Origin: Candidatus Magasanikiibacteriota bacterium | Lineage (GTDB): Bacteria > Patescibacteriota > Patescibacteriia > Magasanikbacterales > GWA2-37-8 | Direction: 5' to 3' | Assembly (NCBI GenBank): GCA_016182085.1 | Contig: JACOYB010000005.1 | Location: 66,061 to 130,060, forward strand | DNA length: 64,000 nucleotides | Notes under the pieces: model-generated | Database searches by the model: none | What the model was told of the DNA's origin: nothing | The model's input: only the letters and a program-made list of their open reading frames with translations | Program-made: the position numbers and the translations under genes | Shown: piece after piece, positions 1 to 64,000 of the stretch | Layout of the letters: each line of letters begins with the position of its first letter | Numbering within the stretch: the first letter of the stretch is position 1

Positions 1-95
1 TGGGGGCTACTTGACCCAGAAGCAGCATGTGCGTTCCCGTAGGTTCGGCAGAAAAATTGTAAATAAATTCTTTGTCCACAATATTTTAATTTAAA

Positions 96-1976
96 TTATT
101 TATAATCAAAATAGTTCTTATCTCCGGTTGTGCTAAAATTATCCCGGTTATGCCAAAAATAATTCCAGGCGCATGCCGGTTTGCGCTCACAGACATCTAT
201 TATCCTAAACAGGTTGGCATACCGGAGCATGCTCTGCAAAGCGTATGGAGTTACCAAACAAACTACCACAGCCGATATGGCTAAAAATTTATATAAAGCG
301 CCGGGTTTAATATATATATTATAAATTCCATAGGCGGCCAGCGGCACAAAAAACCAAGCGGAGATATATACGGTCCTGCCAATAAACAATGGCCAAGCGT
401 AATACGACATACTGGAAGGTATTACCGCCAGCAAATAAATCTTTATGTTTGAATGTAAATTATGCCAATTTTTGATTATAAAAAATAACCCAAGCAAAAC
501 AAAAACCCACAATATATTATAGGTAGTGGCGTGAACTCCGACCCATTTAAACAACGTGTAATTTGAGGGCGCAAAAATCCGCCAATTTTCTATAAACCAC
601 TGGGCGGAATTATAATCCACATCCTTGCCCCGAGCCGCGTTTATAAGAATTGTAAAAAATGGCAGAAAAGAAAAGTAAACAAAATTTAATATTTTATTTT
701 TCCATGAATCTTTGTTAATTAAGAAAAGAATACCGACAAATAAGGCGCCCATACAACCGCTCTCTTTAGTTAGCACGCCAAAGCTTACCGCCACCCCGCC
801 TAACAAAAGCCATTTGATTTTCTTATTTTCCCACCAAAGCCAGCCGGCATAAATAGTAAGCAAAAACCAAAAATAACCGCCAATATCCTGCACTTGCGTT
901 AAAGAATAACGTATCATGGGATAGCCGGTCATAATAATGAGCGCGGATACCAAGCCTGTGAATTTACTTTTAAATACCCTTCGGATCAGGTCGTAGGTAA
1001 CAAACACCAAACCAAAGTAAAAAATAATATTAGTCGCTATCAGGCTATCTTCCACAGATAAAAATCTAAATATAGTTGCTCCGATTACGGCATAAAAAGG
1101 ATTGAGGTACCTATTTGGATGCGCTACCACTGAATCAGGGAAACTTCCTCTAAAATATTCCATTAGCCACAAAAAACTATCTGTATCGTTATTTGGGTGA
1201 AAACCAAATAACGCTTTAAATATTAATAAATTTAAGATCGCCGCGACTCCCAAAATGATTCCTATCTTATGCTTATGTATGAACTTAAAGATTCTTGGCG
1301 CGCGATATTCTAAAAATACTTTCAGCGCCACCAAAGCGTCCCGCCAGCCAATTTTTTTACCTTCTTCTTTTGTGCGTGGATAATAATTAATTGGTATCTC
1401 AGCTATTTTTATGCCTCTTAACGCAGACAGGGCTGTAACTTCTGGACAGAATTCAAACCGCTTACAGGCCAAAGGCAAACTTCTTAAAAAGTCAGTTTTA
1501 AACATTTTATAGCAGGTTGGCTCGTCAGTAAGTTTTTGACCATATAGAATATTAGCGACCCAAGTCAAAAAAACACCCCCCAGATAATAAGATATCCCCG
1601 CGTACTTCTTATTCTCTTTATTCAGCCGACGAGATCCGTATAATACTTCCAAATTATGTTCGCGGATATATAAAAACATCTTTACCAGATCTTGCGGATC
1701 GTATTCTAAATCCGCATCTTGGATTACCGCATATTCTCCCGTAGCTTCGGCTAGTCCCGTGCGAATAGCCGCGCCCTTACCGTTATTTTTTTCGTGATAC
1801 AAAATCTTATACTTATTTTCATTTTGCATTGAGCGCAATATTTCTCGGGTACCATCCGTTGAACAGTCGTCAACTATAATAACTTCTTTAACAATATCTA
1901 AATGCGCCACTTTTTCTAGAAGCGGCAAAATTGTATTTTTTTCATTATAAACTGGAATGATAATGGTTAACTTCAT
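96..1976 (-). CDS. GT2 family glycosyltransferase (polyprenol-phosphate sugar transferase-like) fused to a C-terminal polytopic membrane domain
   Basis: N-terminus IIIPVYNE...IVDDCSTDGT...QDADLEYDP is a typical GT2 DXD-type catalytic domain. The C-terminal ~400 aa is W/F-rich with many predicted TM helices. 626 aa ORF. Confidence 0.8.
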   Translation of the reverse strand: MKLTIIIPVYNEKNTILPLLEKVAHLDIVKEVIIVDDCSTDGTREILRSMQNENKYKILYHEKNNGKGAAIRTGLAEATGEYAVIQDADLEYDPQDLVKMFLYIREHNLEVLYGSRRLNKENKKYAGISYYLGGVFLTWVANILYGQKLTDEPTCYKMFKTDFLRSLPLACKRFEFCPEVTALSALRGIKIAEIPINYYPRTKEEGKKIGWRDALVALKVFLEYRAPRIFKFIHKHKIGIILGVAAILNLLIFKALFGFHPNNDTDSFLWLMEYFRGSFPDSVVAHPNRYLNPFYAVIGATIFRFLSVEDSLIATNIIFYFGLVFVTYDLIRRVFKSKFTGLVSALIIMTGYPMIRYSLTQVQDIGGYFWFLLTIYAGWLWWENKKIKWLLLGGVAVSFGVLTKESGCMGALFVGILFLINKDSWKNKILNFVYFSFLPFFTILINAARGKDVDYNSAQWFIENWRIFAPSNYTLFKWVGVHATTYNILWVFVLLGLFFIIKNWHNLHSNIKIYLLAVIPSSMSYYAWPLFIGRTVYISAWFFVPLAAYGIYNIYIKPGALYKFLAISAVVVCLVTPYALQSMLRYANLFRIIDVCERKPACAWNYFWHNRDNFSTTGDKNYFDYK

Positions 1977-3148
1977 ACATCCGTAAGAGTTTTATAAAGA
2001 TTGCTGATTTTCTCTGCATAATTTTGGGAATTAAACCTTTGCATTTCAGTCTGGCAAGCCAATTTTAAGCTAGCATAGGACGTCTGATTATCTAAAGTCA
2101 TAAACGCGTCAGCCAGCGCTACCGGATGCGCTGGCGGCACAAGCAAGCCAGCCTTGCCCACTACCTCGGGGATCGCGCCCGAAAAAGTAGAAATAACTGG
2201 CGTGCCGGCAGAAATGGACTCAGCTAACACAAAACCAAACTGCTCTTGCCAAGTAAAAGTACTGAGACTTGCCAAAATTAATACTTTGACAAACTTATAC
2301 AAACTACGAACCTTATCATTCGGTAAATATTCAATAAATTTTACACTTGCTCCTAATCCCATTTCACCAGATAGTCTGACCAGATTTTTTTGCTCCGGGC
2401 CCTTGCCGATCAAAACTAAAACTGCATTATTTTTTTTAGATTTTTTTAAATACATTCTCCAGGCATACAAAATATCGTATACGCCTTTTTCTCTTACCAT
2501 TCTATTTACGACTAAATATATTTCTCTTTCGGCTAAACCCAGCTCTTTCACAATATTTTCTTGATTTTTTTCATCCGGCCGCACTATAGCCGGGGTAACA
2601 ACTTGCATCTTTGATTCTGGCACGCCTAAATCGGATAACAACCCCGCTGAATACGCGGTAACCGGCAAAAACATATCTACGCCGGAAATATTTTCTTTGA
2701 TAATTTCATTAACTTTTTTTCGCCAATACGCCGGAGACATTTTTAATTTTGGCCAATAATTATATTCAAAACGGCCAAAGCTGTTATCCCAGACCGTAGT
2801 CACAACTTTCAATTTTTTATTTAACGATTTAGCTCTCACCGCTTGAGTGGTGTAAAAATAATACACTTCGGCGGTGTGGGCGATATCATAATTAGCTAAT
2901 AATTTTTCCAGCCCGCCCATTTTTTGAAAAATTCCAAAATAATATTTATAGAAATTATGAATAAAAATATTATCCGTAGTTGTCGGTAATTTGATGACCG
3001 GAAAGCGCAGATTAGAAGTGCTGTATAGATTTTTTTGACTGCAAACACCGGTTACCGCAAAAGTATCGGTCAAACTATGCCACAGAGATCCTTCCCATTC
3101 GCTGAGGCTATCTCCACGCACCAGAGCTGCTTTTTTTTGAGTATTCAT
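1973..3148 (-). CDS. GT4 (group 1) glycosyltransferase
   Basis: C-terminal EQFGFVLAESISAGTPVISTFSGAIPEVV matches the GT4 E-X7-E donor-binding motif. 4-nt overlap with the upstream gene. Confidence 0.8.
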   Translation of the reverse strand: MNTQKKAALVRGDSLSEWEGSLWHSLTDTFAVTGVCSQKNLYSTSNLRFPVIKLPTTTDNIFIHNFYKYYFGIFQKMGGLEKLLANYDIAHTAEVYYFYTTQAVRAKSLNKKLKVVTTVWDNSFGRFEYNYWPKLKMSPAYWRKKVNEIIKENISGVDMFLPVTAYSAGLLSDLGVPESKMQVVTPAIVRPDEKNQENIVKELGLAEREIYLVVNRMVREKGVYDILYAWRMYLKKSKKNNAVLVLIGKGPEQKNLVRLSGEMGLGASVKFIEYLPNDKVRSLYKFVKVLILASLSTFTWQEQFGFVLAESISAGTPVISTFSGAIPEVVGKAGLLVPPAHPVALADAFMTLDNQTSYASLKLACQTEMQRFNSQNYAEKISNLYKTLTDV

Positions 3149-3167
3149 AAAATCTATCTCCCGCCTA

Positions 3168-3980
3168 TTAATACTGATTCTTTTTTAAAGAGTTGATACG
3201 TTTCGCTAATTTATATTGATATACAGCTATTTGCATGCTAATTATAAAACCATACCAGCCGTCTTTCCATGTATTCTTTAAGGACCCCAGCAAGTAATAA
3301 ACAAAATTAAAATAAGAATAAAAAACTGGATGATTTAGATAGCGCTTATACCAATCTTGGAAATCAGCCGGGATAAGATCGGCGTTAAACTTTTCTAAAT
3401 TAGAAAGCCCCTTTGAAAAATAAGCGGCATCGCGATCAATCCGATTTCTAAGCTGGCCGGAAAACCTGCCCCAAGCCACCTTACTTTGCTTGGGCTGGTG
3501 TTCTAAGATACAATCTACTTTTTGAGTTTTACCGACTGTATGTATAGAAAAATTATGGAGCCCGATCATCCAAGCCTTTGATCGGTTAAATAAGCAGGGG
3601 CGATAGTTAGAGGCGGTTACATACCGCTCGCCATCCCACAAAGGCCACTTAAAGGCGTAGGCTCCCAAAGTTCGGTCTAATGTATCATGTTGTAAAAAAT
3701 TTTTCAATTTGTCCGATAAGAACTCATCCGCATCAATCATAAAGACCCAATCATTTTGCGCCTGTTCTAAGATAAAAATACGATGCGGATCACTGCCGCC
3801 TTGCCTGGTACGAACATGCACTTTATCCGTAAATTCACGGGCAATCTCGAGAGTTTTGTCCGCACATTCTCCATCATGAACTAAAATAATTTCATCAGCT
3901 ACATCTTTGATGCTTTCCAAACATCGCCTAATCAAATTCTGCTCATTATAAACTACTAACCCAAAAGAAATTTTTGTCAT
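3168..3980 (-). CDS. GT2 family glycosyltransferase
   Basis: ISFGLVVYNEQNLIRRCLESI...ILVHDGECADKT plus a DADE motif. Start trimmed to the internal Met (MTKISFG) so it does not run through the upstream gene. Confidence 0.75.
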   Translation of the reverse strand: MTKISFGLVVYNEQNLIRRCLESIKDVADEIILVHDGECADKTLEIAREFTDKVHVRTRQGGSDPHRIFILEQAQNDWVFMIDADEFLSDKLKNFLQHDTLDRTLGAYAFKWPLWDGERYVTASNYRPCLFNRSKAWMIGLHNFSIHTVGKTQKVDCILEHQPKQSKVAWGRFSGQLRNRIDRDAAYFSKGLSNLEKFNADLIPADFQDWYKRYLNHPVFYSYFNFVYYLLGSLKNTWKDGWYGFIISMQIAVYQYKLAKRINSLKKNQY

Positions 3981-3985
3981 AAAAA

Positions 3986-5311
3986 CTATGGAACTTGTTT
4001 TTTTAATTTTACAAACCCCCGAGATATTAATGAGTCGAGTACGCGCCAATACCAGTATAAGACCTTTCTTCTAAGCTCTGATGAAATATTTTGTGAATGC
4101 GAAAAATCTAACCGGCTTAATTTCTGATATTGCTTGCCATACTCCAAAAGCATCTCAGCTGAAGGAAAAATTTGTTTTAACACTTCGGAGCTCGGTACTA
4201 TACCAGCTAATTGCTCATAAGCTAATTCATATTGTCTAATGCCTACTGGTAAGCCAAAACTTTTTTCCACCTTTTCTCGGCCAGCCTTACCAAAGGCTTC
4301 CACATGCTGCGGCTTACCCGCTAAATCTGCGATCGCTGCAGTTAGACCGCCCACACTATGAACAACCCAGCCAGTTTTACCATTTTCAACTTGCTCTAGC
4401 TGTCCATTATCCCAGTGAGGCGTATTTTCAACCACGATGGGTAAAGACCAAACCATGGCTTCATTCAAGCTATTTCCAAAAGCTTCGCCGCGACGCGAGG
4501 TATGAATGTATATATCAAGCATCTGATACGTTTCGGCAATTTCTTGCTCCAATGATGATTCTGGCAATACGATTACCCTGCCATCAAAAAAATGATGCTT
4601 TTTTAACCAATTCAAACGAGAAGCGGGTATGGTACGAAACAAAATTTTAATTTTATTATTTATTTTAAATATATCCGGCAAAGCGGATAAAACTAAATCG
4701 CCCCATTTAACCGGATCATTGCGTCCGATACGCCCCAGCAGTATTTCATCTGATTTTACGCCCACAGCCTCGCGCAATGCTTGCCGACGTTCCGGTGAAA
4801 TCTGAAACTGCTGGAAATAACTTATCGTAACCGGATTATATATCACGCGCTGCTTAAGACATTTGTTTTGTTCGGCTTGTTTACCTTGCCAAATTCGCTC
4901 ACTCACCATCATCATGCTTTTAAAAATTTGTAAATCAAACTTTGGGCCAAGATTTGGATCAGAAAAAGCAAATACATTGGTTTCCATAAGTTTTTTTGGA
5001 CGCAAATAATCAGTCGCGGCTTGATGCAGCTGCTCAAATTGGCCGCTGCGATGGAAATGTAAAATATCAATATCCGGATTTGGCATTAACTCTTTTATTT
5101 TCTCCAGAGTTCCATTTCCAATTAAAATCCGCACGCCTTTTTCTTCCAATAATTTAACTCTGGACCCGCCTCGCTCCAAACAAAGCACCGTTACATCAAA
5201 TTTTGATTTATCTAAATACAAAGCCAGAGTCTGCACTGTTCTTTCGGCGCCGCCAATATCAAAGATATTTGTCGCGATAACTATTTTAATTTTATTGCTT
5301 GTCATAGGCAA
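3986..5311 (-). CDS. GT4 (group 1) glycosyltransferase
   Basis: GEAFGNSLNEAMVWSLPIVVENTPHWDNGQLEQVENGKTGWV is a GT4 C-terminal Rossmann motif. 441 aa. Confidence 0.8.
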   Translation of the reverse strand: MPMTSNKIKIVIATNIFDIGGAERTVQTLALYLDKSKFDVTVLCLERGGSRVKLLEEKGVRILIGNGTLEKIKELMPNPDIDILHFHRSGQFEQLHQAATDYLRPKKLMETNVFAFSDPNLGPKFDLQIFKSMMMVSERIWQGKQAEQNKCLKQRVIYNPVTISYFQQFQISPERRQALREAVGVKSDEILLGRIGRNDPVKWGDLVLSALPDIFKINNKIKILFRTIPASRLNWLKKHHFFDGRVIVLPESSLEQEIAETYQMLDIYIHTSRRGEAFGNSLNEAMVWSLPIVVENTPHWDNGQLEQVENGKTGWVVHSVGGLTAAIADLAGKPQHVEAFGKAGREKVEKSFGLPVGIRQYELAYEQLAGIVPSSEVLKQIFPSAEMLLEYGKQYQKLSRLDFSHSQNISSELRRKVLYWYWRVLDSLISRGFVKLKKQVP

Positions 5312-7220
5312 AAAAAGTCTGCAGCCATTGTTTTAAGAGCAGTAAACACCATAAATGATTGCTGTAATCTGCCCGTCCTTTTTTATGGTCTTCCAAAAGT
5401 TTTATAATACAATTTTTATTAAAATATTTATACAGTAAACTATCCGAAACAATCAAACTATCATAGACATAACTGTATAGTTCATTCCGCATCCAAGATC
5501 CGATCGGGATGCCAAAACCAATTTTACGCCGAGCGATGATTTCAGTTGGAATTTTATCTTTTACTATCTCTTTCCAAATCCACTTTACTTGTCCGTTTCT
5601 AACTTTATATTGCTCGGGCAAACTCAAAGCCAATTCTACCAGCCGATGATCTAAAAATGGCGCGCGATTTTCCAAAGCGGAAATCATGCTGGCAAAATCA
5701 ACTTTTAACAAATAATTATCCCCCAGCCTGCCAACGATATCGGCAAGCATCGCTTTATTCATTGTGCCGTAATGCGAAACCCTGCCTTCTCCCCACCACT
5801 GGCGCATTAATTTTTCAGACAAATCAAAATCAATCTGTTCTTTGAGCTCATCAGAATATAAATCGTCTTTGGTCAAATAAAAATGGCTTTGTTTTAATTC
5901 TTTTTTCCAAATTGCGTAATAATCAACATAGGCTTGCTCTAAACTATGGCTCAAGACCTCGGCGCGATAAAATAATTTTTGCAACGATAGTTGGCCGGTA
6001 GCCGCCAGCAACTTTGCGGCTTGTGGAATAATTTTTTTATAAACCACGCCTGGCAAACTTTGATAATTCTTTAAATTTCTTAGAAAAGAATGGTTTGGAT
6101 AACCGCCAAAACATTCATCGGCGCCATCTCCGGTCAAAACCACGGTAACATGCTTTTTTGTTTCCTTGGCCATAATCATCGTTGGCAAGGCGGCATTATC
6201 AAAAAATGGCTCCTCAAATTGATGCACGAGCGCTGGCAAATTTTCTACAACATTTGGCTCAATAATAATTTCCGTATGATCTGTCTTAAATCGATCTGCG
6301 ACAAGTTTTGCAAAAGACAGCTCGCTTTGAGCCTGGTCTTTAAGACCAACTGAGAAAGTTTTTATACTGCTTGTAGATACTTCCGCCATCGCGGCCACAA
6401 CCGAACTTGAATCTAAACCGCCGCTTAAAAAAGCGCCTACCGGCACGTCGCTAATCATTCTGCCTTTAATTGAATCTTTAAATATATCCCAAATATCTTT
6501 TTTCCATTCTTCCAGCGACTTATTTTTATTTTCTTTGGCATAATCAAAAGCTTGCCAGTATGGAGTAACAGAAATATTTCCTTGTCGCCAAATTAAATAA
6601 TGGCCGGCTGGCAATTTTTTAATATGTTTAAATCCGGTCTGGGGCGCTGGCACAAACCGATAGGTCATGGCCAAATCTACCGCCTGCCAATCTGGTTCTC
6701 TGGCCACGCTTGGGTCTATTAAAATTGATTTTAGTTCGGAGGCAAAAATAAATTTCTCTTGATCTGCATAATACTTAAATGGTTTTTCACCCAATCTATC
6801 CCTGGCTGCAAATAAAGTTTGTTCTTGATTATCCCAAATCGCAAACGCAAACATGCCGTTTAACTTATCCAAACATTTTTCTTTCCACTGAATATATGCG
6901 TTTAATAACACCTCTGTATCGCTTTGCGTGTTAAAACTCCAACCCAAGCCGATCAGCTCATTCTTAATTTGTTCGTAATTATAAATTTCACCATTAAAGG
7001 TAATGATAAAACGGCTATCCCGGCTCAGTTTGGGCTGATGACCGCCTGGCGACAAATCAATAATCGCCAAACGACGATGTCCCAAAGCCACAGTCTCTGA
7101 TTGGTTCATCCAGGTGCCATCGCTTTCTGGACCGCGATGCCGCACCGCCAAAAGCATCTTGGCAAAAAGATTTTTATCAATTTTTTGTTTGTTTTGAATA
7201 ACACCGACAATACCGCACAT
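5292..7220 (-). CDS. asnB: Asparagine synthetase (glutamine-hydrolysing) family amidotransferase
   Basis: MCGIVGV N-terminal nucleophile Cys. SGGLDSS PP-loop ATP pyrophosphatase motif. Start set so Cys is residue 2. Confidence 0.9.
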   Translation of the reverse strand: MCGIVGVIQNKQKIDKNLFAKMLLAVRHRGPESDGTWMNQSETVALGHRRLAIIDLSPGGHQPKLSRDSRFIITFNGEIYNYEQIKNELIGLGWSFNTQSDTEVLLNAYIQWKEKCLDKLNGMFAFAIWDNQEQTLFAARDRLGEKPFKYYADQEKFIFASELKSILIDPSVAREPDWQAVDLAMTYRFVPAPQTGFKHIKKLPAGHYLIWRQGNISVTPYWQAFDYAKENKNKSLEEWKKDIWDIFKDSIKGRMISDVPVGAFLSGGLDSSSVVAAMAEVSTSSIKTFSVGLKDQAQSELSFAKLVADRFKTDHTEIIIEPNVVENLPALVHQFEEPFFDNAALPTMIMAKETKKHVTVVLTGDGADECFGGYPNHSFLRNLKNYQSLPGVVYKKIIPQAAKLLAATGQLSLQKLFYRAEVLSHSLEQAYVDYYAIWKKELKQSHFYLTKDDLYSDELKEQIDFDLSEKLMRQWWGEGRVSHYGTMNKAMLADIVGRLGDNYLLKVDFASMISALENRAPFLDHRLVELALSLPEQYKVRNGQVKWIWKEIVKDKIPTEIIARRKIGFGIPIGSWMRNELYSYVYDSLIVSDSLLYKYFNKNCIIKLLEDHKKGRADYSNHLWCLLLLKQWLQTFFAYDKQ

Positions 7221-7345
7221 AAACAATATTTAGAAATTGTTATAAATAAATACTTCCGAAGAGCCTTTGGACAAGACAAGCAAAGCCCCAAGCATTATAG
7301 CGAGCAGCATGCCAAATAATATATTTTTTGCCATGTCCTTAGAAA

Positions 7346-8062
7346 TCATAATTCGCTTGATTCTCCGGCGGTTACGGGCACCGACAGGCCGCTTAAATAT
7401 TTCGCTTTATCGGATATTAAAAATAATACTACTTCGGCAACTTCTTCGGGCGCTACCAAATGTTTCATTGGATTTTTTTCAACCAAAAAATCATCCATAC
7501 GGCCCGGAATATCTTTATTAAGCTTTGTTCTCATAAAACCCGGAGCAACCGCATGTACGCGCACGCCATGAACGAGAAGCTCGTGGTTCATTTGTCGCAA
7601 CACGCCCCGCAAAGCATATTTAGCCGCGACATATCCGCCCATTTTACCAGATGTGTAATTTGGCTCAGTTACGGCTGAGGTAACTCCGATAACCGCGCCA
7701 TGTTTTTGATTTTTCATAACTTGGCCAATTTCTTTCAGCACATTAAAGCCGCCAAAAACCAACGTCTCAAAATCTTCCCGGAATTCTTCGGCGGATAAAT
7801 CCAGCATATGTTGGCGCTTGATTTCCGAGGTAGCAGTGTAAATACAGGCATCAATATTGTTAAACTTTTCAATAATTTGTCTTATGGCTTCTTGTACTTG
7901 CGCCATGTCTCTAATATCACACTTAAAAAATACATATTCTGAATTGGCATCAAAACTTCTGGATATAATCGCTACCGCGTATCCTTGCCCGGCTAATTTT
8001 TTTGCCACAGCCTTGCCGACATCGCCATATCCGCAAACTATAGCTACTTTAGGATTTTTCAT
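7346..8062 (-). CDS. Short-chain dehydrogenase/reductase (3-oxoacyl-ACP reductase-like)
   Basis: N-terminal GxGxxG-like Rossmann segment VAIVCGYGDVGKAVAKKL. SDR YxxxK region (YVAAKYAL). 238 aa. Confidence 0.85.
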   Translation of the reverse strand: MKNPKVAIVCGYGDVGKAVAKKLAGQGYAVAIISRSFDANSEYVFFKCDIRDMAQVQEAIRQIIEKFNNIDACIYTATSEIKRQHMLDLSAEEFREDFETLVFGGFNVLKEIGQVMKNQKHGAVIGVTSAVTEPNYTSGKMGGYVAAKYALRGVLRQMNHELLVHGVRVHAVAPGFMRTKLNKDIPGRMDDFLVEKNPMKHLVAPEEVAEVVLFLISDKAKYLSGLSVPVTAGESSEL

Positions 8063-8066
8063 ATGA

Positions 8067-8486
8067 TTATTTTAATAATTTTACCAGAGCCTTTCCTTCG
8101 ATCATGCGTTCGCCTGTTTCTATATTTTTAATGCTGGTTTCTATTTCTATAGTTTTAAAGGCCTCAACTTTTTGAGTTACCTTGCCCGATACTTCAACCA
8201 TAGTGCCTAAAAAAATTGGTTTTTTAAATTGCAATGTTTGCGATAGGTATAGACAATACTCACCCGGCAAATATACGCCAACAAGTTTTGAAAACAAACA
8301 GCCGCCGATCATACCGTGAGCCACGCGCCCCTTAAATTCAGTAGCGCGAGCATATTCACTATTTGTATGCAATGGGTTTTCATCTCCCGAAAAAGCCGCA
8401 AAGTTGTCTACCACTTCTTCCGTAACTGGAAAAGCAAAGCTGGCTGCATCGCCGATATTAATCTCGTCAAATGTGTACTTATTCAT
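8067..8486 (-). CDS. MaoC-like (R)-specific enoyl/hydroxyacyl dehydratase, hot-dog fold
   Basis: NPLHTNSEYARATEFKGRVAHGM is a MaoC dehydratase signature. 139 aa. Confidence 0.75.
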   Translation of the reverse strand: MNKYTFDEINIGDAASFAFPVTEEVVDNFAAFSGDENPLHTNSEYARATEFKGRVAHGMIGGCLFSKLVGVYLPGEYCLYLSQTLQFKKPIFLGTMVEVSGKVTQKVEAFKTIEIETSIKNIETGERMIEGKALVKLLK

Positions 8487-8715
8487 GGCTTTTGCCTCCT
8501 TTTGATTCTACCAGTTTAGTAGCGTCGCCAAAATTTTTAACCGCCATCGCTTCGTCAAACGTAAATTTAACTCCAAATGCTTTTTCAATTTCCGTAATTA
8601 AAATAATTGCATTAAGCGAATCCCAGGCCGGACAATTATCCGGAGATAGATCATCGTGTATATTTTCTACGGACATGCCCAGCACAGCTGCAAAAACAGT
8701 CTTTAACTTTTCCAT
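8479..8715 (-). CDS. Acyl carrier protein (DltC/ACP-like)
   Basis: 78 aa from the internal Met (MEKLKTVFAAVLG...). WDSLNAI provides a DSL phosphopantetheine-attachment serine. Four-helix ACP length. Overlaps the MaoC start by 8 nt. Confidence 0.75.
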   Translation of the reverse strand: MEKLKTVFAAVLGMSVENIHDDLSPDNCPAWDSLNAIILITEIEKAFGVKFTFDEAMAVKNFGDATKLVESKGGKSHE

Positions 8716-8883
8716 AATTAAAATAGCGTATAAATAAATGGGGCGAGCGGCGATGTCTGCGCAAACACAAGCAAAGTCGCGAACAAGAACAAGATAATTA
8801 TAATTGGCGCTAACCACCACTTTTTTCTTATTTTAAGAAAACTCCACATTTGTTTAAGCAACCTGAGTGTGTCGTTCATATTA

Positions 8884-10614
8884 TTAATTATTAATTATTA
8901 ATTCTATTTGAGTTCCGGCTGTTTCATGATTATTTAAGTACTCGTCAGCAGTTAGCTCGTAATCTACAGCCTCTTCATTGCTTTGTATTATTTTAAAATC
9001 CATGCTGGCATAAAAATCTTTAGCTGGAATATTTTTAGCAGTAGGGATATACTTTGCGGTTATACGTTCTACCCCCTTGGCGTGCAAATCGCGAATAATA
9101 TAATCCAAAAATGTTTTTTCAATTTCTCGGCCCATTACTCTGCAGCTCATTAAAAATGAATCCACCGCGGCAATTTTATCTTTTATTTCCACAATCGCCA
9201 TAATAGTTAATCCGTAATCGCCAAATTTATCTTTGACTGTCCCGCCATAGACCAAACCTTCTTTCATAAAACCTTCAACTGCGGTTTCCGCATACCTGCG
9301 CGTCGTTAAATTGAATTGGTTTGTTTTATTAGTAAGTTGGGCTAGGCGCTCTAACTGGTCTCTACTATTACACCTAATTTGCATAGATATGGCAAGCTGG
9401 GCCATATACTCAGCCGGGCTTTTAGCGGTAGAAATGATATTTTTTCGCGTTAACTCAGCCGCGTACATTTTGCCTTTGGACTTATCTTCTTCGGTTAATC
9501 TAAACTGGCTAAAAATATTAAGTGAAAATAAAGTCTGTATATATTCTTCGGGTGAAATCGTAAAATGCGGCACAATCACGTCTGGCAAACGACTTTTTAC
9601 CAGCTCTCTATTTACCGGATCATCATCAAAGAATACTAAACTATCCATGCCAATATTTAATTCATTGGCTATTTCTATTAAGTTTTGCGCCTTATCATTC
9701 CAATTTATTTTAGTCGCGGCAAAATGTTCTTTTTTTAAAATCATGTATGGATGTCTTTCAAACACCTCATCTACATCTGTCATGTTGTTACGGCTATTAA
9801 TCGCCAAGATCATGCCGCGGTTATAACATTCTAAGAGCGCTCTTTGAAAATTTTGAAAAGCTACGCCCGGATACTCCGGTCCTAGCGCGATACCGTTTAA
9901 ACCAACTTCTCCGACAATGCCGCCCCACAGCGTATTATCCAAATCCACTACAATACATTTTTTTGTTTTTCCGGCCAAAGCATATATATACGGCAGCCAC
10001 TCGTTTGCCACATAAAGCAGGAAATCATTGGTAAACGGCATGTCAAAAGCATAGAGCCCGCGATAATCGCGAGCGTTGCGCTCTCCAAAAAAATGAAGCA
10101 GCCTATTTATATCAAAAATAAATAAATTTTTTTGCTGCTGGGCCAGCTTGTGCAGCTGCGCGTTATATTCTTGTACTTGGCTATAAAAATGACTCTGATT
10201 AAATAAGTTGCCAAACGGTCCCATATATGGCCAGGCTAAAGTACAAAACACAACTGGACCATTTTGTATCTGGCAAAATTCTTGCACGCGCTCTATAATT
10301 TCAGAAAAATGAGAAATATCCTCCGAAAAAGCGGAAGTTATATAATGATTGATATCAAAAAAAATAAAAGTAATGTCGGCCGAATTAGAATGCAGCTGGC
10401 TATCTTTATTATGTAGAAAAAAATTATATTGCTTATATGGTACGCAGTAGAGTTGCGGATAAATATTACTTTCTAAGCAAACACCTACCAATAATTTTTG
10501 CAGCGTAGTATCGGTAAAATTCGTAACAAGATTAATGCGCATGCTAGCCGGGAAATCAGCGGCATTTCTCTGTTTTAGAGTATTGGCCAGTTCAATGTAT
10601 CGTAAAGTTTGCAT
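8884..10614 (-). CDS. FkbH-like protein (HAD-superfamily subfamily IIIC domain plus C-terminal GNAT-like domain)
   Basis: IVVDLDNTLWGGIVGE is the HAD DxDxT motif characteristic of FkbH/HAD-IIIC. 576 aa with an N-terminal SGNH-like region and a C-terminal acyltransferase-like region. It sits next to the ACP and AcpS. Confidence 0.7.
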   Translation of the reverse strand: MQTLRYIELANTLKQRNAADFPASMRINLVTNFTDTTLQKLLVGVCLESNIYPQLYCVPYKQYNFFLHNKDSQLHSNSADITFIFFDINHYITSAFSEDISHFSEIIERVQEFCQIQNGPVVFCTLAWPYMGPFGNLFNQSHFYSQVQEYNAQLHKLAQQQKNLFIFDINRLLHFFGERNARDYRGLYAFDMPFTNDFLLYVANEWLPYIYALAGKTKKCIVVDLDNTLWGGIVGEVGLNGIALGPEYPGVAFQNFQRALLECYNRGMILAINSRNNMTDVDEVFERHPYMILKKEHFAATKINWNDKAQNLIEIANELNIGMDSLVFFDDDPVNRELVKSRLPDVIVPHFTISPEEYIQTLFSLNIFSQFRLTEEDKSKGKMYAAELTRKNIISTAKSPAEYMAQLAISMQIRCNSRDQLERLAQLTNKTNQFNLTTRRYAETAVEGFMKEGLVYGGTVKDKFGDYGLTIMAIVEIKDKIAAVDSFLMSCRVMGREIEKTFLDYIIRDLHAKGVERITAKYIPTAKNIPAKDFYASMDFKIIQSNEEAVDYELTADEYLNNHETAGTQIELIINN

Positions 10615-10615
10615 A

Positions 10616-10948
10616 TTATTCCACTATAGCTACAGCCGCCGCGTGAGTATCGCTGTGGCTTAAACTTACCTGAGCCGTGAATTTACGTAGCTTTTCATTT
10701 AAAAACACAACTGTTGGCTTTAGACCGTCTTTTTTAATTTCAAAATCATGCATTGAAACTGGCAAGGGCATGGCTTTGATCACAGCTTCTTTGGCGGCAA
10801 ATCTTGAAGATATATAGGCAAATTTATCGGTTTTTTCTTCTAAAACTTTCATTTCCTCCGGCAAAAATACAAACTCTAAAAAACGGCTTAAACTAGCTAT
10901 TTTTTTAAACCGCTCAACCTCCACAATATCTATACCAATACCTTGCAT
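10616..10948 (-). CDS. acpS: Holo-ACP synthase (4'-phosphopantetheinyl transferase, AcpS type)
   Basis: MQGIGIDIVEVERF is the AcpS N-terminus. 110 aa. Confidence 0.85.
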   Translation of the reverse strand: MQGIGIDIVEVERFKKIASLSRFLEFVFLPEEMKVLEEKTDKFAYISSRFAAKEAVIKAMPLPVSMHDFEIKKDGLKPTVVFLNEKLRKFTAQVSLSHSDTHAAAVAIVE

Positions 10949-10985
10949 ACTATACTATAAAAATAAAGCTAAAAATAGCCGTTAT

Positions 10986-12167
10986 TTATATAAATATAGC
11001 AAAAATCTTCTGATAAAGCAACAACGAATCGCTGAGGCTGGAAGTGACAAAAAATGGCCAACCCAAGGTAACAAACCCGAATGTTACAATCACTCCGAAT
11101 CCGTATTTAAGCCATCCTGGCAAAAACTTGGGATTAAATGAGAAAACCTTGGTCTGCAAAATAGCCAGGCCCAAACCATGATATAGGCCGAAGAAAAGAA
11201 AATTCCAAGACGAACCATGCCATAAACCAATAAGTCCCATCGTAAATATCACGGCTATAGAAGTAATAAATTTGCTATTACGAAACCGAAAAACGAGCGG
11301 CATATAGATATAGTCGCGTATCCAGCTCGTGAGCGACATATGCCAGTATTTCCAAAAGCCAGCGAGATCTTTACGCAAATACGGCCAAGAAAAATTTATT
11401 GGCACCGTAATGCCAAATAGCAAGGCGCTGCCAATAGCTATATTACTTAATCCCGCAAAATCAAAATAAATACGGAATGAGTAAAAGAATAGACCGCTTA
11501 ACACCGCCAAACTGCTTGGCGCAATATTTGGCGAAGATAAAAATGTTGTTTGTTCTACCAAATTATCGGCGATAAAATATTTTTGCGCGTAACCCAGCAG
11601 GATAAAAAATATACCGGTAATAAATATATTTTTGGAAAATGACTGATCGTGAGTTGACTCAAAAAATTTATTAAACCGTTTGATTGGACCGCTGGCGAGC
11701 GTAGGAAAAAATAAAGCAAATGAAAAAAAATCCGCGAGCGTGTGTTTAGGCAATCGCCCATAGTACATTTCAACTAAATAATGGATAAATTCAAATGTAA
11801 AAAAAGAGATGCCGAGAGGTAAAAAAATCTTGCTTATTTCCCAATTACCTCCCATAAGATCCTTGGCCGTACTGACAAGTAAATTGCTATATTTAAAAAA
11901 TATTAAAACCAAAACTATCACTACTATCCCCTGCCATAAGTGTTTCTTTTTTTGTGTTTTATTTTCTACTTCTTGCATTCTTTTCCCTATCCAATAAGTA
12001 AACGCCGACAGAAGCAAAACTAAAGCTAAAAATTTCAAGCCGTTAAACCCATAAAATACGGCTGACGAAAAAAGAAGCGACGATAAACGCCATTTTTTTG
12101 GAGTTAGCCAAAATAAAGTTACGGCCCCAACCAAGAAAAACGGATAAATAAATGTGTTAAAAAGCAT
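10986..12167 (-). CDS. MBOAT family membrane-bound O-acyltransferase (DltB/AlgI-like)
   Basis: Polytopic membrane protein. WHGSSWNFLFFGLYHG contains the MBOAT catalytic His. N-terminus MLFNTF. Confidence 0.85.
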   Translation of the reverse strand: MLFNTFIYPFFLVGAVTLFWLTPKKWRLSSLLFSSAVFYGFNGLKFLALVLLLSAFTYWIGKRMQEVENKTQKKKHLWQGIVVIVLVLIFFKYSNLLVSTAKDLMGGNWEISKIFLPLGISFFTFEFIHYLVEMYYGRLPKHTLADFFSFALFFPTLASGPIKRFNKFFESTHDQSFSKNIFITGIFFILLGYAQKYFIADNLVEQTTFLSSPNIAPSSLAVLSGLFFYSFRIYFDFAGLSNIAIGSALLFGITVPINFSWPYLRKDLAGFWKYWHMSLTSWIRDYIYMPLVFRFRNSKFITSIAVIFTMGLIGLWHGSSWNFLFFGLYHGLGLAILQTKVFSFNPKFLPGWLKYGFGVIVTFGFVTLGWPFFVTSSLSDSLLLYQKIFAIFI

Positions 12168-12168
12168 A

Positions 12169-13311
12169 CTATTTCACAAGCTCCTTATAGCCGTTCGCGG
12201 TTTTTATAAAATTAACTAAAGACTCGGCAACTTGTTTGTGCCCGGTTTTATTAAAATGTATTTCATCAATAAAATTACTGCTAGCCACTGCCTGCGCAGC
12301 ATCTAAATCAATTATGTTGGCATTTTTATACAGGCCTAAAATAAATTTTTTGTTTTTACCGTACTCTGCCTGGGGTCTTTGCAGCTTGGTAACTTCAGGA
12401 CTGCGCGGGGTCAAATAAAAAATCGCTGGAATATTTGTAGCGGCAATATAACCGGCTAAAGCTTGGGAAACGCAGCTGTTAATTGACGGTTTGAGCTCTT
12501 CTACTTTTCCCTCATGAATATTAATATTATTAACCGGGAAATCTTCTTTGGGTTTAAAAATATCGCGCCAAACCACCTGCTTCTGGCCAGACTTAAACAG
12601 CTCAAGCGCGCCATTTAAAACATTAGAGAAAAAAAGAGGAAAAGGCTTGCCAAATAACGCATAATTTATTTCATCTTTATATTTTAGCAAAGGGATATGT
12701 GGAGCAATATCTATAAATATTTCATAGGGTTCTCGGAGTTCATACTGGCTCAAACAACCTTCAACCGCGCTGCTTTCTTTAAAAACATTGCGATAATTGG
12801 CAGACAACAGTCTATGTACGCGTAAATATTTTTTCCTATCTTCCTTTGCCCCAGCTACCGCATCCGCCTTTAGATAATCAGAATTTATATCAATCACAAA
12901 TAGATCAGCTTGATCTTTAAGCAGCGTTGTAATAATTAAAACGTCCAAAGGATGCGCGGATGGAAAAGAAAAGTTATATACCGACACGCCACCGGCAATA
13001 TGCCGGGCAAATTGAAAAGGTATCGTATCTTCGGCGTCGGTTATCCCCGGAGCGCCCCACATAGAGCTGGCTCCTAAAAATATTATTTTTTTATTTTTAT
13101 CCCGCTTAACTGCTTCAATTTTATTTTTTATTTCTCCGTATGATGTCGGGCTGTGCAAGCGCTTATAATTGGTCGGGCTATTTTTAAAAATAAAAAAGAT
13201 AGCTATATTAACTACTATAAAAAAAATAACAAAACTAACGAGCGAACTCCACTTTAAAAAGGCGAGTATTTTAGGGTAGTTTTTTTGATTCATGCTATGG
13301 TAACGAAACAA
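12169..13311 (-). CDS. DltD/AlgJ-like membrane-anchored SGNH-fold protein (MBOAT partner)
   Basis: N-terminal TM helix, then IIFLGASSMWG, a GxSxxxG-like SGNH block I. Immediately follows the MBOAT gene with a 1-nt gap. Confidence 0.5.
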   Translation of the reverse strand: MFRYHSMNQKNYPKILAFLKWSSLVSFVIFFIVVNIAIFFIFKNSPTNYKRLHSPTSYGEIKNKIEAVKRDKNKKIIFLGASSMWGAPGITDAEDTIPFQFARHIAGGVSVYNFSFPSAHPLDVLIITTLLKDQADLFVIDINSDYLKADAVAGAKEDRKKYLRVHRLLSANYRNVFKESSAVEGCLSQYELREPYEIFIDIAPHIPLLKYKDEINYALFGKPFPLFFSNVLNGALELFKSGQKQVVWRDIFKPKEDFPVNNINIHEGKVEELKPSINSCVSQALAGYIAATNIPAIFYLTPRSPEVTKLQRPQAEYGKNKKFILGLYKNANIIDLDAAQAVASSNFIDEIHFNKTGHKQVAESLVNFIKTANGYKELVK

Positions 13312-14476
13312 TAAACTTGGCTAATTCTTCCGAAACTACAATATGTCCTTTTTCAGAAAAATGATGAATGCCGGAGTTATACATTTCATTATGATTTAAA
13401 ACTTGCCGTTCTAACGATCCGCGCAAATTAAGCACCGCCGCACCCGGATTCAAGCCCTCGATTAATTTATTCTCCATGCCGACTGGATTAAACACATAGT
13501 CCTTTAATTTGGGATGGTTATTTTTAAACGCGTTTAACAAATCTTGATTGACTGTTTTACCCTCCGGTATAAGCATCACAATTAATTTCACTCCGTCTTT
13601 TTCTAATTCATTTCTAAAATTATTTATAAGTTCAGAACTAAACGCCGCATGCTTAGCCCTCTCGCTATCTAGCGGATCTAAATAATAATAGTCCCAGTGA
13701 GGTAAATTCAAGCCGGCCTCATCTACCGGCACTGGCGGTCGGAAAAGGCCTAATGTGACAGCTAAATTATTTAAAACCGGCAACGTGCGCACCGCTTTAT
13801 CCATAAATCGAACGATCGCAAGCTTTCGATAAATTTTATCCTTTAGCGCTAAAAAGTCTTTGCCTTTTACAGCCCCATACTGCGGCACCGCATCCCAATC
13901 TGCCGTGCTCGAAGAGAGTAATTTTTCTCTATCTTCAAAATAATAGCCATTGTCGCTAATGTCATTGCCGAGATAAAAACTTAATACCACAACATCAGGA
14001 TGATACTGGCTTGCATATTTGCTGTAATATTTCATTTCATCGGCTGTACCCATGCCTCCAATGCCAAAATTTAATACCTCGGCGGATTTATATGAAGAAC
14101 TGGGATTAGAAGCAAGCGAACTTTGCAAATTATTTTTTAATAAATAAACATAGGTTTTTTCATAATCAATCTGAATGCCCTGCGCGAAAGAATCGCCAAG
14201 TACCGCCACTCTCAAGGCACCCTCGTTTTTTTCCTTTATAAATTCTTCGCCCACAAATCCAAGACTGTTAGTTTTTACATGCACTTTTCTTTTTACTTCC
14301 CCGTCATAACGGCCCCGATCAACATTAGTTTTATGGGTTACAAATCCATCTTCATTAATCCGAGTTAACATATCAAAATCAGTTGGATCAAACATTCTCA
14401 AAAAAAACTCTATGCCTATAAGCGATAGTAAAAGCGCAATTACCAAAGTTAAAATATTTTTTTTAGCCTCTGTCAT
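13295..14476 (-). CDS. SGNH/GDSL-type hydrolase or acyltransferase, membrane anchored
   Basis: N-terminal TM helix. RVAVLGDSFAQG has a GDS block I motif. 393 aa. Confidence 0.6.
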   Translation of the reverse strand: MTEAKKNILTLVIALLLSLIGIEFFLRMFDPTDFDMLTRINEDGFVTHKTNVDRGRYDGEVKRKVHVKTNSLGFVGEEFIKEKNEGALRVAVLGDSFAQGIQIDYEKTYVYLLKNNLQSSLASNPSSSYKSAEVLNFGIGGMGTADEMKYYSKYASQYHPDVVVLSFYLGNDISDNGYYFEDREKLLSSSTADWDAVPQYGAVKGKDFLALKDKIYRKLAIVRFMDKAVRTLPVLNNLAVTLGLFRPPVPVDEAGLNLPHWDYYYLDPLDSERAKHAAFSSELINNFRNELEKDGVKLIVMLIPEGKTVNQDLLNAFKNNHPKLKDYVFNPVGMENKLIEGLNPGAAVLNLRGSLERQVLNHNEMYNSGIHHFSEKGHIVVSEELAKFIVSLP

Positions 14477-14484
14477 ACTTATTT

Positions 14485-16287
14485 TTAATCCAATTTAAAC
14501 TTGCCCAAATATTTGTTCATTTTTTCTTTATCAACGAGCTGCTGGTTATCCTGTTTGGATATAATATAATTTCCCATAACTAAATAATCCATAAATGTAT
14601 GGAGGAACGTATTAAACGCGTCTTGAGGCGACATAACAATCGGCTCACCCCTTACATTAAAGGAAGTGTTAATAATAATCGGACAGCCGGTTTTCTTATA
14701 GAAAGCCTCTATTAAATCATAATACTTTTTATTTTGTTCAGGATTCACTGTTTGCACGCGCGCCGAATTATCAACATGAGTAATTGCCGGCACATCGGTT
14801 CTTTTTACGGGCGCGACCAGGAGCATGTACGGACTAGGCACGGTCAAATCAAAACACTCGGCGCTTTTATCTTCCAAAACGGTAGGGGCAAACGGCCTAA
14901 AACTTTCTCTAAATTTGATCTTTAAATTAACTTTCTGCCAATTCTCTTTATTTCTCGCGTCGGCAATGATAGACCGATTTCCCAAAGAGCGAGGGCCATA
15001 CTCCATTCTGCCTTGAAACCAGCCAATCACATTATTGCCATTTATCAAATTTGAAACTTGATCTATAAGATCATTATATTCTAATCGCTTATAAACTAGC
15101 TTTTTATCTTCTCCAATAATAGCCTTAACATCTTCTTCTAAGAATTTCTCAAGCTCGCTTTCAGAATATTCCGGTCCCAAATAAACGGTCTCCATGGTAC
15201 TGCCTTCCGGCAAAGGATAATTTTTATTTAACCTGTCAAAATAAACATACAAAGCTGCGCCTACAGCTCCGCCGGCATCGCCCGCAGCTGGCTGAATATA
15301 AATATTATCAAACCATTTTTTTTCTAAAATTTTTCCATTGGTTACGCAATTTAAAGCCACGCCTCCGGCTAAGCAAAGATTTTTGTACGGATATAGCGTG
15401 CGAGCTTGCGCAATAATTTTTAAAACAATTTCATTGGTAATTTTTTGCAAAGCGGCGGCAATATCTTTTTCTCTTTGAGTTAGCGGCGATTCAGGCTGGC
15501 GCGCGGGGCCGCCAAACAACTTATCAAATCTTCTGTTTGTCATGCGAAGTCCGTACTCGTAAGAAAAATATTTCATGTTAAGCTTAACGCTGCCATCATC
15601 TCTGATCTCAACAAGTTCTTTAAACGTATCATAATATTTATTTGGATCTCCATACGGAGCCAGGCCCATAACTTTATACTCGGCGCTGTTTACCTTAAAA
15701 CCTAAATAATACGTAAGCGCGGAATAAAACAAGCCTAAGGAATGAGGGAACTCCAGAGTGTGAGAAAGGTTGAGTTTATTGCCTTTTCCATAACCAAACG
15801 TGGTAGTATCAAATTCCCCGACTCCATCCATAGTTACCACAATCGCTTCGCTAAAACCGGAACAAAAATAAGCGCTGGCCGCGTGCGAATAATGATGCTG
15901 GGTAAATAATATGCTGCCCTTGTAACCGTCTAAAGCTTTTCTAATCCTACTCTCTACCCATAGTTTAGTTTTTAAAAATACAAGCATCGCCTTGAGGAAT
16001 GATAAAAACCCTAAAGGCCAAGTGCTAATATACGTCTTAAGCAAACGTTCAAATTTTATGAAGGGTTTTTCATAAAAAACCACATAGCTTAACTGATCGC
16101 TTGTAATGCCGGCAAAATCTAGGCAATATTTAATTGAATGCGCGGGTAGCGAAGAATCCTGCTTATCGCGGGTAAATCTTTCCTCTTGCACAGCCGCCAC
16201 TACTTTGCCATTTTTTATCAGCGCCGCGGCGGCATCGTGATAATCAAATGATAGGCCTAAAATATAAATATCTTGTTCTGACGACAT
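14485..16287 (-). CDS. Carbamoyltransferase (NodU/CmcH family)
   Basis: N-terminal YILGLSFDYHDAAAALIKNGKVVAAVQEERFTR (ASKHA/Kae1-like) and a C-terminal YrdC-like region, typical of O-carbamoyltransferases. Start set at the Met of MSSEQDIY. Confidence 0.8.
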   Translation of the reverse strand: MSSEQDIYILGLSFDYHDAAAALIKNGKVVAAVQEERFTRDKQDSSLPAHSIKYCLDFAGITSDQLSYVVFYEKPFIKFERLLKTYISTWPLGFLSFLKAMLVFLKTKLWVESRIRKALDGYKGSILFTQHHYSHAASAYFCSGFSEAIVVTMDGVGEFDTTTFGYGKGNKLNLSHTLEFPHSLGLFYSALTYYLGFKVNSAEYKVMGLAPYGDPNKYYDTFKELVEIRDDGSVKLNMKYFSYEYGLRMTNRRFDKLFGGPARQPESPLTQREKDIAAALQKITNEIVLKIIAQARTLYPYKNLCLAGGVALNCVTNGKILEKKWFDNIYIQPAAGDAGGAVGAALYVYFDRLNKNYPLPEGSTMETVYLGPEYSESELEKFLEEDVKAIIGEDKKLVYKRLEYNDLIDQVSNLINGNNVIGWFQGRMEYGPRSLGNRSIIADARNKENWQKVNLKIKFRESFRPFAPTVLEDKSAECFDLTVPSPYMLLVAPVKRTDVPAITHVDNSARVQTVNPEQNKKYYDLIEAFYKKTGCPIIINTSFNVRGEPIVMSPQDAFNTFLHTFMDYLVMGNYIISKQDNQQLVDKEKMNKYLGKFKLD

Positions 16288-16295
16288 ATGCAATA

Positions 16296-16526
16296 TTAAA
16301 ACTGATAGGTTAAATCTTCTATACCCTCGCCTGTTTCTTCCTTTGCATGCCAATATGATTCCGGCCTAACTTCCTTTGAAAAAAGTTTAATGACTTTTTG
16401 CACAATTGCGTATAAGCCAATAATAATAAAATAAAAGGCAAATAAAATAACAAACCCGTTGATCGTGGCTAAAACATGGGCGAACTTCATCCAGTACTTA
16501 TATACTATTTTAAAAAACTTTTTCAT
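16296..16526 (-). CDS. Small membrane protein (hypothetical)
   Basis: 76 aa ORF with one strongly hydrophobic helix (GFVILFAFYFIIIGLYAIV). It sits between genes on the same strand and fits once the carbamoyltransferase start is trimmed. Confidence 0.35.
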   Translation of the reverse strand: MKKFFKIVYKYWMKFAHVLATINGFVILFAFYFIIIGLYAIVQKVIKLFSKEVRPESYWHAKEETGEGIEDLTYQF

Positions 16527-16536
16527 ATATTATGAA

Positions 16537-17307
16537 CTAATGAAATATCTTTTTTGCCAACCAGGGCCAAAAATTAATAAAGGACTTAAAAAAAGGCAGC
16601 CCTGTCTGTTGAAAAACCTCCGGCGCGGATTCGTTAATTTTTCTGCCAATTAAAAAATAAGTGTTGATTAGCTTATCCGACCGGCGGCCGCCCGAAGAAA
16701 AATCCGTATCTATGGAAGACCGAACCAAGTGAGTGGCGTGCCAAAATCTATTTGTTAAAATAACCGTATTGTCTTTATTAAAAAAAATTTCATTGCGACT
16801 GTTATAGACTGCATCTTGATTATAGTCCCCTTGCCAATGCAGGCCCTCTAGCATTTTAAAGAAACGAGGGTAAAAAAAATCTTTTTTACCTAGCATTTCT
16901 ATACTGCCGCTTTTATAATGTTTATGAAATATATCGCCAACGAGCAAATAAAATGGCGCCATAACACACTCAACTGCTGTATTTTTTTGCAGCATATCTA
17001 TAGCCTCTTGCATGCCTCGCTTGGTCCACACCTCGTCTCCATCAAGAACCATGAACCAATCTGTTTTAGTCTTTTCAACCATTTCTTGCCTCAGTTTAGT
17101 ATGTCCCGCCTTATCGCACTCGCCCTTTTCTTCAAAAAATATTTTGTGAGGGTACTTCTGAACCAAATTTTTAATTATATCTACGGTTTTATCTGTTGAG
17201 CCCGTATCAAAAATTATAACGGCGTCCACAAAATCTACTACCGATGTAATCGCATAGAGAATAAAATTCTCTTCGTTTTTTACCAGACAATGAGCCGTGA
17301 CTGACAT
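16537..17307 (-). CDS. GT2 family glycosyltransferase
   Basis: HCLVKNEENFI...IFDTGSTDKT...VLDGDE (DXD). Confidence 0.75.
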   Translation of the reverse strand: MSVTAHCLVKNEENFILYAITSVVDFVDAVIIFDTGSTDKTVDIIKNLVQKYPHKIFFEEKGECDKAGHTKLRQEMVEKTKTDWFMVLDGDEVWTKRGMQEAIDMLQKNTAVECVMAPFYLLVGDIFHKHYKSGSIEMLGKKDFFYPRFFKMLEGLHWQGDYNQDAVYNSRNEIFFNKDNTVILTNRFWHATHLVRSSIDTDFSSGGRRSDKLINTYFLIGRKINESAPEVFQQTGLPFFKSFINFWPWLAKKIFH

Positions 17308-17313
17308 AAAAAA

Positions 17314-18198
17314 TTAATCCTGAAACGGTAAAACGTTTTTTGGCAGCAATGGCAGCTTTTTTTGAATCTTTTTACGATAAATAAAGCGAGCTAACTGGTA
17401 TAGGCCAACTAAAGAAGTAACATACTTAAACGAACGGAAGACGACCTCTCGCGCGAGGCCTTGAGCATGAAAAAGATCCGTTTTCGCGCCGGGGAAATAA
17501 TGTCTGCAAAACTTCCAATTCTCCAACCGGCCCTTAAGCCAATTTGTACTGGAAAAGCCCAACGTCCCCACTCGAAAAACTATTAAGTCTAAACGCTCAA
17601 ATACGCACCCTGCGGCCGCCGAGCGGACCATAAACTCTCCGTCAGCAGAAACTCTGTAATCAGTATTAAATTTAAATTTTTTCATGAGTGCTGTCCGGGC
17701 AAATACGGCCGTATGACAAACCGGCATGCCTTTCCAAGACCTATCACTCACACTTGGCGGGGCAACACATTCAACCGCCTGGTTATTAAAATTACCTATA
17801 AAACTACCATACAGCAAATCAGCCGTAGGATGGGTTTTTGAAAAAATTGTTTCAAAAACCTGATTATTGAAAAAATAGTCTCCGCTATTTAAATAATTGA
17901 TCCATTCCCCTGTCGCCTTCTCGGCCCCTTTATTGGTCGCATAAAATATGCCTTTGTCTTTTTCGCTAACCCAAAAAGCAAGGCGGTCCTGGTATTTTTT
18001 TATAATATCAACCGTGCCATCGGTAGAACCCCCGTCAATTATGATATATTCAATATTCTTATATGTTTGGTTAAGTACGCTCAAAATTGTTTGTTCTAAA
18101 TGTTTTACATCATTTAACACAACTGTAACCACTGTTACGAGTGGCTGCGAGATATCTTCTGCGCGTCTAACTGGCGTGTCTGGATTATACGTATTCAT
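17314..18198 (-). CDS. GT2 family glycosyltransferase
   Basis: VTVVTVVLNDVKHLEQTILSVLNQTYKNIEYIIIDGGSTDGT. Confidence 0.8.
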   Translation of the reverse strand: MNTYNPDTPVRRAEDISQPLVTVVTVVLNDVKHLEQTILSVLNQTYKNIEYIIIDGGSTDGTVDIIKKYQDRLAFWVSEKDKGIFYATNKGAEKATGEWINYLNSGDYFFNNQVFETIFSKTHPTADLLYGSFIGNFNNQAVECVAPPSVSDRSWKGMPVCHTAVFARTALMKKFKFNTDYRVSADGEFMVRSAAAGCVFERLDLIVFRVGTLGFSSTNWLKGRLENWKFCRHYFPGAKTDLFHAQGLAREVVFRSFKYVTSLVGLYQLARFIYRKKIQKKLPLLPKNVLPFQD

Positions 18199-18210
18199 AT
18201 CTAAACGGAA

Positions 18211-19515
18211 TTAAATTTCTACGGCAAATTCTTTTCTAGTTAAGAAATAAATGGCCAGCGCGACGTTCCATAAAAAAGTAAAAATAGTAGCCATCGCAAA
18301 GGCATACGCTGCGCCCATTATACCATACATAGGAATAAAAACCATATTGGCCGCCAGATTAATCAGTATCTGCGCTACCCCCGAAATAGCCACCCAATGC
18401 GTCTTATTAAATACATTAATCACGAGCGAAAATGGCACGGCAAGCACGGTCAAGAGATATCCGTAAGCTAAAATTAAATAGACAGGCATTGAGGCTATAT
18501 ATTTATCGCCAAATAAAAACTGAATTAAATATTGAGAGGGGTAAATAATGATTCCTAAGCCCGCTACCACCACCAGCACCCATTTAAAACTTCTCTTTAC
18601 AAAAATTACCAAATCTTCTTTTTTGGTCAAGCTGCTTATTTTAGGCATAAGCACGGAAGTAATTGAACTGTACACTATCGGGAAAAACTGAATTAATTGC
18701 CATGCTACCGTAAATATAGCCACTTCAACCAAACCTAAAAGCCGGCTTACCATGACCTGATCAATACGGCTCACAAAAATGGACATAAAAGAACTAACTG
18801 TCAGCCAAAAACTAAACCGAGCCAATTGGGAATGTAATTTGTTCTTTATGCTTGCGTCAACCGTAACTTCCCGAAATTTTTCGGGAAAAACTTTAAAATT
18901 AGCTATAAACAATACCCAGGGCACTAAAATATATACTGACAAGTAAGCAAACAGATTTTTTACTCCGAAAAATAATAGGATTAATACTATTACTAAACGC
19001 AGAAAGCCTTTTAACGACTGCAGCGAGGCATGATAAAAAAACCTCTGTTTTGTCTGCAAATAAGTTGCTAAAAAACCGAGCAGAATTATGCCGCCAATTC
19101 CCAAGGACGCGAATGCTAAGTATGGTGTTAATTTTACTTGTCCTAACAAATATCTTGCGAGCGGATAAGCTAAAACCAAACCTGCCACGGTAAGAATGAT
19201 ACTTAAAGATACTCGCCAGCGCCAAATTGTTTTAAGCAATTGTTTTAGCTTATCCGGCTGATCAGTCGCTATATAATAGGGACCAAACCGCAACAACCCC
19301 ATATTCAAACCAAAATCAGATAATTCCGCCACGGTCATAAGCACTAACACGGAAAGAGAAAAAATCCCAAAAAGTTCTTGGTTAAAAATTTTAGCCAAGA
19401 CAATATTTAAAGCAAACAAAGACAACCCGTTTACCATTGAACCCGTATATACAAAAATTGTTTGATGCAACGCCTTTTTTTGAAGAATTAATTTTAATCG
19501 TGAGACTATTTCCAT
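18211..19515 (-). CDS. Polysaccharide/oligosaccharide flippase (Wzx-like, MOP superfamily)
   Basis: 434 aa with ~12 predicted TM helices, which is Wzx-like length and topology. Located within the glycan locus. Confidence 0.65.
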   Translation of the reverse strand: MEIVSRLKLILQKKALHQTIFVYTGSMVNGLSLFALNIVLAKIFNQELFGIFSLSVLVLMTVAELSDFGLNMGLLRFGPYYIATDQPDKLKQLLKTIWRWRVSLSIILTVAGLVLAYPLARYLLGQVKLTPYLAFASLGIGGIILLGFLATYLQTKQRFFYHASLQSLKGFLRLVIVLILLFFGVKNLFAYLSVYILVPWVLFIANFKVFPEKFREVTVDASIKNKLHSQLARFSFWLTVSSFMSIFVSRIDQVMVSRLLGLVEVAIFTVAWQLIQFFPIVYSSITSVLMPKISSLTKKEDLVIFVKRSFKWVLVVVAGLGIIIYPSQYLIQFLFGDKYIASMPVYLILAYGYLLTVLAVPFSLVINVFNKTHWVAISGVAQILINLAANMVFIPMYGIMGAAYAFAMATIFTFLWNVALAIYFLTRKEFAVEI

Positions 19516-19541
19516 AATAGCTTATAAATAACAGGCGCGTA

Positions 19542-20357
19542 TTATTCTTTCATCACCGTATTTGCGGCGCTTATTCCGGTTACGCCCATTTTTTCAATTG
19601 CAGTTATATATTTTTTAGGTATAAATCGCGCTAAGGTATTTTCTATGGCATAACCGATTAAAGAAAAAGGCAATCCTCTCATTAAAGCAAACTTCCACTC
19701 TTTCAACATTTCTTTTCTAAAACCATACAGCCGAGTAGAAATATAATCGGATTGTAAAAAATATAATATAAATTGGCCTGATTTCCATTTATCAAGATCA
19801 AAATCTTCATCTAGCCAGTAGCGGCCGCTTAACTTAAAATAAAAATCAGCCTCTTGGGTTAATAATTTTCTGGCTGACAAGAGCATAACGGCCTCTCCCA
19901 AACTTTTAAATCTACTGTCACAAGCCCGCCTTACAAGCGGCTTATCGCCCACATAAATATATTGATCAACTTTACTCGCCAAATCAAGAGGTAAATCACC
20001 TTGCAAACCCGCTTCAATTAAAACAATTTTAGCGCCCGGGGCTCGTAAATGAACCGATTCAATTGTAGCTAGAGTTTGTTTGGCTCTATCCTCGGGACCA
20101 AACACTGAACGGACGCTGCCGTAGGTGATTTTTTTATCCATGACCGGATAAATAACCGAGGTTATCAAAAAACAAAACGAATTAGGCTGATTTGGATTAA
20201 GTTTTGTTTCTGGTTTCAAAAAAGAAACTACCCAAATTATAATTTGAAAAGGTAAAATAAATATAATTCTATACAGCTGTCGGATTATAAAAAAAATAGG
20301 ATTTTCTAAAAAATTTTTAATACCTTTTTTAAACAGTAAAAAAAATTTATTAAACAT
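19542..20357 (-). CDS. Hypothetical membrane-anchored protein
   Basis: 271 aa with an N-terminal hydrophobic helix. No recognisable motif. Confidence 0.4.
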   Translation of the reverse strand: MFNKFFLLFKKGIKNFLENPIFFIIRQLYRIIFILPFQIIIWVVSFLKPETKLNPNQPNSFCFLITSVIYPVMDKKITYGSVRSVFGPEDRAKQTLATIESVHLRAPGAKIVLIEAGLQGDLPLDLASKVDQYIYVGDKPLVRRACDSRFKSLGEAVMLLSARKLLTQEADFYFKLSGRYWLDEDFDLDKWKSGQFILYFLQSDYISTRLYGFRKEMLKEWKFALMRGLPFSLIGYAIENTLARFIPKKYITAIEKMGVTGISAANTVMKE

Positions 20358-20371
20358 ATATTTGCCTCGTT

Positions 20372-21349
20372 TTATTTATATAGATAAAAACAGGCTGCAT
20401 CGCCATCGTTTTGCGTGTTAAGCGCCTTGGCTTTTTCTCTAAATGATTCAATTTGCTCTTTACTAAACAACGATTTATCCGGCGCTTCGGCATATGATCT
20501 TGGGTCTCGCAGCGGTATATCTTTTATATATTGCTCACTGCCCCAAAACTGCAGATCATTTGAATCAAACACTACATCCATCTTCCTAAAACCAAGCTTA
20601 TTTTTTAACACTTCCATGCTTTTGGTTGTATGTAAATAAAAATGTCTTGGCGCATCTAGCTGCACCCAATTTACTCCATATGTCTTCCACGCATATGTTC
20701 CGGCTATAGGAATGCGCACCAGCAAGCAGCCCCCGGGTTTTAATAATTTTTGAGCCTTAGCTAATATTTCTTCCTGGCCTTCCATATGCTCAAAAGAATG
20801 GTTGAAAATAATCAAATCATACTCACCGCCCATTTCCTGCAGAGATTTTTTATAAATAGTGAGTCCGCCGTCGTATGTTATATCATTTTTAATAAAAGGA
20901 TCCGCGCCGCGCAAATTAGTAAAACCTGATTTTTGTAATTTAATTAAAAGCCGGCCCGAACCGCAACCAACATCTAAAATAGCCGCGTCAAAAGCGGGTT
21001 GTATGGTTTCGAGCCAGGGATAAAAATCTTCGGGGTCGCGATATTTAAGCGACAATAACTTGCCAAGCAAGGTATTTTCCTTATAAATCTTGTACTGAAT
21101 AAGCTTTTTCTTTAAAAAAATTTTAAATGGACGGTGGGTATACGTTACATCTCCAAATGAATAATAATTGTTTGGATAATGCCGGTCCATGTCAGTTGGA
21201 ATTGTAATGATTTGCAAACAACCGCACTCTCCGCATTCCAAATAATCAAACTGTTCACGAAGCCCAAACATCATTTCTTTGACAGCATATACTTTATTAT
21301 CTTTTCTATTCCCGCAAATCTTACAAAAATGTTCGGTATAATTTTCCAT
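20372..21349 (-). CDS. Class I SAM-dependent methyltransferase with N-terminal Cys4 zinc ribbon
   Basis: CKICGN...CGECGC Zn-ribbon. LDVGCGSGRLL is methyltransferase motif I. Confidence 0.8.
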   Translation of the reverse strand: MENYTEHFCKICGNRKDNKVYAVKEMMFGLREQFDYLECGECGCLQIITIPTDMDRHYPNNYYSFGDVTYTHRPFKIFLKKKLIQYKIYKENTLLGKLLSLKYRDPEDFYPWLETIQPAFDAAILDVGCGSGRLLIKLQKSGFTNLRGADPFIKNDITYDGGLTIYKKSLQEMGGEYDLIIFNHSFEHMEGQEEILAKAQKLLKPGGCLLVRIPIAGTYAWKTYGVNWVQLDAPRHFYLHTTKSMEVLKNKLGFRKMDVVFDSNDLQFWGSEQYIKDIPLRDPRSYAEAPDKSLFSKEQIESFREKAKALNTQNDGDAACFYLYK

Positions 21350-21493
21350 AAATATATAGAATTCCTTAGCTAAAATTAACGAAAAACGACTCCGTTTTTA
21401 TAGAGTTAGACACTAAATAATCATACCTGACAAAACCTTGCCGGTCAACTAAATGAAGGCGCTTAAACTTAATATTAATACGAGACAAAAATC

Positions 21494-22294
21494 TTATTGC
21501 CCTTCGGTGCTGACAAAATCATTATAGCGGCTATGCTTAAAGAAATGGCCGATCCAAATCTTATTAAACCAAGGCTGAATAACTTTGTTTTCTAAAAAGT
21601 GATACGGAATCCCTAGTTTTATATTTTCATGAGATTGGTTAAATTCGCAAATAGCCAATCGCTCACCAATAAAATCATTATAAAGTTCTATCTCCGTGCC
21701 TAAAACATCGTCAAAATAACAAAAAAAACGGGGTAAATAATACTTTTCATCAGCCTCCAGCATTTTTAGAGCCACAACTGTTGAAGAATAAAAATCAAAA
21801 TCATACGATACGGCGGCAATCGGCGCGGGATTATACTTTTCAAAAAATTCCTTGGATGTGTCTTTTATATCCCCCAGTATCAATTTAGCTTTTTTCAACT
21901 TCGCCTGCAATCCGGGCACATCCATTTTATAAAAACCTTTTTTCCAATGATACGGCAAGTCGCGATAATCAACCGGTTCTGGCAAACCTTCGCCTGTATC
22001 AAAACCGTAGATATCAATTTCTACGCCAAATATTTTATAGGCTTCTTCCGCATGATATTCAAGGTTTAACAAACCATTTCCTTTAGCTACCCCAAACTCT
22101 AAAACACTTATTCTTTTATAGCCTAATTTTTTCGCTAACGCGGCCGCATTATAAACGCAATAACCATATTCCGGCCGATCTACCGCGCCTAATTTTAAAC
22201 GATCCTCATAAGCGCCAAACTTTTTGACGATCTGCTTGGCAAGAGTGCGCAGCGGATAGGGATCAAAAATTAAATCTTTAATTTTGTTTAACAT
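21494..22294 (-). CDS. Putative SAM-dependent O-methyltransferase (TylF/MycF-like fold)
   Basis: VLEFGVAKGNG is a glycine-rich SAM-binding loop. Its length and position beside the FkbM methyltransferase support the call; the assignment rests on motif only. Confidence 0.4.
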   Translation of the reverse strand: MLNKIKDLIFDPYPLRTLAKQIVKKFGAYEDRLKLGAVDRPEYGYCVYNAAALAKKLGYKRISVLEFGVAKGNGLLNLEYHAEEAYKIFGVEIDIYGFDTGEGLPEPVDYRDLPYHWKKGFYKMDVPGLQAKLKKAKLILGDIKDTSKEFFEKYNPAPIAAVSYDFDFYSSTVVALKMLEADEKYYLPRFFCYFDDVLGTEIELYNDFIGERLAICEFNQSHENIKLGIPYHFLENKVIQPWFNKIWIGHFFKHSRYNDFVSTEGQ

Positions 22295-22325
22295 ACATTT
22301 TTAATGAGTACAGTGGATTAAATTA

Positions 22326-23273
22326 TTATTCACAATAAAAATCCGGTTCTGCTTTTTGTAAAAGTTTAATTGTATAATCAGATCTAATTGATTGAATCAC
22401 AGCCGGCAGCCTTTCTTTGTCCGTTGGCTTGTGATAAGCCGAAAGCGCTAACACCGGCTTATCTCTAATAATTACTTTTTTCGCTCCAAGCAAAACATTC
22501 TCTTCATATCCTTCAACGTCCAATTTGATAAATCCAACTTTTTCCTCTCCGACAAAATCATCAAGCTTTATCACTTCTACCAACTGAGAGTTAGTCGCGT
22601 TTGTTGTGGCGCAAATTGTGGCTGACGAATCTCCAGCTTCAGAAAAGTTAATACTTACCTGTTCATTTTTATCTCCTAAAGCTTTATTTACAGGGATAAC
22701 TTTTCCTTCCAGATTATTTAACTTTATTTGTTTTTTTAAAATTTCAAAAGTAGATGTAATGGGCTCAAAGGCATATACCTTCGCCGCTCCAAGCCGGGCG
22801 CAAAAAATAGCAAACTCTCCCAAATTTGATCCACCGTCTATAACCACCTTATCCCTTATATTATCCTGCGAAAGATTATACTGATTTATTAAAACTGCCT
22901 TTGCATATTCGTCCAATATTCTAAAAATACTTAAAAAGGAATCCTTTTCTTCAAAATCAGCTTCTAAAATAATATTTTTACCCTTATCTGCCAATCTAAA
23001 ATGATGGCGCGGAGCTTTTGTATCCAAAAAGGATGTAATTATTTTCTGATACACCAAGCTTGATACTTCCGACTCTCCTTTGCGCAGCTGCAAGCCCAGT
23101 CTGCATTTTATATAAAAAAGCAAAAGTTTTATCAAAACTCCATGTTTTATCGCCACTTTTAATCTTTCTACTGGGGAAAACAGGATTTCTGTAAATCTAT
23201 CTGCCTGCTTGCCATCTAACCAAAATTCTATCTCTTCGTACGAGCCAAAACTCGCCAATGCTTTATGCGCCAT
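22326..23273 (-). CDS. FkbM family methyltransferase
   Basis: VIDGGSNLGEFAIFCARLGAAKVYAFEP matches the FkbM-domain DxGANxG-like motif. Confidence 0.75.
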   Translation of the reverse strand: MAHKALASFGSYEEIEFWLDGKQADRFTEILFSPVERLKVAIKHGVLIKLLLFYIKCRLGLQLRKGESEVSSLVYQKIITSFLDTKAPRHHFRLADKGKNIILEADFEEKDSFLSIFRILDEYAKAVLINQYNLSQDNIRDKVVIDGGSNLGEFAIFCARLGAAKVYAFEPITSTFEILKKQIKLNNLEGKVIPVNKALGDKNEQVSINFSEAGDSSATICATTNATNSQLVEVIKLDDFVGEEKVGFIKLDVEGYEENVLLGAKKVIIRDKPVLALSAYHKPTDKERLPAVIQSIRSDYTIKLLQKAEPDFYCE

Positions 23274-23385
23274 ATTTTAACTAAGATAAATAAAATTATA
23301 GCTAATTTATTAAGGAGGACTGCATTACTCTATAATAATTAGGGCTTATGATACCACACCGACTATACAAGTCAACTAAAATACG

Positions 23386-23414
23386 TTGACCGAGAAAAAT
23401 TTTTATACTATGAT
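23386..23414 (+). promoter_or_regulatory. Sigma70-like promoter TTGACC-17-TATGAT upstream of the MBOAT gene (near-leaderless transcript)
   Basis: TTGACC at 23386-23391, 17-nt spacer, TATGAT at 23409-23414. The ATG is at 23426. Confidence 0.35.
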
Positions 23415-23425
23415 AGCAATCAAGA

Positions 23426-24922
23426 TTGATAATTCTTACTAAAATGTTATTCAATTCGTTTAGTTTTTTAATTTTCTTCCCGATCGTTACGATCGTTTAC
23501 TTTGTACTCCCCCATCGTTTTCGTTGGTTTTGGCTGCTGCTGGCCAGCTCATACTTTTACATGAGCTTTGTGCCGATTTATATTTTAATACTCGCCTTTA
23601 CCATCATTGTTGATTATGGCGCCGGTTTAATTATTGAACACACGGAAAACAAAACAAGAAAAAGGGTTCTTTTGATTATAAGTTTGCTCGCCAACATAGG
23701 CATATTATCAATTTTTAAATACGCCAACTTTGGCATCAGCAACATAAACGCGCTCGCCCAGATAATAAACTGGAACTATTCCATAAACCTTTTAACAATT
23801 CTCCTGCCCATCGGACTTTCATTTCACACCTTCCAAAGCTTAAGCTACGTCATAGAAGTTTACCGCGGCAATCAAAAAGCGGAAAAAAATTTAGGCATAT
23901 TTGCCTTATACGTAATGTTCTACCCGCAGCTGGTGGCTGGCCCCATAGAACGTCCGCAGCATTTGCTGCATCAATTCAGAGAAAAGCACGATCTTGATTA
24001 TGAAAAAATCGTCTCTGGCCTTAAATTGATGGCCGTTGGTTTTTTTAAAAAAATGGTAGTCGCCGATCGATTGGCAGAGTTTGTAAATCCCGTATACAAC
24101 AATGCTCACAGCTACTCCGGCTGGCCTCTTATTATAACTACCATATTTTTTGCTTTTCAAATTTATTACGATTTTTCCGGGTATTCCGATATCGCGCGAG
24201 GCGCAGCCAAAATAATGGGGTTTGATTTAATGGTAAATTTTAATAATCCCTATAAATCAAAAACGATCGCGGAATTTTGGAAACGATGGCATATTTCGCT
24301 ATCTTCGTGGTTTAAAGACTATGTCTATATACCTTTGGGAGGCAGCCGAGTAAATAAATTGCGATTCAGCTTTAATATTATGGTAGTTTTTTTATTAAGC
24401 GGCTTATGGCATGGCGCTAATTGGACGTATATTTTATGGGGCGGCCTAAACGGCTTATACCTGATAATTGCCCGCTTTACAGAAAATATACGAACTAAGC
24501 TGGCTAATTTATTATTTAAGGATGATTGGAAAACCATGCAGAGTTTCATGCAGATTGGCACTGCTTTTATTTTAATTTGTTTTTCATGGATACTATTTAG
24601 AGCTCAAAGCATAAGTGACGCTTGGTATATTTTTAAAAATCTCTTGGCCGATAAAAATCTTTTAACCGGACTTATAAACCCCGTTTATATTAAACAGCAC
24701 ATTATGCTTGGCCGCGGGTTTTTAAACTTTACCGTTGTTATTGTGTTTATATTTTTAATAGAATGGGCTCATATCTACGCGGAGAAAAAAAATATTCCTA
24801 TTGAACAGGCTTTGGAAAATAAAAAGTGGTATTATAGATGGTCGGTATATTATTTTCTAATCATAGCTATTGCGGTATTTGGAATTCTAACCCCAACAAA
24901 TTTTATCTATTTTCAATTTTAA
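23426..24922 (+). CDS. MBOAT family membrane-bound O-acyltransferase (AlgI/DltB-like), second copy
   Basis: WHISLSSWFKDYVYIPLGG and LSGLWHGANWTYILWG are MBOAT His motifs. 498 aa polytopic. Confidence 0.85.
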   Translation: MIILTKMLFNSFSFLIFFPIVTIVYFVLPHRFRWFWLLLASSYFYMSFVPIYILILAFTIIVDYGAGLIIEHTENKTRKRVLLIISLLANIGILSIFKYANFGISNINALAQIINWNYSINLLTILLPIGLSFHTFQSLSYVIEVYRGNQKAEKNLGIFALYVMFYPQLVAGPIERPQHLLHQFREKHDLDYEKIVSGLKLMAVGFFKKMVVADRLAEFVNPVYNNAHSYSGWPLIITTIFFAFQIYYDFSGYSDIARGAAKIMGFDLMVNFNNPYKSKTIAEFWKRWHISLSSWFKDYVYIPLGGSRVNKLRFSFNIMVVFLLSGLWHGANWTYILWGGLNGLYLIIARFTENIRTKLANLLFKDDWKTMQSFMQIGTAFILICFSWILFRAQSISDAWYIFKNLLADKNLLTGLINPVYIKQHIMLGRGFLNFTVVIVFIFLIEWAHIYAEKKNIPIEQALENKKWYYRWSVYYFLIIAIAVFGILTPTNFIYFQF

Positions 24923-24937
24923 GAAAGCGGCCCGCTT

Positions 24938-26011
24938 ATGCGCAAACTACTCTTAAAACTCGCTCTATTTCTACCGCTGCTCTTAAGCCTGCTTATCATC
25001 CAACGCCTGGCTTATTCAAGCACTCTGTTTAATACTGCCGAAGCTGTGATTTCAAAAGCCTGGCTCAATGAGGAAAACATTGCTTTTACTTTTGATTACG
25101 ACGATCGCGTAACTCATAAATATTACATTAAAAATAATAACCGGAAAAAAGACGTCATTATTTTTGGATCGAGCCGATCGGCAAAAATTAATAATAATTT
25201 TTTTCCAAAAAAATCTTTTTTTAATCATAATGTTACGGGGGCAGAACTTGAAGATTACATAAGCATCTACCAGCTTTATCGCGCCAAAAAAAACATGCCG
25301 GCCACGGTAGTGTTTGGCCTTGATCCTTGGATACTAGATAGCAAAAATGGCAAGCCAAAACGATGGCTAGATTTGCATAAAGAATTTTATGAGTTAGCCG
25401 GCGCTTTCCCTTTTCCTCGCGATCCAAAAATAGCCCTGTGGTACTTAGGCGAACGATTAAAAGCGCCGTTTTCCATCCCCCATTTTCAATATTCTATTAA
25501 AAAAATAGCTCAAAATATACTGCTGGGGCGCGATCATTCTAAATACTACGCTACCAGCGACATTGAAGGATTTCTACCTATTGTTCATGCCGATGGCAGT
25601 ATTGCCGACAGTCTTAAAATAAGATCTAAGAGTTCAGAGCAGGTGGCCTTAGAAATTCAAGCCCTGCCAAGCAAATGCCCAACTGTTTTAAAAAATACTC
25701 TCAGCAAAGAAAAACAGTTCTTATTCATAAATTTTCTAAAAATTCTAAAAGAAGACAATGTTAAAATAATTTTTTTACTCCCCCCTTTTCACCCGCTTGC
25801 CTATAACGAAATCACTTCTAACCCCCAGTGTCATTTATCTATAGAAGCTGAAACATACTTTAGAGATATTGCCCAAGAAAATAATATCCAAATACTTGGC
25901 TCATATAACCCAAATATATACAGCCTGCAAGATGCTTATTTTTACGATTCCATTCATCCAAAACAAGCGGCTTTGGAAGTTATTTTTAAAAAAGAAGGGC
26001 TGATAAAATAA
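24938..26011 (+). CDS. DltD/AlgJ-like secreted or membrane-anchored partner protein
   Basis: Signal/anchor MRKLLLKLALFLPLLLSLLII. DVIIFGSSRSAKI is an SGNH-like block. Immediately downstream of the MBOAT. Confidence 0.5.
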   Translation: MRKLLLKLALFLPLLLSLLIIQRLAYSSTLFNTAEAVISKAWLNEENIAFTFDYDDRVTHKYYIKNNNRKKDVIIFGSSRSAKINNNFFPKKSFFNHNVTGAELEDYISIYQLYRAKKNMPATVVFGLDPWILDSKNGKPKRWLDLHKEFYELAGAFPFPRDPKIALWYLGERLKAPFSIPHFQYSIKKIAQNILLGRDHSKYYATSDIEGFLPIVHADGSIADSLKIRSKSSEQVALEIQALPSKCPTVLKNTLSKEKQFLFINFLKILKEDNVKIIFLLPPFHPLAYNEITSNPQCHLSIEAETYFRDIAQENNIQILGSYNPNIYSLQDAYFYDSIHPKQAALEVIFKKEGLIK

Positions 26012-26100
26012 CCCATTTTAAACATTTTAATTTAATTAGTCGTAATTGACAAAAAATTAAAGGATTGTTAAACTAAACCCAAATAAAATATTTAAATCCT

Positions 26101-27039
26101 ATGAAAATTTTGATAACTGGAGGCGCCGGCTATATCGGTTCATGTCTTATTCCCGAGCTACTCAACGCCGGCCATCAAGTGCGCGTTTTGGACAGTTTGT
26201 TATTTGGGCAAACTTCCCTGCTCCCCTATTTTATAAATAAAAATTTTGAATTTATTAAAGGAGATATTAGAAATGTTGAGTTAGTGCAAAAAGCTGTAAA
26301 CAACATGGATGTAATTATCCATCTTGCGGCTATTGTTGGAGCCCCGGCTTGCAAAAAAGATCCAAAGGTAGCTGAAGAAGTTAATTTTGTAGGCACAGTC
26401 AATGTTAATAACGCGCGAGATGTTTCACAAAAATTATTCTACGCTTCAACGGGCAGTGTCTATGGAAAGGTAGAAGATATTTGCAAAGAAGATTTGCCTG
26501 CCAAACCGCTGTCTAGTTATGGAGAAACCAAACTGCGCGCGGAACAAGAAGTGATGCGCAAGGGAAACGCCATTGCCTATAGATTTGCCACGGCTTTTGG
26601 CTTATCCTCGCGTCTGCGCTTAGATCTCATGCCGAATGATTTTGTATTCAACGCTTTGAAAAATAAATACCTCGTAGTATACGATAAGGGTTTTAAACGA
26701 ACATTTATTCATGTGAGGGACATTGTTTCGGCCTACATGTTTGGCATAAATAATTTTGAAAACATGAAAAATGAAGTCTACAATATTGGCTCTGAAAAAA
26801 TGAATAAAACCAAAGAAGACGTGGCTAATATGATTAGAGAAAAATTGAATTTTGAGATCTTGTTTGTAGATAAGGGCATCCCAGATCCAGACCAAAGAGA
26901 TTATGCCGTTTCATACGAAAAAATTCGCAGCAAAGGTTTTGACACTAAAATTTCATTTGAAGAAGCAATTGACGAGCTGATCTTAGGCCTGCAAACAGTA
27001 CACATCGCCAACCCTTACTCCAACATGTCTTCTTACTAA
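26101..27039 (+). CDS. NAD-dependent sugar-nucleotide epimerase/dehydratase
   Basis: MKILITGGAGYIGSCL Rossmann motif. Extended SDR. Confidence 0.85.
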   Translation: MKILITGGAGYIGSCLIPELLNAGHQVRVLDSLLFGQTSLLPYFINKNFEFIKGDIRNVELVQKAVNNMDVIIHLAAIVGAPACKKDPKVAEEVNFVGTVNVNNARDVSQKLFYASTGSVYGKVEDICKEDLPAKPLSSYGETKLRAEQEVMRKGNAIAYRFATAFGLSSRLRLDLMPNDFVFNALKNKYLVVYDKGFKRTFIHVRDIVSAYMFGINNFENMKNEVYNIGSEKMNKTKEDVANMIREKLNFEILFVDKGIPDPDQRDYAVSYEKIRSKGFDTKISFEEAIDELILGLQTVHIANPYSNMSSY

Positions 27040-27047
27040 AAGCGCTT

Positions 27048-27980
27048 ATGAAGCTAAAGATTTTAGTTCTGGGCGGCAGCGGGTTTGTCGGTCAACATCT
27101 GACCAAAGCTTTACAAAAAACCGAACATGAAATTTTTTCCGCTTCCCGCATAGACGGTCTTGACTTAAGAGATTATACAAATACCGCCGCATATTTTGGC
27201 AACATAAAGCCTGACGTTATTTTTAATTGCGCTGCTCATGTTGGCAGCGTGCATTATGTAACTACCTACGCAGCCGATGTTATCACTGATAACTTACAAA
27301 TGTCTTTAAATATTTATAAGGCGGCCGCAGAGGTTTGTCCGCAAGCGAAGATAGTAAATCTTCTTTCAAATTGCTCATACCCGGGCGCAGCTGACATTCA
27401 AATAGAATCAGAATGGTGGAACGGACCGGTTCATGAGTCGGTTTTTTCTTACGGAAATTCCAAAAAAGCGCTCTATATGATCGCCAAATGTTATGCCAAA
27501 CAACATAATATAAAAAGCGTTAATTTTTTAGTGCCTAACACATTTGGCCCGGGCGACTCTACGGACCCAAATAAAACTCACGCGCTTAACGGAATGCTCA
27601 TTCGCATGATTGAAGCTCAGAAAAAAGGAGATACCCAGTTTGAAATTTGGGGTACGGGCAGTCCGGTGCGAGAATGGGCTTATATTGATGATGTGGTAAG
27701 TATTTTAGTTAAAAGCATGGATATAACAGAGGATCTGTTAGAGCCGGTCAATCTCGCCCAAAACAAAGGCTACACGATCAAAGAATCGGCGCAATTTATC
27801 GCCGAAGCCTTGGGATTTGAGGGCGAGCTTGTATTTAATACTAAATATGCCGATGGCGCGCCGGTAAAAATTCTAGATGATAAAAAATTCAGATCCATGT
27901 TTCCGGATTTTGTTTTCGCCAATCATAAAGAAGGCATCAAAAAAACCGCTCTCTACTATCAATCAAAATTACAGGGGTAA
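27048..27980 (+). CDS. NAD(P)-dependent epimerase/reductase (GDP-L-fucose synthase-like)
   Basis: KILVLGGSGFVGQHL. About 310 aa, Fcl-like size. Confidence 0.7.
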   Translation: MKLKILVLGGSGFVGQHLTKALQKTEHEIFSASRIDGLDLRDYTNTAAYFGNIKPDVIFNCAAHVGSVHYVTTYAADVITDNLQMSLNIYKAAAEVCPQAKIVNLLSNCSYPGAADIQIESEWWNGPVHESVFSYGNSKKALYMIAKCYAKQHNIKSVNFLVPNTFGPGDSTDPNKTHALNGMLIRMIEAQKKGDTQFEIWGTGSPVREWAYIDDVVSILVKSMDITEDLLEPVNLAQNKGYTIKESAQFIAEALGFEGELVFNTKYADGAPVKILDDKKFRSMFPDFVFANHKEGIKKTALYYQSKLQG

Positions 27981-27981
27981 T

Positions 27982-28758
27982 ATGGCCGCAGCAAATGCTC
28001 TTATCGGCTATACTGGATTTGTCGGAGGAAATATTTTAGACCAAAAATCGTTTGATTTTTTGTACAACTCTAAAAATATTGAAACGATTGCGGGCAAAAA
28101 ATTTGACGTGGTAGTCTGCGCTGGCGTACCAGCCGTAAAATGGCTGGCAAACAAAGAGCCCGAAAATGATCGCGCTATTATTAAAAAGTTAACTGATAAT
28201 CTAGAAAAAATAGAAGCCAAAAAATTCATCCTAATTTCTACAGTTGACGTCTATCCAGCTACTAAAAAAATAAATGAAGATTGTGTTATTGACACGCAAA
28301 TCTTGCAGCCTTACGGCAAACATAGACGACAGCTTGAGGAATTTATCTCGCAGCGTTTTGATTCCCTCATTGTCCGATTACCCGGACTATTTGGAAGAGG
28401 ATTGAAAAAAAATCCTTTATTTGACTTGATGCAGGGAAATTTTACTTATATTCATCCCGAAAACACTCTCCAGTTTTATAACCTGGCCTATATATGGAAA
28501 GATATCAATAAATCACTGGAAAATAATCTAAAAGTTGTAAACTTTGTTACGGAACCGGTAGCGCTTAAAGTGCGCGCCGAAAAAACTTTAAAAACCCATT
28601 TGCCGGATAACCCCGCTCCTCCCACTCAATCATACGATATCTCCACCAAACATGCGGCGCTATGGGGAAATACCAACTCTTACCTATACTCCAAAAAACA
28701 AGTCCTAGAAGACATCAAAACATTTATCAGCTCATATAATAAATCACAGACTGGATAA
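27982..28758 (+). CDS. NAD(P)-dependent sugar-nucleotide reductase/epimerase family protein
   Basis: ALIGYTGFVGGNIL Rossmann motif. Start set at the internal Met 2 nt after the upstream stop. Confidence 0.7.
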   Translation: MAAANALIGYTGFVGGNILDQKSFDFLYNSKNIETIAGKKFDVVVCAGVPAVKWLANKEPENDRAIIKKLTDNLEKIEAKKFILISTVDVYPATKKINEDCVIDTQILQPYGKHRRQLEEFISQRFDSLIVRLPGLFGRGLKKNPLFDLMQGNFTYIHPENTLQFYNLAYIWKDINKSLENNLKVVNFVTEPVALKVRAEKTLKTHLPDNPAPPTQSYDISTKHAALWGNTNSYLYSKKQVLEDIKTFISSYNKSQTG

Positions 28759-28780
28759 ACAGTCTGTGATTTATTATATA
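28743..28780. terminator. Bidirectional rho-independent terminator between convergent genes
   Basis: Perfect 11-bp inverted repeat ATCACAGACTG/CAGTCTGTGAT with loop GATAAA, overlapping the stop codon. T-rich tract follows. Confidence 0.6.
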
Positions 28781-28805
28781 TTACTTTTTCTCAAAACTTC
28801 CACCC

Positions 28806-30317
28806 TTATTGATTTTTATTTTCAATATTTGAATCATAAGCAAGCTTTCGCCATTTAAATAACTGCACTAACGGATACACCCAAACAGTTAAAACAATCA
28901 TATATTGGAACCATAATTCAGAGGGCGCGTCCGTGCCGCGCAAAACATGATTATATATCCAAGGAATATAAAAGGATAAAAGCGGCACAATACTGAGCCA
29001 GATTAAAATCTTTTTAAGGAAAATGGATGGCGACAAATAAAGATAGATTAAACCAAACGGTAAAAGCCAAGATATATACCATGGCCAAAATGATTTTTGC
29101 CAAATCGCTAAATAAATGAGCATGCTGATAAAAATCGCGCCCACATACTGGGCTGGCTGCCACTGCGTCCGCTTAAGCAAAACCAAGACAGCTTTCTTAA
29201 ATAATGGATAAATAAAATACAGAGCCAAAAGAAATACGGCTGCATGCAAGGCTCTCGTTAATATCCAATGGGCTTTTTCCGTAAATAATTGTACAAATAA
29301 TGGCTTTAACGAATAATAAGAAGCGGAAAAAATACTGCTGACCGCCCATTTAGTTTGTAATAGAATTGGCTTAAGTATCTGCGGGCCTTGCCAGAAGGGG
29401 TTCCATAGCAAATAGGTCATGAGGATACCGGCCATGATGCCCACAGCCGCTTGGCTCAAGTTTTGTTTCCAATTGGACATATTTGTATCTTGCCACCACC
29501 ACAAGGCAAACCAGGGAGCCATAAGCAAGGGGATAAATTTAACCCAGATTCCTACAACCAGCAATATAATCACCAACCACCAATATTTTTTAATTGCCGC
29601 GAGGATTGCCAGCAGTACAAATACAACCCACAACACATCAAATTGCCCATTCCCCAGCCACTGCCAGACAATCATTGGCTGAACGCACCACCAAAGATAA
29701 AAATTCAATTTTTCAAATTTAGCATTAGAAAGCAATTGTATAATTTTCCAACTCACCAAAGCTGAAACAAATAAACCTAACAGGAGCAACAGCTTCCACA
29801 CTAAGACAAAAGCCAGAAAATTTCCTTGACTCAAGTTAAATACCAAAGTAAAAAAACCAAGCGTTATTGGACCATACATTATACCGTTTAAATTCGTCCC
29901 TTTAGGTTCGCAGGCATACATGTTAGCCATATACCAATCCTGGGCAAATACATTCGTACCCTGGCTCAAGGCCTTACCCGCGCTAAAGTAAAAACTTATA
30001 TCATGCGTGTTTAATGATGGCATCAGTATTGCAGCGAGCAGTAACAATCCTCCAACCGCATACAGCCATTTTTTATGTGTAACAGTTGCTACAGCCGCTT
30101 CGGAATGGATGAGTGTATAAGCAAAAAAAGCGCTTACAGCTAAGGAAGCGATAAATAACGGATAAAATAATAATGACCAGGGTATCCCGGCCAAATTTAA
30201 GCGGCCCAAAAAATTACAGTTTGCGCCGAAATTTATATAAGATACAATGGACCAAACTAAAACTACCAGCCATCCGATAATTCCCGCGCCTATGATTACT
30301 TTAGGTTTTGTAATCAT
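28806..30317 (-). CDS. Polytopic membrane protein, putative GT-C-type glycosyltransferase or polymerase
   Basis: 503 aa, about 14 predicted TM helices, W-rich loops. No soluble catalytic domain. Located within the glycan locus. Confidence 0.45.
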   Translation of the reverse strand: MITKPKVIIGAGIIGWLVVLVWSIVSYINFGANCNFLGRLNLAGIPWSLLFYPLFIASLAVSAFFAYTLIHSEAAVATVTHKKWLYAVGGLLLLAAILMPSLNTHDISFYFSAGKALSQGTNVFAQDWYMANMYACEPKGTNLNGIMYGPITLGFFTLVFNLSQGNFLAFVLVWKLLLLLGLFVSALVSWKIIQLLSNAKFEKLNFYLWWCVQPMIVWQWLGNGQFDVLWVVFVLLAILAAIKKYWWLVIILLVVGIWVKFIPLLMAPWFALWWWQDTNMSNWKQNLSQAAVGIMAGILMTYLLWNPFWQGPQILKPILLQTKWAVSSIFSASYYSLKPLFVQLFTEKAHWILTRALHAAVFLLALYFIYPLFKKAVLVLLKRTQWQPAQYVGAIFISMLIYLAIWQKSFWPWYISWLLPFGLIYLYLSPSIFLKKILIWLSIVPLLSFYIPWIYNHVLRGTDAPSELWFQYMIVLTVWVYPLVQLFKWRKLAYDSNIENKNQ

Positions 30318-30333
30318 ACACCCAAATTAAAAT

Positions 30334-31074
30334 TTAAGATTGATTTTCTTTTTTTGCAACTGCCAGTAAAGAAAGTCCCAGTGGCAATGTGCCGAGCAGT
30401 TTAAATACTTTAAGTTCAACAAAATAAACTAAGGACATTGCATAATTTACAAAAACCGAGGACTCTTTTACATCAGAACCGGCATTTTTATTTCCTAAAA
30501 TATTTTTAAGCAGCCGCAGTATAATGGCAGGCAGAAGTATAAACCCATGTATCCAGGAATTTTGCAATACGTTAAGATCGGCGCTGAGCAAAGCGTTTAA
30601 ATCGCTTTTATTATATCTTTTCTTGTGGTGCAATGACTCGTCATGGTATGACCAGAGCCACTGATGGGCAGGCACAGTTACGATAAATAAACCTCCGGGT
30701 TTTAAAACCCGCCTAACTTCCTTTACCGCCAGTTCGGGATTATCTAAATGCTCAAGGACATCTAGAGCAAATACAATATCAAATGTCTCGGCAGAATACG
30801 GCATCCTATCTGCAAACCCTTTCTCCACAGAAAAACCTTTTTGGCGGCAATATTCCAAAGCCGTATCATTCATATCAATGCCTGAAACCAAAAAATTATT
30901 TGAAGCCATCTGTTCCAGCACCGCCCCCGTACCGCAACCCACATCTAAAATCTTCACGGGCTCGCCACTTTTAACATATTTTTTGATTGCGAGGTCTATA
31001 AATTTTCTTTTAGCCGCAAAATACCAATGTTTTTTCTCCAGTTCGCCCATCTTTATATATTCTGCATTTTCCAT
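30334..31074 (-). CDS. Class I SAM-dependent methyltransferase
   Basis: ILDVGCGTGAVL is motif I. LKPGGLF is post-I. Confidence 0.8.
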   Translation of the reverse strand: MENAEYIKMGELEKKHWYFAAKRKFIDLAIKKYVKSGEPVKILDVGCGTGAVLEQMASNNFLVSGIDMNDTALEYCRQKGFSVEKGFADRMPYSAETFDIVFALDVLEHLDNPELAVKEVRRVLKPGGLFIVTVPAHQWLWSYHDESLHHKKRYNKSDLNALLSADLNVLQNSWIHGFILLPAIILRLLKNILGNKNAGSDVKESSVFVNYAMSLVYFVELKVFKLLGTLPLGLSLLAVAKKENQS

Positions 31075-31079
31075 AAATC

Positions 31080-31793
31080 CTATTTATAAAGCCCTTTGAT
31101 TTGATTCATTTTCATCTCAAACAACTCCTTTAAGCTGCTCACAACTGCTTTTAACACATTCACTCTTGAGTCCGTATCATGAGCCCAAACAACCGGCATT
31201 TGTCGCACGATAATTTTCTTTAACTTGGCAATATACAGTAACTCCGTATCAAACCCCCAGCGGTCAATGCGGGCTACAGAAAAAATTTTCTGAGCGGCAA
31301 CTTTAGAGAAACATTTAAATCCACAAGTAAAATCCGTTATACCCGGCACCAATATATTGGAAAGCTTAGTGAACCCTTGGCCCAAAAATGTTCGTATGCC
31401 AGACTCGTATCGTTCAATATGAGAATTTTTTAATCTGCGGCTGCCCACCACTACCTGATCATCAGGTTTTAAAAACTTTATTAGGTTATTAAATTCTTCT
31501 AGCGGCGTAGCTAAATCTATATCAAAAAATATTACCCAATCACCGCTCGCTGCAAAAACTCCTTGCCTGACCGCATAACCTTTGCCCCTATTTTGCTGAT
31601 AAGACACAACCTTGAAGTCGTAATCTTTTTTATAACTATTTAACATTTCCAAGGTTTTATCGCTGGATCCATCATTTACAAAAATAAGCTCGGTTTTTTG
31701 ATCGTGATTTTTAAAAAAATTAAAAATCACGGGAGCTGTTTTAAACAAACGCCGCTCCTCATTAAAGAGAGGTATGATGATTGAAAATAACAT
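31080..31793 (-). CDS. GT2 family glycosyltransferase (polyprenol-phosphate glycosyltransferase-like)
   Basis: FSIIIPLFNEERRL...FVNDGSSDKT...DIDLATP. Confidence 0.8.
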   Translation of the reverse strand: MLFSIIIPLFNEERRLFKTAPVIFNFFKNHDQKTELIFVNDGSSDKTLEMLNSYKKDYDFKVVSYQQNRGKGYAVRQGVFAASGDWVIFFDIDLATPLEEFNNLIKFLKPDDQVVVGSRRLKNSHIERYESGIRTFLGQGFTKLSNILVPGITDFTCGFKCFSKVAAQKIFSVARIDRWGFDTELLYIAKLKKIIVRQMPVVWAHDTDSRVNVLKAVVSSLKELFEMKMNQIKGLYK

Positions 31794-31798
31794 AGCTA

Positions 31799-33859
31799 CT
31801 ATTTAGCATCAACTTTAGTAGTGACAGGCGCGGATAGTATTTGGGCTATTACAGCTTGTTCCGGCTGATTAAATACAACTCCATTTTTTTCTGCCAAATC
31901 TAAAACCTCTTTGGCTTTATCCATCTTGCCAATTAATTTATAGATATAAGCCAGGCGCCAATAGCTCTCGCCCACCTTCGGATCGTCATTAATTGTTCCT
32001 TCAATTGCTTTAATCGCTTCGTCGGTTTTGCCGATTTGCAGATAAAAGTTTGCCAAATTATAAATTACTTGCTGGCGTTTTGGAGAATATGTAAGCGCGA
32101 TTTCTAAATTATTGCCGTAGTCTCCAATATATTTTGTATCTCCGGTCAAGGTATACCCCACCTGACTCAACTGAGCCAGCGTTAAATAATTTCGTATATC
32201 ATACGGATGTAAAATAACATTTTCTTTCATGGCTTCAAAAACTATATTAAAGGCTTCCAGAGATTTTTCCTTAGACAATTTACTATTTTCCGACCCTAAT
32301 GCCGAGGAAACCGTGCGAGTCAAATCACTTCTAATATCATCTATATGCGGAGAGTTAAACGCCAAGGCAGCTTTCATGAGTTCTATACCTGCTTCCGGCT
32401 GATAACTTAAGTACTTTAGCGCTTCCAGGGTTTTCATGTTAGCCCTGGCTGGTTGAATATTAAAAATAAATATGAGAAGCAATGCCGCCACGCTTGCAGT
32501 GCTGACTCCACCCATTTTCATCCGCTTATCTGGCGCAGCCACTAGCTTACTGGCTGCTGGCGCGAGATTGGATTCCATGGCTTTAGCGGACAAACCGCCG
32601 ATCATCGCAAGCCAAAACATAAAATATAAATAAGAAGTGGGATTTTCAAAAACCGTCACATTTTGCACCAGATGCGCCGCCAAAAATGAAATGCCCATGA
32701 CCACCACATGCGGATCCATCATCTTTTTTACTCTGGCCATAGTAAGCGCCACCACACCCGCGACAAAGATAAACAGATAACTAACCAACCCGACCAGTCC
32801 TTGCACAGCCAGAGTGTTAACTAAAATATTGTGAGCATTATCAAACCATGTTTCCCCGTAGCCAAAGCGCAAGGATTTGGATTGATAATACTTGTTAAAG
32901 GCGTAAAAGAAATTATTGGGACCCCAGCCAAACACCGGTTTTTCTTTCCAACTGGCCACGGCGGATTCCCACGCAATCCAACGAGGACTGTTTTTAACAC
33001 TCTCAAAAGAAGTTAAAATTGTACGATTAACAGCCGGGATTTTTTGCACAAAACTACTTTCTCTAAATGCATAGAGCAGAGCAATTACAGCCACACCGGC
33101 TACCGCTACCCCAGCCAAGATTTTTCTCGTTTTAGGAAAATCTTTCAACACTATAATATAACCAAGTATCGCTACGCCCATACCGGCAACCAACCCAAGC
33201 ATGGAACCACGGGTACCACTGAAAAACATACCCAGTAAAGCCAACACTCCGGCAGCGGGTTCTAGCCATTTCCAAACTTTATTGGTTTCTTTGATAAAGA
33301 GCAAAAATGATACAAAAATTAAAAACAAACCATAACCACCCACATAAATTGCGTTTCCGAGCGTTGCAATAACACGATCACTGCCTTGATTTAACAAAAA
33401 ATCAGGCTTCACAACTTGAAATAATGCTATCAGCATTACGAGCGTCCCGCCCGTCAAAAATACTTTAAGCGCCTTTTTCCAGTCATCCCACGTCTTAAAT
33501 ACGGAACTGCAGATAAAATAATAGGCAATATAATGAAATATCGTAAACAGTCCTAACATTCTTTCGTGGTTATCCCAAAAACTATGGTACGGATCAACGC
33601 CGGAAAAGGTTGAAATTGTAAAACTGGCAAAAAAGGCGGCCAAAGCCACATTTAATAACGTAAATTTTGGCTTAAACTCCTGCCAATTGATAATTAACAG
33701 CAAAATGTATCCGGCGATCATTAACTCTACCAAAGAACGGAACATTAAAATTTTGGGAACGATAAAAGGAAATATGAAGGAAGCGGGAAAGACAAGCAGC
33801 GGTACAAAAAACGTAGCATAGATTAAAAACTTCATCGCCTTTACTATATTCTGCTTCAT
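31799..33859 (-). CDS. O-antigen ligase/polymerase family membrane protein fused to C-terminal TPR repeats
   Basis: About 12 TM helices. GTRGSMLGLVAGMGVAILGY is a Wzy_C-like motif. C-terminal TPR-like helices (LANFYLQIGKTDEAIKAIE...WRLAYIYKLIGKMDKA). Confidence 0.7.
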   Translation of the reverse strand: MKQNIVKAMKFLIYATFFVPLLVFPASFIFPFIVPKILMFRSLVELMIAGYILLLIINWQEFKPKFTLLNVALAAFFASFTISTFSGVDPYHSFWDNHERMLGLFTIFHYIAYYFICSSVFKTWDDWKKALKVFLTGGTLVMLIALFQVVKPDFLLNQGSDRVIATLGNAIYVGGYGLFLIFVSFLLFIKETNKVWKWLEPAAGVLALLGMFFSGTRGSMLGLVAGMGVAILGYIIVLKDFPKTRKILAGVAVAGVAVIALLYAFRESSFVQKIPAVNRTILTSFESVKNSPRWIAWESAVASWKEKPVFGWGPNNFFYAFNKYYQSKSLRFGYGETWFDNAHNILVNTLAVQGLVGLVSYLFIFVAGVVALTMARVKKMMDPHVVVMGISFLAAHLVQNVTVFENPTSYLYFMFWLAMIGGLSAKAMESNLAPAASKLVAAPDKRMKMGGVSTASVAALLLIFIFNIQPARANMKTLEALKYLSYQPEAGIELMKAALAFNSPHIDDIRSDLTRTVSSALGSENSKLSKEKSLEAFNIVFEAMKENVILHPYDIRNYLTLAQLSQVGYTLTGDTKYIGDYGNNLEIALTYSPKRQQVIYNLANFYLQIGKTDEAIKAIEGTINDDPKVGESYWRLAYIYKLIGKMDKAKEVLDLAEKNGVVFNQPEQAVIAQILSAPVTTKVDAK

Positions 33860-34157
33860 AATTTTGAATACTTAAATAATATATAAAAGTACATCCGAGG
33901 ACTTCCTCGGCTGTACGCAGCTTAAAATTACATAGAATATTTTATCTTTTTCTAGGCTACCTGTCAAATAGTAACAGGGGCGTGAGTACCACTAAAAAGC
34001 GACAAAATTTAATAACCACCTTTAAATAAAAACAATCTTGATGTACTCAAGATTGCTTCCCCCTCTTCCGGGTATATAGCATACCACAAATCTTTAAATA
34101 CCACCAAACATTGACCGACCTGCTATTATTTGGTACTATAGGCCACTATAAATAGCT

Positions 34158-35618
34158 ATGTCTCAAGAAAACGTTATAATCAGCTTTGATAAGGTGAACT
34201 TCGCCTATAACCCAAACAAGCCTATTTTGGAAGAGGCCAGTTTTTCGGTGCGCCAAAATTCCAAAATCACTATCATGGGACAAAACGGCGCCGGCAAAAG
34301 CACGATTTTTAAGCTAATTACCAAAGAAATTAAACCAGAAAGCGGGCAAGCAAATGTAAGTCTGGGCTCCACCATCGCGATTGCTACTCAAGTAATGAAA
34401 CCAGAAAATTTAGAAAAAACCATCGAAGAATTCTTTGCTCAGTTGTTTGATAAAAAAATGTATGATCTGCCAAAACGCATTGCCGAGGTTTTGGACATCG
34501 TACACCTAACTGCTCCGCTTGATAAAAAAATAAAACAATTCTCAGGCGGCCAACAAGCCAGGTTACTTTTGGCATACGCGCTTATTCAAAAACCAGATAT
34601 TTTGCTTTTAGACGAACCAACCAACAATTTAGATACAGCTGGCATAGACCACTTAACCGCATTTCTGATGGCTTATCCAAAAACCTGCTTGGTTATTTCT
34701 CACGATGCCAACTTTTTGAATGCCTTTACCGATGGCGTTTTGTATTTGGATTCTTTTACTCAAAAAGTAGAGCAATACGTGGGCGACTACTACAATGTGC
34801 TCGGAGAAATCGAAGCTCGTATTGAACGCGAACGCGCCAAAAATGCTCAATTGCGCCGCAGTATTCAAGATAGAAAAGACAAAGTAAACTTCTTTGCCAA
34901 TAAAGGCGGTAAGATGCGCGCGCTGGCCAGCAAACTTCGCGACCAAATAGAAGAGGCCGAAGAAAATATGGTGGATGAACGCCAAGAAGACAAAACTATA
35001 AATGATTTTACCATCCCCTCTCAACCAGAAATTATCGGGCCAATGGTAGAAATAAAATCGGTAGGAGTGATGATAGAGAGCGTTCCGGTGCACAAAGCAA
35101 TTTCTCCAGCTATTACGGTTCGCAAAAAACAACGGCTGCTTATCAAAGGGCCAAACGGCATTGGTAAGAGCACGCTTCTGCATGCACTAGCCAGCGGCAC
35201 CGAAGAAGGTGCGATTATTACTCCAGATGTTCGCGTTGGTTATTATCGCCAAGATTTTTCCGGTTTAGATTTTGATAAAACCGCTTATCAAGCCCTAGAA
35301 GAAATGATGCCTAATCCGTGGAACCAGGAAATCTATGCCACGGGCGCGCAGTTTTTGCTTTCTTCTCAAATTTTAAAAAATAAAGTTGGATCGCTATCCG
35401 AAGGACAAAAAGGTTTACTGTGCTATGCCAGATTTGTCTTGCAAAAACCCGGCCTCCTTATTATGGATGAGCCGACCAACCATATAAACTTCCGCCACCT
35501 ACCTATTATCGCCAAGGCCTTGGATGATTTTGAAGGCGCGATAATTCTCGTAAGCCACGTTCCGGAATTTGTGGAACAAATTAAGATTGATCAGGTCTTG
35601 GATTTGGAAACTCTCTAA
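34158..35618 (+). CDS. ABC-F family ATPase (tandem ABC domains, no TMD)
   Basis: Two Walker A motifs (GQNGAGKST and GPNGIGKST), two signature motifs (LSGGQQAR and LSEGQKG) and a charged linker between the domains. Confidence 0.85.
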   Translation: MSQENVIISFDKVNFAYNPNKPILEEASFSVRQNSKITIMGQNGAGKSTIFKLITKEIKPESGQANVSLGSTIAIATQVMKPENLEKTIEEFFAQLFDKKMYDLPKRIAEVLDIVHLTAPLDKKIKQFSGGQQARLLLAYALIQKPDILLLDEPTNNLDTAGIDHLTAFLMAYPKTCLVISHDANFLNAFTDGVLYLDSFTQKVEQYVGDYYNVLGEIEARIERERAKNAQLRRSIQDRKDKVNFFANKGGKMRALASKLRDQIEEAEENMVDERQEDKTINDFTIPSQPEIIGPMVEIKSVGVMIESVPVHKAISPAITVRKKQRLLIKGPNGIGKSTLLHALASGTEEGAIITPDVRVGYYRQDFSGLDFDKTAYQALEEMMPNPWNQEIYATGAQFLLSSQILKNKVGSLSEGQKGLLCYARFVLQKPGLLIMDEPTNHINFRHLPIIAKALDDFEGAIILVSHVPEFVEQIKIDQVLDLETL

Positions 35619-35917
35619 AAACTAAGTGGGGATACCGGGAAACTCCAAAGATTTAATGGCTGCCAGAAGTAATCCACATTATTAAAGCTGGAAGACGACA
35701 TATTTTGCAGATCTACCATAAGCCCGGGCACATCGGAAGACCCGCTTTCCAGGCCAATAGATACATTGCTGAAGTTAACATTGTTTAGATTGGTCACAAC
35801 GCTGGGGGCTTTGATGCCGCGCGTGTTGGCATTTTTAACGGTTACACCGATATAAGCTTAAGCAGGGTTAATCGAGACAGGTGGCAAACTTTTAAAATTT
35901 ATAACATATATTATAAA

Positions 35918-36334
35918 TTATTCTTTTGTATCTGCAGCAGGTTGATTTAAACAAAATTCTATATAATCCCAGTCTTTTACAATATTTGCCCTATTTTTAT
36001 TAGCTTCTTTTAAGCCTTTAACCTGCGTAGAAAACAAACTACTATCATCTGTATTATCAAGTAGAGTAAAAGATGATTTGATACCACTTAGTCTATTTTT
36101 AATAGTTTCACAATCTGTATACGCATTTAAATTATACTGATTTGCTATGTCTACTAACTGATTGGAAAGCATGCTTTGCATAGCAACTCTAGTAAATATC
36201 TTATCGATATCAGAACTTTCAAGTTTTTCAATTCTCACTTCCAAATCCGCAATCTTTTCTTTGTCTTCATTATTTAAATTGCATCCAGTGCCCATCAAAA
36301 TTATAGCCAAACAAACCAATACTATTTTTTTCAT
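35918..36334 (-). CDS. Lipoprotein (hypothetical, coiled-coil)
   Basis: Signal peptide with lipobox LMGTGC. 138 aa. Confidence 0.6.
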   Translation of the reverse strand: MKKIVLVCLAIILMGTGCNLNNEDKEKIADLEVRIEKLESSDIDKIFTRVAMQSMLSNQLVDIANQYNLNAYTDCETIKNRLSGIKSSFTLLDNTDDSSLFSTQVKGLKEANKNRANIVKDWDYIEFCLNQPAADTKE

Positions 36335-36364
36335 AATTAAACATTAAAATGCTTTTACACAGAC

Positions 36365-37210
36365 TTATTCAGGCACACAAGCATCATCTACTTCAACGAA
36401 CCCTCGTTTACAGTACCAACTTGATCCTAACACATAAGCGTTTGACGGTGCGATTACTTTCTCGCAAGAATTATTAACTTCCCTGTAGCCATTCTTACAA
36501 TACCAGCTTGAACCTAATATGTATGCATTCGGAGGGGCGATAACTTTTACACAAGAATCATTTTCTTCTTTATAGCCATTCTTACAATACCAGCTTGAAC
36601 CTAAAACATAGGCGTTCACTGGGGCAATTACCTTTTCACAACTATCGCCTACTTCTTTATATCCATTCTTGCAGTACCACTGAGAGCCTAAAATATATGC
36701 ATCTTTTGGGGCAATAACTTTTTCGCAAGTTTCACCGATCTGTTTGTAACCATTTTTACAATACCACTCTGAACCCAACACATAAGCGTTTAGAGGCGCT
36801 ATTACTTTCTCACAACTCTCGCCCACTTGCCTATACCCATTCTTACAATACCAATCGGATCCTAATACATAACCATTAGCAGGTGCTTTAACTTTTTCAC
36901 AGGTTTCATCAACTTGCTTATAACCATTCTTACATACCCAACCCATACCAGATGTTAATGCATTTTCTGGAACTTTCTTTAACGGACAATCATAACAGTC
37001 TTTATAATATCCGCTTGGTGGATACACAACTCCGCCACCGGCAGGATATGTTGGATATAAGCATGGATGTCCAGCATCTCCACATGTATAAGAACCAGTA
37101 TCAGAAGGACAGGAGTGCCAACGATGACAACCAGAGCGATGGGCAAAAGCAGGTGCTGATAAAGACAATACCCCTAATAAAACAACTAAAGCTAGTATGT
37201 ATTTTTTCAT
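36365..37210 (-). CDS. Secreted cysteine-rich tandem-repeat protein
   Basis: Signal peptide (AFA cleavage site). N-terminal HRSGCHRWHSCPSD motif. About 8 tandem ~27-aa repeats with consensus NAYVLGSxWYCKNGYxxVxxSCEKVIAP, two Cys per repeat. Confidence 0.7.
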   Translation of the reverse strand: MKKYILALVVLLGVLSLSAPAFAHRSGCHRWHSCPSDTGSYTCGDAGHPCLYPTYPAGGGVVYPPSGYYKDCYDCPLKKVPENALTSGMGWVCKNGYKQVDETCEKVKAPANGYVLGSDWYCKNGYRQVGESCEKVIAPLNAYVLGSEWYCKNGYKQIGETCEKVIAPKDAYILGSQWYCKNGYKEVGDSCEKVIAPVNAYVLGSSWYCKNGYKEENDSCVKVIAPPNAYILGSSWYCKNGYREVNNSCEKVIAPSNAYVLGSSWYCKRGFVEVDDACVPE

Positions 37211-37331
37211 AACTCTCTATTACGTTTATATTAAAATCCTATCAAAATTACTAAAATTTTACAATATTACAGTAAATCAGTTTTACCCTACCGAGCTCTA
37301 CTACCAAAAAAGAAAGCAAATAATAAATCGA

Positions 37332-37856
37332 CTAAAATGGTATTTCTTCTTTAACTGTAGGTACTAAATTTAAATTTTTCAAACGATACATCATCGCTTC
37401 CTTACTCACCTGATACTGCTCAGCTAGTTTTTTTAAACTTTCACCATTAACATACAAAGCATCTTTAACTTCTCTTTTAAAATCTTCTACTAAAAACTCT
37501 TCCGGCATTAAAAAATTGGCTGCAAAAAGGTCGGCTCTTTTTTCTTTTTGCGGTTTGTCTGTAAGTGATGTCTTATTTCTATAATCAACTGTTACAGTCT
37601 GATCTGTATCAAAAATAAAATGGGCTAACTCATGGGCTATAGTAAAGCGTATTCTGGATTGTCTTTCATCAGAATTAACCCCCATAAGAACTCCCCCATC
37701 TGATTTTCTGATTAAAACCCCTGAATACTCTTTACTGGGAGCGTAGCTTATATTTATCCCATATTGTGCCACGATATATTCAACAGGCACAGGTGCTTTT
37801 TTAATACCAAAACTATCTAAAATTTCTTTTGTTTTTTCAATAGTTAATTCTTTCAT
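37332..37856 (-). CDS. ImmA/IrrE family zinc metallopeptidase
   Basis: HELAHFIFD is an HEXXH motif. Paired directly with the upstream XRE regulator. Confidence 0.8.
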   Translation of the reverse strand: MKELTIEKTKEILDSFGIKKAPVPVEYIVAQYGINISYAPSKEYSGVLIRKSDGGVLMGVNSDERQSRIRFTIAHELAHFIFDTDQTVTVDYRNKTSLTDKPQKEKRADLFAANFLMPEEFLVEDFKREVKDALYVNGESLKKLAEQYQVSKEAMMYRLKNLNLVPTVKEEIPF

Positions 37857-37860
37857 ATTT

Positions 37861-38205
37861 TTATGCTATCCAACCTAAGATTTTCCCCCATTCTAAAATC
37901 TTCTCATCTTCACTCTTTATATTTTCTATATCAGTCTTACTTAGCGCAACACCTTCTAATCTTTTCGGAAAAAAACCTGACATCTCACACCCTAACAAGG
38001 AAGACAGCTTCCACAGAGTAACGCCGTTTACATTATTTCTGCCATTCTCTATTTGTGAATATGCAACCCTTGTCATGTTTAACGAATTGGCGATAGTTTG
38101 CATGCTTATTTTCCCTCTCAATTTTATGCGTGCAATTTTAATATTTTTAGCTATTTGCTCCTTTATTTCTTTATCCGCTAGATTGCTCATCTTCTTCTTT
38201 GCCAT
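37861..38205 (-). CDS. XRE family helix-turn-helix transcriptional regulator
   Basis: QTIANSLNMTRVAYSQIENGRNNVNGVTLWKLSSLLG is an HTH_3 motif. Confidence 0.8.
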   Translation of the reverse strand: MAKKKMSNLADKEIKEQIAKNIKIARIKLRGKISMQTIANSLNMTRVAYSQIENGRNNVNGVTLWKLSSLLGCEMSGFFPKRLEGVALSKTDIENIKSEDEKILEWGKILGWIA

Positions 38206-38328
38206 ACTTATTATAATATAAGTCTTGCTTTCTTCCTATGTGTACAGAAAGTAATTTTTTATTAACTTATAAACTTTTAATTACTATTAAGATATAAATG
38301 TTTATATATGTAAAACTATAACAAATAC

Positions 38329-38357
38329 TTTACAACTTGTCAAATTAGCGCTAGAAT
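38329..38357 (+). promoter_or_regulatory. Sigma70-like promoter TTTACA-17-TAGAAT in the divergent region upstream of the DUF3892 gene
   Basis: TTTACA at 38329-38334, 17-nt spacer, TAGAAT at 38352-38357. ATG at 38437. Confidence 0.35.
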
Positions 38358-38436
38358 AAGATCAAGTTAAAGGGTTCTTTGCTAAAAAGCTGGTCGATAT
38401 TGAACCCGATTATTCATTAAGCGAATATATAAAAAT

Positions 38437-38733
38437 ATGGCAATCAAAATTAATTGTATCAATAAAGATAATGGCGATCACTATGATCCACACGAGGCTA
38501 TCATTAACCTCGGCTGGCTAGAGGAAGCCACTAACAAGCATGGGGTAAACACTCGGCTAGAAATGGTAGCGTTCATAGAAAATGAGGGGGGCCAAGCATA
38601 TGTCAAAGATGCATATGGAAATAAGGCTTACTTGGTAGTAAGAGAATCTCCGTGGGGAAATAAGTATATGAAAACTATGGCAGATGGTAGAGAAACTAAT
38701 AACTTACTGGCATTATCTGAGTGCCAACGTTAG
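38437..38733 (+). CDS. DUF3892 domain protein
   Basis: 98 aa. CINKDNGDHYDPHEAIINLGW...NNLLALSECQ matches my recollection of the DUF3892 conserved core. Confidence 0.6.
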   Translation: MAIKINCINKDNGDHYDPHEAIINLGWLEEATNKHGVNTRLEMVAFIENEGGQAYVKDAYGNKAYLVVRESPWGNKYMKTMADGRETNNLLALSECQR

Positions 38734-38840
38734 TTCAATAGAAATAGAATAAGGTGGTGGTGCGACTTAGAAACCTAACTGTTGCTCCACCACTCTTCCT
38801 AATACGCGAGCGTAGTCGAACTCGTAACACTTTATTTAAA

Positions 38841-39071
38841 CTAATTAAAAGTATGACACGCATCAGAGGAAACCAAGACGGCCCAAATGGCCGCAATGAA
38901 AGTTACCGCATTGGTAGCAGAAATCATGTCCCACGAGTTCAGGCTGTACGAGAAGTTGAACAAGGTAAACATCCGGGAGCTCATGTGGTAAATATAAACC
39001 ACAGAAATTACGTACGTGATAATCCAGATAGTTCTACAAAAGACAACGTAAATCAAAAATAGGACAGGCAT
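38841..39071 (-). CDS. Small two-helix membrane protein (hypothetical)
   Basis: 76 aa with two hydrophobic segments. The overlapping plus-strand ORF is Arg-rich and looks like antisense noise. Strand choice is uncertain. Confidence 0.3.
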   Translation of the reverse strand: MPVLFLIYVVFCRTIWIITYVISVVYIYHMSSRMFTLFNFSYSLNSWDMISATNAVTFIAAIWAVLVSSDACHTFN

Positions 39072-39337
39072 ATAAAAGAGCCCTTACTGGGTTCTTTTAT
39101 ATTATATGTAAATTAAGCAATAACCAGAAGATTTTTACTCATTTTCTAGATATACACCAGTACATTGCTTTATTTTTACACTAAACGACGATATATGAGT
39201 CGATACTTTGGCTTTAATCAGCTTGTGCATATCGGTTCATTGTCTTTGTTTTTCCTGTATGTTAGAATAATATCGACATTTACCAGTCGATATACAATTT
39301 AAAGACCTAAACCTTTATAATTAAAATATATAAACAA

Positions 39338-39376
39338 ATAACCCTCCCGAATTAGGAAGGGTTATTTTTGTTTTAA
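39338..39376. terminator. Rho-independent terminator hairpin downstream of the DUF378 gene
   Basis: ATAACCCTCC...GGAAGGGTTAT stem flanked by T-runs on both strands. Confidence 0.5.
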
Positions 39377-39382
39377 AAAATT

Positions 39383-39610
39383 CTACATCATCGGTTTTGC
39401 TTCGCAAGCTTTGCAATCTTTTTTGTGGCACAACGCCAATTCTACGGCTGATAAACCAACTAAAACGTATATCACTCTGGAAACCATTGCGCCTTGGCCG
39501 CCGAAAAGCGCGCCTACATCCCAACCAAATAATCCTACCAAGAGCCAGTTTACGCCTCCCACTATTACTAGCGCGAAAGCTACCATATGAAGCCATTTGT
39601 TTTGTTTCAT
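39383..39610 (-). CDS. DUF378 family small membrane protein
   Basis: HMVAFALVIVGGVNWLLVGLFGWDVGALFG matches the DUF378 signature. Start chosen at the Met of MKQNKW, preceded by a perfect GGAGGTG Shine-Dalgarno. Confidence 0.7.
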   Translation of the reverse strand: MKQNKWLHMVAFALVIVGGVNWLLVGLFGWDVGALFGGQGAMVSRVIYVLVGLSAVELALCHKKDCKACEAKPMM

Positions 39611-39693
39611 AATGTCACCTCCTCTCAATACAACTTAAGAGACTACCTTCTACGAACCAAAATCTGACCTGTATATTGTATCACACATTTTCT

Positions 39694-40557
39694 TTATAAT
39701 ACCAACCCTTCCCGATTCTCTTCTTCTTTTCTATTTAGAATATACACATCGGCATTGTATTCGTCATTTCCCACAAACTCGGCTTTTTTGTCTAGGATAG
39801 CTTCCATAGGGGCGCATGTGGAGCAGCCATCACCCGCGGCGCATTTGTACCGTTCCAACTGACGGGCCAATTTTACTTGTCTGGCCACATCCAAAATTCT
39901 TTTATGAGAAGTTTCCAAATCCGGCAGTTCTTTAGGCGAAAGCTGGTCACTGCTATCCAAATACCAATAGCTGGCGCGGCTGGCTTGGCGTTTTTGACAG
40001 TTTTGTACCAAGAGCCTATAAATCGGCAGCTGCAATGATTCGCCGTCTTCTTCGCTCTTGCCGGTTTTAAAATCTATAATATGCACGCTATCGGTATCGG
40101 GCAGATACTCCAGCCAATCTATCTTGCCGCATAAAATAATACTATCCTCTTCGGATAACCAAAATTGCGGCAGATCCATTTGGATTTTTACCGCTAACCC
40201 CGAAATTGGCCCGGGATTATTCATTACCCGTCGTATCATGTCTTGGCCACGAGTTTTGTATTTATATTCTGTTTCCGGGCTGGTAAAACCGCCCTTTTTG
40301 CCGGTTACTTTACCCCAGACCTTTTCAAATTTATCCATCAGCGAATCGGAAAATCTGGAATGCTTAGGTAGTACCGATAATGATTCCAATACTTCATGCA
40401 CGGCCGAACCCAACGCCAAAGCCGGGCTTACTAATTTTATTTTATGATTGGTTTTTGGGTCGCGGTATACGTTTTTTAAGTAATACGCGCGCGGACAGCG
40501 TAAAAAATCGCTTATGGAACTATGCGATACCCAGGTAGCAGTATATTTATCGGGCAT
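39694..40557 (-). CDS. PD-(D/E)XK nuclease with Cas4-like Fe-S cluster cysteines (stand-alone)
   Basis: N-terminal RCPRAYYL. IDWLEY...IIDFKTGK is a PD-(D/E)XK core. C-terminal C-x5-C-x2-C (CAAGDGCSTC). No cas genes or array nearby. Confidence 0.6.
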   Translation of the reverse strand: MPDKYTATWVSHSSISDFLRCPRAYYLKNVYRDPKTNHKIKLVSPALALGSAVHEVLESLSVLPKHSRFSDSLMDKFEKVWGKVTGKKGGFTSPETEYKYKTRGQDMIRRVMNNPGPISGLAVKIQMDLPQFWLSEEDSIILCGKIDWLEYLPDTDSVHIIDFKTGKSEEDGESLQLPIYRLLVQNCQKRQASRASYWYLDSSDQLSPKELPDLETSHKRILDVARQVKLARQLERYKCAAGDGCSTCAPMEAILDKKAEFVGNDEYNADVYILNRKEEENREGLVL

Positions 40558-40562
40558 AAGTT

Positions 40563-40715
40563 ACAATTAAAAGTGTCATCCTGAATTTATTTGCAAGTTG
40601 AGTGAGAGAAAAGTAAATTTTTACTTTTCCGAACGAGCGAAGCAAATATGTTTTAACTATATTTCAGGATCCCCCTGATACCATAAGATCCCGAAACAAG
40701 TTCGGGATGACAGCT
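40563..40715. repeat. Composite palindromic intergenic element (TGTCATCC...GGGATGACAG termini), containing one copy of the GAGTGAG-hairpin-CGAACGA module
   Basis: Terminal inverted motifs gtgtcatcctgaa and ttcgggatgacag. Internal hairpin GATCCCGAAACAAGTTCGGGATG. Internal module GTTGAGTGAGAGAAAAGTAAATTTTTACTTTTCCGAACGAGCGAAG is homologous to the ftsA-upstream tandem repeat. Confidence 0.6.
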
Positions 40716-40881
40716 AGGAATCCAAGGCATCGGCTACAGCGTCTTCTTCGCTTTCGCCTTCATCAAGAAGCCGCACTGCTTTGGCTGCCTGCTCTTCATC
40801 TAAATTAAAATCACTCATCAGTTCGTCAACCGCGGCAGCGACATCTTCTACCGGTTTTTCTTCATCAATTTGATTTTGCAT
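40714..40881 (-). CDS. Small acidic protein (55 aa, hypothetical)
   Basis: ORF MQNQIDEEKPVEDVAAAVDELMSDFNLDEEQAAKAVRLLDEGESEEDAVADALDS, found by hand and below the ORF-track cutoff. Its stop codon lies inside the palindromic element. Confidence 0.3.
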   Translation of the reverse strand: MQNQIDEEKPVEDVAAAVDELMSDFNLDEEQAAKAVRLLDEGESEEDAVADALDS

Positions 40882-41117
40882 ATATTTTTATATTAATTAT
40901 TAAAATTAAAAATTTTTAGTTCGGACATATTCATTTTTTCCCCCATCTCCACTCCGGTTTTTCACCTGTATAATAGCAGATTATAATTAAAATTACAGTG
41001 GATAAAATAAACGGCTTACCAACCTTATCTTACCCGAAAAATAAATTCGTGGCAACATTGACTTTGCTCACTCAGAAGAGTCTGGTGGAACTTATGCAAG
41101 AAAAAGACAAAAAAATT

Positions 41118-41654
41118 TTAATTTAAAGTGAGCAGGCCTGATTTTTCTAAAATATCCTGCCATCTTTTCATTTGATTTTCAGTAAGCCAAGAAAAAACCG
41201 GAATAAATTCCTCTTCCGGCGCGCTTGCTTTATTCTGCTCTTCAATCATTTTTTCAATTACTTCATCAGTTAGCGCGCCATCGTTATTTACAGGATTAAT
41301 TTCGGAAATGGATTCCAACTCATTTTGCTGCATTTGTTTCTCTAAATTTCTAACTTTTATGGCTTTCTGAAACAACACTTTCATTCTGAAACCTTTATCT
41401 AAAATATAGCTATCAACCGCTTCGGCATATAATGATTCAAAATCTTTAATGTGTTCCAAATGTCTTTCTTTATATCCTTTTATCGAGCTTTCACTAATAG
41501 TTATCGCGTCTTCCTCTGAAACTGGAGGCAAACTTAATAACATCATATCCTTTTCTAGGGATTTTTCGCCATCTCTGCAGAATTCTTCAATAAGATTTCT
41601 TAACTGCTTAACTTCTTCAAATTTTTTCTCCATCTTATTTCTTTCGCCTTCCAT
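41118..41654 (-). CDS. Hypothetical coiled-coil protein
   Basis: The long ORF reads through tRNA-Thr. Trimmed to the internal Met (MEGERNK...) downstream of the tRNA. No recognised domain. Confidence 0.45.
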   Translation of the reverse strand: MEGERNKMEKKFEEVKQLRNLIEEFCRDGEKSLEKDMMLLSLPPVSEEDAITISESSIKGYKERHLEHIKDFESLYAEAVDSYILDKGFRMKVLFQKAIKVRNLEKQMQQNELESISEINPVNNDGALTDEVIEKMIEEQNKASAPEEEFIPVFSWLTENQMKRWQDILEKSGLLTLN

Positions 41655-41680
41655 AAAAAAAATATTTACAGTTATACTAG

Positions 41681-41753
41681 AGCCGAGAATGGGGATCGAA
41701 CCCACGACCTGCGGTTTACGATACCGCTGCTCTACCAGCTGAGCTATCTCGGC
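41681..41753 (-). tRNA. tRNA-Thr (anticodon CGT)
   Basis: Hand-folded cloverleaf: acceptor GCCGAGA/TCTCGGC, D-arm GCTC-AGCTGGTA-GAGC, anticodon stem GCGGT/ACCGC with loop ATCGTAA, T-arm GTGGG-TTCGATC-CCCAT. CCA is not encoded. Confidence 0.85.
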
Positions 41754-41759
41754 GTAATT

Positions 41760-41872
41760 CCTTGAGCGGACGATGGGAATCCCCGCCCGCCATCGCAAGC
41801 TTGAGCTTGTTTAGGCGTTGCGGGCGGGGAACCCACGACTCAACCTTGCCTGCCCGCCAGCGCTTCGTTTGA
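41760..41872 (-). other. GC-rich degenerate tRNA-like fragments (pseudo-tRNA remnants)
   Basis: The minus strand contains GTCGTGGGTTCCCCGCCCGC and GGGGATTCCCATCGTCCGCTCAAGG, which resemble T-arm/acceptor halves of the flanking tRNAs. No complete cloverleaf could be folded. Confidence 0.35.
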
Positions 41873-41942
41873 GCGAGTGAAGGGAATCGAACCCTCATCT
41901 CAACCTTGGGAAGGTTGCATACTGCCACTATACTACACTCGC
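41873..41942 (-). tRNA. tRNA-Gly (anticodon CCC)
   Basis: Acceptor GCGAGTG/CACTCGC, anticodon stem CAACC/GGTTG with loop TTCCCAA, T-arm GAGGG-TTCGATT-CCCTC. CCA is not encoded. Confidence 0.8.
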
Positions 41943-42010
41943 GCAGGCGAAGCGGGCGGGGGAGAAGGTCGCGTATTACCATTACACTACGCCCGCATGC
42001 ACAGAGGCTC

Positions 42011-42039
42011 TCCGATTAAAGCGGAGAGCCTCCTTGAGC
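42011..42039. terminator. GC-rich stem-loop (terminator candidate) between the tRNA cluster and the PPIase gene
   Basis: GAGGCTCTCCG-ATTAAAG-CGGAGAGCCTC is a perfect 11-bp stem, followed by an A/T-rich tract on the plus strand. Confidence 0.45.
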
Positions 42040-42053
42040 ATTATTAAATTGTA

Positions 42054-43091
42054 TTATTCTGCCTGCGCATCCTGTTCGGCAAACGGATCATGTACCTTGA
42101 TATATAATTTAGGCTTGTTATTTTTAATAGTCTCATCAAGATAGCTAATCAAGTCTGGCAGTTTGAAAAATATATGGCTAGCCCGAAGCTGCTCCTCATT
42201 TTGAGTTTTTCCATTTTCATCTTTTACACTCTCGGTCTTACGATCATCAAGTTTAATAATATGGAAACCATAGATACTTTCTACCACTGTCGGGTATACT
42301 TCTCCTTTCTTGAGAGAGAAAACCGCTGTCTCAAATTCGGGAACCATTCTTCCTTTTCCAAACCAACCAAGATCTCCGCCGGTTCCTTTGGTGCTATCAC
42401 CATTGTACTGCTTGGCAAGCGCGGCAAAATCAGCGCCTTTTTTAACTTCTTCCAAAACCTCTTGCGCTTTTGCCTTCAAAGATTCCTTGACAGACGGATC
42501 TTCTTGCATCTTTTTAGCCAGTTTGCTCTGTAAAATAAACGGACGAATCACCTTTTGCTCATAATCGGCAAAGCTCCACCCATATCTTTTCATCAGTTCT
42601 TCTTCAAGCGCGGCTTCATCTTTAAACTGGGCGCGCATTTGATCTTTAAGATTATTAACGTCTTGTTCTTCAACGCTAACTTCGTATTGTTTGGCCGCTT
42701 CTTCAACCAACAAGTTATTTATCAAACGCCACAACACCTGATCGCTCATCTGATCTTCAGTAAGATCTGCTCCCGGACTTCGTTCCAGCGGAACCCCATT
42801 TGCTCGTTGGGTCACATCATAATCTCGCATCGCTCGAATAGCTTTTAAATCTTCGCTATATCTAACATAGGAAATTGTATCATCGCCAACTTTTACAGCC
42901 GGTAAGCGCAGCGTCTTGGCTACAGCCAAAGTGAACTTATCAGAAGCTGCTTTGGCATATACCCGATAGACTCCAAAACCTACCGTACCGACAAGAAGCA
43001 AAGCTGCGGCTCCCAATACAATAAAAAGCTTTGGGGATGCCATTTTGACTGAATTTGTATTTTTCTCTCCAGCCGCATTTATTTCTGACAT
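42054..43091 (-). CDS. Parvulin-type peptidyl-prolyl cis-trans isomerase, membrane anchored (PrsA/SurA-like)
   Basis: N-terminal TM anchor. C-terminal PpiC domain FAALAKQYNGDSTKGTGGDLGWFGKGRMVPEFETAVF...GFHIIKL. Confidence 0.75.
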   Translation of the reverse strand: MSEINAAGEKNTNSVKMASPKLFIVLGAAALLLVGTVGFGVYRVYAKAASDKFTLAVAKTLRLPAVKVGDDTISYVRYSEDLKAIRAMRDYDVTQRANGVPLERSPGADLTEDQMSDQVLWRLINNLLVEEAAKQYEVSVEEQDVNNLKDQMRAQFKDEAALEEELMKRYGWSFADYEQKVIRPFILQSKLAKKMQEDPSVKESLKAKAQEVLEEVKKGADFAALAKQYNGDSTKGTGGDLGWFGKGRMVPEFETAVFSLKKGEVYPTVVESIYGFHIIKLDDRKTESVKDENGKTQNEEQLRASHIFFKLPDLISYLDETIKNNKPKLYIKVHDPFAEQDAQAE

Positions 43092-43112
43092 ATGTAATAA
43101 TTTACTTTTTAA

Positions 43113-43505
43113 TTAATTGAAAAAATACTTATACCATTTCTTGTAATTGGAAACGTTATCCCATTTTAACACAGCCGTATTCTCTTGTCTATTCTCTGCG
43201 CCTACCTCTTGCGGCACTACCACTACATGTTCGCCAGGCTTTGCCAGATTAAGCTCTGTACGCGCCTTTTCTTCGGCAAAACTATCGGATTGTACATATT
43301 TAAGCACGCCTAAGAGCTCCATTTTTTTAGATTCTAATTTTTCTGTCTGTTCTTCTAAATAGGCTATTTCCTGGCGCACCAAATAATCCTGATAGTAAGC
43401 GCGGGCATATTCAAACGTTACCATCACTGCCACGATAGCCACAATCAAGACAAATAGTTTTGACTTGAAGAAATGTTTCCAACCATCTTCTCTTACGGAA
43501 GGCAT
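43113..43505 (-). CDS. Septum formation initiator (FtsB/DivIC-like)
   Basis: 130 aa: N-terminal TM helix, coiled-coil (LEEQTEKLESKKMELL) and C-terminal ELNLAKPGEHVVVV, typical of FtsB/DivIC. Confidence 0.65.
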   Translation of the reverse strand: MPSVREDGWKHFFKSKLFVLIVAIVAVMVTFEYARAYYQDYLVRQEIAYLEEQTEKLESKKMELLGVLKYVQSDSFAEEKARTELNLAKPGEHVVVVPQEVGAENRQENTAVLKWDNVSNYKKWYKYFFN

Positions 43506-43542
43506 ATTTCTTAAAAATCTAACGATTAGGATTTATATTATA

Positions 43543-44178
43543 TCACTTACTATTTTGAGCATTCAAATTAGGCTCAAGCTGTTCATTTATCAGTCTTTTT
43601 ACTTCTTGTAAATCACCATCCGGCAGACTCGGGATTATTCTAATGAAATTATTATAAATCACCCGGCTGTTTGATACTTTAATATCTTGTTTGTACTGCT
43701 GACTGACGTCCGAAAGCAGGTTTTGGATCTGCGCCGGATTATGAATATGAAAAATTTCCAAAGCAAAATTTTCACTTTTTGTAATAATGGACACGCCGCC
43801 TACATTAAACAAACTTTGCCAAATCCCTTTTTTTCTTATGGCTATATCTTTAATATCCAAATAATTAACCGAGGAAATAATTTCATCAAACCAGCCTAAG
43901 CGATGAATATCTACGGCTCGGGAACTGGTAACTACCAGCATATTGCCCCGATTTTTAAGCAGGGCGCTTAAGATAAAATAAAAACCAAGCAACATGCCCA
44001 CGACATAAATGACATCTCCCCACCAACTGTAAAAAAATAAACGGAACATGAAAAAGGAACTGGCGAGCAAAAACGCCCCGCCTAGCATGTATTTCCATAC
44101 ATAGGCAAGTACATACGGCCGCACAACCATAATGATTTTTTCCTCGTCTTTGAGATTTATTTTTTTGGCGAGTGACAT
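43543..44178 (-). CDS. Membrane protein with bacterial PH (bPH_2/YdbS-like) domain
   Basis: Two adjacent TM helices followed by a ~100-aa soluble region. Architecture resembles YdbS/YdbT. Confidence 0.4.
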   Translation of the reverse strand: MSLAKKINLKDEEKIIMVVRPYVLAYVWKYMLGGAFLLASSFFMFRLFFYSWWGDVIYVVGMLLGFYFILSALLKNRGNMLVVTSSRAVDIHRLGWFDEIISSVNYLDIKDIAIRKKGIWQSLFNVGGVSIITKSENFALEIFHIHNPAQIQNLLSDVSQQYKQDIKVSNSRVIYNNFIRIIPSLPDGDLQEVKRLINEQLEPNLNAQNSK

Positions 44179-44179
44179 A

Positions 44180-45475
44180 TTATTTTTTAACCTCTAAAAG
44201 TATTTCTCGCGCTACTTTACGATCATCCCAAGGGATTTTCTTACCGCCCGCAATCCCAATAAATGGCTCCGTGCCTTTAGCTGTAATCACAACCACATCG
44301 CCCGCCCTAGCCAAAGAAATTGCCTTGGCGATTCCATTTCGCCTATCTACCTCAATAAATAAATTTTCATTATCTTTTTTGCCTGCTTCGCGCGCCCCCT
44401 TGGCCAGCATTTCCGCTATTTCATGAGGGTCTTCGTCATAACAATTTACGTCTGTTACTACCACATAATCCGTGAGTCGTCCGGCAATCTCACCCATTTT
44501 CTCTCTTTTGCCCTTGTCGCGGCCGCCGCCATCGGATCCGACTACGGAAATAACTTTTTTATCCGGCCCAACCATTTGGCGTAAACTTTTAAATAATTCT
44601 GTTAAACTCATGGGTTCATGCGCATAATCTACAATTACTTTAAAATCTTGGCCCGCCTCTACCATTTCCATGCGTCCCTCAACTAACTTTACACTGCTAA
44701 GCCCTGCCGATATTTTGTCTAAAGAAATATTTTGCGACTTAGCTACAGCTACAGCTGCCAAGGCATTATACACATTAAACTCTCCTAAAATATTTAATCT
44801 ATACGTAGCGCCTTCAGCTTCAAAATCTACACCACTATTATCAGACGATACAATACGACCAGCCACATTTGGAACTTGCGGTCTTGTGTTTGTTTCTTTT
44901 ATGCTAAAAGTAAATTTTTTATCAGCTGCAAATTGCAGATAATAATCGGCATTTTTATCATCAATACTCGCCACAATGACTTTTGGCACTTTCTGCCCGC
45001 CTAACACTTTGTTTTTTGTTTTCGTGAGCTCGGCAAAAATCTTACCTTTATCTCTTTTTAAATTTTCAAATCCGCCATGACGTTCGTGATGTTCGGTGCC
45101 TAGGTTGGTAAATACCACGACATCGTAGAGCAAGCCAAAATGGCGATACTGCAAAATACCTTCGGAAGATGTCTCCACCACCACATATTTGCACTCAGCT
45201 TCCACCATTTGTTTTAACATGCTCTGAATCTGCCCGCGGCCAAGCATGGTCATTTTCTTATCATTAAGCCAGCGTTTTTCTCCAATTTGAAATTCAACGG
45301 TACTTAGCAGACCAACTTTAAAACCACCCGCTTCCAAAGCCGAAGCTATAAGGCGGCAGGTCGTAGTCTTGCCTTTTGTGCCCGTGACACCCACGACAAT
45401 TAATTTGCGAGCCGGGCGTCCATAACGCCAATACGCAAGCCAGGCCAGAAACAAATGTATAAATTTTTTTAACAT
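44180..45475 (-). CDS. Mur ligase family protein (MurE/MurF-like)
   Basis: IVVGVTGTKGKTTT is a Mur ligase P-loop, with central and C-terminal Mur ligase regions. 431 aa. Confidence 0.75.
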   Translation of the reverse strand: MLKKFIHLFLAWLAYWRYGRPARKLIVVGVTGTKGKTTTCRLIASALEAGGFKVGLLSTVEFQIGEKRWLNDKKMTMLGRGQIQSMLKQMVEAECKYVVVETSSEGILQYRHFGLLYDVVVFTNLGTEHHERHGGFENLKRDKGKIFAELTKTKNKVLGGQKVPKVIVASIDDKNADYYLQFAADKKFTFSIKETNTRPQVPNVAGRIVSSDNSGVDFEAEGATYRLNILGEFNVYNALAAVAVAKSQNISLDKISAGLSSVKLVEGRMEMVEAGQDFKVIVDYAHEPMSLTELFKSLRQMVGPDKKVISVVGSDGGGRDKGKREKMGEIAGRLTDYVVVTDVNCYDEDPHEIAEMLAKGAREAGKKDNENLFIEVDRRNGIAKAISLARAGDVVVITAKGTEPFIGIAGGKKIPWDDRKVAREILLEVKK

Positions 45476-45482
45476 AACAAAA

Positions 45483-46058
45483 CTATTGTCTCAAACTGAC
45501 TTCATATAAAACCTGCTCCAATTTATGCAGAGCTTGTTTAGCTTGATCAAATTTCTGGCGGTTATAACCGGTTAAATTCATATCAACGAGTTCGCCAATA
45601 ATTTCGTCGGCCGCAGCTCGGCATCTTTTTACTTCTTCAAACTTTTTTTCCGTAGCCGATTTTATGGCATAACGCAAAAGTTCTCCGGGCACATCGCACA
45701 AACCGCCAACAAAAATATCCGTGTCTATCTTGATTTTGGGCAACTTGCCGATAGTTTTCTTCTGCAGATAGCGATTAAACAAAGACGCTTCCACAAACTC
45801 TTCCAAGGCTGCTTTATACGATCCTTCCTCAAAAATTCCCGGCTCTTTCTTATGTTTAATGTTTAAATCCACAATAATTTTTTCCGCCTGAGATAAAAGC
45901 TGCTGAGCTTCACCGGCATCATCTCTTTGCATGGCAAAAATCGCTTTCTTGGAAAGAAACTGCGCCTGGCTGGATTCTTTTATTACTTCCTGCCGCTTAG
46001 CCGCATAGCCCAACAATTCTTGCCGCACTTCGTTAAAATATTTTTTGTCTAGTGTCAT
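45483..46058 (-). CDS. Translin-family protein (putative)
   Basis: 191 aa all-helical protein. GGLCDVPGELLRYAI resembles the translin DxxGELxR catalytic motif. Recognition is from memory. Confidence 0.4.
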   Translation of the reverse strand: MTLDKKYFNEVRQELLGYAAKRQEVIKESSQAQFLSKKAIFAMQRDDAGEAQQLLSQAEKIIVDLNIKHKKEPGIFEEGSYKAALEEFVEASLFNRYLQKKTIGKLPKIKIDTDIFVGGLCDVPGELLRYAIKSATEKKFEEVKRCRAAADEIIGELVDMNLTGYNRQKFDQAKQALHKLEQVLYEVSLRQ

Positions 46059-46084
46059 AAAAATCTTAATTTTTTGTCATTTCC

Positions 46085-46160
46085 AACTTGATTGGAAATC
46101 CAGCGCCCAAACAAATTGTCTGGATTCCCGCTTGCGGCGGGAATGACAGTGAATTATTCT
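46085..46160. repeat. Palindromic intergenic element, same family as the 40.6 kb and 54.1 kb copies
   Basis: tgtcatttccaacttgattggaaatccag...ctggattcccgcttgcggcgggaatgacag, with terminal TGTCATTTCC / GGGAATGACAG inverted motifs and two internal hairpins. Confidence 0.6.
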
Positions 46161-47155
46161 TTTTCTAAATTTTTTATATAATCAGGTATTTCGCGTTCGC
46201 CTTTGCTCTCTAACCAATACCACCACTCGGCCCCCCATAAGTACGCGCGCGGCATGCCGGTCTTATCGGCAAATCGTATATTTTTCTTCAATCTCTCCAA
46301 ATTCATTGACTTAAACTGTTCATCTACCGACGCGTCCGCTAATTTTTTATCCGGAATCCAAGGTTCAGCTTGAAGTTCGGTAATGTAAGCAGCATTTATA
46401 TCACGGCCATTTAACCATAATTTTGCTTTGTAAACAAACGCCGGCATAATCCAATCATAACTAAAATATCCCAAAGTTTGGTTCCAAACTACTCTATACA
46501 TGGTAGTGCCAAAAAGATCCGCGGCCTTGGCTGTATGTCTCCACAGGCTTAACTCGCCGCTGTCAGTCACGATAACTGGATGGTTTGGATCTAAACTTTT
46601 TACCAAACCAACTTCTTGTTTCAGGTCCTCATCAGACATTGGCATACAGTCGCCAAAACGAAGAAATGGCTCATTTTCTACTTGCCAAACTTCTAAAGCC
46701 GGGTGATTTTTATACTTCTTTATAACCGCCCTCATAAAATTTTCCAACTCTGGTTTGTATAGTGCCGCACTGGCAGAATCAACCCAACTTGGATCATGAC
46801 ATTCGGGCCAGCGCGGTGTTTTGTGGCCTATGGCCAAGACTACTTTTGCATTTTTTTTCGCGCTCTGGTCCATCATCCAATCTAAGTCGCGAAAATCATA
46901 ATCACCTTTCGTTCTTTCTATTAAATTCCATTGCGCCGATAAACGAATATGTTTAAAATTCCAATCTTGCAAAATTTTACTAAAAACAACCCTCGGATCA
47001 AAACCAAGATATTGCGCGTACTCGGTATTAAAACTGACTCCATAAATCATAGTGCCACTTCTTTTAAAATTTTTTATCTTAACAACTAAGAAAACGAGAC
47101 CGAGCGCAAGTGCTATATAAACTATAATTACCAGAATTAATTTTGACCGATTCAT
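46154..47155 (-). CDS. Glycoside hydrolase, clan GH-A (TIM barrel, NEP motif) with N-terminal membrane anchor
   Basis: N-terminal TM helix. LEVWQVENEPF provides the catalytic acid/base NEP signature. Start trimmed to the Met of MNRSKL to avoid a 35-nt overlap with the EamA gene. Confidence 0.5.
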   Translation of the reverse strand: MNRSKLILVIIVYIALALGLVFLVVKIKNFKRSGTMIYGVSFNTEYAQYLGFDPRVVFSKILQDWNFKHIRLSAQWNLIERTKGDYDFRDLDWMMDQSAKKNAKVVLAIGHKTPRWPECHDPSWVDSASAALYKPELENFMRAVIKKYKNHPALEVWQVENEPFLRFGDCMPMSDEDLKQEVGLVKSLDPNHPVIVTDSGELSLWRHTAKAADLFGTTMYRVVWNQTLGYFSYDWIMPAFVYKAKLWLNGRDINAAYITELQAEPWIPDKKLADASVDEQFKSMNLERLKKNIRFADKTGMPRAYLWGAEWWYWLESKGEREIPDYIKNLEKE

Positions 47156-47156
47156 A

Positions 47157-48110
47157 TTATGAAAGCACAAGCAACAATAAACCAAACGCAATAATAATTA
47201 TGGCCGCCGCCTTATGTATTACCTGCCGCCTGGTGAAAGTTTCTTTTAGAATAAATGGAAAGAATTTTGAAATAATAGCTACAAAAATAATAAGCAGAGC
47301 ATACTGCACCCCCGACATGGCGTTAACAAGCGATACGCTGCCAAGCGACATGGCATATTGCAATAAAATTGTAGCCACCACGCCCAAACCAACTCCCAAA
47401 CCAACAAACAATACTTGTTTCTTTTTCGGCATCTTTTCCGGGAGCGCATCTGGTTTTTTAATAAATAACGCGCGCACATCCGCGTTTAAGAGCAGCAGTG
47501 AAGCGGCAAAAATTCCGATGGGCAATTTTGTCCAAACAAAACCGCTAATAAAACCGTAGCTGTCAAAGGCATACTTGGAAGCAACGTGAGAAATAGCAAA
47601 CAAGAGTCCGGATAGTACAGCCCACCCCAAACCATCATGCCACATACCGGATGTTTGTTTTTTCTCAAACGAAATAATGAGGGAACCAAGAATTAAAAAT
47701 CCAGCGCCAATTAACGATTGCCCGGTTAATTGTTCGTATAAAAAAATCCGGCTGAGGAATAAAATAAAAAAAGGAGCTACGGCGCCGATAAGCGGACTGG
47801 CACGGCTTACTTCGCTTTCTTGGATCGCGTTATACATGGCCCATAAGGCAAAGAAGAAACATCCTCCGGAAATAATAAATATTAAATAATCGGTCCAGAC
47901 AGAGGGCATATAGACAAACCCAAACGGCAGGACAAGAAAAAATGCCAGGATAAAAATAGTGGAGTAAAAAACGAAAACAACCGGTTTGGAAACCGTTTTG
48001 GTAAGGATAAATTTATCGGTAACGCCCACGGCGGCCAAAACAGCATTCCCTAGTAGGGCTACAAGTATTGACATATATTGATTTAATAATTTTAACATTA
48101 AACCGCGCAA
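47157..48110 (-). CDS. EamA/DMT family transporter
   Basis: 317 aa, 10 predicted TM helices in two 5-TM halves. Confidence 0.6.
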   Translation of the reverse strand: MRGLMLKLLNQYMSILVALLGNAVLAAVGVTDKFILTKTVSKPVVFVFYSTIFILAFFLVLPFGFVYMPSVWTDYLIFIISGGCFFFALWAMYNAIQESEVSRASPLIGAVAPFFILFLSRIFLYEQLTGQSLIGAGFLILGSLIISFEKKQTSGMWHDGLGWAVLSGLLFAISHVASKYAFDSYGFISGFVWTKLPIGIFAASLLLLNADVRALFIKKPDALPEKMPKKKQVLFVGLGVGLGVVATILLQYAMSLGSVSLVNAMSGVQYALLIIFVAIISKFFPFILKETFTRRQVIHKAAAIIIIAFGLLLLVLS

Positions 48111-48130
48111 AGGGCAATTAAATTACGCGC

Positions 48131-48194
48131 TTGACAGAGCGCCCTAGTATGTTACAAATACAGTATCGCTTCCGCAGTATGGAAGCTGGAGGGG
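48131..48194 (+). promoter_or_regulatory. Putative promoter (TTGACA...TACAAA) and strong Shine-Dalgarno (GGAGGGG) of the GC-rich orphan gene
   Basis: TTGACA at 48131-48136, 16-nt spacer, TACAAA. GGAGGGG lies 4 nt upstream of the ATG at 48199. Confidence 0.3.
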
Positions 48195-48198
48195 AACC

Positions 48199-48618
48199 AT
48201 GTCCAAATCACAGGCCAAGCAGCTTGTAACTCCCGGGTTTGTACCGGTTCAGACTGCAACGTTGTTTCTCGGCCAATATGTGGTGGAGTTCTACGACCCG
48301 ATCTCTGACGAAGAGGATGGTCGTATTGACCTCCAGACAATCATTGGACGGGGTAATGAAGTAACCGTGGGCGCCACCATGAGCGAGGGGGATGCAAAGA
48401 AATTTGAAAGTCTGATGTTTAGCTATCCTGAACTGCATCTGCATCTTCGCGAAAAGCAGGTGATCTTTCCTGCTTCCAGCCCAAGGCCGGGATGTATTCG
48501 GTACTTTGAACTTGGGGAAGGCAATGATACATGGTACCATTATGCAGGGCCCATGGATACATGCCGAAAGGGTGTGTTGCTCGTTTGTATTTATGAGCCG
48601 GATGCCCCGAAAAACTAA
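48199..48618 (+). CDS. Hypothetical protein in a compositionally foreign (GC-rich) segment
   Basis: 139 aa ORF with a strong SD. Local GC is visibly far higher than the flanks (about 50% vs about 38%). No recognised motif. Confidence 0.55.
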   Translation: MSKSQAKQLVTPGFVPVQTATLFLGQYVVEFYDPISDEEDGRIDLQTIIGRGNEVTVGATMSEGDAKKFESLMFSYPELHLHLREKQVIFPASSPRPGCIRYFELGEGNDTWYHYAGPMDTCRKGVLLVCIYEPDAPKN

Positions 48619-48831
48619 CGAGAAGAACGACCCGTGAGTAACCGGTGGATTTTCGCAAAAACCAAGCGACAGTCCACCGGAGTTAAGTATTAAAATCTCT
48701 TTTCTCAATTTAGCGATTTTTCCTTTACATTAGCCAAAAAAATAACTTTAACCAAAAAAGCCTTTGCTCCTTGACAAAACCTCTAAAATATGGTATATTA
48801 TTTTGTTAATTTTATAATTAACCATAATCAT

Positions 48832-49992
48832 ATGCGCATAGCCATGATCGGACAAAAAGGCGTCCCGGCAATATATGGCGGCATAGAACGTCATGTGGAG
48901 GAATTGTCGGTAGAATTGGCCAAACAAGGCCACGACGTTTTTGTATACGCTCGCGAATGGTTTACTGATAAAAAGATTAAAAAATACCAAGGGGTCAATA
49001 TAATTCACACCCCTACTTTACGCACCAAACATTTGGATGCAATTGTGCATACACTCACTTCCACCATTCACGCACTCATACAAAAACCTGATGTAATTCA
49101 TTATCACGGCGTTGGTCCAGCCTTGCTTAGCTGGATTCCAAGACTTTTTTCTTCAAAAATTAAAGTGGTAGTAACCATGCACTGTCTTGATCGTTACCAC
49201 CAAAAATGGGGATTTTTTGCCCGCTTCATGCTTCGTGTTGGCGAATGGGCCGGATGCACGTTTGCCCACCAAGCGATTTCAGTTTCTAAAACCATTCAAG
49301 GTTATTGTTTGAATGAATACCGCACGTCTACAACGTATATCCCCAATGGCATCAAAACTAACGAACACCAAAATTATTCGTTAATTGACCAGTGGAACCT
49401 TACGCCGCAAAAATATATTTTGATGGTTTCCCGTTTGGTAAAACATAAAGGCGCCCATTACTTGTTGGAGGCTTGGCAAATTGCCCGCCAACAAAATCCA
49501 GAGCTTCTAAAAGATTATAAATTAGCTATAGTTGGCGACGCTGTATTTACGGATGATTATGTTGCCAAGTTGCGACAAATTGCTCGCGGTGATAACAGTG
49601 TTGTATTCACCGGCTGGCAGAAAAGCCAAGAGTTAGCTGAACTATATGATAACACCACTCTGCTTGTGCACCCTTCGGAAAATGAAGGTTTGCCTATAAC
49701 CATATTACAAGCCATGTCATACGCCAAACCAGTACTTGTTTCAGATATTGCCGAGCACAAAGAAGTAGTAAGCGATGAGGATTTCTGGTTTAGCAATACC
49801 GATGTATATTCTTTGGCGGAAAAAATTGCCGAACTTATTCAAAAACCTGAATTACTAAAAGAAAAAGGCAAAGCCAATAAAATCCTGGTGGAAAAAAATT
49901 ATAGATGGGAAGATATCGCCAAACAAACAATTGCAATCTATTCTTCTATAAACACCGACACGCTCAAAAAACTTCAAGCTTTACGAGCTTAA
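48832..49992 (+). CDS. GT4 (group 1) glycosyltransferase
   Basis: MRIAMIGQKGVPAIYGGIERHVEEL N-terminus. LVHPSENEGLPITILQAMSYAKPVLVSDIAEHKEVV is an E-X7-E motif. Start trimmed to the Met of MRIAMIG. Confidence 0.8.
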   Translation: MRIAMIGQKGVPAIYGGIERHVEELSVELAKQGHDVFVYAREWFTDKKIKKYQGVNIIHTPTLRTKHLDAIVHTLTSTIHALIQKPDVIHYHGVGPALLSWIPRLFSSKIKVVVTMHCLDRYHQKWGFFARFMLRVGEWAGCTFAHQAISVSKTIQGYCLNEYRTSTTYIPNGIKTNEHQNYSLIDQWNLTPQKYILMVSRLVKHKGAHYLLEAWQIARQQNPELLKDYKLAIVGDAVFTDDYVAKLRQIARGDNSVVFTGWQKSQELAELYDNTTLLVHPSENEGLPITILQAMSYAKPVLVSDIAEHKEVVSDEDFWFSNTDVYSLAEKIAELIQKPELLKEKGKANKILVEKNYRWEDIAKQTIAIYSSINTDTLKKLQALRA

Positions 49993-49993
49993 A

Positions 49994-50038
49994 CAAAAAC
50001 GGCCTTGCAGGGGCCGTCTTTGTTTTGGTTATTTTTTT
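49994..50038. terminator. Bidirectional rho-independent terminator between convergent GT4 genes
   Basis: ACGGCC-TTGCAGG-GGCCGT stem-loop extended by AAAAC/GTTTT, followed by TTGGTTATTTTTTT. Confidence 0.6.
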
Positions 50039-51252
50039 AAACGTATCGCTTCACGGTATATTTCTTCCAGTCTGTTGAAATAGTCGTCGGGATTATGATT
50101 TGTTCGCACTGTTTCCATAGCTGAAGCCGTAATGGCCGAGCCTTGCGCATCTGTTGTTTCCATAGCGCGCCTAATAGTTTTGGCCAGATCAGCCGGATCT
50201 TCGGGTTTAGCCAAAAATCCGCTCACCCCATTTTTTATGAGCTCCGGATTCCCGCCTCTATCTATAGAAACCACGATTCGGCCATAGCTCATAGCTTCTA
50301 GAATTGCCAAGGAACAATTTTCATAAAATAACGATGGCACCACTACAACCTTGGCTTCATTCATTACCTGTTTCCATTTCTCGCCTCCTACCCACCCCAC
50401 TCGTTCAATGTTAGATAAAATATTCTTGCGCGCGAATTCCTGAACCCAAGCATCTTCGGGGCCGCTGCCGACAATTTTGATTTTGTAATTACGCAGGTCT
50501 TTGGCCGCCTCCATAAGAATTTTTATACCTTTTTCATAATGCACGCGGCCTAAATACACAACTTTGTCGCCAAGCGGCGCGGGTGTGGTTTGCGGACTAA
50601 ACGGATTGCGAAGCAACCTCATTTTCTTGGCCGGAAATCCATACTCCACCATTTTGTCGGCCATAAACTGGCTTGGGCAGATATACAAATCAATTCGTTT
50701 CCAAATTTTTTTAAATCTGTAAAAATATGCTTCCATGACCCCAGCTATACTTGGCAACAACCTATTATCCACGCATTTATAACGAATACAACTAAATGGA
50801 TTACGATAACAACTCTCGCATAATGTTTCACCTTTCAAAAAATTACGGCTGGGAGAAATTGGAAAAAAATCATGCAAAGTAAGCACGGTCGGAACTTTTA
50901 ACTCGTACAGTTTTGTAAAGGTGCTGGCAGACAAGTGGTGATAGACGCTATGCAAATGCGCCACTTCCGGCTCTTCGGCCATAACCAATGCTCCCAATTT
51001 TTTTTCAATCTCTTTGGAAACAAATAGGCGTTTAAAAATTTTCCATTTTGTGGCGAAGTCTTGCTTTTCAAGAAGTTCCGGCACTTCCGAGGCAAAATAG
51101 GCGCTATATTCGGATGGAAAATTCCCCGTATGACTCATCGCAAATTCACTCACTTCATGCCCGCGCTGACGCAAGCCTTTGATAGTATCAAAAAGCACTA
51201 CCTCCACGCCGCCCCGGCGGTAAAAAAATTTATTTATTTGTAATACTCGCAT
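50029..51252 (-). CDS. GT4 (group 1) glycosyltransferase
   Basis: VVVPSLFYENCSLAILEAMSYGRIVVSIDRGGNPELI is an E-X7-E motif. Confidence 0.8.
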   Translation of the reverse strand: MRVLQINKFFYRRGGVEVVLFDTIKGLRQRGHEVSEFAMSHTGNFPSEYSAYFASEVPELLEKQDFATKWKIFKRLFVSKEIEKKLGALVMAEEPEVAHLHSVYHHLSASTFTKLYELKVPTVLTLHDFFPISPSRNFLKGETLCESCYRNPFSCIRYKCVDNRLLPSIAGVMEAYFYRFKKIWKRIDLYICPSQFMADKMVEYGFPAKKMRLLRNPFSPQTTPAPLGDKVVYLGRVHYEKGIKILMEAAKDLRNYKIKIVGSGPEDAWVQEFARKNILSNIERVGWVGGEKWKQVMNEAKVVVVPSLFYENCSLAILEAMSYGRIVVSIDRGGNPELIKNGVSGFLAKPEDPADLAKTIRRAMETTDAQGSAITASAMETVRTNHNPDDYFNRLEEIYREAIRLKK

Positions 51253-51258
51253 AATTTA

Positions 51259-51966
51259 TCACTTAACGGCAACAGCCACCAAATTTCGCGCGTCTTTTTT
51301 GGGGGCGCGATGATTCCCTTTTGAATAATACATTTCTTCTATCTTAAAACCCGCTTTTTTTAATAATTCTTTTAGTTCTTTTTTGGTAAAATAATGATAA
51401 TAGCGCTCTGCTAAAATTTCCCCCTCTTGGGTTTTCCAAGGAATAAGATAATCGTTTTCACTTAATAATTTCCAGTCTTTTTTAAATTTTTCCCGGGCCC
51501 AGTTACTTTCTAAATTCCAAGTCGTAATTATCAATCGGGCTTTATCTTTCATTTCTTTATACACCTGTCGCAACAGTTTAAGGCGAGATTCGGAATTTGG
51601 AAGGTGGTGGAAAGAGGCCACCATAAAAACCAAGTCAAAAAAACTATCTTTAAATTTTACTTCTTTTTTAGCATTAGAAAAAAATTTAACTGCGCCCTTT
51701 TTTACCTCTTCGGCGTGAACCTTCTTAGCGATCTTTAAAAGTTCCCCGCTCTGATCTACTCCATAATAGTGAAAAGTTTTATTTTCTAATATATATAATA
51801 ACCGGCCATTGCCGCATCCCCAATCCAAAATATATTGATCGTCATGGATAAATTCTTTGAATTTTTCCAGCTCCGCGGCGCTATATCTGGTACTGGCAAA
51901 AAGCTGGGCTATACGGTTGTAATCTTCCCGGGTTTTATGTATAATCCGTACGTCTTCCTTACGCAT
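51259..51966 (-). CDS. Class I SAM-dependent methyltransferase
   Basis: ILDWGCGNGRLL is motif I. Confidence 0.8.
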   Translation of the reverse strand: MRKEDVRIIHKTREDYNRIAQLFASTRYSAAELEKFKEFIHDDQYILDWGCGNGRLLYILENKTFHYYGVDQSGELLKIAKKVHAEEVKKGAVKFFSNAKKEVKFKDSFFDLVFMVASFHHLPNSESRLKLLRQVYKEMKDKARLIITTWNLESNWAREKFKKDWKLLSENDYLIPWKTQEGEILAERYYHYFTKKELKELLKKAGFKIEEMYYSKGNHRAPKKDARNLVAVAVK

Positions 51967-51974
51967 AAAAATGT

Positions 51975-53627
51975 ATGTCCATTACTGAAAAAGTAGTTAA
52001 ATATTTATCTATTAACCCGCCCGTAACGGCGGCTGATTTTAGCGAATCTTTACGAAAAATGCTGCGTCAAGAAAAAAATCCTGCTATTTCTATTCCCAAC
52101 AAGCGGGACCTGCTTAAATCATACCATAAATTAATAAAAACCAACAAGATCAAAAAAAGTGTTCAACTAGAAAAAATGCTCCGCCGCCGCGCGGTGCGCA
52201 CACTCTCGGGTGTTACAATTGTTACTTCTTTGGTAAAACCCTATCCTTGCCCCGGCAAATGCGTGTACTGCCCTTTGGACGCGCGTATGCCGAAAAGCTA
52301 CCTATCCGACGAGCCAGCTGCCGCCAGAGCGCTGTCGTTGGAATTTAGTCCGTATGACCAAATGGCCAAACGTATTGAAGCCCTAGAAAATAACGGCCAC
52401 CCAACCGACAAGGTAGAACTTATTATAAAAGGCGGCACTTGGAATTCGTATCCCCTGCCTTATCAATATTGGTTTATTTTAAAATCTTTTGAAGCAGCCA
52501 ACCGTACGGGACAGAAAAATAAAACCCGAGCCACCAAACTGCACGAAAATTCTTCGATTAAAAAACTGCGGGCCGAACTGCTCAAACAACAAAAACTTAA
52601 TGAGAAATCTAAGCATAGAATTATTGGCCTCACTTTGGAGACCAGACCAGACTCTGTAAATTTACGCAGCGTTTGGCAAATGCGAGAGATGGGCTGTACC
52701 CGTATAGAACTTGGCATCCAACATACCCATGACGATATTTTAAAACTAATTAAACGAGGGCACGATAATGCCAGATCAAAATGGGCCACGGAAATGCTCA
52801 AAAATTATGGCTATAAAACCGATTTTCACCTAATGCCGCAACTACCTGGGGCTACACCGGAAACCGATTTGAGCATGATGATAGATGTTTTTACTGATCC
52901 TGGATTTCGGCCGGATATGATTAAAGTTTACCCATGTTCGGTAATCAAAAATTCTGAGCTATACGATTGGTTTAAAGCTGGAAAATACAGAGCTTACCCA
53001 ACCGAAGACTTACTAACCATGCTTAAAAAATTTAAGCCGCACGTCCCTCGCTACTGCCGCATCTCGCGCTTGATTCGCGATATACCGGGTCAATATATTG
53101 AAAATGGCAATACCGTTACCAACTTGCGCCAAGTAATCCAAGAGCAAATGAAAAAAGAAGGCACCAAATGTGTCTGTTTGCGCTGCCGAGAAATATCTCA
53201 TGTGGATATTACTAATATTAAAGACCTAACACCTCATCTGTTTGTAGATGAATATGCCACCCAGGGCGGCACGGAATATTTTTTGAGCTTTGAAGATAAA
53301 GACCGACTGGTTGTGTTTGGTTTTTGCCGTTTGCGCATCGTAGATAAAAATATAATAGCAAAAAAAGACAAAAAACTAGCGCCATTTCCAGCCTACATCC
53401 GCGAACTTCATACGTATGGACAGCTGGTAAAAATCGGTACCCAAGAAAAAGGACACAGCCAACATACCGGCTTAGGTAAAAAATTAATAAAATTAGCAGA
53501 AAAAATTACGGCTGAACAAGGCGTGCATAAATTGGCGGTAATTTCTGGTGTAGGTGTACGGGACTATTACCGAAAATCTGGATATAAGCTGGAAAATACC
53601 TATATGGTAAAGAGGCTAAAAAGATAG
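51975..53627 (+). CDS. Elp3-like radical SAM / GNAT acetyltransferase (tRNA wobble-uridine modification family)
   Basis: CPGKCVYCP radical-SAM Cys cluster in the N-terminal half, and a C-terminal GNAT fold (GLGKKLIKLAEKI). 550 aa, matching Elp3 architecture. Confidence 0.75.
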   Translation: MSITEKVVKYLSINPPVTAADFSESLRKMLRQEKNPAISIPNKRDLLKSYHKLIKTNKIKKSVQLEKMLRRRAVRTLSGVTIVTSLVKPYPCPGKCVYCPLDARMPKSYLSDEPAAARALSLEFSPYDQMAKRIEALENNGHPTDKVELIIKGGTWNSYPLPYQYWFILKSFEAANRTGQKNKTRATKLHENSSIKKLRAELLKQQKLNEKSKHRIIGLTLETRPDSVNLRSVWQMREMGCTRIELGIQHTHDDILKLIKRGHDNARSKWATEMLKNYGYKTDFHLMPQLPGATPETDLSMMIDVFTDPGFRPDMIKVYPCSVIKNSELYDWFKAGKYRAYPTEDLLTMLKKFKPHVPRYCRISRLIRDIPGQYIENGNTVTNLRQVIQEQMKKEGTKCVCLRCREISHVDITNIKDLTPHLFVDEYATQGGTEYFLSFEDKDRLVVFGFCRLRIVDKNIIAKKDKKLAPFPAYIRELHTYGQLVKIGTQEKGHSQHTGLGKKLIKLAEKITAEQGVHKLAVISGVGVRDYYRKSGYKLENTYMVKRLKR

Positions 53628-53635
53628 TAAGATAT

Positions 53636-54028
53636 ATGGGTATGCAGCTACCTCCTAATTCAATTATCGCTTCTGGGCCGGTTATCATAGAAGATAACAA
53701 GGTTTTGCTTAATCGTGAAAAAAAAGAAAACGGCATTACACCCTGGATGTTTCCAGGCGGTGAAGTAGAAGAATTTGATAAAAGCTTAGAAGAGGCTTGC
53801 CACCGAGAAGTAGGCGAAGAAATGGGAATAAAAATAGAAATCATAAAACCACTCAAGCCAATAATGATTTACCAAAACGAACGAGTGATTATTCTAGCTC
53901 ATTACTTGGCCAAGAGAATTGGAGAGATAAGCCCGGGCAAAGATATATCGGAATGGGCCTGGCATGATATAAATAATTTACCTAATAACTGTGCACAAAA
54001 CGTATATGATATAATTAGTTCTCTATAA
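53636..54028 (+). CDS. NUDIX hydrolase
   Basis: FPGGEVEEFDKSLEEACHREVGEEMGIK is a Nudix box. Confidence 0.8.
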   Translation: MGMQLPPNSIIASGPVIIEDNKVLLNREKKENGITPWMFPGGEVEEFDKSLEEACHREVGEEMGIKIEIIKPLKPIMIYQNERVIILAHYLAKRIGEISPGKDISEWAWHDINNLPNNCAQNVYDIISSL

Positions 54029-54039
54029 ACTCTCGGTTA

Positions 54040-54175
54040 CTGTCATTCCCGCTGCAGCGGGAATCCAGGCAATTTAGGATACTGGATTCCCAACTTGGTT
54101 GGGAATGACAAACGAAGATCCCTCATCATCCGCCTAGGCGGACTCGCTCGGGATGACAGTTAAAAACTAATTATA
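54040..54175. repeat. Palindromic intergenic element, same family, three hairpins
   Basis: tgtcattcccgctgcagcgggaatccag, ctggattcccaacttggttgggaatgaca and ccgcctaggcgg...gggatgacag. Confidence 0.6.
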
Positions 54176-54196
54176 TTAATAAAATATCATAATACT

Positions 54197-55444
54197 ATGC
54201 ACACATCTTCACTCAAAGACTTTGATTCTGACATTTATCAAAGTATTAAAAAAGAACAACAGCGCCAAGAAGAAGGACTGGAAATGATCCCTTCGGAGAA
54301 TTTTGTTTCTCCGGCGGTGCTGGAAGCTTTAGGGTCGGTTTTAACTAATAAATATTCCGAAGGCTATCCGGGCAAACGATATTATGGCGGTTGTGAATTT
54401 ATTGATGAAGTGGAAACTTTGGCCATAGACCGAGCCAAACAACTTTTTGGGGCCGAACATGTAAACGTACAGCCTTTGTCTGGCGCGCCGGCCAATGTAG
54501 CGGTGTATTTTGCCCTACTTAAACCTGGCGACACGGTGCTTGGCATGGACTTGTCTCATGGCGGACACCTTACTCACGGGCACCCGGTAACCTACATGGC
54601 CAAAATATATAACTTTGTCCGCTATAAAACCAACGCCGAAGGATTGATAGATTTGGATAATTTGCGCCAAATGGCATTGGAGCACAAACCAAAAATAATT
54701 TTGGTTGGCTACAGCGCTTATTCACGAGAAATTGAATATGAAAAAATAAAGGCGATTGCCGATGAAGTGGGCGCGATTACCATGGCCGACATTGCCCATA
54801 TTGCGGGCTTGATTGCTGGCGGACAAATGAATAATCCGGTGCCGATTTTTGATATAGTAACTACCACCACTCATAAAACTTTGCGCGGCCCTCGCGGCGG
54901 CATGATTATGTGTAAAGAAAAATTTGCCAAAGATATAGACAAATCTGTTTTCCCCGGATTTCAGGGAGGCCCGCACGAAAACAATATCGCGGCTAAAGCA
55001 ATCGCATTTAAAGAAGCACTGGAGCCGGAATTTAAAGAATATACCAAACAAATAAAGAAAAATATAAAAGTTTTGGAAGAAGAATTGCGCAAACGAGATT
55101 ATAAATTGTGTTTTGGCGGTTCGGATAATCACCTGCTACTTATAGATGTAACACCAAAAGGCGTGTCGGGAAAAGAAGCACAAATCGCCCTAGACAAAGC
55201 CGGCATTACCGTAAACAAAAATATGATCCCGGACGACCCACGCTCGCCTATGGACCCTTCCGGTATCCGCTTGGGTACACCGGCTATCACCACTCGCGGC
55301 ATGAAAGAAGAAGAAATGAAAATGATTGCGACCTGGATAGACGAAGCGATAGCCAATCACGGGGATGATGCCAAACTGGCAGGCATAAAACAACAAGTGG
55401 CCGAGCTGACCAAAAAATTTCCACTTTACCCAACCTTGAAGTAA
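54197..55444 (+). CDS. glyA: Serine hydroxymethyltransferase
   Basis: Full-length SHMT: [37 protein letters not shown], with the PLP-lysine region [14 protein letters not shown]. Confidence 0.95.
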
Positions 55445-55463
55445 ATTAAAAATACATTTTATT

Positions 55464-57203
55464 TTAACCGGAAACAACGTCTTCAAACTTATAGGCCTGG
55501 TAAATGCCACCCTTTCCTAACGCCGCTGTTTTTATAGATACAGAAAATAAATTTTTTTCTGTTATAATTTTTTGAACCTGTCTTACGCTGACTTTCAATT
55601 TATTTGCGATTGTTTTTATTGGACCCCAATGCTCATTAGAAGAGGGGCTGATATAAAACCCTCTCCATTCTCCCTGAGCCTCCACTTGTTTTGCTTCTCT
55701 AAGTTCTATAATTCTAGAGACACCGGATATATCTTCGTACTTATACGCCTCTACTACCTTCTGATTGAAAATATTCTTACTTTGGAAGCTGTGTTCTTCA
55801 ATTAATTTTTTAATGAGTTTGCCGCTTATTTGCAGCTTTGCAGACAAAACATTAATTGAAGCCCAGTGATCACTCTTCTCATCAACATAAAACCCTTCCC
55901 AATCTCCAGATACTTCTGCTTTAGGAATAGAAATTCGTTCTTTTATCAGGTCATTTTCTGATATTAGCTCATATGGATATACAACTGCCTTCATATTTGG
56001 AGGACAGCGAACTATTTTTGATACCAAATTCACACCTTGGCTTTTTATAATTTCTTCTACAAACTTATAACTAATTTCTAATTTATTAGCTAGTACTAGA
56101 ACTGTGCCAAAATGATTGCCGGTTTCTGGATCTATCCAAAAATTTTTCCATTCACCCGCTTTTTCCACTATAGGCAACTCTAGAATTTCTCTGACCGCTG
56201 GCAATTTAACCACGTCCTCATAAGCATACGCATTCACAAATTTTCCACCCTTTCTACGTCTAATTTCTTTAATATGAATGGTTGCCATAGCCATTAAACT
56301 ACTAAGAAAATCTTTTGATAATCCTAATTTATCTGCGATGATATTTAAAGCAGCATAATGCTTATTTGTATCCGGGTCTATCCAAAAACCTTCCCATTCA
56401 CCCGCGTCGTCTACCTGCGGCGATTCAAGATATTTTTTAACTTCTGCGGTATTTATAAAGTCTTCAAAAGAATAAGCTGCTCTTTTATGGCCAAAAACAT
56501 CCACAACAATTTTTTTCTCCAATTCTAGAGAAACAGCCATATCACTCAGGCTGCGGTAACTTCTTTTATAGGTTGCTTTTTTTATAATAGTTGTAATTGG
56601 CCCCCAGTGTTTGCCTTCCTGATCTGTCCAAAATCCTTTCCAAGGATCTAGTTCAATTTTTGATACTTGGGGCAATTCTTGGTCATTTTCAAAAGAGTCG
56701 CCCGGCGACAATTGAAGCTCTTTAAAATCTTCGTATAGCAGGCTTTCCAGTATAGCTGCCCATTTTGGCCCTTGAATAAACCTTTGTCCTGCCTGACGGT
56801 TTTGAAGTAAAAAAGTATTTTTCTCTTCTTTTGACATTGTATTAACATCGGGCACATTGACTCCGAGTTCTTGCAGATGAGCCATATCAAAAACATAACT
56901 TGCATTCCCTTCCTCATCACACACTTGTACGATTCTATTAATTTTTTCAATGACAACTGTTATATAACTAGTTTTTCTAATCATTTCTGGCGATATTTCT
57001 CCTTCAAAAATTTGGATATCGTCAAGTTCTATGCCATTATTTTGAAGCGTGTAAAGCAGAGTTTTCAATCTGTTTTTTAAATCTGCTTTTTCAAATTCTC
57101 CTTTTCCTCTAACAATCCCGTGTTTGATTGCGTCAGGCGGAGTTATGACCTGTCCAATCAGTTGGGTCTGGGTACGAATATAATCTAGTATCAATATTAT
57201 CAA
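55464..57203 (-). CDS. Tandem-repeat protein with 5-6 copies of an uncharacterised ~70-aa module (acidic W-rich hairpin plus HTH-like helix pair)
   Basis: Repeats GEWEGFWIDPDTNKHYAALNIIADKLGLS, GEWKNFWIDPETGNHFGTVLVLANKLEISYKFVEEI, GDWEGFYVDEKSDHWASINVLSAKLQISGKLIKKLIE, GEWRGFYISPSSNEHWGPIKTIANKLKVSVRQVQKII and GFWTDQEGKHWGPITTIIKKA. Confidence 0.6.
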   Translation of the reverse strand: MIILILDYIRTQTQLIGQVITPPDAIKHGIVRGKGEFEKADLKNRLKTLLYTLQNNGIELDDIQIFEGEISPEMIRKTSYITVVIEKINRIVQVCDEEGNASYVFDMAHLQELGVNVPDVNTMSKEEKNTFLLQNRQAGQRFIQGPKWAAILESLLYEDFKELQLSPGDSFENDQELPQVSKIELDPWKGFWTDQEGKHWGPITTIIKKATYKRSYRSLSDMAVSLELEKKIVVDVFGHKRAAYSFEDFINTAEVKKYLESPQVDDAGEWEGFWIDPDTNKHYAALNIIADKLGLSKDFLSSLMAMATIHIKEIRRRKGGKFVNAYAYEDVVKLPAVREILELPIVEKAGEWKNFWIDPETGNHFGTVLVLANKLEISYKFVEEIIKSQGVNLVSKIVRCPPNMKAVVYPYELISENDLIKERISIPKAEVSGDWEGFYVDEKSDHWASINVLSAKLQISGKLIKKLIEEHSFQSKNIFNQKVVEAYKYEDISGVSRIIELREAKQVEAQGEWRGFYISPSSNEHWGPIKTIANKLKVSVRQVQKIITEKNLFSVSIKTAALGKGGIYQAYKFEDVVSG

Positions 57204-57369
57204 CTGTGAGTTCTCGCTGAAGAATCTTATCCAACTGTGTTTTAAACTGTTCTTTATTCCTGAGATAATCGCTCTTAACAGATAAATCTCGTTGCGCTGT
57301 CATCTCTTCTGGTAATTTACCTGGCCTGTCACCCATACAAGTAATTAATAAATAAACTACACAGTATAA

Positions 57370-58809
57370 TTATTTTATCTCCCGCACCTCAACCAAATTC
57401 ACATGTCCCGCGTGCCCAACCGGCTCGCCGGCTACGACCACCATCTGATCTCCGGTTTTGCCAAGCTTATTTTTCTTTATATACGCAATAGACCGTTCTA
57501 CTAATTCTTCAATGGATTGGCAAGGTTCCAAAATAAACGGTACTACGCCCCAAGATAAATTGAGTTGTCTTTGCACTCTTTGGCTGCTGGTACCGACCAG
57601 AATAGACAAAGGCGGACGCACATGGCTAATAAGCCGGCCAGTTTCTCCGGAAAGAGAGGCGGCTAAAATTATCTTTGCTTTTACTTCTTCAGCCAAGATA
57701 CGGGACAGCTCGGTTATGGCTACTTCCATAGTTGTGCCGCTTTTATGAACGCCCGGTAAAACGGTATCGTCATAATGCGATTTTTCGGTATTAGCGATTA
57801 TTTCGGCCATAGTTTCTACTACCAAAACCGGATGTTTGCCTACCGCTGTTTCGTTGGACAACATGAGCGTGTCGGCATGATCTATAACCGCATTGGCCAC
57901 ATCGCTGACTTCGGCTCTGGTGGGACGGCGATTCTCCCGCATAGAATCCAGCATTTGCGTGGCCACAATTACCGGTTTTGCCAAACTATTGGCTTCGTCT
58001 ATGATTTTCTTTTGCGCGAGCGGTACTTCGGACGCATGCATTTCCAGACCCAAATCTCCACGCGCGACCATCACTCCGTCGCTGGCATCTAAAATTTCTT
58101 TTAGATTATCTACAGCTACTCGCCTTTCTATTTTGGCAATGATATGAAGCGGCGGCTGATTTTTTATTCCCAACTCGCTTTCAAATTGTTTTATTAAAAA
58201 TCGCAAATCCAGAATATCTTTGGCGCTGCGCACAAAAGACATGGCTACCAAATCTACTCCTTGTTCCAAACCAAACTTCAAATCATTTTTATCTTTAACA
58301 TCGAGAGTCTCCACATCCAAATCACTATCTGGAAAATTTAAACCTTTATGGGAAAAAATTAAACTGCCTTCTACAACCTCACCTGTTATTTTTGTGCCTT
58401 CCACACTTTTTACCTTTATCTCAATATGTCCGTCATCTACCAAAATTCTATGGCCCGCTTCTATAAATTTATGTAAGTTTTTATAATCCACCGGAATAAT
58501 TCCGTCCTTATACTCTGCCAAAGAAGTATCTAAAACCACTTCTCCGCCCACTTTAATTGGCGCGCCTTCATCCGGCATTTTTCCTACGCGTATTTTCGGC
58601 CCTTGTAAATCCTGCATGATTGCCAGCGGCTCACCTGTTTCTTCTTCTACTTTTCTTAAATTTTTTATCAAAACGGCGTGGCTGGAGTAATCACCATGAG
58701 AAAAATTTAACCTCGCAATGTTCATGCCGGCTTTTACCATATCTGTAAGCCTGGCAATATCCTGACAAGCCGGACCAATCGTGGCGCAAATTTTTGTTTT
58801 CTTAAACAT
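57370..58809 (-). CDS. pyk: Pyruvate kinase
   Basis: KTKICATIGPA...MVARGDLG, canonical PK motifs. 479 aa. Confidence 0.95.
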   Translation of the reverse strand: MFKKTKICATIGPACQDIARLTDMVKAGMNIARLNFSHGDYSSHAVLIKNLRKVEEETGEPLAIMQDLQGPKIRVGKMPDEGAPIKVGGEVVLDTSLAEYKDGIIPVDYKNLHKFIEAGHRILVDDGHIEIKVKSVEGTKITGEVVEGSLIFSHKGLNFPDSDLDVETLDVKDKNDLKFGLEQGVDLVAMSFVRSAKDILDLRFLIKQFESELGIKNQPPLHIIAKIERRVAVDNLKEILDASDGVMVARGDLGLEMHASEVPLAQKKIIDEANSLAKPVIVATQMLDSMRENRRPTRAEVSDVANAVIDHADTLMLSNETAVGKHPVLVVETMAEIIANTEKSHYDDTVLPGVHKSGTTMEVAITELSRILAEEVKAKIILAASLSGETGRLISHVRPPLSILVGTSSQRVQRQLNLSWGVVPFILEPCQSIEELVERSIAYIKKNKLGKTGDQMVVVAGEPVGHAGHVNLVEVREIK

Positions 58810-58868
58810 AGATTGTAATTTTAGCAGAGCGATCCCATTCGGTTCCGCCTCAGGGCAAGCTCTTCAGG

Positions 58869-59294
58869 TTACTTTAACAATGCCTTCAGCTGCTCTTGTC
58901 TGGCTGGATCCAGGTTAAATAATTTTATAACGGTATCAAAAGACGGCGTACTGGTGCTGTTTGCATTTCCCAAGAGGTCGCTATATCCTGACCAAAAATC
59001 GGCCAAAAGCGGCGGCAAAAAAAGAATCGCGGCAATGAGAGGCAGGAGTATCAGCAGAATCTTTACCCAACCACCGATCGCTATCCATAATAATTTATTA
59101 TTTATTTTACGGTTTTGTTCGTAGATAATCTGCGACCATTTTAAATTCTTTTCAATCAGTTCTTTTAGGGATGCTTCTGGTTGCACTGGCGATATGGTTT
59201 TATTTTTATCCAAAACCACAGCTGAATCTGCGGCTTGGTCTTCTTTTGGATTAGCCGGTTCTTCGGCACTGGGAGTTTGTTTATGCCTAAACAT
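58869..59294 (-). CDS. Hypothetical membrane protein
   Basis: 141 aa: charged N-terminus plus one TM segment (LLWIAIGGWVKILLILLPLIAAILFL). Confidence 0.4.
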   Translation of the reverse strand: MFRHKQTPSAEEPANPKEDQAADSAVVLDKNKTISPVQPEASLKELIEKNLKWSQIIYEQNRKINNKLLWIAIGGWVKILLILLPLIAAILFLPPLLADFWSGYSDLLGNANSTSTPSFDTVIKLFNLDPARQEQLKALLK

Positions 59295-59314
59295 AATACA
59301 AAGGCTTAATAAAA

Positions 59315-59779
59315 TTAAACTGGTTTCTTTTTAGAAGATAATTTTTTTAATTCTTTTTCAAAAGTTCGCACGTCTCTAAAGTCGCGATAGACGCTGGCAA
59401 ATCGGATATAGGCTACCTTGTCAAAGCCGCGCAGGTGTTTTATGACTACCTCTCCTAATTCTTTGCTGGAAATTTCTTTTGATTTCTTTTTTTGAATATC
59501 AAGTTCAATGGCATGTATCAAGCGATGAAAATTATCGCGGGTATAGGGGCGCTTGGTAAGCGACATTTTGATGCCATTTTCTATCTTATCACGCATATAT
59601 ATTTCTCTATGCCCATCGCCTTTTACAACAATTATATCTAAAAGCTCCATTTCTTCCACAGTAGAGAATCTATATTGACATTTGTCACATTCTCGGCGGC
59701 GGCGGATGGATAAATCGTCTTCAGCCGGACGGGTGTCCACGACACTGGTTTCGGTATTGTTACAAATTGGACAACGCAT
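59315..59779 (-). CDS. nrdR: Transcriptional repressor NrdR
   Basis: MRCPICNNTETSVVDTR...CDKCQYRF Zn-ribbon plus ATP-cone. Start at the Met of MRCP. Confidence 0.9.
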   Translation of the reverse strand: MRCPICNNTETSVVDTRPAEDDLSIRRRRECDKCQYRFSTVEEMELLDIIVVKGDGHREIYMRDKIENGIKMSLTKRPYTRDNFHRLIHAIELDIQKKKSKEISSKELGEVVIKHLRGFDKVAYIRFASVYRDFRDVRTFEKELKKLSSKKKPV

Positions 59780-59866
59780 AAATTTGATTTCTTGCAATTA
59801 TTATACCCTTAGCTTGTTTAAAAAACAACACCCTGATTAGGCGTTGCTTTTTATTTATTAATATAT

Positions 59867-61081
59867 TTATATACCCATTTTCTTCCTGATAAAGGCCGGT
59901 ATTTCCAAATCATCATCAGGATTTTTTTCCTTAGCTGGAGGGGTGATAGGATTTCGAGATAACGGGGTCGGAGTTACGGTAGGATTATGAATAATTTGTT
60001 TAAATTTCTTCTCTTCCTCTTCTTCATCCTTTTGTACTCGCCTCATGAAGTTGCTTGGCGCGTATTTGCTGCTGGAAAAAAATGACTGGGCAGGCTGCTC
60101 TTCTTCAACTGCAGAAAAATTAGCACGACGATCTTCAAAGCCAGTGGCAATCACCGCGATACGCATGCTGCCATTTAAGGATTCGTCAATCGTGGCGCCA
60201 AAAATAACTTTGGCATCCTCGGAAGCAGAGCTGGTAACAATCTTGGCCGCTTCGCTAACTTCACTCATGGTCATATCCGGGCCGCCAGTAATGGTAAATA
60301 AGATACCTCGGGCACCATCTATGGAAAGCTCCAGAAGCGGACTGGAAATAGCCATTTTCGCGGCGTCTATGGCCCTATTTTCACCCGTGCCACTGCCAAT
60401 ACCCATAAGGGCGGAGCCGGCATTATGCATAATAGTCTTTACGTCGGCAAAGTCTACGTTGATAAGACCGGGAATTGTAATAAGTTCGGCAATACCCTGA
60501 ACACCTTGACGTAAAATATCATCTACAATTTTAAATGATTCTAGAAGCGTGGTTTTTTTATCTATAATTTGTAAAATCCTGTCGTTGGGAATAGTAATAA
60601 TAGCATCTACATTTCGAGCCAATTGTTCCCAAGCTTTTTCAGCAATATCTCGGCGCTGCGGGCCTTCAAACGCAAACGGTTTGGTAACTACCGCTACGGT
60701 AAGTGATCCGGCTTCTTTAGCCACACCGGCAACTATCGGCGCGGCGCCCGAACCGGTTCCTCCGCCCAGTCCACAGGTAATAAAAACCATGTCTGCGTCT
60801 TTAACGATATCTCTAATTTCATTTTGACTTTCTTCGGCAGCTTTTTTACCAATTTCCGGATCCATGCCGGCGCCGAGTCCGCGGGTTACACTTTTACCAA
60901 TGTGGAGTTTGTGGGGAGCGGAATTATGGTGCAAAGCTTGCACATCGGTATTTAAAGCAATAAAATCCACGCCGCGAATATTGCTTCGCACCATGCGATT
61001 GATTGCCGAACCGCCTGATCCGCCAACGCCAATCACTTTTATTTTAGCAAATGTTTCTATATCAGGTTTTACTTGAGGCAT
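59867..61081 (-). CDS. ftsZ: Cell division GTPase FtsZ
   Basis: GVGGSGGSAINRM and the GGGTGSGAAPIVA tubulin signature. Confidence 0.97.
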   Translation of the reverse strand: MPQVKPDIETFAKIKVIGVGGSGGSAINRMVRSNIRGVDFIALNTDVQALHHNSAPHKLHIGKSVTRGLGAGMDPEIGKKAAEESQNEIRDIVKDADMVFITCGLGGGTGSGAAPIVAGVAKEAGSLTVAVVTKPFAFEGPQRRDIAEKAWEQLARNVDAIITIPNDRILQIIDKKTTLLESFKIVDDILRQGVQGIAELITIPGLINVDFADVKTIMHNAGSALMGIGSGTGENRAIDAAKMAISSPLLELSIDGARGILFTITGGPDMTMSEVSEAAKIVTSSASEDAKVIFGATIDESLNGSMRIAVIATGFEDRRANFSAVEEEQPAQSFFSSSKYAPSNFMRRVQKDEEEEEKKFKQIIHNPTVTPTPLSRNPITPPAKEKNPDDDLEIPAFIRKKMGI

Positions 61082-61253
61082 ACAATTATAGTTAAAGCTA
61101 AACTCTGAGTTATCTGCTTACAGTACTGTTGAACAAATTTTGTATTCAACATGCGCTTAAATAAAATAACGGGGCTTTCCCCGCTATATAGTGTATAATT
61201 AAAAATTTTTACTGTCAAGAAAACTATTTCACTTAATGTGGACAACGAAATAC

Positions 61254-62519
61254 CTATGGTATGAGTGTTTTAAATAATTTTTTTACATGATCAAGTGCTT
61301 TACCCGTACCTCTAAAAACATCACCCACTCCCGACTTACCATACCCGCTGCCTGCCTGCATACTACTTCCCCATTTTACCAACCCCACAGCCGTGGCAAA
61401 ACCCAAATCATTCACTTTATCGGTAACGCTTATCACGTTAATCGGATATCCTAAATTAGTCGGCAAACGCAAAACTTTCTTAGATATTTCTACGAGCCCC
61501 GGAAGTTTGGCGCCAGCGCCGGTAAACATAACCCCGGCCGGAAGCAGGCCTGAACGTTGAATTTTTCTAAGTTCATTATCAATTTTTTGTAAAATCTCTT
61601 CCACGCGCGCGGAAATTATTTCGGTTAAATATTTCTTTTTAACAATATCGTGTTCCGGGGACCCCAATTCAAATAGATCTATCTCATCTTTTTTGGAAGT
61701 AAGATCAACCCGACAATCCCCATTTTCCAATTTTACACGCTCCGCAACATCTACCGACGTTCGCAGCCCTACGGCAATATCATTGGTAATGAGCTGGGAA
61801 CCGATTGGAATAATAGCTGTATGAATTAACTGCCCCTCTTCAAAAACGGCCAGACTGGTAGTTGACCCGCCAAGATTAACCACCATCACGCCTAATTCTT
61901 TCTGACGTTTAGTTACAACTGTTTCAGACGTGGCAATAATAGATAACACCAAGTCTTCAATATCAAGACCGGCGCGGTATACGGCTTTAGTTAAATTCTT
62001 TATTTGTGAAGATGAACCTAAAATTATTTGAGTGTCGACTTCCAAGCGTACGCCCGTCATTGAAGTTGGGTCTTTAATGCCCGACTGGCCATCAACCGTA
62101 TAATGCTTCGGCAGGACGTGCAGCACTTCATAATTAAGCGGTGTTGCGATTGATCTGGCGGCTTCTACAGCTCTTTGTATATCTTCTTCAGCTATTTCGT
62201 TATTGGCTTTGGAAACCGCAATCACACCTTTGCTGTTTTGGGACAAGATGTGCAGCCCGGATATCCCCACCCAGGTACTATCTACAGGAACCCCCACCAT
62301 TCTTTCCACTCTTTCCAAACATGCAGAAACGGAAGACACGACGTCTTCAATGCTATTTATTACCCCTTTTTGCACGCCATCTGAAGGAAATTCAGCTGCG
62401 CCTAAAATTTGCAATTCCTGGGCGCCAGCTTCTTTATCTATAAGCTGACCTACAACCATGCGCACAAAATTAGAGCCAATATCCAGTCCGCTAATTAAAT
62501 TGCCTTGATTTTTTCTCAT
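61254..62519 (-). CDS. ftsA: Cell division protein FtsA
   Basis: Actin/ASKHA fold: ISGLDIGSNFVRMVVGQ N-terminus and MFTGAGAKLPGL. Start set at the Met of MRKNQ, because the longer ORF N-terminus is a translation of the upstream repeat. Confidence 0.9.
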   Translation of the reverse strand: MRKNQGNLISGLDIGSNFVRMVVGQLIDKEAGAQELQILGAAEFPSDGVQKGVINSIEDVVSSVSACLERVERMVGVPVDSTWVGISGLHILSQNSKGVIAVSKANNEIAEEDIQRAVEAARSIATPLNYEVLHVLPKHYTVDGQSGIKDPTSMTGVRLEVDTQIILGSSSQIKNLTKAVYRAGLDIEDLVLSIIATSETVVTKRQKELGVMVVNLGGSTTSLAVFEEGQLIHTAIIPIGSQLITNDIAVGLRTSVDVAERVKLENGDCRVDLTSKKDEIDLFELGSPEHDIVKKKYLTEIISARVEEILQKIDNELRKIQRSGLLPAGVMFTGAGAKLPGLVEISKKVLRLPTNLGYPINVISVTDKVNDLGFATAVGLVKWGSSMQAGSGYGKSGVGDVFRGTGKALDHVKKLFKTLIP

Positions 62520-62740
62520 AAACGAAATGAGTGAGTGAAGTGACAAGCTTGCTTGATCACTTCCGAACGAATAAGTTTATATCGCGGATATAATCGAAAT
62601 GAGTGAGTGAAATGTCTGGCTTGCCAAGACATTTCCGAACGAATAAGTTTATATCTGCTATATAAACGAAATGAGTGAGTGAAGTGACAAGCTTGCTTGA
62701 TCACTTCCGAACGAATGAGTTTATACCACAGATATAAGTT
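62520..62740. repeat. 3 tandem ~72-nt structured repeats abutting the ftsA start codon
   Basis: Unit: AAACGAAATGAGTGAGTGAA-[hairpin]-TTCCGAACGAATAAGTTTATAT. Hairpin GTGACAAGCTTGCTTGATCAC in units 1 and 3 versus ATGTCTGGCTTGCCAAGACAT in unit 2. Stems differ but the structure is conserved. Confidence 0.8.
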
Positions 62741-62759
62741 TTATAGCTGGTCTATTATA

Positions 62760-63128
62760 TCACCATTTAAACAGGTCTTTCAAATAGGGGTACAGGATCA
62801 TAACTCCCACAACCAGAGCTACCAGGGAAGTTAGAAGCACCGCTCCAGCCATTACATCCTTGATTACATATACATAATGATGTAATCGGGGTTTGAGCAA
62901 ATCACTGAAATACTCAAAAACCGTATTTAAAATTTCTACGAGAAGCACCAGAAACACTAAAAGAATTACAAGTATCATTTCCCAGGTTTGCAGCGGTAAA
63001 AAAATTGCAGCTACTAAAACCAGCGCTCCTGCCACAACTTGAATTCTAAAATTTTGTTCTGATTTAAAAACATGCCCCAGTCCCCGGCCCGCGGCGGCAA
63101 AACTTTTTACTAATCTGGATAAAACCAT
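62760..63128 (-). CDS. dgkA: Diacylglycerol/undecaprenol kinase (DgkA family)
   Basis: 122 aa, three TM helices. Prokaryotic DAGK motif region EILNTVFEYFSD. Confidence 0.75.
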   Translation of the reverse strand: MVLSRLVKSFAAAGRGLGHVFKSEQNFRIQVVAGALVLVAAIFLPLQTWEMILVILLVFLVLLVEILNTVFEYFSDLLKPRLHHYVYVIKDVMAGAVLLTSLVALVVGVMILYPYLKDLFKW

Positions 63129-63132
63129 ACAG

Positions 63133-63561
63133 CTAGTTATTTAAAAAATCATCCACAATATTTTCTTGAATACCAAACATTACTTTTGCTTCCTTTTTTT
63201 CTATGTGGTCGTGGCCGATAATATGCAGAAAACCATGAGCGAGCATCCGCACAAACTCCTCTTCCGAATCTATACGAAGCTCTTTTGCCTGCTTTGCTAT
63301 TTGCGGATAAGAAATATAAATCTGCCCTAAATAACTTGATTTAATTATCTTATCTTCCTGCCAAGCAAAAGATAGAACATCGGTCGTTTTATTTAATCCT
63401 CTATAGTGAAAATTCAAACTTTTCATTTCCTTATCTCCTACGATGTTTACTTCCACTTCACCGTTTATTTTTGTATGCTTATAAATAAGTTTGAACACTT
63501 TTTTTATACCCTCCAAACTCCACGGATTTTTCACTCGTTTATTTAATTCAAAAGATAGCAT
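63133..63561 (-). CDS. ybeY: rRNA maturation endoribonuclease YbeY
   Basis: HGFLHIIGHDH is the H-x3-H-x5-H zinc motif. Confidence 0.85.
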   Translation of the reverse strand: MLSFELNKRVKNPWSLEGIKKVFKLIYKHTKINGEVEVNIVGDKEMKSLNFHYRGLNKTTDVLSFAWQEDKIIKSSYLGQIYISYPQIAKQAKELRIDSEEEFVRMLAHGFLHIIGHDHIEKKEAKVMFGIQENIVDDFLNN

Positions 63562-63581
63562 GCTGGTATGGTTAATGATTA

Positions 63582-64000
63582 CTAACTGGAACTATCCATT
63601 GACGGAGGCATTTCATCGGGGAAATTATCCGAGGCCGAAGGCGCGGGAATAACTTCCGGAGGAATATGTCCAACACTCCTAAAGCTTCGGGCCATCATGA
63701 CAAGTACGGAACGGAAATTAACCGCATTAGAATCAGTGGTGTGGTAGACTAAAACATACACATGATTATTATCCGTGAAATAATAGACCAGATTATCCGC
63801 TCGGCTTTTGCCGGGTTCAACAAATTTAGTCTGAAAATCTTTTAGGTTCTGAAAATTTTCGTTTGGCGCCCACCTTGTAAACCAATCGCCAAAAGTCTGG
63901 TCTGGCAGCAGATCGAAGGTCCTTACCTCTATATTTTCACCGGTTAAGGTGCTAAATAGCACATCGCGCGAACTATCATCTACCGCACCGACTGCCCAAT
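63582..64000 (-). CDS. Hypothetical protein, N-terminus truncated by the window edge
   Basis: The open frame continues without a stop to position 64000. No recognised motif. PhoH would be expected at this position but the sequence does not look PhoH-like. Confidence 0.4.
   Translation of the reverse strand, partial: WAVGAVDDSSRDVLFSTLTGENIEVRTFDLLPDQTFGDWFTRWAPNENFQNLKDFQTKFVEPGKSRADNLVYYFTDNNHVYVLVYHTTDSNAVNFRSVLVMMARSFRSVGHIPPEVIPAPSASDNFPDEMPPSMDSSS

What the first reader, a model, noticed from the sequence alone, without database searches (positions are those of the whole stretch)
7346..16353. Carrier-protein acyl module (SDR, MaoC, ACP, FkbH-like, AcpS) fused in one operon with MBOAT and two DltD/SGNH-like proteins: a Dlt-like export system with non-D-alanine cargo?
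Nine consecutive same-strand genes with 1-40-nt gaps. They encode a 78-aa carrier protein with a DSL serine, its own holo-ACP synthase and an FkbH-like HAD-IIIC/GNAT protein. From the FkbH precedent (glyceryl transfer from 1,3-bisphosphoglycerate to an ACP), this could load a C3 unit onto the ACP. An SDR and a MaoC dehydratase could remodel an ACP-bound hydroxyacyl group. An MBOAT (DltB/AlgI fold) follows, then two membrane-anchored SGNH/DltD-like proteins and a carbamoyltransferase. In the canonical Dlt pathway DltA loads D-Ala on DltC and DltB/DltD move it across the membrane. Here there is no DltA-like adenylation enzyme; FkbH-type loading takes that position. The architecture suggests an extracytoplasmic glycan O-acylation route delivering a glyceryl- or hydroxyacyl-derived group. 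I am not aware of this exact gene combination being described.
Basis: partly seen in the sequence, partly recalled or inferred. Interest (0 to 1): 0.85.

Follow-up and report, generated by a model that had tools for sequence, protein, structure and literature searches.

The report
Dlt-like glycan acylation, FkbH-loaded carrier
An uncultured Patescibacteria (Magasanikbacteria) genome carries what looks like a complete counterpart of the Gram-positive D-alanylation (Dlt) machinery, except that its carrier protein is loaded by an FkbH-type enzyme with a three-carbon acyl group, probably lactyl, instead of D-alanine; this would be the first carrier-protein-fed membrane acyltransferase system with a cargo other than D-alanine.

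Summary
All nine genes are on the minus strand and pass or approach the expected family models. The two apparent gaps hold two conserved microprotein genes, each with one membrane helix and a C-terminal FxYxxF motif: 7230-7349 (FIYNNF) and 8718-8879 (FIYTLF, Pfam DUF5989). This is the acyl-shuttle motif of DltX.

The MBOAT is DltB-length and lacks the fused shuttle tail that long MBOATs carry. Comparison with close relatives splits the cluster into two modules.

1. A conserved Dlt-like core: DltD-like SGNH-B, short MBOAT, AcpS, FkbH, ACP, MaoC, SDR and the 39-aa DltX-like protein.
2. A separable module: SxtJ-like protein, carbamoyltransferase, SGNH-A and DUF5989. It occurs without any MBOAT elsewhere; DUF5989 lies next to a carbamoyltransferase in 66 of 80 metagenome loci.

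FkbH, MaoC and SDR most likely make lactyl-ACP, as in FR901464 starter-unit chemistry. The MBOAT, microprotein and SGNH-B would then pass this group to a surface glycan. The AcpS-FkbH-ACP-MaoC-MBOAT-SGNH arrangement recurs in at least 13 distinct Patescibacteria loci. I found no published description.

Verdict: a new variant of a known kind, with high interest. The cargo and the acceptor are inferred, not shown.

The parts
16296..16526 (-). 76-aa membrane protein, weakly SxtJ-like. First gene of the accessory (carbamoyl) module.
   Evidence: PF19588 SxtJ, E 0.0012, below cut-off. A 78-92 aa gene occupies the same position before the carbamoyltransferase in L085, L086 and L091-93. Annotated as hypothetical in the MAG.
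14485..16287 (-). NodU/CmcH-type carbamoyltransferase (accessory module). The probable start is 16287, not 16353.
   Evidence: PF02543 289.9 bits and PF16861 233.2 bits. Absent from L081/L082, which keep the whole Dlt-like core. Present without MBOAT or FkbH in L091-93.
13295..14476 (-). SGNH-A: membrane-anchored SGNH protein (accessory module).
12169..13293 (-). SGNH-B: DltD-like membrane-anchored SGNH acyltransferase (core module).
10986..12167 (-). Short, DltB-type MBOAT without a fused acyl-shuttle tail (core module).
   Evidence: PF03062 85.4 bits; TIGR04091 DltB 197 bits, below the 375 cut-off. Best PDB relatives are DltB 8jem and 6bug, E 2e-39. H276 and H317 are invariant. The protein ends where long MBOATs begin a ~100-aa extension that finishes in F[IL]YFQF.
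10616..10948 (-). Holo-ACP synthase (AcpS) dedicated to the cluster's carrier protein.
   Evidence: PF01648 51.5 bits; TIGR00516 61.6 against 59.8. Directly upstream of FkbH in 17 of 80 genome loci and in all Patescibacteria loci examined.
8884..10614 (-). FkbH-like loader: FkbH_N, HAD-IIIC phosphatase and a C-terminal acyl-transfer domain.
   Evidence: TIGR01686 297.6 bits (cut-off 146.65), TIGR01681 75.3 bits, PF21211. Invariant DLD (224-226, HAD motif I) and S490-C491-R492 in 27 relatives. PDB 3slr covers residues 21-373.
8718..8879 (-). 53-aa DUF5989 (SxtK-like) microprotein with one TM helix and C-terminal FIYTLF. It belongs to the accessory module although it sits inside the core.
   Evidence: PF19451 77.7 bits. 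The family has an invariant FIY at the C-terminus. Next to a carbamoyltransferase in 66 of 80 metagenome loci and next to an MBOAT in 1 of 80. Substitutions by codon position 90/22/243. The gene starts 4 nt after the FkbH stop and ends 2 nt before the ACP start.
8479..8715 (-). 78-aa acyl carrier protein with the phosphopantetheine serine (WDSL).
   Evidence: PF00550 33.3 bits. Nearest solved relatives are AcpP-type ACPs; no DltC appears among matches up to E = 1. Follows FkbH in most of the 80 genome loci.
8067..8486 (-). MaoC-type (R-specific) dehydratase.
   Evidence: PF01575 64.8 bits. The hydratase-2 motif SGDENPLH is visible in the sequence. Fused to the SDR in L046 and L057.
7346..8062 (-). 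FabG-like SDR ketoreductase.
   Evidence: PF13561 138 bits; TIGR01830 122 bits, below the equivalog cut-off. The YxxxK motif (YVAAK) is visible in the sequence. Absent from the cassette in L001, L175 and L176.
7230..7349 (-). 39-aa DltX-like microprotein with one TM helix and C-terminal FIYNNF. Proposed acyl-tyrosine shuttle of the short MBOAT.
   Evidence: Found. Conserved after the SDR in L081/L082, L083, L085, L086 and L087 with an invariant EVFIYNNF. It is the only FxYxxF microprotein in L081, which has the core but no accessory module. Substitutions by codon position 138/33/235. Its start overlaps the SDR stop. Not in the public protein collection.

Best explanation
The region encodes a Dlt-like, carrier-protein-dependent system. 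It would O-acylate a cell-surface glycan, made by the surrounding locus, on the outer face of the membrane.

Proposed steps:
1. AcpS phosphopantetheinylates the 78-aa ACP.
2. The FkbH-like enzyme takes 1,3-bisphosphoglycerate, removes the 3-phosphate and loads glyceryl onto the ACP.
3. The MaoC dehydratase removes water to give pyruvoyl-ACP. The SDR reduces it to lactyl-ACP.
4. The short DltB-type MBOAT passes the acyl group from the ACP thioester, at the cytoplasmic face, to the tyrosine of the 39-aa DltX-like microprotein (FIYNNF) at the outer face.
5. The DltD-like SGNH-B (Ser76, Asp343, His346) takes the acyl group from that tyrosine and esterifies a glycan hydroxyl.

The SxtJ-like protein, carbamoyltransferase, SGNH-A and DUF5989 microprotein form a second, separable module. 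It is most likely concerned with O-carbamoylation of the same glycan.

What is shown: gene content, family or fold membership, catalytic and shuttle motifs, and conserved synteny.
What is inferred: every chemical step, the identity of the cargo, the acceptor, and which microprotein works with which SGNH protein.
For: Family and motif evidence is.

DltX-like microproteins:
- Two conserved ORFs carry the motif.
- Both show coding-type substitution patterns.
- FXYXXF is the experimentally defined acyl-shuttle motif. It sits on a separate microprotein only in Dlt, where the MBOAT is short (PMC12148441). The window shows exactly that arrangement.

Natural presence/absence among close relatives:
- L081/L082 keep SGNH-B, short MBOAT, AcpS, FkbH, ACP, MaoC, SDR and the 40-aa microprotein. 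They lack the carbamoyltransferase, SGNH-A, DUF5989 and the SxtJ-like gene.
- L091-93 have the reverse: the accessory module without the core.

Recurrence: AcpS-FkbH-ACP-MaoC-(SDR)-MBOAT-SGNH partner is found in L001, L002, L012, L054, L174, L175 and L176 (long MBOATs ending FIYFQF), and in Clostridium loci L063 and L076.

Cargo chemistry:
- DH-KR proteins convert glyceryl-S-ACP to lactyl-S-ACP in FR901464 and lankacidin biosynthesis (PMC4765723).
- MaoC and SDR are fused into one protein in L046 and L057.

Context: a glycan locus with a Wzx-type flippase, GT2, GT1 and PMT_2 enzymes, a methyltransferase and AsnB.
Against: - There is no biochemical evidence for any step.
- SGNH-B and the 39-aa microprotein match no DltD or DltX sequence model. 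The SGNH-B model has only moderate confidence (pLDDT 66).
- The MBOAT scores below the DltB equivalog cut-off (197 against 375).
- The ACP resembles AcpP-type carriers, not DltC.
- In 73 of 80 FkbH loci from diverse phyla no MBOAT lies within 10 kb, so the cassette can work without one.
- The SDR is missing from the cassette in L001, L175 and L176. The final cargo may therefore differ between lineages (pyruvoyl or glyceryl rather than lactyl).
- MaoC enzymes are not the PKS-type DH domains used in the FR901464 precedent. The lactyl route is an analogy.
- L003 has the cassette and a DltD-like partner, but no MBOAT in the sequence available.
Confidence: 0.72

Rival explanations
1. The two halves are functionally unrelated neighbours. 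The FkbH-ACP-MaoC-SDR cassette supplies a small hydroxyacyl group for cytoplasmic N- or O-acylation of a sugar precursor. The MBOAT, microprotein and SGNH proteins form an ordinary acetyl-CoA-dependent O-acetylation system.
For: Most FkbH-ACP loci outside Patescibacteria lack an MBOAT (73 of 80). Some carry cytosolic candidates next to the cassette: a tandem GNAT in L057 and a PIG-L de-N-acetylase in L042. All characterised MBOAT-SGNH systems other than Dlt use acyl-CoA (PMC12148441).
Against: - No cytosolic acyltransferase is encoded in the operon.
- The MBOAT is of the short DltB type with a separate shuttle microprotein, an arrangement so far tied to carrier-protein donors.
- A complete long-MBOAT system that could carry out acetylation already lies in the same locus at 23426-26011.
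- MBOAT and cassette are contiguous, on the same strand and tightly spaced in at least 13 distinct Patescibacteria loci with two different MBOAT architectures.
Confidence: 0.13
2. There is one MBOAT with two output arms. Both microproteins (39 aa and DUF5989) are loaded by the single short MBOAT, and each hands the same acyl group to its own SGNH protein (SGNH-B and SGNH-A). Two positions or two polymers are thereby acylated. The carbamoyltransferase acts independently in the cytoplasm.
For: Both microproteins carry FxYxxF after one TM helix. In the window and in L086 the DUF5989 gene lies inside the carrier cassette, between FkbH and ACP. There are two SGNH proteins and two microproteins.
Against: DUF5989 is adjacent to a carbamoyltransferase in 66 of 80 metagenome loci and to an MBOAT in only 1. 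L091-93 have the carbamoyltransferase, DUF5989 and a GT2-GDSL fusion but no MBOAT or FkbH within 7 kb. In L085 and L087 the DUF5989 gene sits beside SGNH-A, away from the MBOAT cassette.
Confidence: 0.1
3. The cassette makes a secondary-metabolite or lipid building block (tetronate, methoxymalonyl or another glycerate-derived unit) rather than a glycan decoration.
For: All characterised FkbH proteins work in polyketide or tetronate pathways.
Against: The window and related loci contain no ketosynthase, FabH-like enzyme, FkbI/FkbG homologue or PKS. The cassette is embedded among glycosyltransferases and a flippase. The host is a small-genome Patescibacteria MAG.
Confidence: 0.03

Closest known systems
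Dlt pathway (DltA, DltB, DltC, DltD, DltX) for D-alanylation of teichoic acids in Firmicutes
   Same: It has a carrier protein with a Ppant serine and a short MBOAT whose best solved relative is DltB. It has a separate single-TM microprotein ending in FxYxxF, like DltX. It has a membrane-anchored SGNH protein structurally similar to DltD. All are in one operon (mechanism from PMC12148441).
   Different: There is no DltA-type adenylating enzyme. Loading is by an FkbH-type HAD/acyl-transfer enzyme, followed by MaoC and SDR tailoring, so the cargo is a C3 hydroxy- or oxo-acyl group and not D-alanine. A dedicated AcpS is included. The ACP is AcpP-like, not DltC-like. The MBOAT, SGNH protein and microprotein all fall below or outside the Dlt family models. 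The host is Patescibacteria, and the acceptor is presumably a Wzx-type glycan rather than teichoic acid.
PatA/PatB, AlgI/AlgJ/AlgX and WssH/WssI type MBOAT-SGNH O-acetylation systems
   Same: The overall logic is the same: MBOAT to acyl-tyrosine to SGNH to polymer. The related Patescibacteria loci (L001, L002, L012, L054, L174-176) use long MBOATs with the fused FIYFQF tail, as in PatA.
   Different: Those systems are reported to use acyl-CoA and to lack a carrier protein. Here the MBOAT is contiguous with an ACP, its synthase and its loader. In the window the shuttle motif is on a separate microprotein.
FkbH-dependent glycerate-derived units in polyketide pathways (FK520 methoxymalonyl-ACP, tetronates, and the FR901464/lankacidin lactyl-ACP starter)
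   Same: An FkbH-domain enzyme above the TIGR01686 cut-off works with a stand-alone ACP. A dehydratase plus ketoreductase pair parallels the DH-KR conversion of glyceryl-ACP to lactyl-ACP.
   Different: The dehydratase is a MaoC hot-dog protein and the reductase a FabG-like SDR, not PKS DH and KR domains. There is no PKS, FabH, FkbI or FkbG. The inferred destination is an MBOAT, not a ketosynthase.
SxtI-SxtJ-SxtK (carbamoyltransferase plus two small ORFs of unknown function) of saxitoxin clusters
   Same: The accessory module has a NodU/CmcH-type carbamoyltransferase. It is preceded by a small membrane protein with weak SxtJ similarity and accompanied by a DUF5989 microprotein. DUF5989-carbamoyltransferase adjacency is widespread. 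SxtJ and SxtK are described as uncharacterised (PMC2885083).
   Different: I did not verify that SxtK itself belongs to DUF5989; that equation rests on my memory. Here the module is in a glycan locus and includes an SGNH protein.

Membership tests
Dlt pathway | DltA-type adenylation enzyme (AMP-binding) that loads D-alanine on the carrier | tested here: not met
   No AMP-binding domain appears in any gene of the operon or in the flanking genes scanned from 96 to 22294.
Dlt pathway | Small carrier protein (DltC) with a phosphopantetheine serine | tested here: inconclusive
   PF00550 33.3 bits and a DSL serine are present. The nearest solved relatives are AcpP-type, with no DltC among hits up to E = 1. 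It is a carrier protein but not a DltC-family member.
Dlt pathway | DltB: MBOAT with a catalytic His, about 400 aa, lacking the C-terminal FxYxxF extension | tested here: inconclusive
   The architecture is met: 393 aa, invariant H317, no tail. DltB is the best PDB relative (E 2e-39). The TIGR04091 score of 197 is below the 375 equivalog cut-off, so it is DltB-like and not a DltB orthologue.
Dlt pathway | DltX: membrane microprotein with a C-terminal FXYXXF acyl-shuttle motif | tested here: met
   The 39-aa ORF 7230-7349 has one hydrophobic helix and ends in FIYNNF. It is conserved in five further distinct related loci and shows a coding substitution pattern. Only the defining motif and architecture were tested; no DltX sequence model matched.
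Dlt pathway | DltD: N-terminally anchored SGNH-fold acyltransferase with a Ser-Asp-His triad | tested here: inconclusive
   [not shown]
FkbH family (TIGR01686) | FkbH domain above the curated cut-off, with HAD motif I (DxD) and a conserved Cys in the C-terminal domain | tested here: met
   297.6 bits against 146.65. D224, D226 and C491 are invariant in 27 relatives. That C491 is the catalytic cysteine is assumed from its position, not tested.
FkbH family (TIGR01686) | Uses 1,3-bisphosphoglycerate and transfers glyceryl to an ACP | not testable with these tools
   This needs an enzyme assay. A dedicated ACP gene follows the FkbH gene (directly or after one microprotein gene) in most of the 80 loci, which is consistent.
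MBOAT-SGNH O-acetyltransferases (PatA/AlgI type) | MBOAT with two extra C-terminal TM helices ending in FXYXXF | tested here: not met
   The window's 393-aa MBOAT ends before the extension. The feature is met by the second MBOAT at 23426-24922 and by the MBOATs of L001, L002, L012, L054 and L063.
Pfam DUF5989 (PF19451) | Score above the gathering cut-off | tested here: met
   The 53-aa ORF 8718-8879 scores 77.7 bits against 27. The 39-aa ORF scores only 15.2 bits (E 0.024) and is not a member.
NodU/CmcH carbamoyltransferases | Carbam_trans_N plus Carbam_trans_C domains | tested here: met
   289.9 and 233.2 bits. The NodU equivalog model is far below its cut-off (142.8 against 1000), so the substrate is unknown.

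The most novel reading that the evidence does not exclude
The locus holds two parallel tyrosine-shuttle systems.

The first is the ACP-fed MBOAT route. Lactyl may act as an uncharged isostere of D-alanyl.

The second is the widespread carbamoyltransferase, SxtJ, DUF5989 (FIYT[IL]F) and SGNH-A set. It would be a previously unrecognised, MBOAT-independent machine in which the DUF5989 tyrosine carries a carbamoyl group to an extracytoplasmic SGNH transferase. That would give the long-unexplained SxtJ/SxtK-type genes a function and define a new way of carbamoylating surface polymers.
Probability: 0.2. Interest if true: 0.9.

Novelty: new variant of a known kind. Interest (0 to 1): 0.78.

Why it matters
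The current view is that Dlt is the only MBOAT-SGNH pathway fed by a carrier protein, and that only Dlt uses a separate shuttle microprotein (PMC12148441). This locus and its relatives suggest something broader in Patescibacteria, DPANN archaea and some clostridia. Carrier-protein-fed MBOAT systems appear to be a wider class with a different loader (FkbH) and a different cargo drawn from glycolysis. They occur with both short and long MBOATs.

If true, four things follow.
- The set of chemical groups known to be exported onto cell-surface polymers grows.
- There is a concrete, testable handle on the almost unknown surface chemistry of candidate-phyla-radiation bacteria.
- A primary-metabolism role emerges for the many 'HAD-IIIC/FkbH-like' genes found in polysaccharide loci.
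- A natural system becomes available for asking how MBOATs recognise carrier proteins as opposed to CoA donors.

The side observation on DUF5989 may explain a gene pair (SxtJ/SxtK type) that has lacked a function since 2008.

Tried and rejected
- An exact look-up of the window's FkbH protein found nothing. The organism was identified from a 100%-identical hit instead.
- tblastn and phmmer with SGNH-A and SGNH-B against the 80 FkbH genome loci found no homologues. The partner proteins of long MBOATs belong to a different family, related to the window's weakly DUF1574-like protein.
- A profile search of the SGNH-B family against PDB sequences found nothing even at E = 10. The fold had to come from a predicted structure.
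- NCBIfam gave nothing for either microprotein or for SGNH-B.
- Literature searches for FkbH+MBOAT+ACP, FkbH+polysaccharide+glyceryl, DUF5989, and MBOAT+SGNH+carrier protein found no description of this system. The one hit for FkbH+MBOAT was a review of the unrelated aeruginosin peptides and was not opened.
- I first considered the 76-aa protein's C-terminal LTYQF as a shuttle motif. I dropped this because the spacing does not fit FxYxxF and true FxYxxF microproteins exist.
- I first considered DUF5989 as the MBOAT's DltX. I rejected this after the metagenome survey and the L081 comparison.
It was repeated with six sequences.
- The CgnD match of SGNH-A was followed into the crocagin paper. It shows only that the closest solved relative is a slow SGNH-fold hydrolase from a cluster that also has a carbamoyltransferase, and I draw no functional conclusion from it.

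Full report
**Source and layout**

The window comes from a Candidatus Magasanikbacteria (Patescibacteria/CPR) metagenome-assembled genome. Its FkbH-like protein is 100% identical to an NCBI protein from a 162,753-bp contig.

The genes of the finding all lie on the minus strand. They sit inside a long same-strand glycan-biosynthesis locus. That locus holds a Wzx-type flippase (18211-19515), several GT2 and GT1 enzymes, a GT2-PMT_2 fusion, a methyltransferase and an AsnB-type amidotransferase.

**Check of the observation**

Each of the nine ORFs was scanned against Pfam and NCBIfam.
- SDR: adh_short_C2, 138 bits.
- MaoC dehydratase: PF01575, 64.8 bits.
- ACP: 78 aa with a WDSL serine; PF00550, 33.3 bits against 20.8.
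- AcpS: TIGR00516, 61.6 against 59.8.
- FkbH-like protein: TIGR01686, 297.6 against 146.65, plus HAD-IIIC and FkbH_N.
- MBOAT: PF03062, 85.4 bits.
- Carbamoyltransferase: both domains match strongly.

All of these are confirmed. In 27 relatives of the FkbH-like protein, the HAD motif DLD (224-226) and a Ser-Cys-Arg triplet (490-492) in the C-terminal domain are invariant.

The two 'SGNH/DltD-like' proteins are weaker by sequence. SGNH-A (13295-14476) barely passes Lipase_GDSL. SGNH-B (12169-13293) matches nothing. Neither matches the DltD model.

I scanned for small ORFs that end in the FxYxxF 'acyl shuttle' motif. This motif was defined experimentally for DltX and for the C-termini of PatA-type MBOATs (PMC12148441). 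The window holds three such ORFs, against a mean of 0.07 in 100 shuffles.

Two are minus-strand microprotein genes inside the cluster.
- A 53-aa gene at 8718-8879 ends in FIYTLF. It fills the supposed gap between FkbH and ACP, starting 4 nt after the FkbH stop and ending 2 nt before the ACP start.
- A 39-aa gene at 7230-7349 ends in FIYNNF. Its ATG overlaps the SDR stop codon.

Each has one hydrophobic helix, preceded by basic residues and followed by about 13 residues ending in the motif. Both are conserved in related contigs from other samples. Substitutions are concentrated at third codon positions: 138/33/235 for the 39-aa gene and 90/22/243 for the 53-aa gene. Neither sequence is in the public protein collection.

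The third ORF is a second, long MBOAT at 23426-24922 on the plus strand. A weakly DUF1574-like protein with SGNH-type motifs follows it.

**The MBOAT is of the DltB type**

- Its best solved relatives are DltB structures (E 2e-39, 139 bits). The long MBOAT of the same window scores 106 bits against the same structures.
- An alignment of short and long forms shows invariant histidines (H276, H317).
- The window protein and its orthologues stop exactly where the long forms begin a ~100-residue extension that ends in F[IL]YFQF.
- According to PMC12148441, a short MBOAT plus a separate shuttle microprotein is the hallmark of Dlt, the one system known to use a carrier-protein donor. The same paper states that other MBOAT/SGNH pathways lack a carrier protein and a DltX-like microprotein.

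**SGNH-B is DltD-like in fold**

- Its family is tiny: six relatives among 5.8 billion proteins.
- The family has an invariant Ser76 in a G-A-S block and an invariant Asp343-x-x-His346.

**The cluster is two modules**

Five further distinct loci with FkbH proteins 69-75% identical were recovered.
- L081/L082 contain SGNH-B, short MBOAT, AcpS, FkbH, ACP, MaoC, SDR and a 40-aa FIYNNF microprotein, and nothing else of the set. They have no carbamoyltransferase, SGNH-A, DUF5989 or SxtJ-like gene.
- L085 and L087 have both sets, cleanly separated: carbamoyltransferase (beyond the contig edge in L087, and preceded by a small 78-aa protein in L085), methyltransferase, SGNH-A, 53-aa microprotein and GT2, followed by the core.
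- L086 has the same interleaved order as the window.

The 53-aa protein is a clear member of Pfam DUF5989 (77.7 bits). That family has an invariant C-terminal FIY and the consensus RKKWWLAP...LLVFAQTSALAPFIYTIF.

In 80 metagenome loci that carry a DUF5989 gene:
- a carbamoyltransferase homologue is adjacent in 66;
- an MBOAT is adjacent in 1;
- SGNH-A-family genes are present in 21, often directly abutting the DUF5989 gene, although many contigs are short.

Patescibacteria loci L091-93 carry a GT2-GDSL fusion, a small 78-aa protein, a carbamoyltransferase, DUF5989 and AsnB. They have no MBOAT or FkbH within 7 kb.

I therefore assign the genes as follows.
- Accessory module: SxtJ-like protein, carbamoyltransferase, SGNH-A and DUF5989.
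- Dlt-like core: SGNH-B, short MBOAT, AcpS, FkbH, ACP, MaoC, SDR and the 39-aa microprotein.

**How widespread the core is**

In 80 genome loci found with an FkbH profile, an ACP gene lies next to FkbH in most. MaoC is detected in 27 and the SDR in 19, by tblastn at E<=1e-4. An MBOAT lies within 10 kb in 7.

The MBOAT-linked cases are:
- Doudnabacteria (L001), Saccharibacteria (L002, L012) and another Patescibacteria genome (L054);
- a Micrarchaeota contig with a short MBOAT (L039);
- two Clostridium MAGs (L063, L076).

Three more Patescibacteria loci, chosen only for contig length, all show AcpS-FkbH-ACP-MaoC-(SDR)-MBOAT-partner (L174-176). In these lineages the MBOAT is long and ends in FIYFQF or FLYFQF. 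The next gene is a membrane-anchored protein with G-[DST]-S and D-x-x-H blocks.

A carrier-protein cassette is thus joined to both MBOAT architectures. Outside these groups the cassette occurs without an MBOAT, sometimes beside a tandem GNAT (L057) or a PIG-L deacetylase (L042). This suggests cytosolic N-acylation there.

**Cargo**

- In FR901464 and lankacidin biosynthesis, a DH-KR protein converts glyceryl-S-ACP to lactyl-S-ACP (PMC4765723).
- Here a MaoC dehydratase (SGDENPLH motif) and a FabG-like SDR (YVAAK) follow the ACP.
- In a Rhodoferax locus and a Myxococcales locus the two are fused into one MaoC-SDR protein, which argues that they act consecutively.

I therefore favour glyceryl to pyruvoyl to lactyl. 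This is an analogy, since MaoC is not a PKS DH domain. The SDR is also missing from the cassette in L001, L175 and L176, so pyruvoyl or another C3 group may be delivered in some lineages.

**Mechanism proposed**

1. AcpS activates the ACP.
2. FkbH loads it.
3. MaoC and the SDR tailor the acyl group.
4. The short MBOAT moves the group to Tyr36 of the 39-aa microprotein at the outer face.
5. SGNH-B transfers it to a hydroxyl of the glycan made by the locus.

Gene content, motifs, folds and synteny are shown. Every transfer step, the cargo and the acceptor are inferred. I put 0.72 on the Dlt-like, ACP-fed reading and roughly 0.4-0.5 on lactyl as the final group.

**Rivals**

- The two halves could be unrelated neighbours, with the MBOAT using acetyl-CoA (0.13).
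- One MBOAT could serve both microprotein/SGNH pairs (0.10).
- The cassette could make a small-molecule building block (0.03).

The evidence for and against each is set out in the Rival explanations section.

**Comparison with known systems**

The system works like Dlt but is not a member of it.
- The DltA criterion is not met.
- The MBOAT is below the DltB equivalog cut-off.
- The ACP is AcpP-like.
- The SGNH protein and the microprotein match Dlt only in architecture, motif and fold.

It shares the loader and the likely tailoring chemistry with FkbH-dependent polyketide pathways, but has no PKS. I found no paper describing an FkbH/ACP-fed MBOAT system. I rate it a new variant of a known kind.

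**Side lead**

DUF5989 carries the DltX shuttle motif yet travels with carbamoyltransferases, small SxtJ-like membrane proteins and SGNH-A-type proteins, not with MBOATs. SxtJ and SxtK, next to the saxitoxin carbamoyltransferase SxtI, are described as uncharacterised (PMC2885083). That SxtK belongs to DUF5989 is my recollection and was not tested.

A carbamoyl-tyrosine shuttle to an extracytoplasmic SGNH transferase would fit the parts. It leaves unexplained how the group crosses the membrane. I give this reading about 0.2.

Noticed in passing
window 8718-8879 (-); loci L094-L173: Pfam DUF5989 is a family of ~50-aa single-TM microproteins with an invariant C-terminal FIY (consensus ...APFIYTIF). 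This is the acyl-shuttle motif of DltX. The gene lies next to a NodU/CmcH-type carbamoyltransferase in 66 of 80 metagenome loci, next to an MBOAT in 1 of 80, and next to SGNH-A-family genes in 21 of 80. This may be an unrecognised carbamoyl-tyrosine shuttle, which would explain SxtJ/SxtK-type genes.
   Followed up: partly
window 23426-24922 (+) and 24938-26011 (+): A second MBOAT-SGNH pair is transcribed divergently from the main locus. It consists of a 498-aa long MBOAT ending in FIYFQF and a 357-aa membrane-anchored partner with a weak DUF1574 match and G-S-S / D-x-x-H blocks. No carrier protein is nearby, so it is probably an ordinary acetyl-CoA-type O-acetylation system for the same glycan.
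   Followed up: partly
L046:11976-13214, L057:12004-13182: In a Rhodoferax MAG and a Myxococcales MAG, the MaoC dehydratase and the SDR that follow FkbH-ACP are fused into one 392-412 aa protein. This supports the idea that they act consecutively on the ACP-bound group.
   Followed up: yes
L004, L006, L008-L010, L019, L021, L037, L039: FkbH-ACP cassettes, often with AcpS, also occur in archaea: Nanoarchaeota, Promethearchaeota and Thorarchaeota (Asgard), Nitrososphaerales, Methanospirillaceae and Micrarchaeota. The Micrarchaeota contig L039 also has a short 390-aa MBOAT directly upstream of AcpS.
   Followed up: no
L001, L175, L176 against window 7346-8062: In several Patescibacteria loci the SDR is absent from the cassette, giving AcpS-FkbH-ACP-MaoC-MBOAT. 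The delivered group may therefore differ between lineages (pyruvoyl or glyceryl against lactyl).
   Followed up: no
window 12169-13293 (-): The SGNH-B family is extremely rare, with only six relatives at E<=0.001 among 5.8 billion proteins. Its neighbour SGNH-A has about 12,000 relatives in the representative library.
   Followed up: partly
[not shown]
   Followed up: partly
window 7230-7349 and 8718-8879 (-): Neither microprotein sequence is in the 15-billion-protein public collection, so gene callers appear to have missed both in this MAG. The 53-aa orthologue was called in some related contigs (L083, L084, L086).
   Followed up: yes
[not shown]
   Followed up: no
L003:13122-14276: A Saccharibacteria locus has AcpS-FkbH-ACP-MaoC-SDR followed directly by a 384-aa DltD-like partner. 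No MBOAT appears in the 10 kb upstream or the ~1.2 kb left before the contig end.
   Followed up: no
window 5292-7220 (-): The AsnB-type amidotransferase most likely starts at the ATG at 7220 (MCGIVG...), 9 nt after the 39-aa gene, and not at the upstream TTG listed for the ORF. Syntenic loci (L083, L086, L091-93) keep AsnB in the same position.
   Followed up: partly

Follow-up and report, generated by a model that had tools for sequence, protein, structure and literature searches.

Among the described bacterial systems that combine a membrane-bound O-acyltransferase (MBOAT) with an SGNH protein, PatA/PatB of Campylobacter jejuni and Neisseria gonorrhoeae consists of two genes, one for the MBOAT and one for a membrane-anchored SGNH protein (PMC12148441). 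PatA auto-acetylates the tyrosine of an FxYxxF motif from acetyl-CoA; the same work defined this motif and its role as an acyl shuttle, and described the extra C-terminal hairpin of fused-shuttle MBOATs, which is absent in DltB (PMC12148441). According to its authors, MBOATs with a fused motif lack carrier proteins because acyl-CoA is their donor, and the MBOAT pathways other than Dlt are stated to lack DltX-like microproteins (PMC12148441). The DltB residues of helix HC, on which the carrier DltC docks, are taken here from PMC11035591. On the SGNH side, the Gly of block II is replaced by Ser or Asn in transferases (PMC12148441), AlgJ and AlgX are circularly permuted SGNH-like proteins with the block order H-S-G-N (PMC9487903), and DUF1574 belongs to the SGNH clan and has no member with known function or structure (PMC9487903).

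The focal gene pair and its genomic setting

The window, that is, the whole 64,000-nucleotide stretch of DNA analysed here, holds two MBOAT systems (Table 1). The initial annotation described the second of them as an MBOAT with a DltD-like partner in divergent transcription, and our analysis agrees: both forward-strand ORFs are present, the product of the first (MBOAT2) matches Pfam MBOAT at 3e-30, the best fold match of the second is DltD, and the pair is separated by a 170-bp spacer from a reverse-strand gene for an FkbM-family methyltransferase. Also as described there, the first system lies inside an ACP/PPTase/FkbH module and the second beside methyltransferases. Neither ORF of the focal pair is a product of chance, since the homologs of MBOAT2 number more than 8000, with 53-96% identity to it for the best 120, and a profile search with the partner retrieved 5396 cluster representatives at E<=1e-3. 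A rare partner family, suggested by the 27 homologs of a word-indexed search, was ruled out by this exhaustive profile search.

Table 1. Coordinates of the two MBOAT systems and neighbouring features in the window.
Feature	Position	Strand	Description
39-aa microprotein MISKDMAKNILFGMLLAIMLGALLVLSKGSSEVFIYNNF	7230..7349	-	DltX-like: one TM helix and C-terminal FxYxxF (FIYNNF)
ACP	8479-8715	-	PP-binding 2e-7
DUF5989 microprotein	8718-8879	-	ends in FIYTLF; DUF5989 6.7e-22
FkbH-like loader	8884-10614	-	FkbH_N 3.8e-12
4'-phosphopantetheinyl transferase (PPTase)	10616-10948	-	ACPS 1.2e-13
MBOAT1	10986..12167	-	short MBOAT, 393 aa, without C-terminal shuttle; 'MPLVF' at DltC-docking helix position
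Membrane-anchored SGNH-like protein	12169-13311	-	'FLGASS' ... 'DEIH'
Membrane-anchored SGNH-like protein, GDSL/AlgX-like	13295-14476	-	
FkbM-family methyltransferase	22326-23273	-	TIGR01444 1.3e-29
Promoter-like TTGACC-17-TATGAT	23386..23414	+	5' of MBOAT2; 10/12 consensus matches; weak evidence
MBOAT2	23444..24922	+	492 aa; MBOAT with fused acyl shuttle; TTG at 23426 as alternative start
His283 codon, MBOAT2	24290..24292	+	aligns with DltB His289; invariant in 41/41 sequences
His323 codon, MBOAT2	24410..24412	+	aligns with DltB His336; W322-H323-G324 invariant (41 sequences)
Two extra C-terminal TM helices, MBOAT2	24719..24880	+	residues ~426-448 and ~462-479; AF2 secondary structure, hydropathy
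FIYFQF and stop, MBOAT2	24902..24922	+	residues 487-492, Tyr489; FxYxxF acyl-shuttle motif
SGNH partner	24938..26011	+	357 aa; N-terminal membrane anchor and extracytoplasmic SGNH-fold domain, DltD-like fold
Membrane anchor, partner	24941-25018	+	residues ~2-27; single N-terminal TM helix
Ser78 codon, partner	25169..25171	+	block I 'GSSRS'; predicted nucleophile; G77 and S78 invariant (n=24 sequences)
Asp337-x-x-His340, partner	25946..25957	+	block V 'DSIH'; D337 and H340 invariant (n=24 sequences)
Three NAD-dependent epimerase/dehydratase-type genes	26101-27039, 27048-27980, ~27982-28758	+	Pfam Epimerase 1e-35, 3e-40, 5e-5

The ORF for MBOAT2 extends upstream to the TTG at 23426, but translation more probably begins at the ATG at 23444 ('MLFNSFSFL...'), because the resulting 492 aa equal the length of the protein in a 96%-identical locus (L001) and in the GenBank entry MBI2037823.1, where it is named 'MBOAT family protein'. 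The start codon of the partner follows the MBOAT2 stop after 15 nt. Base 23386, given by the initial annotation as the start of the region, is the first base of the promoter-like TTGACC-17-TATGAT; since the number of such sites in the region does not exceed that in shuffled sequences (14 observed versus 11.3 +/- 3.7), we take it as a mere consensus match. An Rfam search of 22000-29000 gave no match, and no significant repeat was found in the divergent spacer.

By Pfam annotation, which covered the majority of ORFs between 96 and 35618 as well as some beyond, the locus is of the Wzx/Wzy heteropolysaccharide type: glycosyltransferases are numerous, and sugar epimerases, a Wzx-like flippase and a Wzy_C protein are also encoded; AlgF and alginate synthesis genes were not found in the same annotation. 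Three epimerase/dehydratase-type genes follow the pair on the same strand, in an order that is kept in L001; they may modify sugar nucleotides and may be co-transcribed with the pair.

The pair itself is conserved well beyond this locus. In loci located with an alignment of the closer subset of partner relatives, an MBOAT gene lies directly 5' of the partner gene on the same strand in 37 of the 43 non-redundant loci with enough upstream DNA, mostly with a gap of 0-30 nt, and 36 of these 37 MBOATs end in F.Y..F. These loci come from many phyla. The pair is found amid glycosyltransferases, a flippase and sugar-modifying genes in the window and in L001, L002 and L004; in L006/L007 it stands outside any glycan cluster amid unrelated genes, and the contexts differ widely between loci. 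Within +/-6 kb of the homologous pairs in L002, L004 and L006, no PP-binding or ACPS gene was found.

Predicted acyl shuttle and active sites of the pair

The closest solved relative of MBOAT2 is DltB (6BUG; phmmer 2e-29; Foldseek E 4e-14, TM 0.63/0.74), to which its AF2 model (pLDDT 89.9) is also nearest in fold. His323 corresponds to the catalytic His shared by all MBOATs (DltB His336, CjPatA His315). Like PatA, MBOAT2 combines this His with a C-terminal FxYxxF placed after two extra TM helices (PMC12148441), and, with its fused FIYFQF, it is of the long class, like AlgI. An ending of the form FIYF[QVR]F is present in all 120 best homologs, F487-F492 is invariant in the alignment, and F.Y..F endings are rare in the window, being carried by only 3 of 1356 stop-to-stop segments. 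The low pLDDT of the tail in the AF2 model is compatible with a mobile arm. By sequence, predicted fold and gene neighbourhood, the pair shows all the features of the PatA/PatB class that we tested, and MBOAT2 is classified here as a fused-shuttle bacterial MBOAT.

The partner has the canonical residue order Ser78 ... Asp337-x-x-His340, as in PatA/PatB (PMC12148441), where the pair likewise has neither a carrier protein nor a microprotein of its own. Invariant Asn96 lies at the position expected for a block II residue, although this block assignment is inferred. In fold comparison, the partner is an SGNH protein with DltD as its best structural match, sharing the N-terminal anchor, the extended SGNH domain and the helical insertions, and the number of aligned residues (229-235) exceeds that for esterases (~160-175). 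The relation to DltD is visible in fold comparison only: sequence and profile searches of the PDB found no solved relative, DltD chains included, and neither the partner nor any of 23 relatives matched Pfam DltD (PF04914) at E<=1. The partner stays under the Pfam thresholds of all characterised transferase families (DltD, PatB/DUF459, DHHW, AlgX). The sole Pfam family that it matches is DUF1574 (PF07611), with 21.6 bits (E 1.5e-4) against a gathering threshold of 29.1 bits; among 24 aligned relatives, 10 match this family (best E 1.3e-10). On these scores, the partner is best described as a protein of a DUF1574-related SGNH family. The label 'AlgI/AlgJ-type', proposed in the initial annotation, does not fit it, because AlgJ and AlgX are permuted and matched by Pfam ALGX, whereas the partner is canonical in order, lacks an ALGX match and resembles DltD most closely in structure.

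Putative donor signatures of the two MBOAT systems

MBOAT1 and MBOAT2 share 32% identity over ~345 residues; BLASTP found no MBOAT1 counterpart of MBOAT2 beyond residue ~345, and MBOAT1 ends soon after the common core. No sequence similarity was detected between the partner of MBOAT2 and those of MBOAT1, so that the term 'paralogous', used for both systems in the initial annotation, holds only loosely. The Dlt-resembling system of the window is the MBOAT1 block and not the focal pair. In the focal pair, the shuttle is fused to MBOAT2 instead of residing on a DltX microprotein, no DltA or DltC gene is adjacent, and the neighbours are a methyltransferase and epimerases. Both MBOATs remain below the DltB cut-off of TIGR04091 (375 bits), with 159 bits for MBOAT2 and 197 bits for MBOAT1.

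The two proteins diverge where DltC docks on DltB. At this position, MBOAT2 has 'IPLGG', MBOAT1 'MPLVF' and DltB 'MRLVI', and the HC residues M302, V305, I306, M309, K312 and R317 of DltB correspond in MBOAT2 to I, G, deleted, deleted, R and R. A pairwise HMMER reading, in which MBOAT1 kept DltB M302/V305/I306 and the deletion was found in MBOAT2 alone, was overturned by the multiple alignment: helix HC is 4 residues shorter in MBOAT2 than in DltB, and it is shorter in MBOAT1 as well. The real difference between the two at the docking helix, as aligned, is 'MPLVF' versus the 'IPLGG' of the shortened helix. Across loci, 'MPLVF' is accompanied by ACP modules in 4/4 contexts; the three contexts with short MBOATs carrying 'IxLGG' have no ACP nearby and all have a DltX-like microprotein. 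By the latter three, the idea that all short MBOATs are carrier-dependent was ruled out.

The initial annotation had proposed the two systems as an internal contrast for donor specificity. MBOAT2, with its fused FxYxxF and 'IPLGG', indeed stands against an MBOAT1 that lacks a shuttle, has 'MPLVF' and whose gene neighbours encode ACP, PPTase and DltX-like microproteins. The two did not fall into one clade with identical carrier-contact residues, as judged from the docking-helix alignment and from a neighbour-joining tree drawn without bootstrap support, with no experimentally characterised AlgI, PatA or WssH references in it; the OatA N-terminal domain, also suggested as a reference in the initial annotation, belongs to the AT3 proteins rather than to the MBOATs (PMC12148441). 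These data support different functional classes for MBOAT1 and MBOAT2, which gives the locus its internal contrast.

Proposed relay and alternative readings

The focal pair is an unexceptional example of an already known type of O-acylation system, and we consider it to be, probably, a self-contained, carrier-independent MBOAT-SGNH cassette, whose most likely role is to O-acetylate the surface polysaccharide (Wzx/Wzy type) of the surrounding locus. The domain identities, motif, invariant residues, folds and conserved gene pairing are observed for the cassette; by comparison with PatA/PatB (PMC12148441), we infer that acetyl-CoA is the donor, that the locus glycan is the acceptor, and that acyl-Tyr and acyl-Ser intermediates connect the two, a Tyr-to-Ser relay logic also known from Dlt. 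MBOAT2 would accept an acyl group, most likely the acetyl of acetyl-CoA, on the cytoplasmic face, and His323, aided by His283, would move it to Tyr489 in the enzyme's own FIYFQF tail. The two extra TM helices would bring this tail to the extracytoplasmic side of the membrane, allowing the acyl-Tyr to enter the active site of the adjacent SGNH protein and to acylate Ser78 of its putative triad Ser78/Asp337/His340, from which the acyl group would be handed to a glycan hydroxyl outside the cytoplasm.

The same relay could serve another donor or another acceptor. As the acyl group is not specified by the sequence and unusual tailoring enzymes abound in the locus (several methyltransferases, a carbamoyltransferase, an AsnB-like enzyme and the FkbH/ACP module), MBOAT2 might draw on an acyl-CoA other than acetyl-CoA, e.g., propionyl-, succinyl- or another short acyl-CoA, and leave a non-acetyl ester. 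However, the fused-motif bacterial MBOATs in the pathways of PMC12148441 are all acetyltransferases (PatA, AlgI, WssH, PatA1, CcsH), and the family with which MBOAT2 shares 53-59% identity is very large, uniform and has the identical FIYFQF ending, which makes such a donor quite unlikely. An acceptor in the form of another envelope polymer, such as peptidoglycan or a lipid-linked glycan of other origin, is unlikely in the window, where the pair is embedded in glycan genes, as it is in L001, L002 and L004, and shares its strand with the three sugar epimerase/dehydratase genes; the widely varying gene contexts speak for it, and the placement of the pair amid unrelated genes in L006/L007 indicates that the acceptor may vary between organisms.

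Readings that change the mechanism are much harder to reconcile with the data. A carrier-dependent MBOAT2 like DltB, fed by the ACP of the MBOAT1 block so that one donor pathway supplies both systems, could point to the FkbH-like loader, ACP and PPTase in the same locus, the latter two at ~12.5-15 kb with some chance of cross-talk, to DltB as the nearest solved structure and to the Arg residues that match DltB K312 and R317. Yet DltB is the sole solved bacterial MBOAT, so that its rank as best match says little, and the ACP and the microproteins, 12.5-16 kb from the focal pair, are in a block that is separately conserved. The focal pair recurs across phyla with an ACP/PPTase nearby in 0/3 Pfam-annotated contexts, the fused shuttle is typical of carrier-independent systems (PMC12148441), and MBOAT2 has the docking-helix sequence 'IPLGG', not the 'MPLVF' that goes with ACP modules in all four contexts and is replaced by 'IxLGG' in the three ACP-free short MBOATs; we give this reading the lowest probability. 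Very improbable, too, is that the SGNH partner acts on O-acyl groups as an Ape1-like esterase, removing or editing them, instead of serving as the terminal transferase: a fused-shuttle MBOAT requires an SGNH acceptor and the cassette has no other SGNH gene, the strict MBOAT-then-partner order with mostly 0-30 nt gaps favours a stoichiometric partner, the TM anchor and the long alignment to DltD are transferase-like (DltD, PatB), and invariant Asn96 at the presumed block II site recalls the Ser/Asn of transferases (PMC12148441).

With the carrier-independent cassette as the preferred reading, the focal pair adds one predicted O-acetylation cassette in a MAG labelled as candidate phyla radiation. 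Its value lies in the within-locus contrast, which offers sequence markers for predicting how bacterial MBOATs are supplied, namely a fused FIYFQF tail versus a separate FxYxxF microprotein, and 'IPLGG' versus the DltB-like 'MPLVF' at the docking helix. The homologs of MBOAT2 carry the automatic annotation 'AlgI'; if the markers hold, finer annotation becomes possible for thousands of genes labelled 'AlgI' or 'MBOAT family protein', and the partner family, with more than 5000 cluster representatives, could be named glycan O-acyltransferase instead of hypothetical protein.

A broader proposal, which in our estimate falls a little short of an even chance, is that both architectures of bacterial transmembrane acyl transfer, fused and split, operate in this one locus and decorate one glycan, each with an acyl group of its own. 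The focal pair would be of the fused-shuttle, acyl-CoA type, thereby giving the DUF1574-related SGNH family a first function as terminal O-acyltransferase, and the MBOAT1 block would represent a carrier-dependent split system distinct from Dlt, with its shuttle provided by the DltX-like microproteins (DUF5989 FIYTLF and 39-aa FIYNNF). If true, microproteins acting as shuttle in the MBOAT1 block would contradict the statement on non-Dlt pathways cited at the outset, and 'MPLVF' versus 'IxLGG' would predict carrier-protein versus acyl-CoA donors family-wide. Both SGNH-like proteins are kept beside MBOAT1 homologs in three loci (L055, L056, L058), which also keep the 39-aa microprotein, and near relatives of this microprotein are encoded directly 3' of short MBOATs in three further loci (L057, L059, L060).

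Genomic setting and gene layout

The segment is chromosomal, with a G+C content of 36-43%; ftsA, ftsZ, a Mur ligase and a pyruvate kinase gene lie at one window end. It carries a large surface-polysaccharide locus (more than 30 kb) encoding GT2 and GT4 glycosyltransferases, a Wzx-like flippase, a Wzy_C/TPR protein, methyltransferases, a carbamoyltransferase, an AsnB-like enzyme and sugar epimerases. The initial annotation had described here a second MBOAT plus DltD-like pair, divergently transcribed and perhaps of AlgI/AlgJ type. Both ORFs are found where it placed them, and GenBank lists identical proteins: MBI2037823.1 ('MBOAT family protein') and MBI2037824.1 ('hypothetical protein HYT15_02735'). 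The MBOAT2 ORF opens at TTG 23426, and the ATG listed in the table gives the product called in both public records, beginning MLFNSF (MBOAT1 begins MLFNTF). The partner ORF starts 15 nt past the MBOAT2 stop. Transcription is indeed divergent from an FkbM-family gene, and the spacer between them contains neither an Rfam match nor a notable repeat. Position 23386, where the initial annotation had the feature start, marks the -35-like hexamer in a promoter-like TTGACC-17-TATGAT, and such matches are no more frequent in the region than in shuffled sequence.

Three epimerase/dehydratase genes follow downstream on the same strand. A mechanically called ORF there runs ~100 nt into the epimerase gene before it; in the related locus L001 the product is annotated with 258 aa, equivalent to a window start at 27982 (MAAANALIGYTG...), which yields the third, divergent NAD-binding epimerase-like gene. 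The source MAG carries the label Candidatus Magasanikbacteria (CPR), and a locus with 94-96% identity (L001/L008) that of 'uncultured Gammaproteobacteria', which makes the taxonomic label of the window uncertain; the assignment of one of these two MAGs is probably wrong.

Features of the two MBOAT systems and their surroundings
Feature	Coordinates	Strand	Remarks
DltX-like microprotein	7230-7349	-	39 aa, ending KGSSEVFIYNNF
Conserved MBOAT1 block	7346-16353	-
ACP of MBOAT1 block	8479-8715		DSL serine
DUF5989 microprotein	8718-8879	-	53 aa, one TM helix, ending APFIYTLF; Pfam 6.7e-22
MBOAT1	10986-12167	-	393 aa
MBOAT1 docking-helix signature	~11283-11297	-	residues ~291-295
SGNH-like protein	12169-13311		membrane-anchored
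SGNH-like protein	13295-14476		membrane-anchored
Other MBOAT1-block genes			4'-phosphopantetheinyl transferase, FkbH-like loader, MaoC dehydratase, SDR
Predicted membrane protein	16296-16526	-	76 aa
FkbM-family methyltransferase	22326-23273	-	divergent from the MBOAT2 pair across a 170-bp spacer
MBOAT2	23444-24922	+	492 aa
MBOAT2 docking-helix signature	24329-24343	+	residues 296-300
Partner SGNH protein	24938-26011	+	357 aa
Mechanical ORF	27877-28758	+

The fused shuttle motif of MBOAT2 and its SGNH partner

MBOAT2 matches the Pfam MBOAT family (3e-30), and its nearest solved protein is DltB, both by sequence (2e-29) and by the fold of the confident AF2 model (pLDDT 89.9; Foldseek E 4e-14, TM 0.63/0.74). 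In alignment, DltB His289 and His336 have their counterparts in His283 and His323, both invariant in the family. Orthology to DltB was rejected (TIGR04091, 159 bits vs a cut-off of 375). The decisive feature is the C-terminus. Beyond helix 363-386, the last one that MBOAT2 has in common with DltB and MBOAT1, the model contains two more long helices (426-448 and 462-479) and a low-confidence tail that ends in FIYFQF, which is the FxYxxF acyl-shuttle motif. All 120 best homologs (53-96% identity, 444-503 aa) terminate in FIYF[QVR]F, and across the whole window F.Y..F terminates only 3 of 1356 stop-to-stop segments that are 25 codons or longer. For PatA, Anderson, Schultz et al. (PMC12148441) established that this Tyr becomes auto-acetylated from acetyl-CoA and that PatB, the SGNH protein, accepts the acetyl from an acetyl-Tyr hexapeptide. 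The Dlt pathway instead has the motif on DltX, a separate microprotein, with DltC, a carrier protein, as donor (PMC12148441).

The partner has a single N-terminal TM helix and a confident AF2 model (pLDDT 89.8). An alignment of 24 relatives reveals invariant G77-S78 (block I, GSSRS), N96, G127-x-D129 and D337-x-x-H340 (block V), that is, the canonical SGNH block order, in contrast to the H-S-G-N permutation by which AlgJ and AlgX are defined (PMC9487903). Neither an ALGX match in the 24 relatives nor an AlgX/AlgJ chain in the top 60 fold matches was found, so the AlgJ label proposed initially does not hold. DltD, DUF459/PatB and DHHW are likewise matched by none of the 24, and no PDB chain is matched by the partner sequence or its profile. 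The only sequence-level family match is DUF1574, an SGNH family without known function or structure (PMC9487903), which the partner hits under the gathering score and 10 of the 24 relatives also match. The family is large: the profile retrieves 5396 cluster representatives at E<=1e-3 (1711 at E<=1e-30), and the small family suggested by 27 word-indexed matches was rejected as a sensitivity artefact.

The pairing is conserved. In four of four look-ups, the gene directly 3' of an MBOAT (440-492 aa), and on its strand, encodes a partner homolog; the surroundings vary from glycan genes in L002 and L004 to an unrelated neighbourhood in L006, and these look-ups show no PP-binding or ACPS gene within +/-6 kb of the pair. 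Scanning a single genome of each species gave 47 loci, from Gammaproteobacteria MAGs, Selenomonadales, Clostridia, Bacteroidota, Margulisbacteria, Nitrospirota, Campylobacterota, Chloroflexota and others. Of these, 43 are non-redundant and include 1300 nt or more of upstream sequence; an MBOAT gene directly precedes the partner gene in 37 of the 43, 36 of these MBOATs end in F.Y..F, and the loci lacking an MBOAT there hold the most distant partner relatives. A Pelagibacteraceae contig (L044, 3894-5921) joins a partner-like domain to an AT3 acyltransferase in one protein, as in OatA; in Thermoflexus (L047, 4725-7403), the gene directly after that of a partner relative encodes an AMP-binding (adenylating) enzyme, and no MBOAT lies near. 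Because of these arrangements, this SGNH family appears to recur as the final module in transmembrane acyl-transfer systems. One Chitinophagales MAG (L019, 958-6074) carries two tandem MBOAT-partner pairs, with MBOATs ending in FFYFQF and FIYFQF.

Carrier docking and a candidate acyl relay

In S. thermophilus DltB, the residues touching DltC are M302, V305, I306 and M309 of helix HC, together with K312 and R317 (PMC11035591). These contacts were compared, as proposed initially for contrasting the two MBOATs: in a 64-sequence alignment, the docking helix of MBOAT1 and MBOAT2 is equally 4 residues shorter than that of DltB, but the sequences differ sharply. MBOAT1's 23 closest relatives carry MP[LI]VF, which keeps the M and V matching DltB M302 and V305, vs I[PTFLS]LGG in every other short MBOAT and in all long ones, MBOAT2 included. 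MPLVF MBOATs lie within an ACPS-FkbH-ACP block in 4/4 contexts (window, L055, L056, L058), vs no ACP near short IxLGG MBOATs (0/3; L057, L059, L060). A core-region NJ tree, crude and midpoint-rooted, without bootstrap support or characterised AlgI/PatA references, sets MBOAT2 and every partner-neighbouring MBOAT on one side and MBOAT1, the short MBOATs and DltB on the other. The earlier reading is partly borne out: it is right on the MBOAT class and the internal contrast, but wrong in labelling the partner AlgJ and in naming OatA as a further reference.

From the observed architecture, motifs, folds, invariant residues and conserved pairing, the best-supported reading is a PatA/PatB-like relay, for which we infer the covalent intermediates, the acceptor and the identity of the acyl group. 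The group transferred, most likely an acetyl taken from acetyl-CoA, would be loaded onto Tyr489 of the mobile MBOAT2 tail with the assistance of His323, pass to Ser78 of the anchored partner and be transferred to a polysaccharide hydroxyl outside the cytoplasm. There are four rival readings: MBOAT2 might use another acyl-CoA, or draw on the ACP that the locus does encode; the partner might act as an esterase; and the acceptor might be a different polymer from that of the surrounding locus. In working logic the pair is of PatA/PatB type, and by fold its two proteins lie nearest DltB and DltD. Since defining features of both the Dlt and the Alg families were tested and are absent, the pair belongs to neither; what is new is a terminal transferase from the uncharacterised, DUF1574-related SGNH family.

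The MBOAT1 block and its microproteins

The pair itself is of modest interest; the MBOAT1 block, outside the flagged region, is the more surprising material, and the potential of the pair would rise if the split-system reading of that block is true. MBOAT1 is 32% identical to MBOAT2 over the common core and scores higher against the PDB DltB chain (139 vs 106 bits) and TIGR04091 (197 vs 159 bits). It ends in ...YQKIFAIFI, without the shuttle motif; among its best 120 homologs, the motif is absent from 115/115 short ones and FIYFQF terminates 5/5 long ones. The block is conserved as a unit in L055, L056 and L058, in the order carbamoyltransferase, SGNH, SGNH, short MBOAT, ACPS, FkbH-like, DUF5989, ACP, MaoC dehydratase, SDR and microprotein, then AsnB-like. 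It has the appearance of a carrier-protein-dependent pathway for placing an unusual acyl group, possibly FkbH-derived (glyceryl or hydroxyacyl), on a glycan.

Both window microproteins keep their positions in the same three loci. The DUF5989 gene has the FkbH-like gene on one side and the ACP gene on the other, and the FIYTLF of its product is an exact FxYxxF, like that of DltX; this ending suggests what a family of unknown function, not mentioned in the literature we searched, may do. Close relatives of the 39-aa microprotein (L057, 10140-10250; L059, ~7164-7274; L060, ~7112-7246) lie directly 3' of short, motif-less IxLGG MBOATs in three of three unrelated loci. Split MBOAT plus microprotein systems therefore appear to exist outside the Dlt pathway, contrary to a 2025 mechanistic paper that reports DltX-like microproteins as absent from non-Dlt MBOAT pathways (PMC12148441). 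The MBOAT1 block itself resembles such a split system, carrier-dependent but not Dlt, with DltX-like microproteins that include DUF5989. Immediately upstream of the carbamoyltransferase lies the 76-aa predicted membrane protein, with counterparts of 73-88 aa in L001, L055, L056 and L058 for which no Pfam match is recorded; the mechanical carbamoyltransferase ORF (TTG 16353) overlaps its gene, and the true start is probably near 16287.

What the first reader, a model, noticed from the sequence alone, without database searches (positions are those of the whole stretch)
35800..41660. Island-like accessory segment abutting the tRNA-Thr/tRNA-Gly cluster
Between the ABC-F gene and the tRNAs the gene content switches from biosynthetic and housekeeping to small accessory genes. 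These are a lipoprotein, a secreted Cys-rich repeat protein, an ImmA/XRE pair (the classic mobile-element immunity/repressor module), DUF3892, DUF378, a stand-alone Cas4-like nuclease, a small acidic protein and a coiled-coil protein. Degenerate tRNA-like fragments (41760-41872 and 41943-42010) lie beside the intact tRNAs, consistent with repeated integration at a tRNA site. No integrase was found, so this may be a decayed element or a defence/accessory island.
Basis: partly seen in the sequence, partly recalled or inferred. Interest (0 to 1): 0.6.

Follow-up and report, generated by a model that had tools for sequence, protein, structure and literature searches.

The report
Small defence islet; broken tRNA-Gly nearby
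The supposed 6-kb island beside two tRNA genes is mostly conserved chromosome of a Magasanikbacteria (CPR) bacterium; only a 3.7-kb insert varies between strains and carries an already described type of candidate anti-phage module, and the "tRNA fragments" are pieces of an old tRNA-Gly gene split by two small hairpin insertions.

Summary

- **Conserved part (39.38-41.66 kb).** DUF378, a PD-(D/E)XK nuclease and a small acidic protein keep the same order in five related genomes. The nuclease has more than 7,000 homologues.
- **Variable part (35,669-39,365).** This block lies 2.3 kb from tRNA-Thr, at a synteny breakpoint. A sister genome about 94% identical has an unrelated 1.1 kb there. It is the most compositionally deviant 3.7-kb stretch of the window (z = +5, GC 35%).
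- **Core of the variable block.** An XRE/ImmA operon (PADLOC capP, 2e-31) faces two DUF3892 genes. Lau et al. 2022 described this same architecture as a CapH/CapP-associated "DUF3892 system".
- **Mobility marks.** I found no integrase and no att repeat. Homologous cassettes in relatives sit beside serine recombinases, CBASS, R-M systems or phage genes.
- **The tRNA fragments.** They tile the family's native tRNA-Gly exactly (nt 1-33, 35-54, 55-73). Two paralogous GC-rich hairpin insertions interrupt it, one in the anticodon loop and one in the T loop. The first carries the intact, divergent tRNA-Gly.

The islet is ordinary. The nested tRNA is unusual and unexplained.

The parts
35669..39365 (.). 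Strain-variable islet of 3.7 kb. It sits at a synteny breakpoint between DUF378 and the 3' end of the ABC-F gene.
   Evidence: Sister genome L001 is collinear at 94-95% identity up to both ends and holds an unrelated 1.1 kb here. Tetranucleotide deviation z = +4.96, rank 1 of 121, GC 35.1%. No flanking direct repeats.
35918..36334 (-). Putative lipoprotein, 138 aa (signal peptide followed by Cys).
   Evidence: ORF. No significant family in any library. GC3 0.216. Found only in the identical-strain contig L082.
36365..37210 (-). Secreted Cys-rich protein of 281 aa with six to seven 29-aa repeats.
   Evidence: 87-nt repeats x6. Homologues are modular and widespread in Patescibacteria, and the N-terminal domain is often fused to PG_binding_1. 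GC3 0.28.
37332..37856 (-). ImmA/IrrE-type M78 metallopeptidase (short CapP-like form) with an HELAH motif.
   Evidence: Pfam PF06114 5.9e-22. PADLOC capP 2.4e-31, matching profile positions 8-154 of 242. PHROG metalloprotease and regulator families.
37861..38205 (-). XRE-family HTH repressor (CapH/ImmR-like), 4 nt upstream of the peptidase gene.
   Evidence: Pfam HTH_3 3.2e-9. PADLOC control protein 1.4e-6. PHROG repressor families.
38206..38436 (.). Divergent control region with overlapping back-to-back promoter-like sites and 20-nt direct repeats.
   Evidence: Promoter-like sites: (-) strand TTGACA-17-TATAGT at 38343-38315 (11/12, with TG) and (+) strand TTTACA-17-TAGAAT at 38329-38357 (10/12). 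Repeats at 38260-38279 and 38285-38304.
38437..38733 (+). DUF3892 protein a, 98 aa.
   Evidence: Pfam PF13031 8.6e-9. 344 cluster representatives, mostly stand-alone proteins of about 97 aa.
38754..39062 (+). DUF3892 protein b. The ORF starts at GTG 38754; the likely start is ATG 38853, giving 69 aa.
   Evidence: Pfam PF13031 9.7e-6, matching residues 44-98. A 69-aa gene is called on the identical contig L082.
39383..39628 (-). DUF378 membrane protein; part of the conserved backbone.
   Evidence: Pfam 7.6e-19. Same position in L001, L169, L171 and L179.
39694..40557 (-). PD-(D/E)XK (RecB/AddB-like) nuclease; conserved backbone gene, not a Cas4.
   Evidence: PDDEXK_1 2.4e-24; Cas_Cas4 and TIGR00372 both below their cut-offs. 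7029 homologues, and the top 120 are at least 66% identical over the full length. Syntenic in 5 relatives.
40714..40881 (-). Small acidic protein of 55 aa; backbone gene that evolves fast.
   Evidence: Homologues lie directly upstream of the nuclease gene in L001 (76%), L171, L169 and L173.
40934..41113 (-). Deletion scar. It holds the 3' remnant of an 87-aa gene; the bcp/AhpC gene present in all relatives is missing.
   Evidence: L171's 87-aa protein, residues 60-86, matches 41014-40934 at 74%. AhpC plus the 87-aa gene are present in L001, L169, L171, L173 and L179.
41118..41654 (-). Coiled-coil protein of 178 aa. This is the only lineage-specific gene that really abuts tRNA-Thr.
   Evidence: Present only in L001 (83% identity). 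In L169, L171, L173 and L179, tRNA-Thr is followed directly by AhpC. GC 33%, GC3 0.31.
41680..41753 (-). tRNA-Thr(CGT), intact.
   Evidence: ARAGORN. Rfam 66.5 bits.
41763..41781 (-). Piece 3 (nt 55-73) of the interrupted native tRNA-Gly, called G1 here.
   Evidence: blastn-short against L001's tRNA-Gly: 18 of 19.
41782..41828 (-). Insertion B: a 47-nt GC-rich hairpin (CCCGCCCGC...GCGGGCGGG) in the T loop of G1, after TTC.
   Evidence: L002/L089 carry a near-identical copy with the same arms and a different tip.
41829..41848 (-). Piece 2 (nt 35-54) of G1.
   Evidence: 20 of 20 identical to L001's tRNA-Gly.
41849..41963 (-). Insertion A: 115 nt inside the G1 anticodon, made of 21- and 22-nt inverted-repeat arms around the intact tRNA-Gly(CCC), called G2 here (41871-41942).
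   Evidence: Its arms are homologous to those of insertion B (14/16 and 13/15). G2 is 78-86% identical to the family's G1 type.
41964..41996 (-). Piece 1 (nt 1-33) of G1.
   Evidence: 32 of 33 identical to L001's tRNA-Gly. The joined pieces fold as a cloverleaf with a 2-nt anticodon.

Best explanation
The segment is a mosaic on a conserved Magasanikbacteria backbone. It is not one element integrated at the tRNAs.

(1) Backbone, 39.38-41.66 kb. DUF378, the PD-(D/E)XK nuclease and the acidic protein are vertically inherited. The window also has a lineage-specific coiled-coil gene next to tRNA-Thr and has lost bcp.

(2) Variable islet, 35,669-39,365. It occupies a slot downstream of DUF378 where relatives carry other cargo, such as an HpaII-type R-M system or a giant LTD protein.
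- Its functional core is an XRE repressor plus ImmA/M78 peptidase operon transcribed away from two DUF3892 genes. This is the "CapH/CapP-like + two DUF3892" architecture already catalogued as a candidate defence system.
- Proposed working, inferred by analogy with CapH/CapP, ImmR/ImmA and DdrO/IrrE: the repressor binds the shared 231-bp control region and silences both promoters. DNA damage or phage infection activates the peptidase, which cuts the repressor in its C-terminal part. The DUF3892 pair is then expressed.
- The DUF3892 proteins have a predicted fold like the dsRNA-binding domain and ribosome hibernation factors. They would bind RNA or ribosomes and slow the cell.
- The downstream secreted Cys-rich protein and lipoprotein are passenger surface proteins of similar low GC3.

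(3) The tRNA fragments. They are one native tRNA-Gly gene (G1) inactivated by two paralogous inverted-repeat hairpin insertions, each placed after the TTC of a 7-nt loop. The anticodon-loop copy carries a divergent but complete tRNA-Gly (G2) that now supplies the function. This is a gene replacement at the tRNA-Gly locus and is unrelated to the 3.7-kb islet.
For: Shown here:
- Collinearity with L001, with breakpoints at 39365 and 35669, 51 nt past the ABC-F stop.
- Synteny Translin-MurE-PH-DivIC-PpiC-tRNAs-AhpC-small-acidic-PDDEXK-DUF378 in L169, L171, L173 and L179.
- 7029 nuclease homologues.
- FtsEX, which follow DUF378 in relatives, are absent from the window.
- The block is the compositional outlier of the window.
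- capP and control-protein HMM matches.
- Divergent gene orientation and overlapping promoter-like sites.
- Literature description of the same four-gene architecture and of the regulatory mechanism.
- The predicted DUF3892 fold, from the literature.
- ImmA homologues of 53-89% identity in five different contexts: serine recombinases, CBASS, R-M, Schlafen/amidase and phage-like genes.
- The G1 pieces tile nt 1-33, 35-54 and 55-73.
- The nested fold has MFE -111 kcal/mol, z = -4.4.
- The arms of A and B are homologous.
- G2 lies outside the family's G1 cluster.
- The joined G1 gives "tRNA-???" with anticodon (cc); adding one C restores tRNA-Gly.
Against: - No experiment and no transcript data.
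- The peptidase (174 aa, no Cys) lacks both the GAF domain and the cysteine switch of characterised CapP, so activation by ssDNA is an assumption.
- DUF3892 function has never been tested. My single-sequence structure model was unusable (pLDDT 47.7), and no solved relative exists.
- The direction of the event (gain in the window or loss in L001) rests on composition and on one sister genome only.
- The nested tRNA is seen in one assembly. Only insertion B is independently confirmed, in L002 and L089.
- Sampling of close relatives is thin. The genome and metagenome scans yielded only L001, L002, L003, L004 and L089.
Confidence: 0.7

Rival explanations
1. One reading: the whole 35.8-41.66 kb is one decayed integrative element or defence island that entered at the tRNA-Thr/tRNA-Gly site, and the tRNA fragments are its att scars.
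For: Small accessory-looking genes, an XRE/ImmA pair and real tRNA fragments are nearby. tRNA-Thr(CGT) is used as an integration site in a relative (L003, 35-nt direct repeat). The coiled-coil gene next to tRNA-Thr is lineage-specific.
Against: The tRNA-proximal genes are syntenic in five relatives, and the nuclease is a conserved core gene. There is no boundary at the tRNA-Thr 3' end in L001. No att repeat exists and no recombinase. The fragments lie on the other side of tRNA-Thr and tile a tRNA-Gly gene.
Confidence: 0.04
2. The XRE/ImmA pair is the immunity (ImmR/ImmA-type) module of a prophage or integrative element that has since been deleted. The DUF3892 genes would be its early or anti-repressor genes rather than a defence effector, and the block a dead remnant with no present function.
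For: PHROG repressor and metalloprotease families match. The 60%-identical homologue P0005 sits among phage-like genes: ParB-methylase, GIY-YIG, SNase and M23. The 89%-identical homologue lies about 6 kb from two large serine recombinases. DUF3892a matches a PHROG of unknown function.
Against: All four ORFs are intact, with a well-formed divergent promoter region. The same four-gene unit recurs as a self-contained module in unrelated bacteria. There is no hit in IMG/VR, and no other phage gene or recombinase in the window.
Confidence: 0.2
3. The 3.7-kb block is ancestral to the window/L001 lineage and L001 replaced it, so the difference reflects loss rather than gain.
For: Only one sister genome is available. 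L001 also differs by other small gene indels: a 242-aa gene, bcp, and the tRNA-Gly leader.
Against: The block has the lowest GC3 and the strongest tetranucleotide deviation in the window. None of its genes occurs at this locus in L169, L171, L173 or L179. A cassette 89% identical lies elsewhere in another genome.
Confidence: 0.12
4. The nested tRNA-Gly is functional rather than a wreck. Either it is a structured precursor in which the GC-rich stems direct processing of G2 (and perhaps joining of the G1 pieces), or it is a small mobile hairpin element that targets tRNA-Gly loops and can carry a replacement tRNA.
For: The three pieces tile exactly, and each insertion extends its loop as a long helix. 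The two insertions are paralogues with inverted-repeat ends, both inserted after TTC. Insertion B plus piece 3 is 59 of 61 identical in L002/L089, although proteins there are 60% identical and the G1 5' part is gone. Hairpins clamped by CCCGCC...GGCGGG occur only at tRNA-Gly loci in about 200 kb of related DNA.
Against: One nucleotide of the anticodon is missing, so simple excision cannot restore G1. There is no bulge-helix-bulge at either junction and no group I intron. No further copies occur in the 64-kb window. The viral-contig matches are chance hits. There is a single instance of the tRNA-carrying form.
Confidence: 0.1

Closest known systems
CapH/CapP-associated "DUF3892 system" (Sulfitobacter sp. 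CW3; Lau et al. 2022, bioRxiv 10.1101/2022.04.27.489752, Fig. 6F)
   Same: Four genes: an HTH repressor and an M78 peptidase in one operon, placed upstream of and on the opposite strand to two DUF3892 genes.
   Different: The peptidase here is a short 174-aa form without the GAF domain or the cysteine switch. The host is a CPR bacterium. Two secreted-protein genes follow the peptidase gene. Nothing about the system has been tested in any organism.
ImmR/ImmA of ICEBs1 and DdrO/IrrE of Deinococcus (named; details from established knowledge)
   Same: An XRE repressor gene immediately followed by an HExxH M78 peptidase gene. The peptidase size (about 170 aa) is like ImmA. The logic of de-repression by cleaving the repressor is the same.
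   Different: No integrase, excisionase, conjugation or DNA-repair regulon is attached here.
Genomic islands integrated at tRNA genes (anticodon-loop and T-loop crossover classes; Williams 2002, from my own knowledge)
   Same: The two insertions in G1 lie exactly in the anticodon loop and the T loop, the two classical crossover sub-sites. Relatives carry variable cargo between tRNA-Gly and tRNA-Thr.
   Different: No integrase is present. There is no duplicated 3' tRNA segment. The insertions are only 47 and 115 nt long and have inverted-repeat ends. The 3.7-kb islet is not at a tRNA.
Archaeal multi-intron and split tRNA genes (Thermoproteales; Nanoarchaeum and Caldivirga) (from my own knowledge)
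   Same: A tRNA gene broken into three exactly tiling pieces, with GC-rich complementary sequences at the breaks, including one in the T loop.
   Different: There is no bulge-helix-bulge motif. The host is a bacterium. An anticodon nucleotide is lost. The first "intron" contains a complete tRNA.
Group I introns in Patescibacteria tRNA genes (Nakagawa et al. 2026, PMC13011429)
   Same: An interruption of a tRNA anticodon loop in the same phylum, at position 33/35 here versus 35/36 in that work.
   Different: No group I intron is detected by Rfam. The insert is 115 nt and is mostly a tRNA. The host tRNA is tRNA-Gly, not tRNA-Asn or tRNA-Asp.

Membership tests
tRNA-integrated genomic island | Integrase or recombinase gene at one end | tested here: not met
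   No such Pfam family in any ORF of 31.8-46 kb. tblastn with a large serine recombinase (L083) and E. coli XerD found no hit at E<=1 in the whole window.
tRNA-integrated genomic island | Direct repeat of the tRNA 3' end (attL/attR) bounding the island | tested here: not met
   The 26-mer of the tRNA-Thr 3' end with up to 3 mismatches occurs only in the gene itself. blastn-short finds only chance matches of 12 nt or less outside 41.68-42.0 kb. Positive control: a 35-nt repeat in L003.
tRNA-integrated genomic island | Presence/absence boundary at the tRNA when compared with relatives | tested here: not met
   L001 is collinear across tRNA-Thr into the coiled-coil gene. The variable block starts 2.3 kb away, at 39365.
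tRNA-integrated genomic island | Atypical composition and strain-variable presence | tested here: met
   Met only for 35669-39365: z = +4.96, GC 35.1%, GC3 0.22-0.29. The block is replaced in L001.
CapH/CapP-regulated defence operon | Adjacent HTH repressor and HExxH M78 peptidase genes | tested here: met
   HTH_3 3.2e-9 and Peptidase_M78 5.9e-22. PADLOC capP 2.4e-31. An HELAH motif is visible in the translation.
CapH/CapP-regulated defence operon | Regulator pair upstream of, and on the opposite strand to, the regulated operon | tested here: met
   XRE-ImmA lie on (-) and the two DUF3892 genes on (+), separated by 231 bp with back-to-back promoter-like sites. The criterion is quoted.
CapH/CapP-regulated defence operon | CapP three-domain architecture (peptidase, linker, GAF) and cysteine switch | tested here: not met
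   The protein has 174 aa and matches profile positions 8-154 of 242. It contains no cysteine. The architecture is as described, and the cysteine switch is present in only 33% of CapPs.
CapH/CapP-regulated defence operon | ssDNA-stimulated cleavage of the repressor; de-repression on DNA damage | not testable with these tools
   Needs biochemistry or reporter assays.
Cas4 | Score above the family cut-off and cas1/cas2/CRISPR neighbours | tested here: not met
   Cas_Cas4 14.6 bits against a cut-off of 22.7. TIGR00372 32.9 bits against 65. The neighbours are DUF378 and an acidic protein in all relatives.
Group I intron in tRNA | Match to the Rfam group I intron covariance model | tested here: not met
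   cmscan at E<=1 over 30-48 kb returned only the two tRNAs and one weak L10-leader match.
Archaeal-type (BHB) tRNA intron or split tRNA | Bulge-helix-bulge motif at the exon-intron junctions | tested here: not met
   In the predicted fold, insertion B continues the T stem as an uninterrupted helix. The junction of insertion A shows a 1-nt bulge and a 2x2 internal loop, not a 3-4-3 motif.

The most novel reading that the evidence does not exclude
The two GC-rich inverted-repeat insertions would be copies of a previously undescribed miniature element. It would insert after the TTC of hairpin loops of tRNA-Gly genes, have ends that mimic that tRNA's acceptor stem, and be able to carry a complete replacement tRNA-Gly. 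It would in effect be a self-compensating "tRNA-swapping" element, or the stems would be retained as processing or stability signals for the tRNA transcript. Near-identical copies in genomes whose proteins are only 60% identical would then reflect lateral spread or selection.
Probability: 0.12. Interest if true: 0.75.

Novelty: new member of a known kind. Interest (0 to 1): 0.38.

Why it matters
- **Annotation.** Clusters of small genes beside tRNAs in CPR genomes should not be read as islands without comparison to relatives. Here most of them are conserved backbone.
- **The islet.** It adds a Patescibacteria example of the CapH/CapP-type switch coupled to two DUF3892 genes. That supports the view that this four-gene unit is a portable, self-contained module even in very small genomes. 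It also gives a minimal peptidase form, without a GAF domain, for testing how such switches sense stress.
- **The tRNA-Gly locus.** It is the less ordinary part. A working tRNA gene sits inside the anticodon of its inactivated predecessor. Together with other tRNA 5'-fragment duplications in relatives, one of them around a GIY-YIG gene, this suggests that tRNA genes in this lineage are repeatedly targeted and replaced. That bears on how reduced genomes keep a complete tRNA set.

Tried and rejected
- **IMG/VR scan with the ImmA protein.** No relative was found.
- **IMG/VR scan with the 18-nt left arm of insertion B.** Four hits, all in GC-rich contigs (55-64% GC) without the palindromic partner or a tRNA, so chance.
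- **Metagenome scan with PpiC.** Only one true relative (L089, the same species as L002); the rest were generic PPIase domains.
- **AlphaFold2 of DUF3892a without an alignment.** pLDDT 47.7, so it was not used and no fold search was run.
- **PDB sequence search.** Nothing was found.
- **Group I intron and BHB-intron readings of the tRNA insertions.** Rejected.
- **Tandem-duplication-plus-deletion origin of the fragments.** I considered it and judged it unlikely, because the three pieces tile G1 with no overlap or gap apart from one nucleotide.
- **Simple chimeric assembly through the 17-nt stretch shared by G1 and G2.** Rejected, because the junctions carry extra arms absent from both tRNAs, and because two independent assemblies contain insertion B.
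- **Cys-rich protein as part of the mobile cassette.** Not supported. Its homologues are widespread and modular, and none was a close match from the contig that holds the 89%-identical ImmA.
- **Weak L10-leader hit at 39324-39465.** E = 0.24, below the gathering score, so treated as chance.

Full report
**What is there.** The window is a low-GC (about 39%) Patescibacteria chromosome. An identical ImmA protein is named by NCBI as coming from a Candidatus Magasanikbacteria MAG.

- putative lipoprotein;
- secreted Cys-rich protein with six 87-nt repeats;
- ImmA/M78 peptidase;
- XRE repressor;
- two DUF3892 proteins;
- DUF378;
- a PD-(D/E)XK nuclease;
- a 55-aa acidic protein;
- a coiled-coil protein.

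tRNA-Thr(CGT) at 41680-41753 and tRNA-Gly(CCC) at 41871-41942 are intact on the minus strand.

**Comparison with the sister genome.** A genome-collection scan with the PpiC protein, whose gene lies next to the tRNAs, found contig CAZUFD010000010 (L001). It is 94-95% identical in DNA and collinear with the window. It shares tRNA-Thr, the coiled-coil gene (83% aa), the acidic protein (76%), the nuclease (98.6%), DUF378 (97.5%) and ABC-F (96.7%) in the same order. No boundary exists at the 3' end of tRNA-Thr.

The two genomes differ at four small places:
- Window 35669-39365 (3.7 kb, lipoprotein through the second DUF3892 gene) is replaced in L001 by an unrelated 1.1 kb. Homology stops just past the DUF378 stop codon and resumes 51 nt past the ABC-F stop. 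No repeats flank the block.
- L001 has bcp/AhpC and an 87-aa gene where the window keeps only about 100 bp.
- L001 has a 242-aa gene between the translin and MurE genes.
- The tRNA-Gly region differs, as described below.

**Wider family.** The nuclease has 7029 homologues at E<=1e-10. The best 120 are all at least 66% identical over their full length, so it is a conserved lineage gene. It scores below the Cas4 cut-offs.

Loci around homologues of 81-87% identity (L169, L171, L173, L179) share one backbone. The order is Translin, MurE, a PH-like protein, DivIC, PpiC, tRNA-Gly, tRNA-Thr, AhpC, an 87-aa protein, the acidic protein, PD-(D/E)XK, DUF378, then FtsE-FtsX. The 39.38-40.88 kb part of the "island" is therefore vertically inherited.

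The window has lost bcp. A 27-residue remnant of the 87-aa gene survives at 40934-41014. The coiled-coil gene occurs only in the window and L001. In the other four relatives, tRNA-Thr is followed directly by AhpC, so this 0.5-kb gene is the only accessory DNA that truly abuts tRNA-Thr.

FtsEX and the genes that follow them in relatives are absent from the window. The junction after DUF378 is therefore a synteny breakpoint. The same slot holds an HpaII-type R-M pair in L179 and a 1273-aa LTD protein in L169.

**Composition.** 35669-39365 is the most deviant 3.7-kb stretch of the 64-kb window. Its tetranucleotide distance has z = +4.96 (rank 1 of 121) and its GC is 35.1%. GC3 is 0.22-0.29 for the lipoprotein, Cys-rich and ImmA genes, against about 0.38 elsewhere. 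Part of the tetranucleotide signal may come from the internal repeats; GC3 is not affected in that way.

**Tests for integration.**
- No copy of the tRNA-Thr 3' end occurs elsewhere, with up to 3 mismatches in 26 nt.
- blastn-short with both tRNAs finds only chance matches of 12 nt or less outside the tRNA locus.
- No recombinase is detectable.
- The signature can be detected when it is present. In L003, a perfect 35-nt direct repeat containing the tRNA-Thr 3' end lies 138 nt downstream of the gene.

**What the variable block is.** XRE and ImmA form an operon on the minus strand with a 4-nt gap. The two DUF3892 genes run the other way. The 231-bp spacer holds overlapping back-to-back promoter-like sites (11/12 and 10/12 matches) and 20-nt repeats.

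PADLOC matches ImmA to capP (2.4e-31) and XRE to a control protein. Lau et al. (bioRxiv 10.1101/2022.04.27.489752) list, among operons regulated by CapH/CapP-like pairs, a "DUF3892 system" made of a CapP-like protein, a CapH-like protein and two DUF3892 proteins. They state that the regulator pair lies upstream of its operon and on the opposite strand. That is the arrangement seen here.

Their work shows that CapH represses the promoter until CapP cleaves it, and that ssDNA produced by DNA damage stimulates CapP. The peptidase here is a short form (174 aa, no cysteine, profile positions 8-154 of 242). It lacks the GAF domain and the cysteine switch and resembles ImmA in size, so the trigger is inferred rather than shown.

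The Aravind group describes DUF3892 as having a three-stranded meander plus helix, like the dsRNA-binding domain and ribosome hibernation factors. They propose that it senses viral RNA or modified ribosomes. Induced DUF3892 binding RNA or ribosomes to impose dormancy is my best guess for the effector step, and it is untested. DUF3892a belongs to a small family of mostly stand-alone proteins of about 97 aa.

**Mobility of the cassette.** ImmA homologues of 53-89% identity lie with an XRE gene and a divergent DUF3892 or DUF2188 gene in five unrelated neighbourhoods:
- near two large serine recombinases beside TsaD (89% identity);
- between a CBASS operon and a large serine recombinase downstream of tRNA-Glu;
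- next to a type II R-M pair;
- next to Schlafen/AlbA and amidase genes downstream of tRNA-Glu;
- among phage-like genes.

The cassette is therefore portable and is associated with defence or mobile elements. In the window it has no recombinase.

The Cys-rich protein belongs to a modular family of secreted proteins that is widespread in Patescibacteria and is not tied to the cassette.

**The tRNA fragments.** L001's tRNA-Gly (G1) represents the family type, 88-97% identical among L001, L169, L171, L173 and L179. It maps to the window as three collinear pieces that tile it exactly:

| G1 nucleotides | Window coordinates |
|---|---|
| 1-33 | 41996-41964 |
| 35-54 | 41848-41829 |
| 55-73 | 41781-41763 |

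. Two insertions lie between the pieces:
- **Insertion A (115 nt)** sits inside the anticodon. It consists of 21- and 22-nt inverted-repeat arms around the intact tRNA-Gly (G2).
- **Insertion B (47 nt)** is a GC-rich hairpin in the T loop.

Both follow the TTC of a 7-nt loop, and their arms are homologous (14/16 and 13/15). The whole 247 nt folds as a G1 cloverleaf with two extra arms, with G2 at the tip of the first (MFE -111 kcal/mol, z = -4.4).

Joining the pieces gives a cloverleaf with a 2-nt anticodon. ARAGORN reports "tRNA-???" for it, and adding one C restores tRNA-Gly. G1 is therefore a pseudogene and G2 is the working gene. G2 is 78-86% identical to the family type, and its acceptor and T arms match those of the distant L003, which points to replacement by a foreign allele.

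These insertions are not group I introns and not BHB introns.

L002 and L089 are two independent assemblies of a species whose PpiC is 60% identical. Each has its own tRNA-Gly, then a decayed spacer, then a near-identical insertion B and G1 piece 3. They lack the G1 5' piece. The hairpin is therefore real and is either selected or laterally spread.

GC-clamped hairpins of this kind occur only at tRNA-Gly loci in about 200 kb of related DNA and nowhere else in the window.

I cannot explain why the terminal 7-mers of the insertions equal the acceptor-stem strands of G1.

**Verdict.** The island is narrower than proposed, does not abut the tRNAs, and is of a known kind. The tRNA fragments are a separate and more unusual feature whose mechanism remains open.

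Noticed in passing
L084 7116-7500 (same DNA in L083): A 22-nt copy of the tRNA-Glu 5' end is followed by an 83-aa GIY-YIG ORF (7191-7442) and then the intact tRNA-Glu (7428-7500). This sits beside a CBASS / XRE-ImmA / large serine recombinase island. It looks like a homing-endonuclease-type insertion into a tRNA gene.
   Followed up: partly
L003 7804-7838 and 7942-7976: A perfect 35-nt direct repeat that includes the 3' end of tRNA-Thr(CGT). This is a classical att-type scar around a remnant of about 100 nt, in a distant Magasanikiibacteriota genome.
   Followed up: partly
L001 4492-4565 and L169 7926-8000: A 14-nt copy of the tRNA-Gly 5' end and a hairpin leader of about 61 nt lie directly upstream of the intact tRNA-Gly. 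The copy carries the same G3-to-A change as the tRNA in L169, and the hairpin differs by compensatory changes. The window lacks this leader.
   Followed up: partly
L179 7689-7745: A 57-nt hairpin clamped by CCCGCC...GGCGGG lies 6 nt upstream of an intact G1-type tRNA-Gly. It resembles the arms of the window's insertions.
   Followed up: partly
window 40934-41113: bcp/AhpC and most of an 87-aa gene, present in all five relatives, have been deleted from the window. A 27-residue remnant is left.
   Followed up: yes
L001 258-986 versus window 45469-45489: The sister genome has an extra 242-aa gene of unknown function between the translin-like and MurE genes.
   Followed up: partly
L169 8073-8543, L179 7824-8577, L171 4665-7648, L004 11130-13690: The interval between tRNA-Gly and tRNA-Thr holds different cargo in each relative: a 130-aa gene, a 161-aa gene, a 927-aa Ig-like surface protein, and 2.5 kb with SDR and other genes. 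In the window it holds only tRNA debris.
   Followed up: partly
window 41680-41753 versus L169, L171, L173, L179: tRNA-Thr(CGT) of the window and L001 is a different sequence type from the one in the four other family members, whose T loop reads TCCGATT. This suggests that the tRNA-Thr gene has also been replaced within the family.
   Followed up: no
window 39694-40557: The stand-alone PD-(D/E)XK nuclease is unusually conserved for this lineage: 98.6% identity to L001 and 81-87% to genomes whose PpiC is about 62% identical. It is always preceded by a tiny acidic protein, which hints at a housekeeping pair of unknown role.
   Followed up: partly
window 35615-35797 (-): A 60-aa ORF overlaps the ABC-F stop. 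Only its last 17 residues are shared with an equivalent ORF in L001, because the breakpoint of the variable block falls inside it. It is probably not a gene.
   Followed up: no
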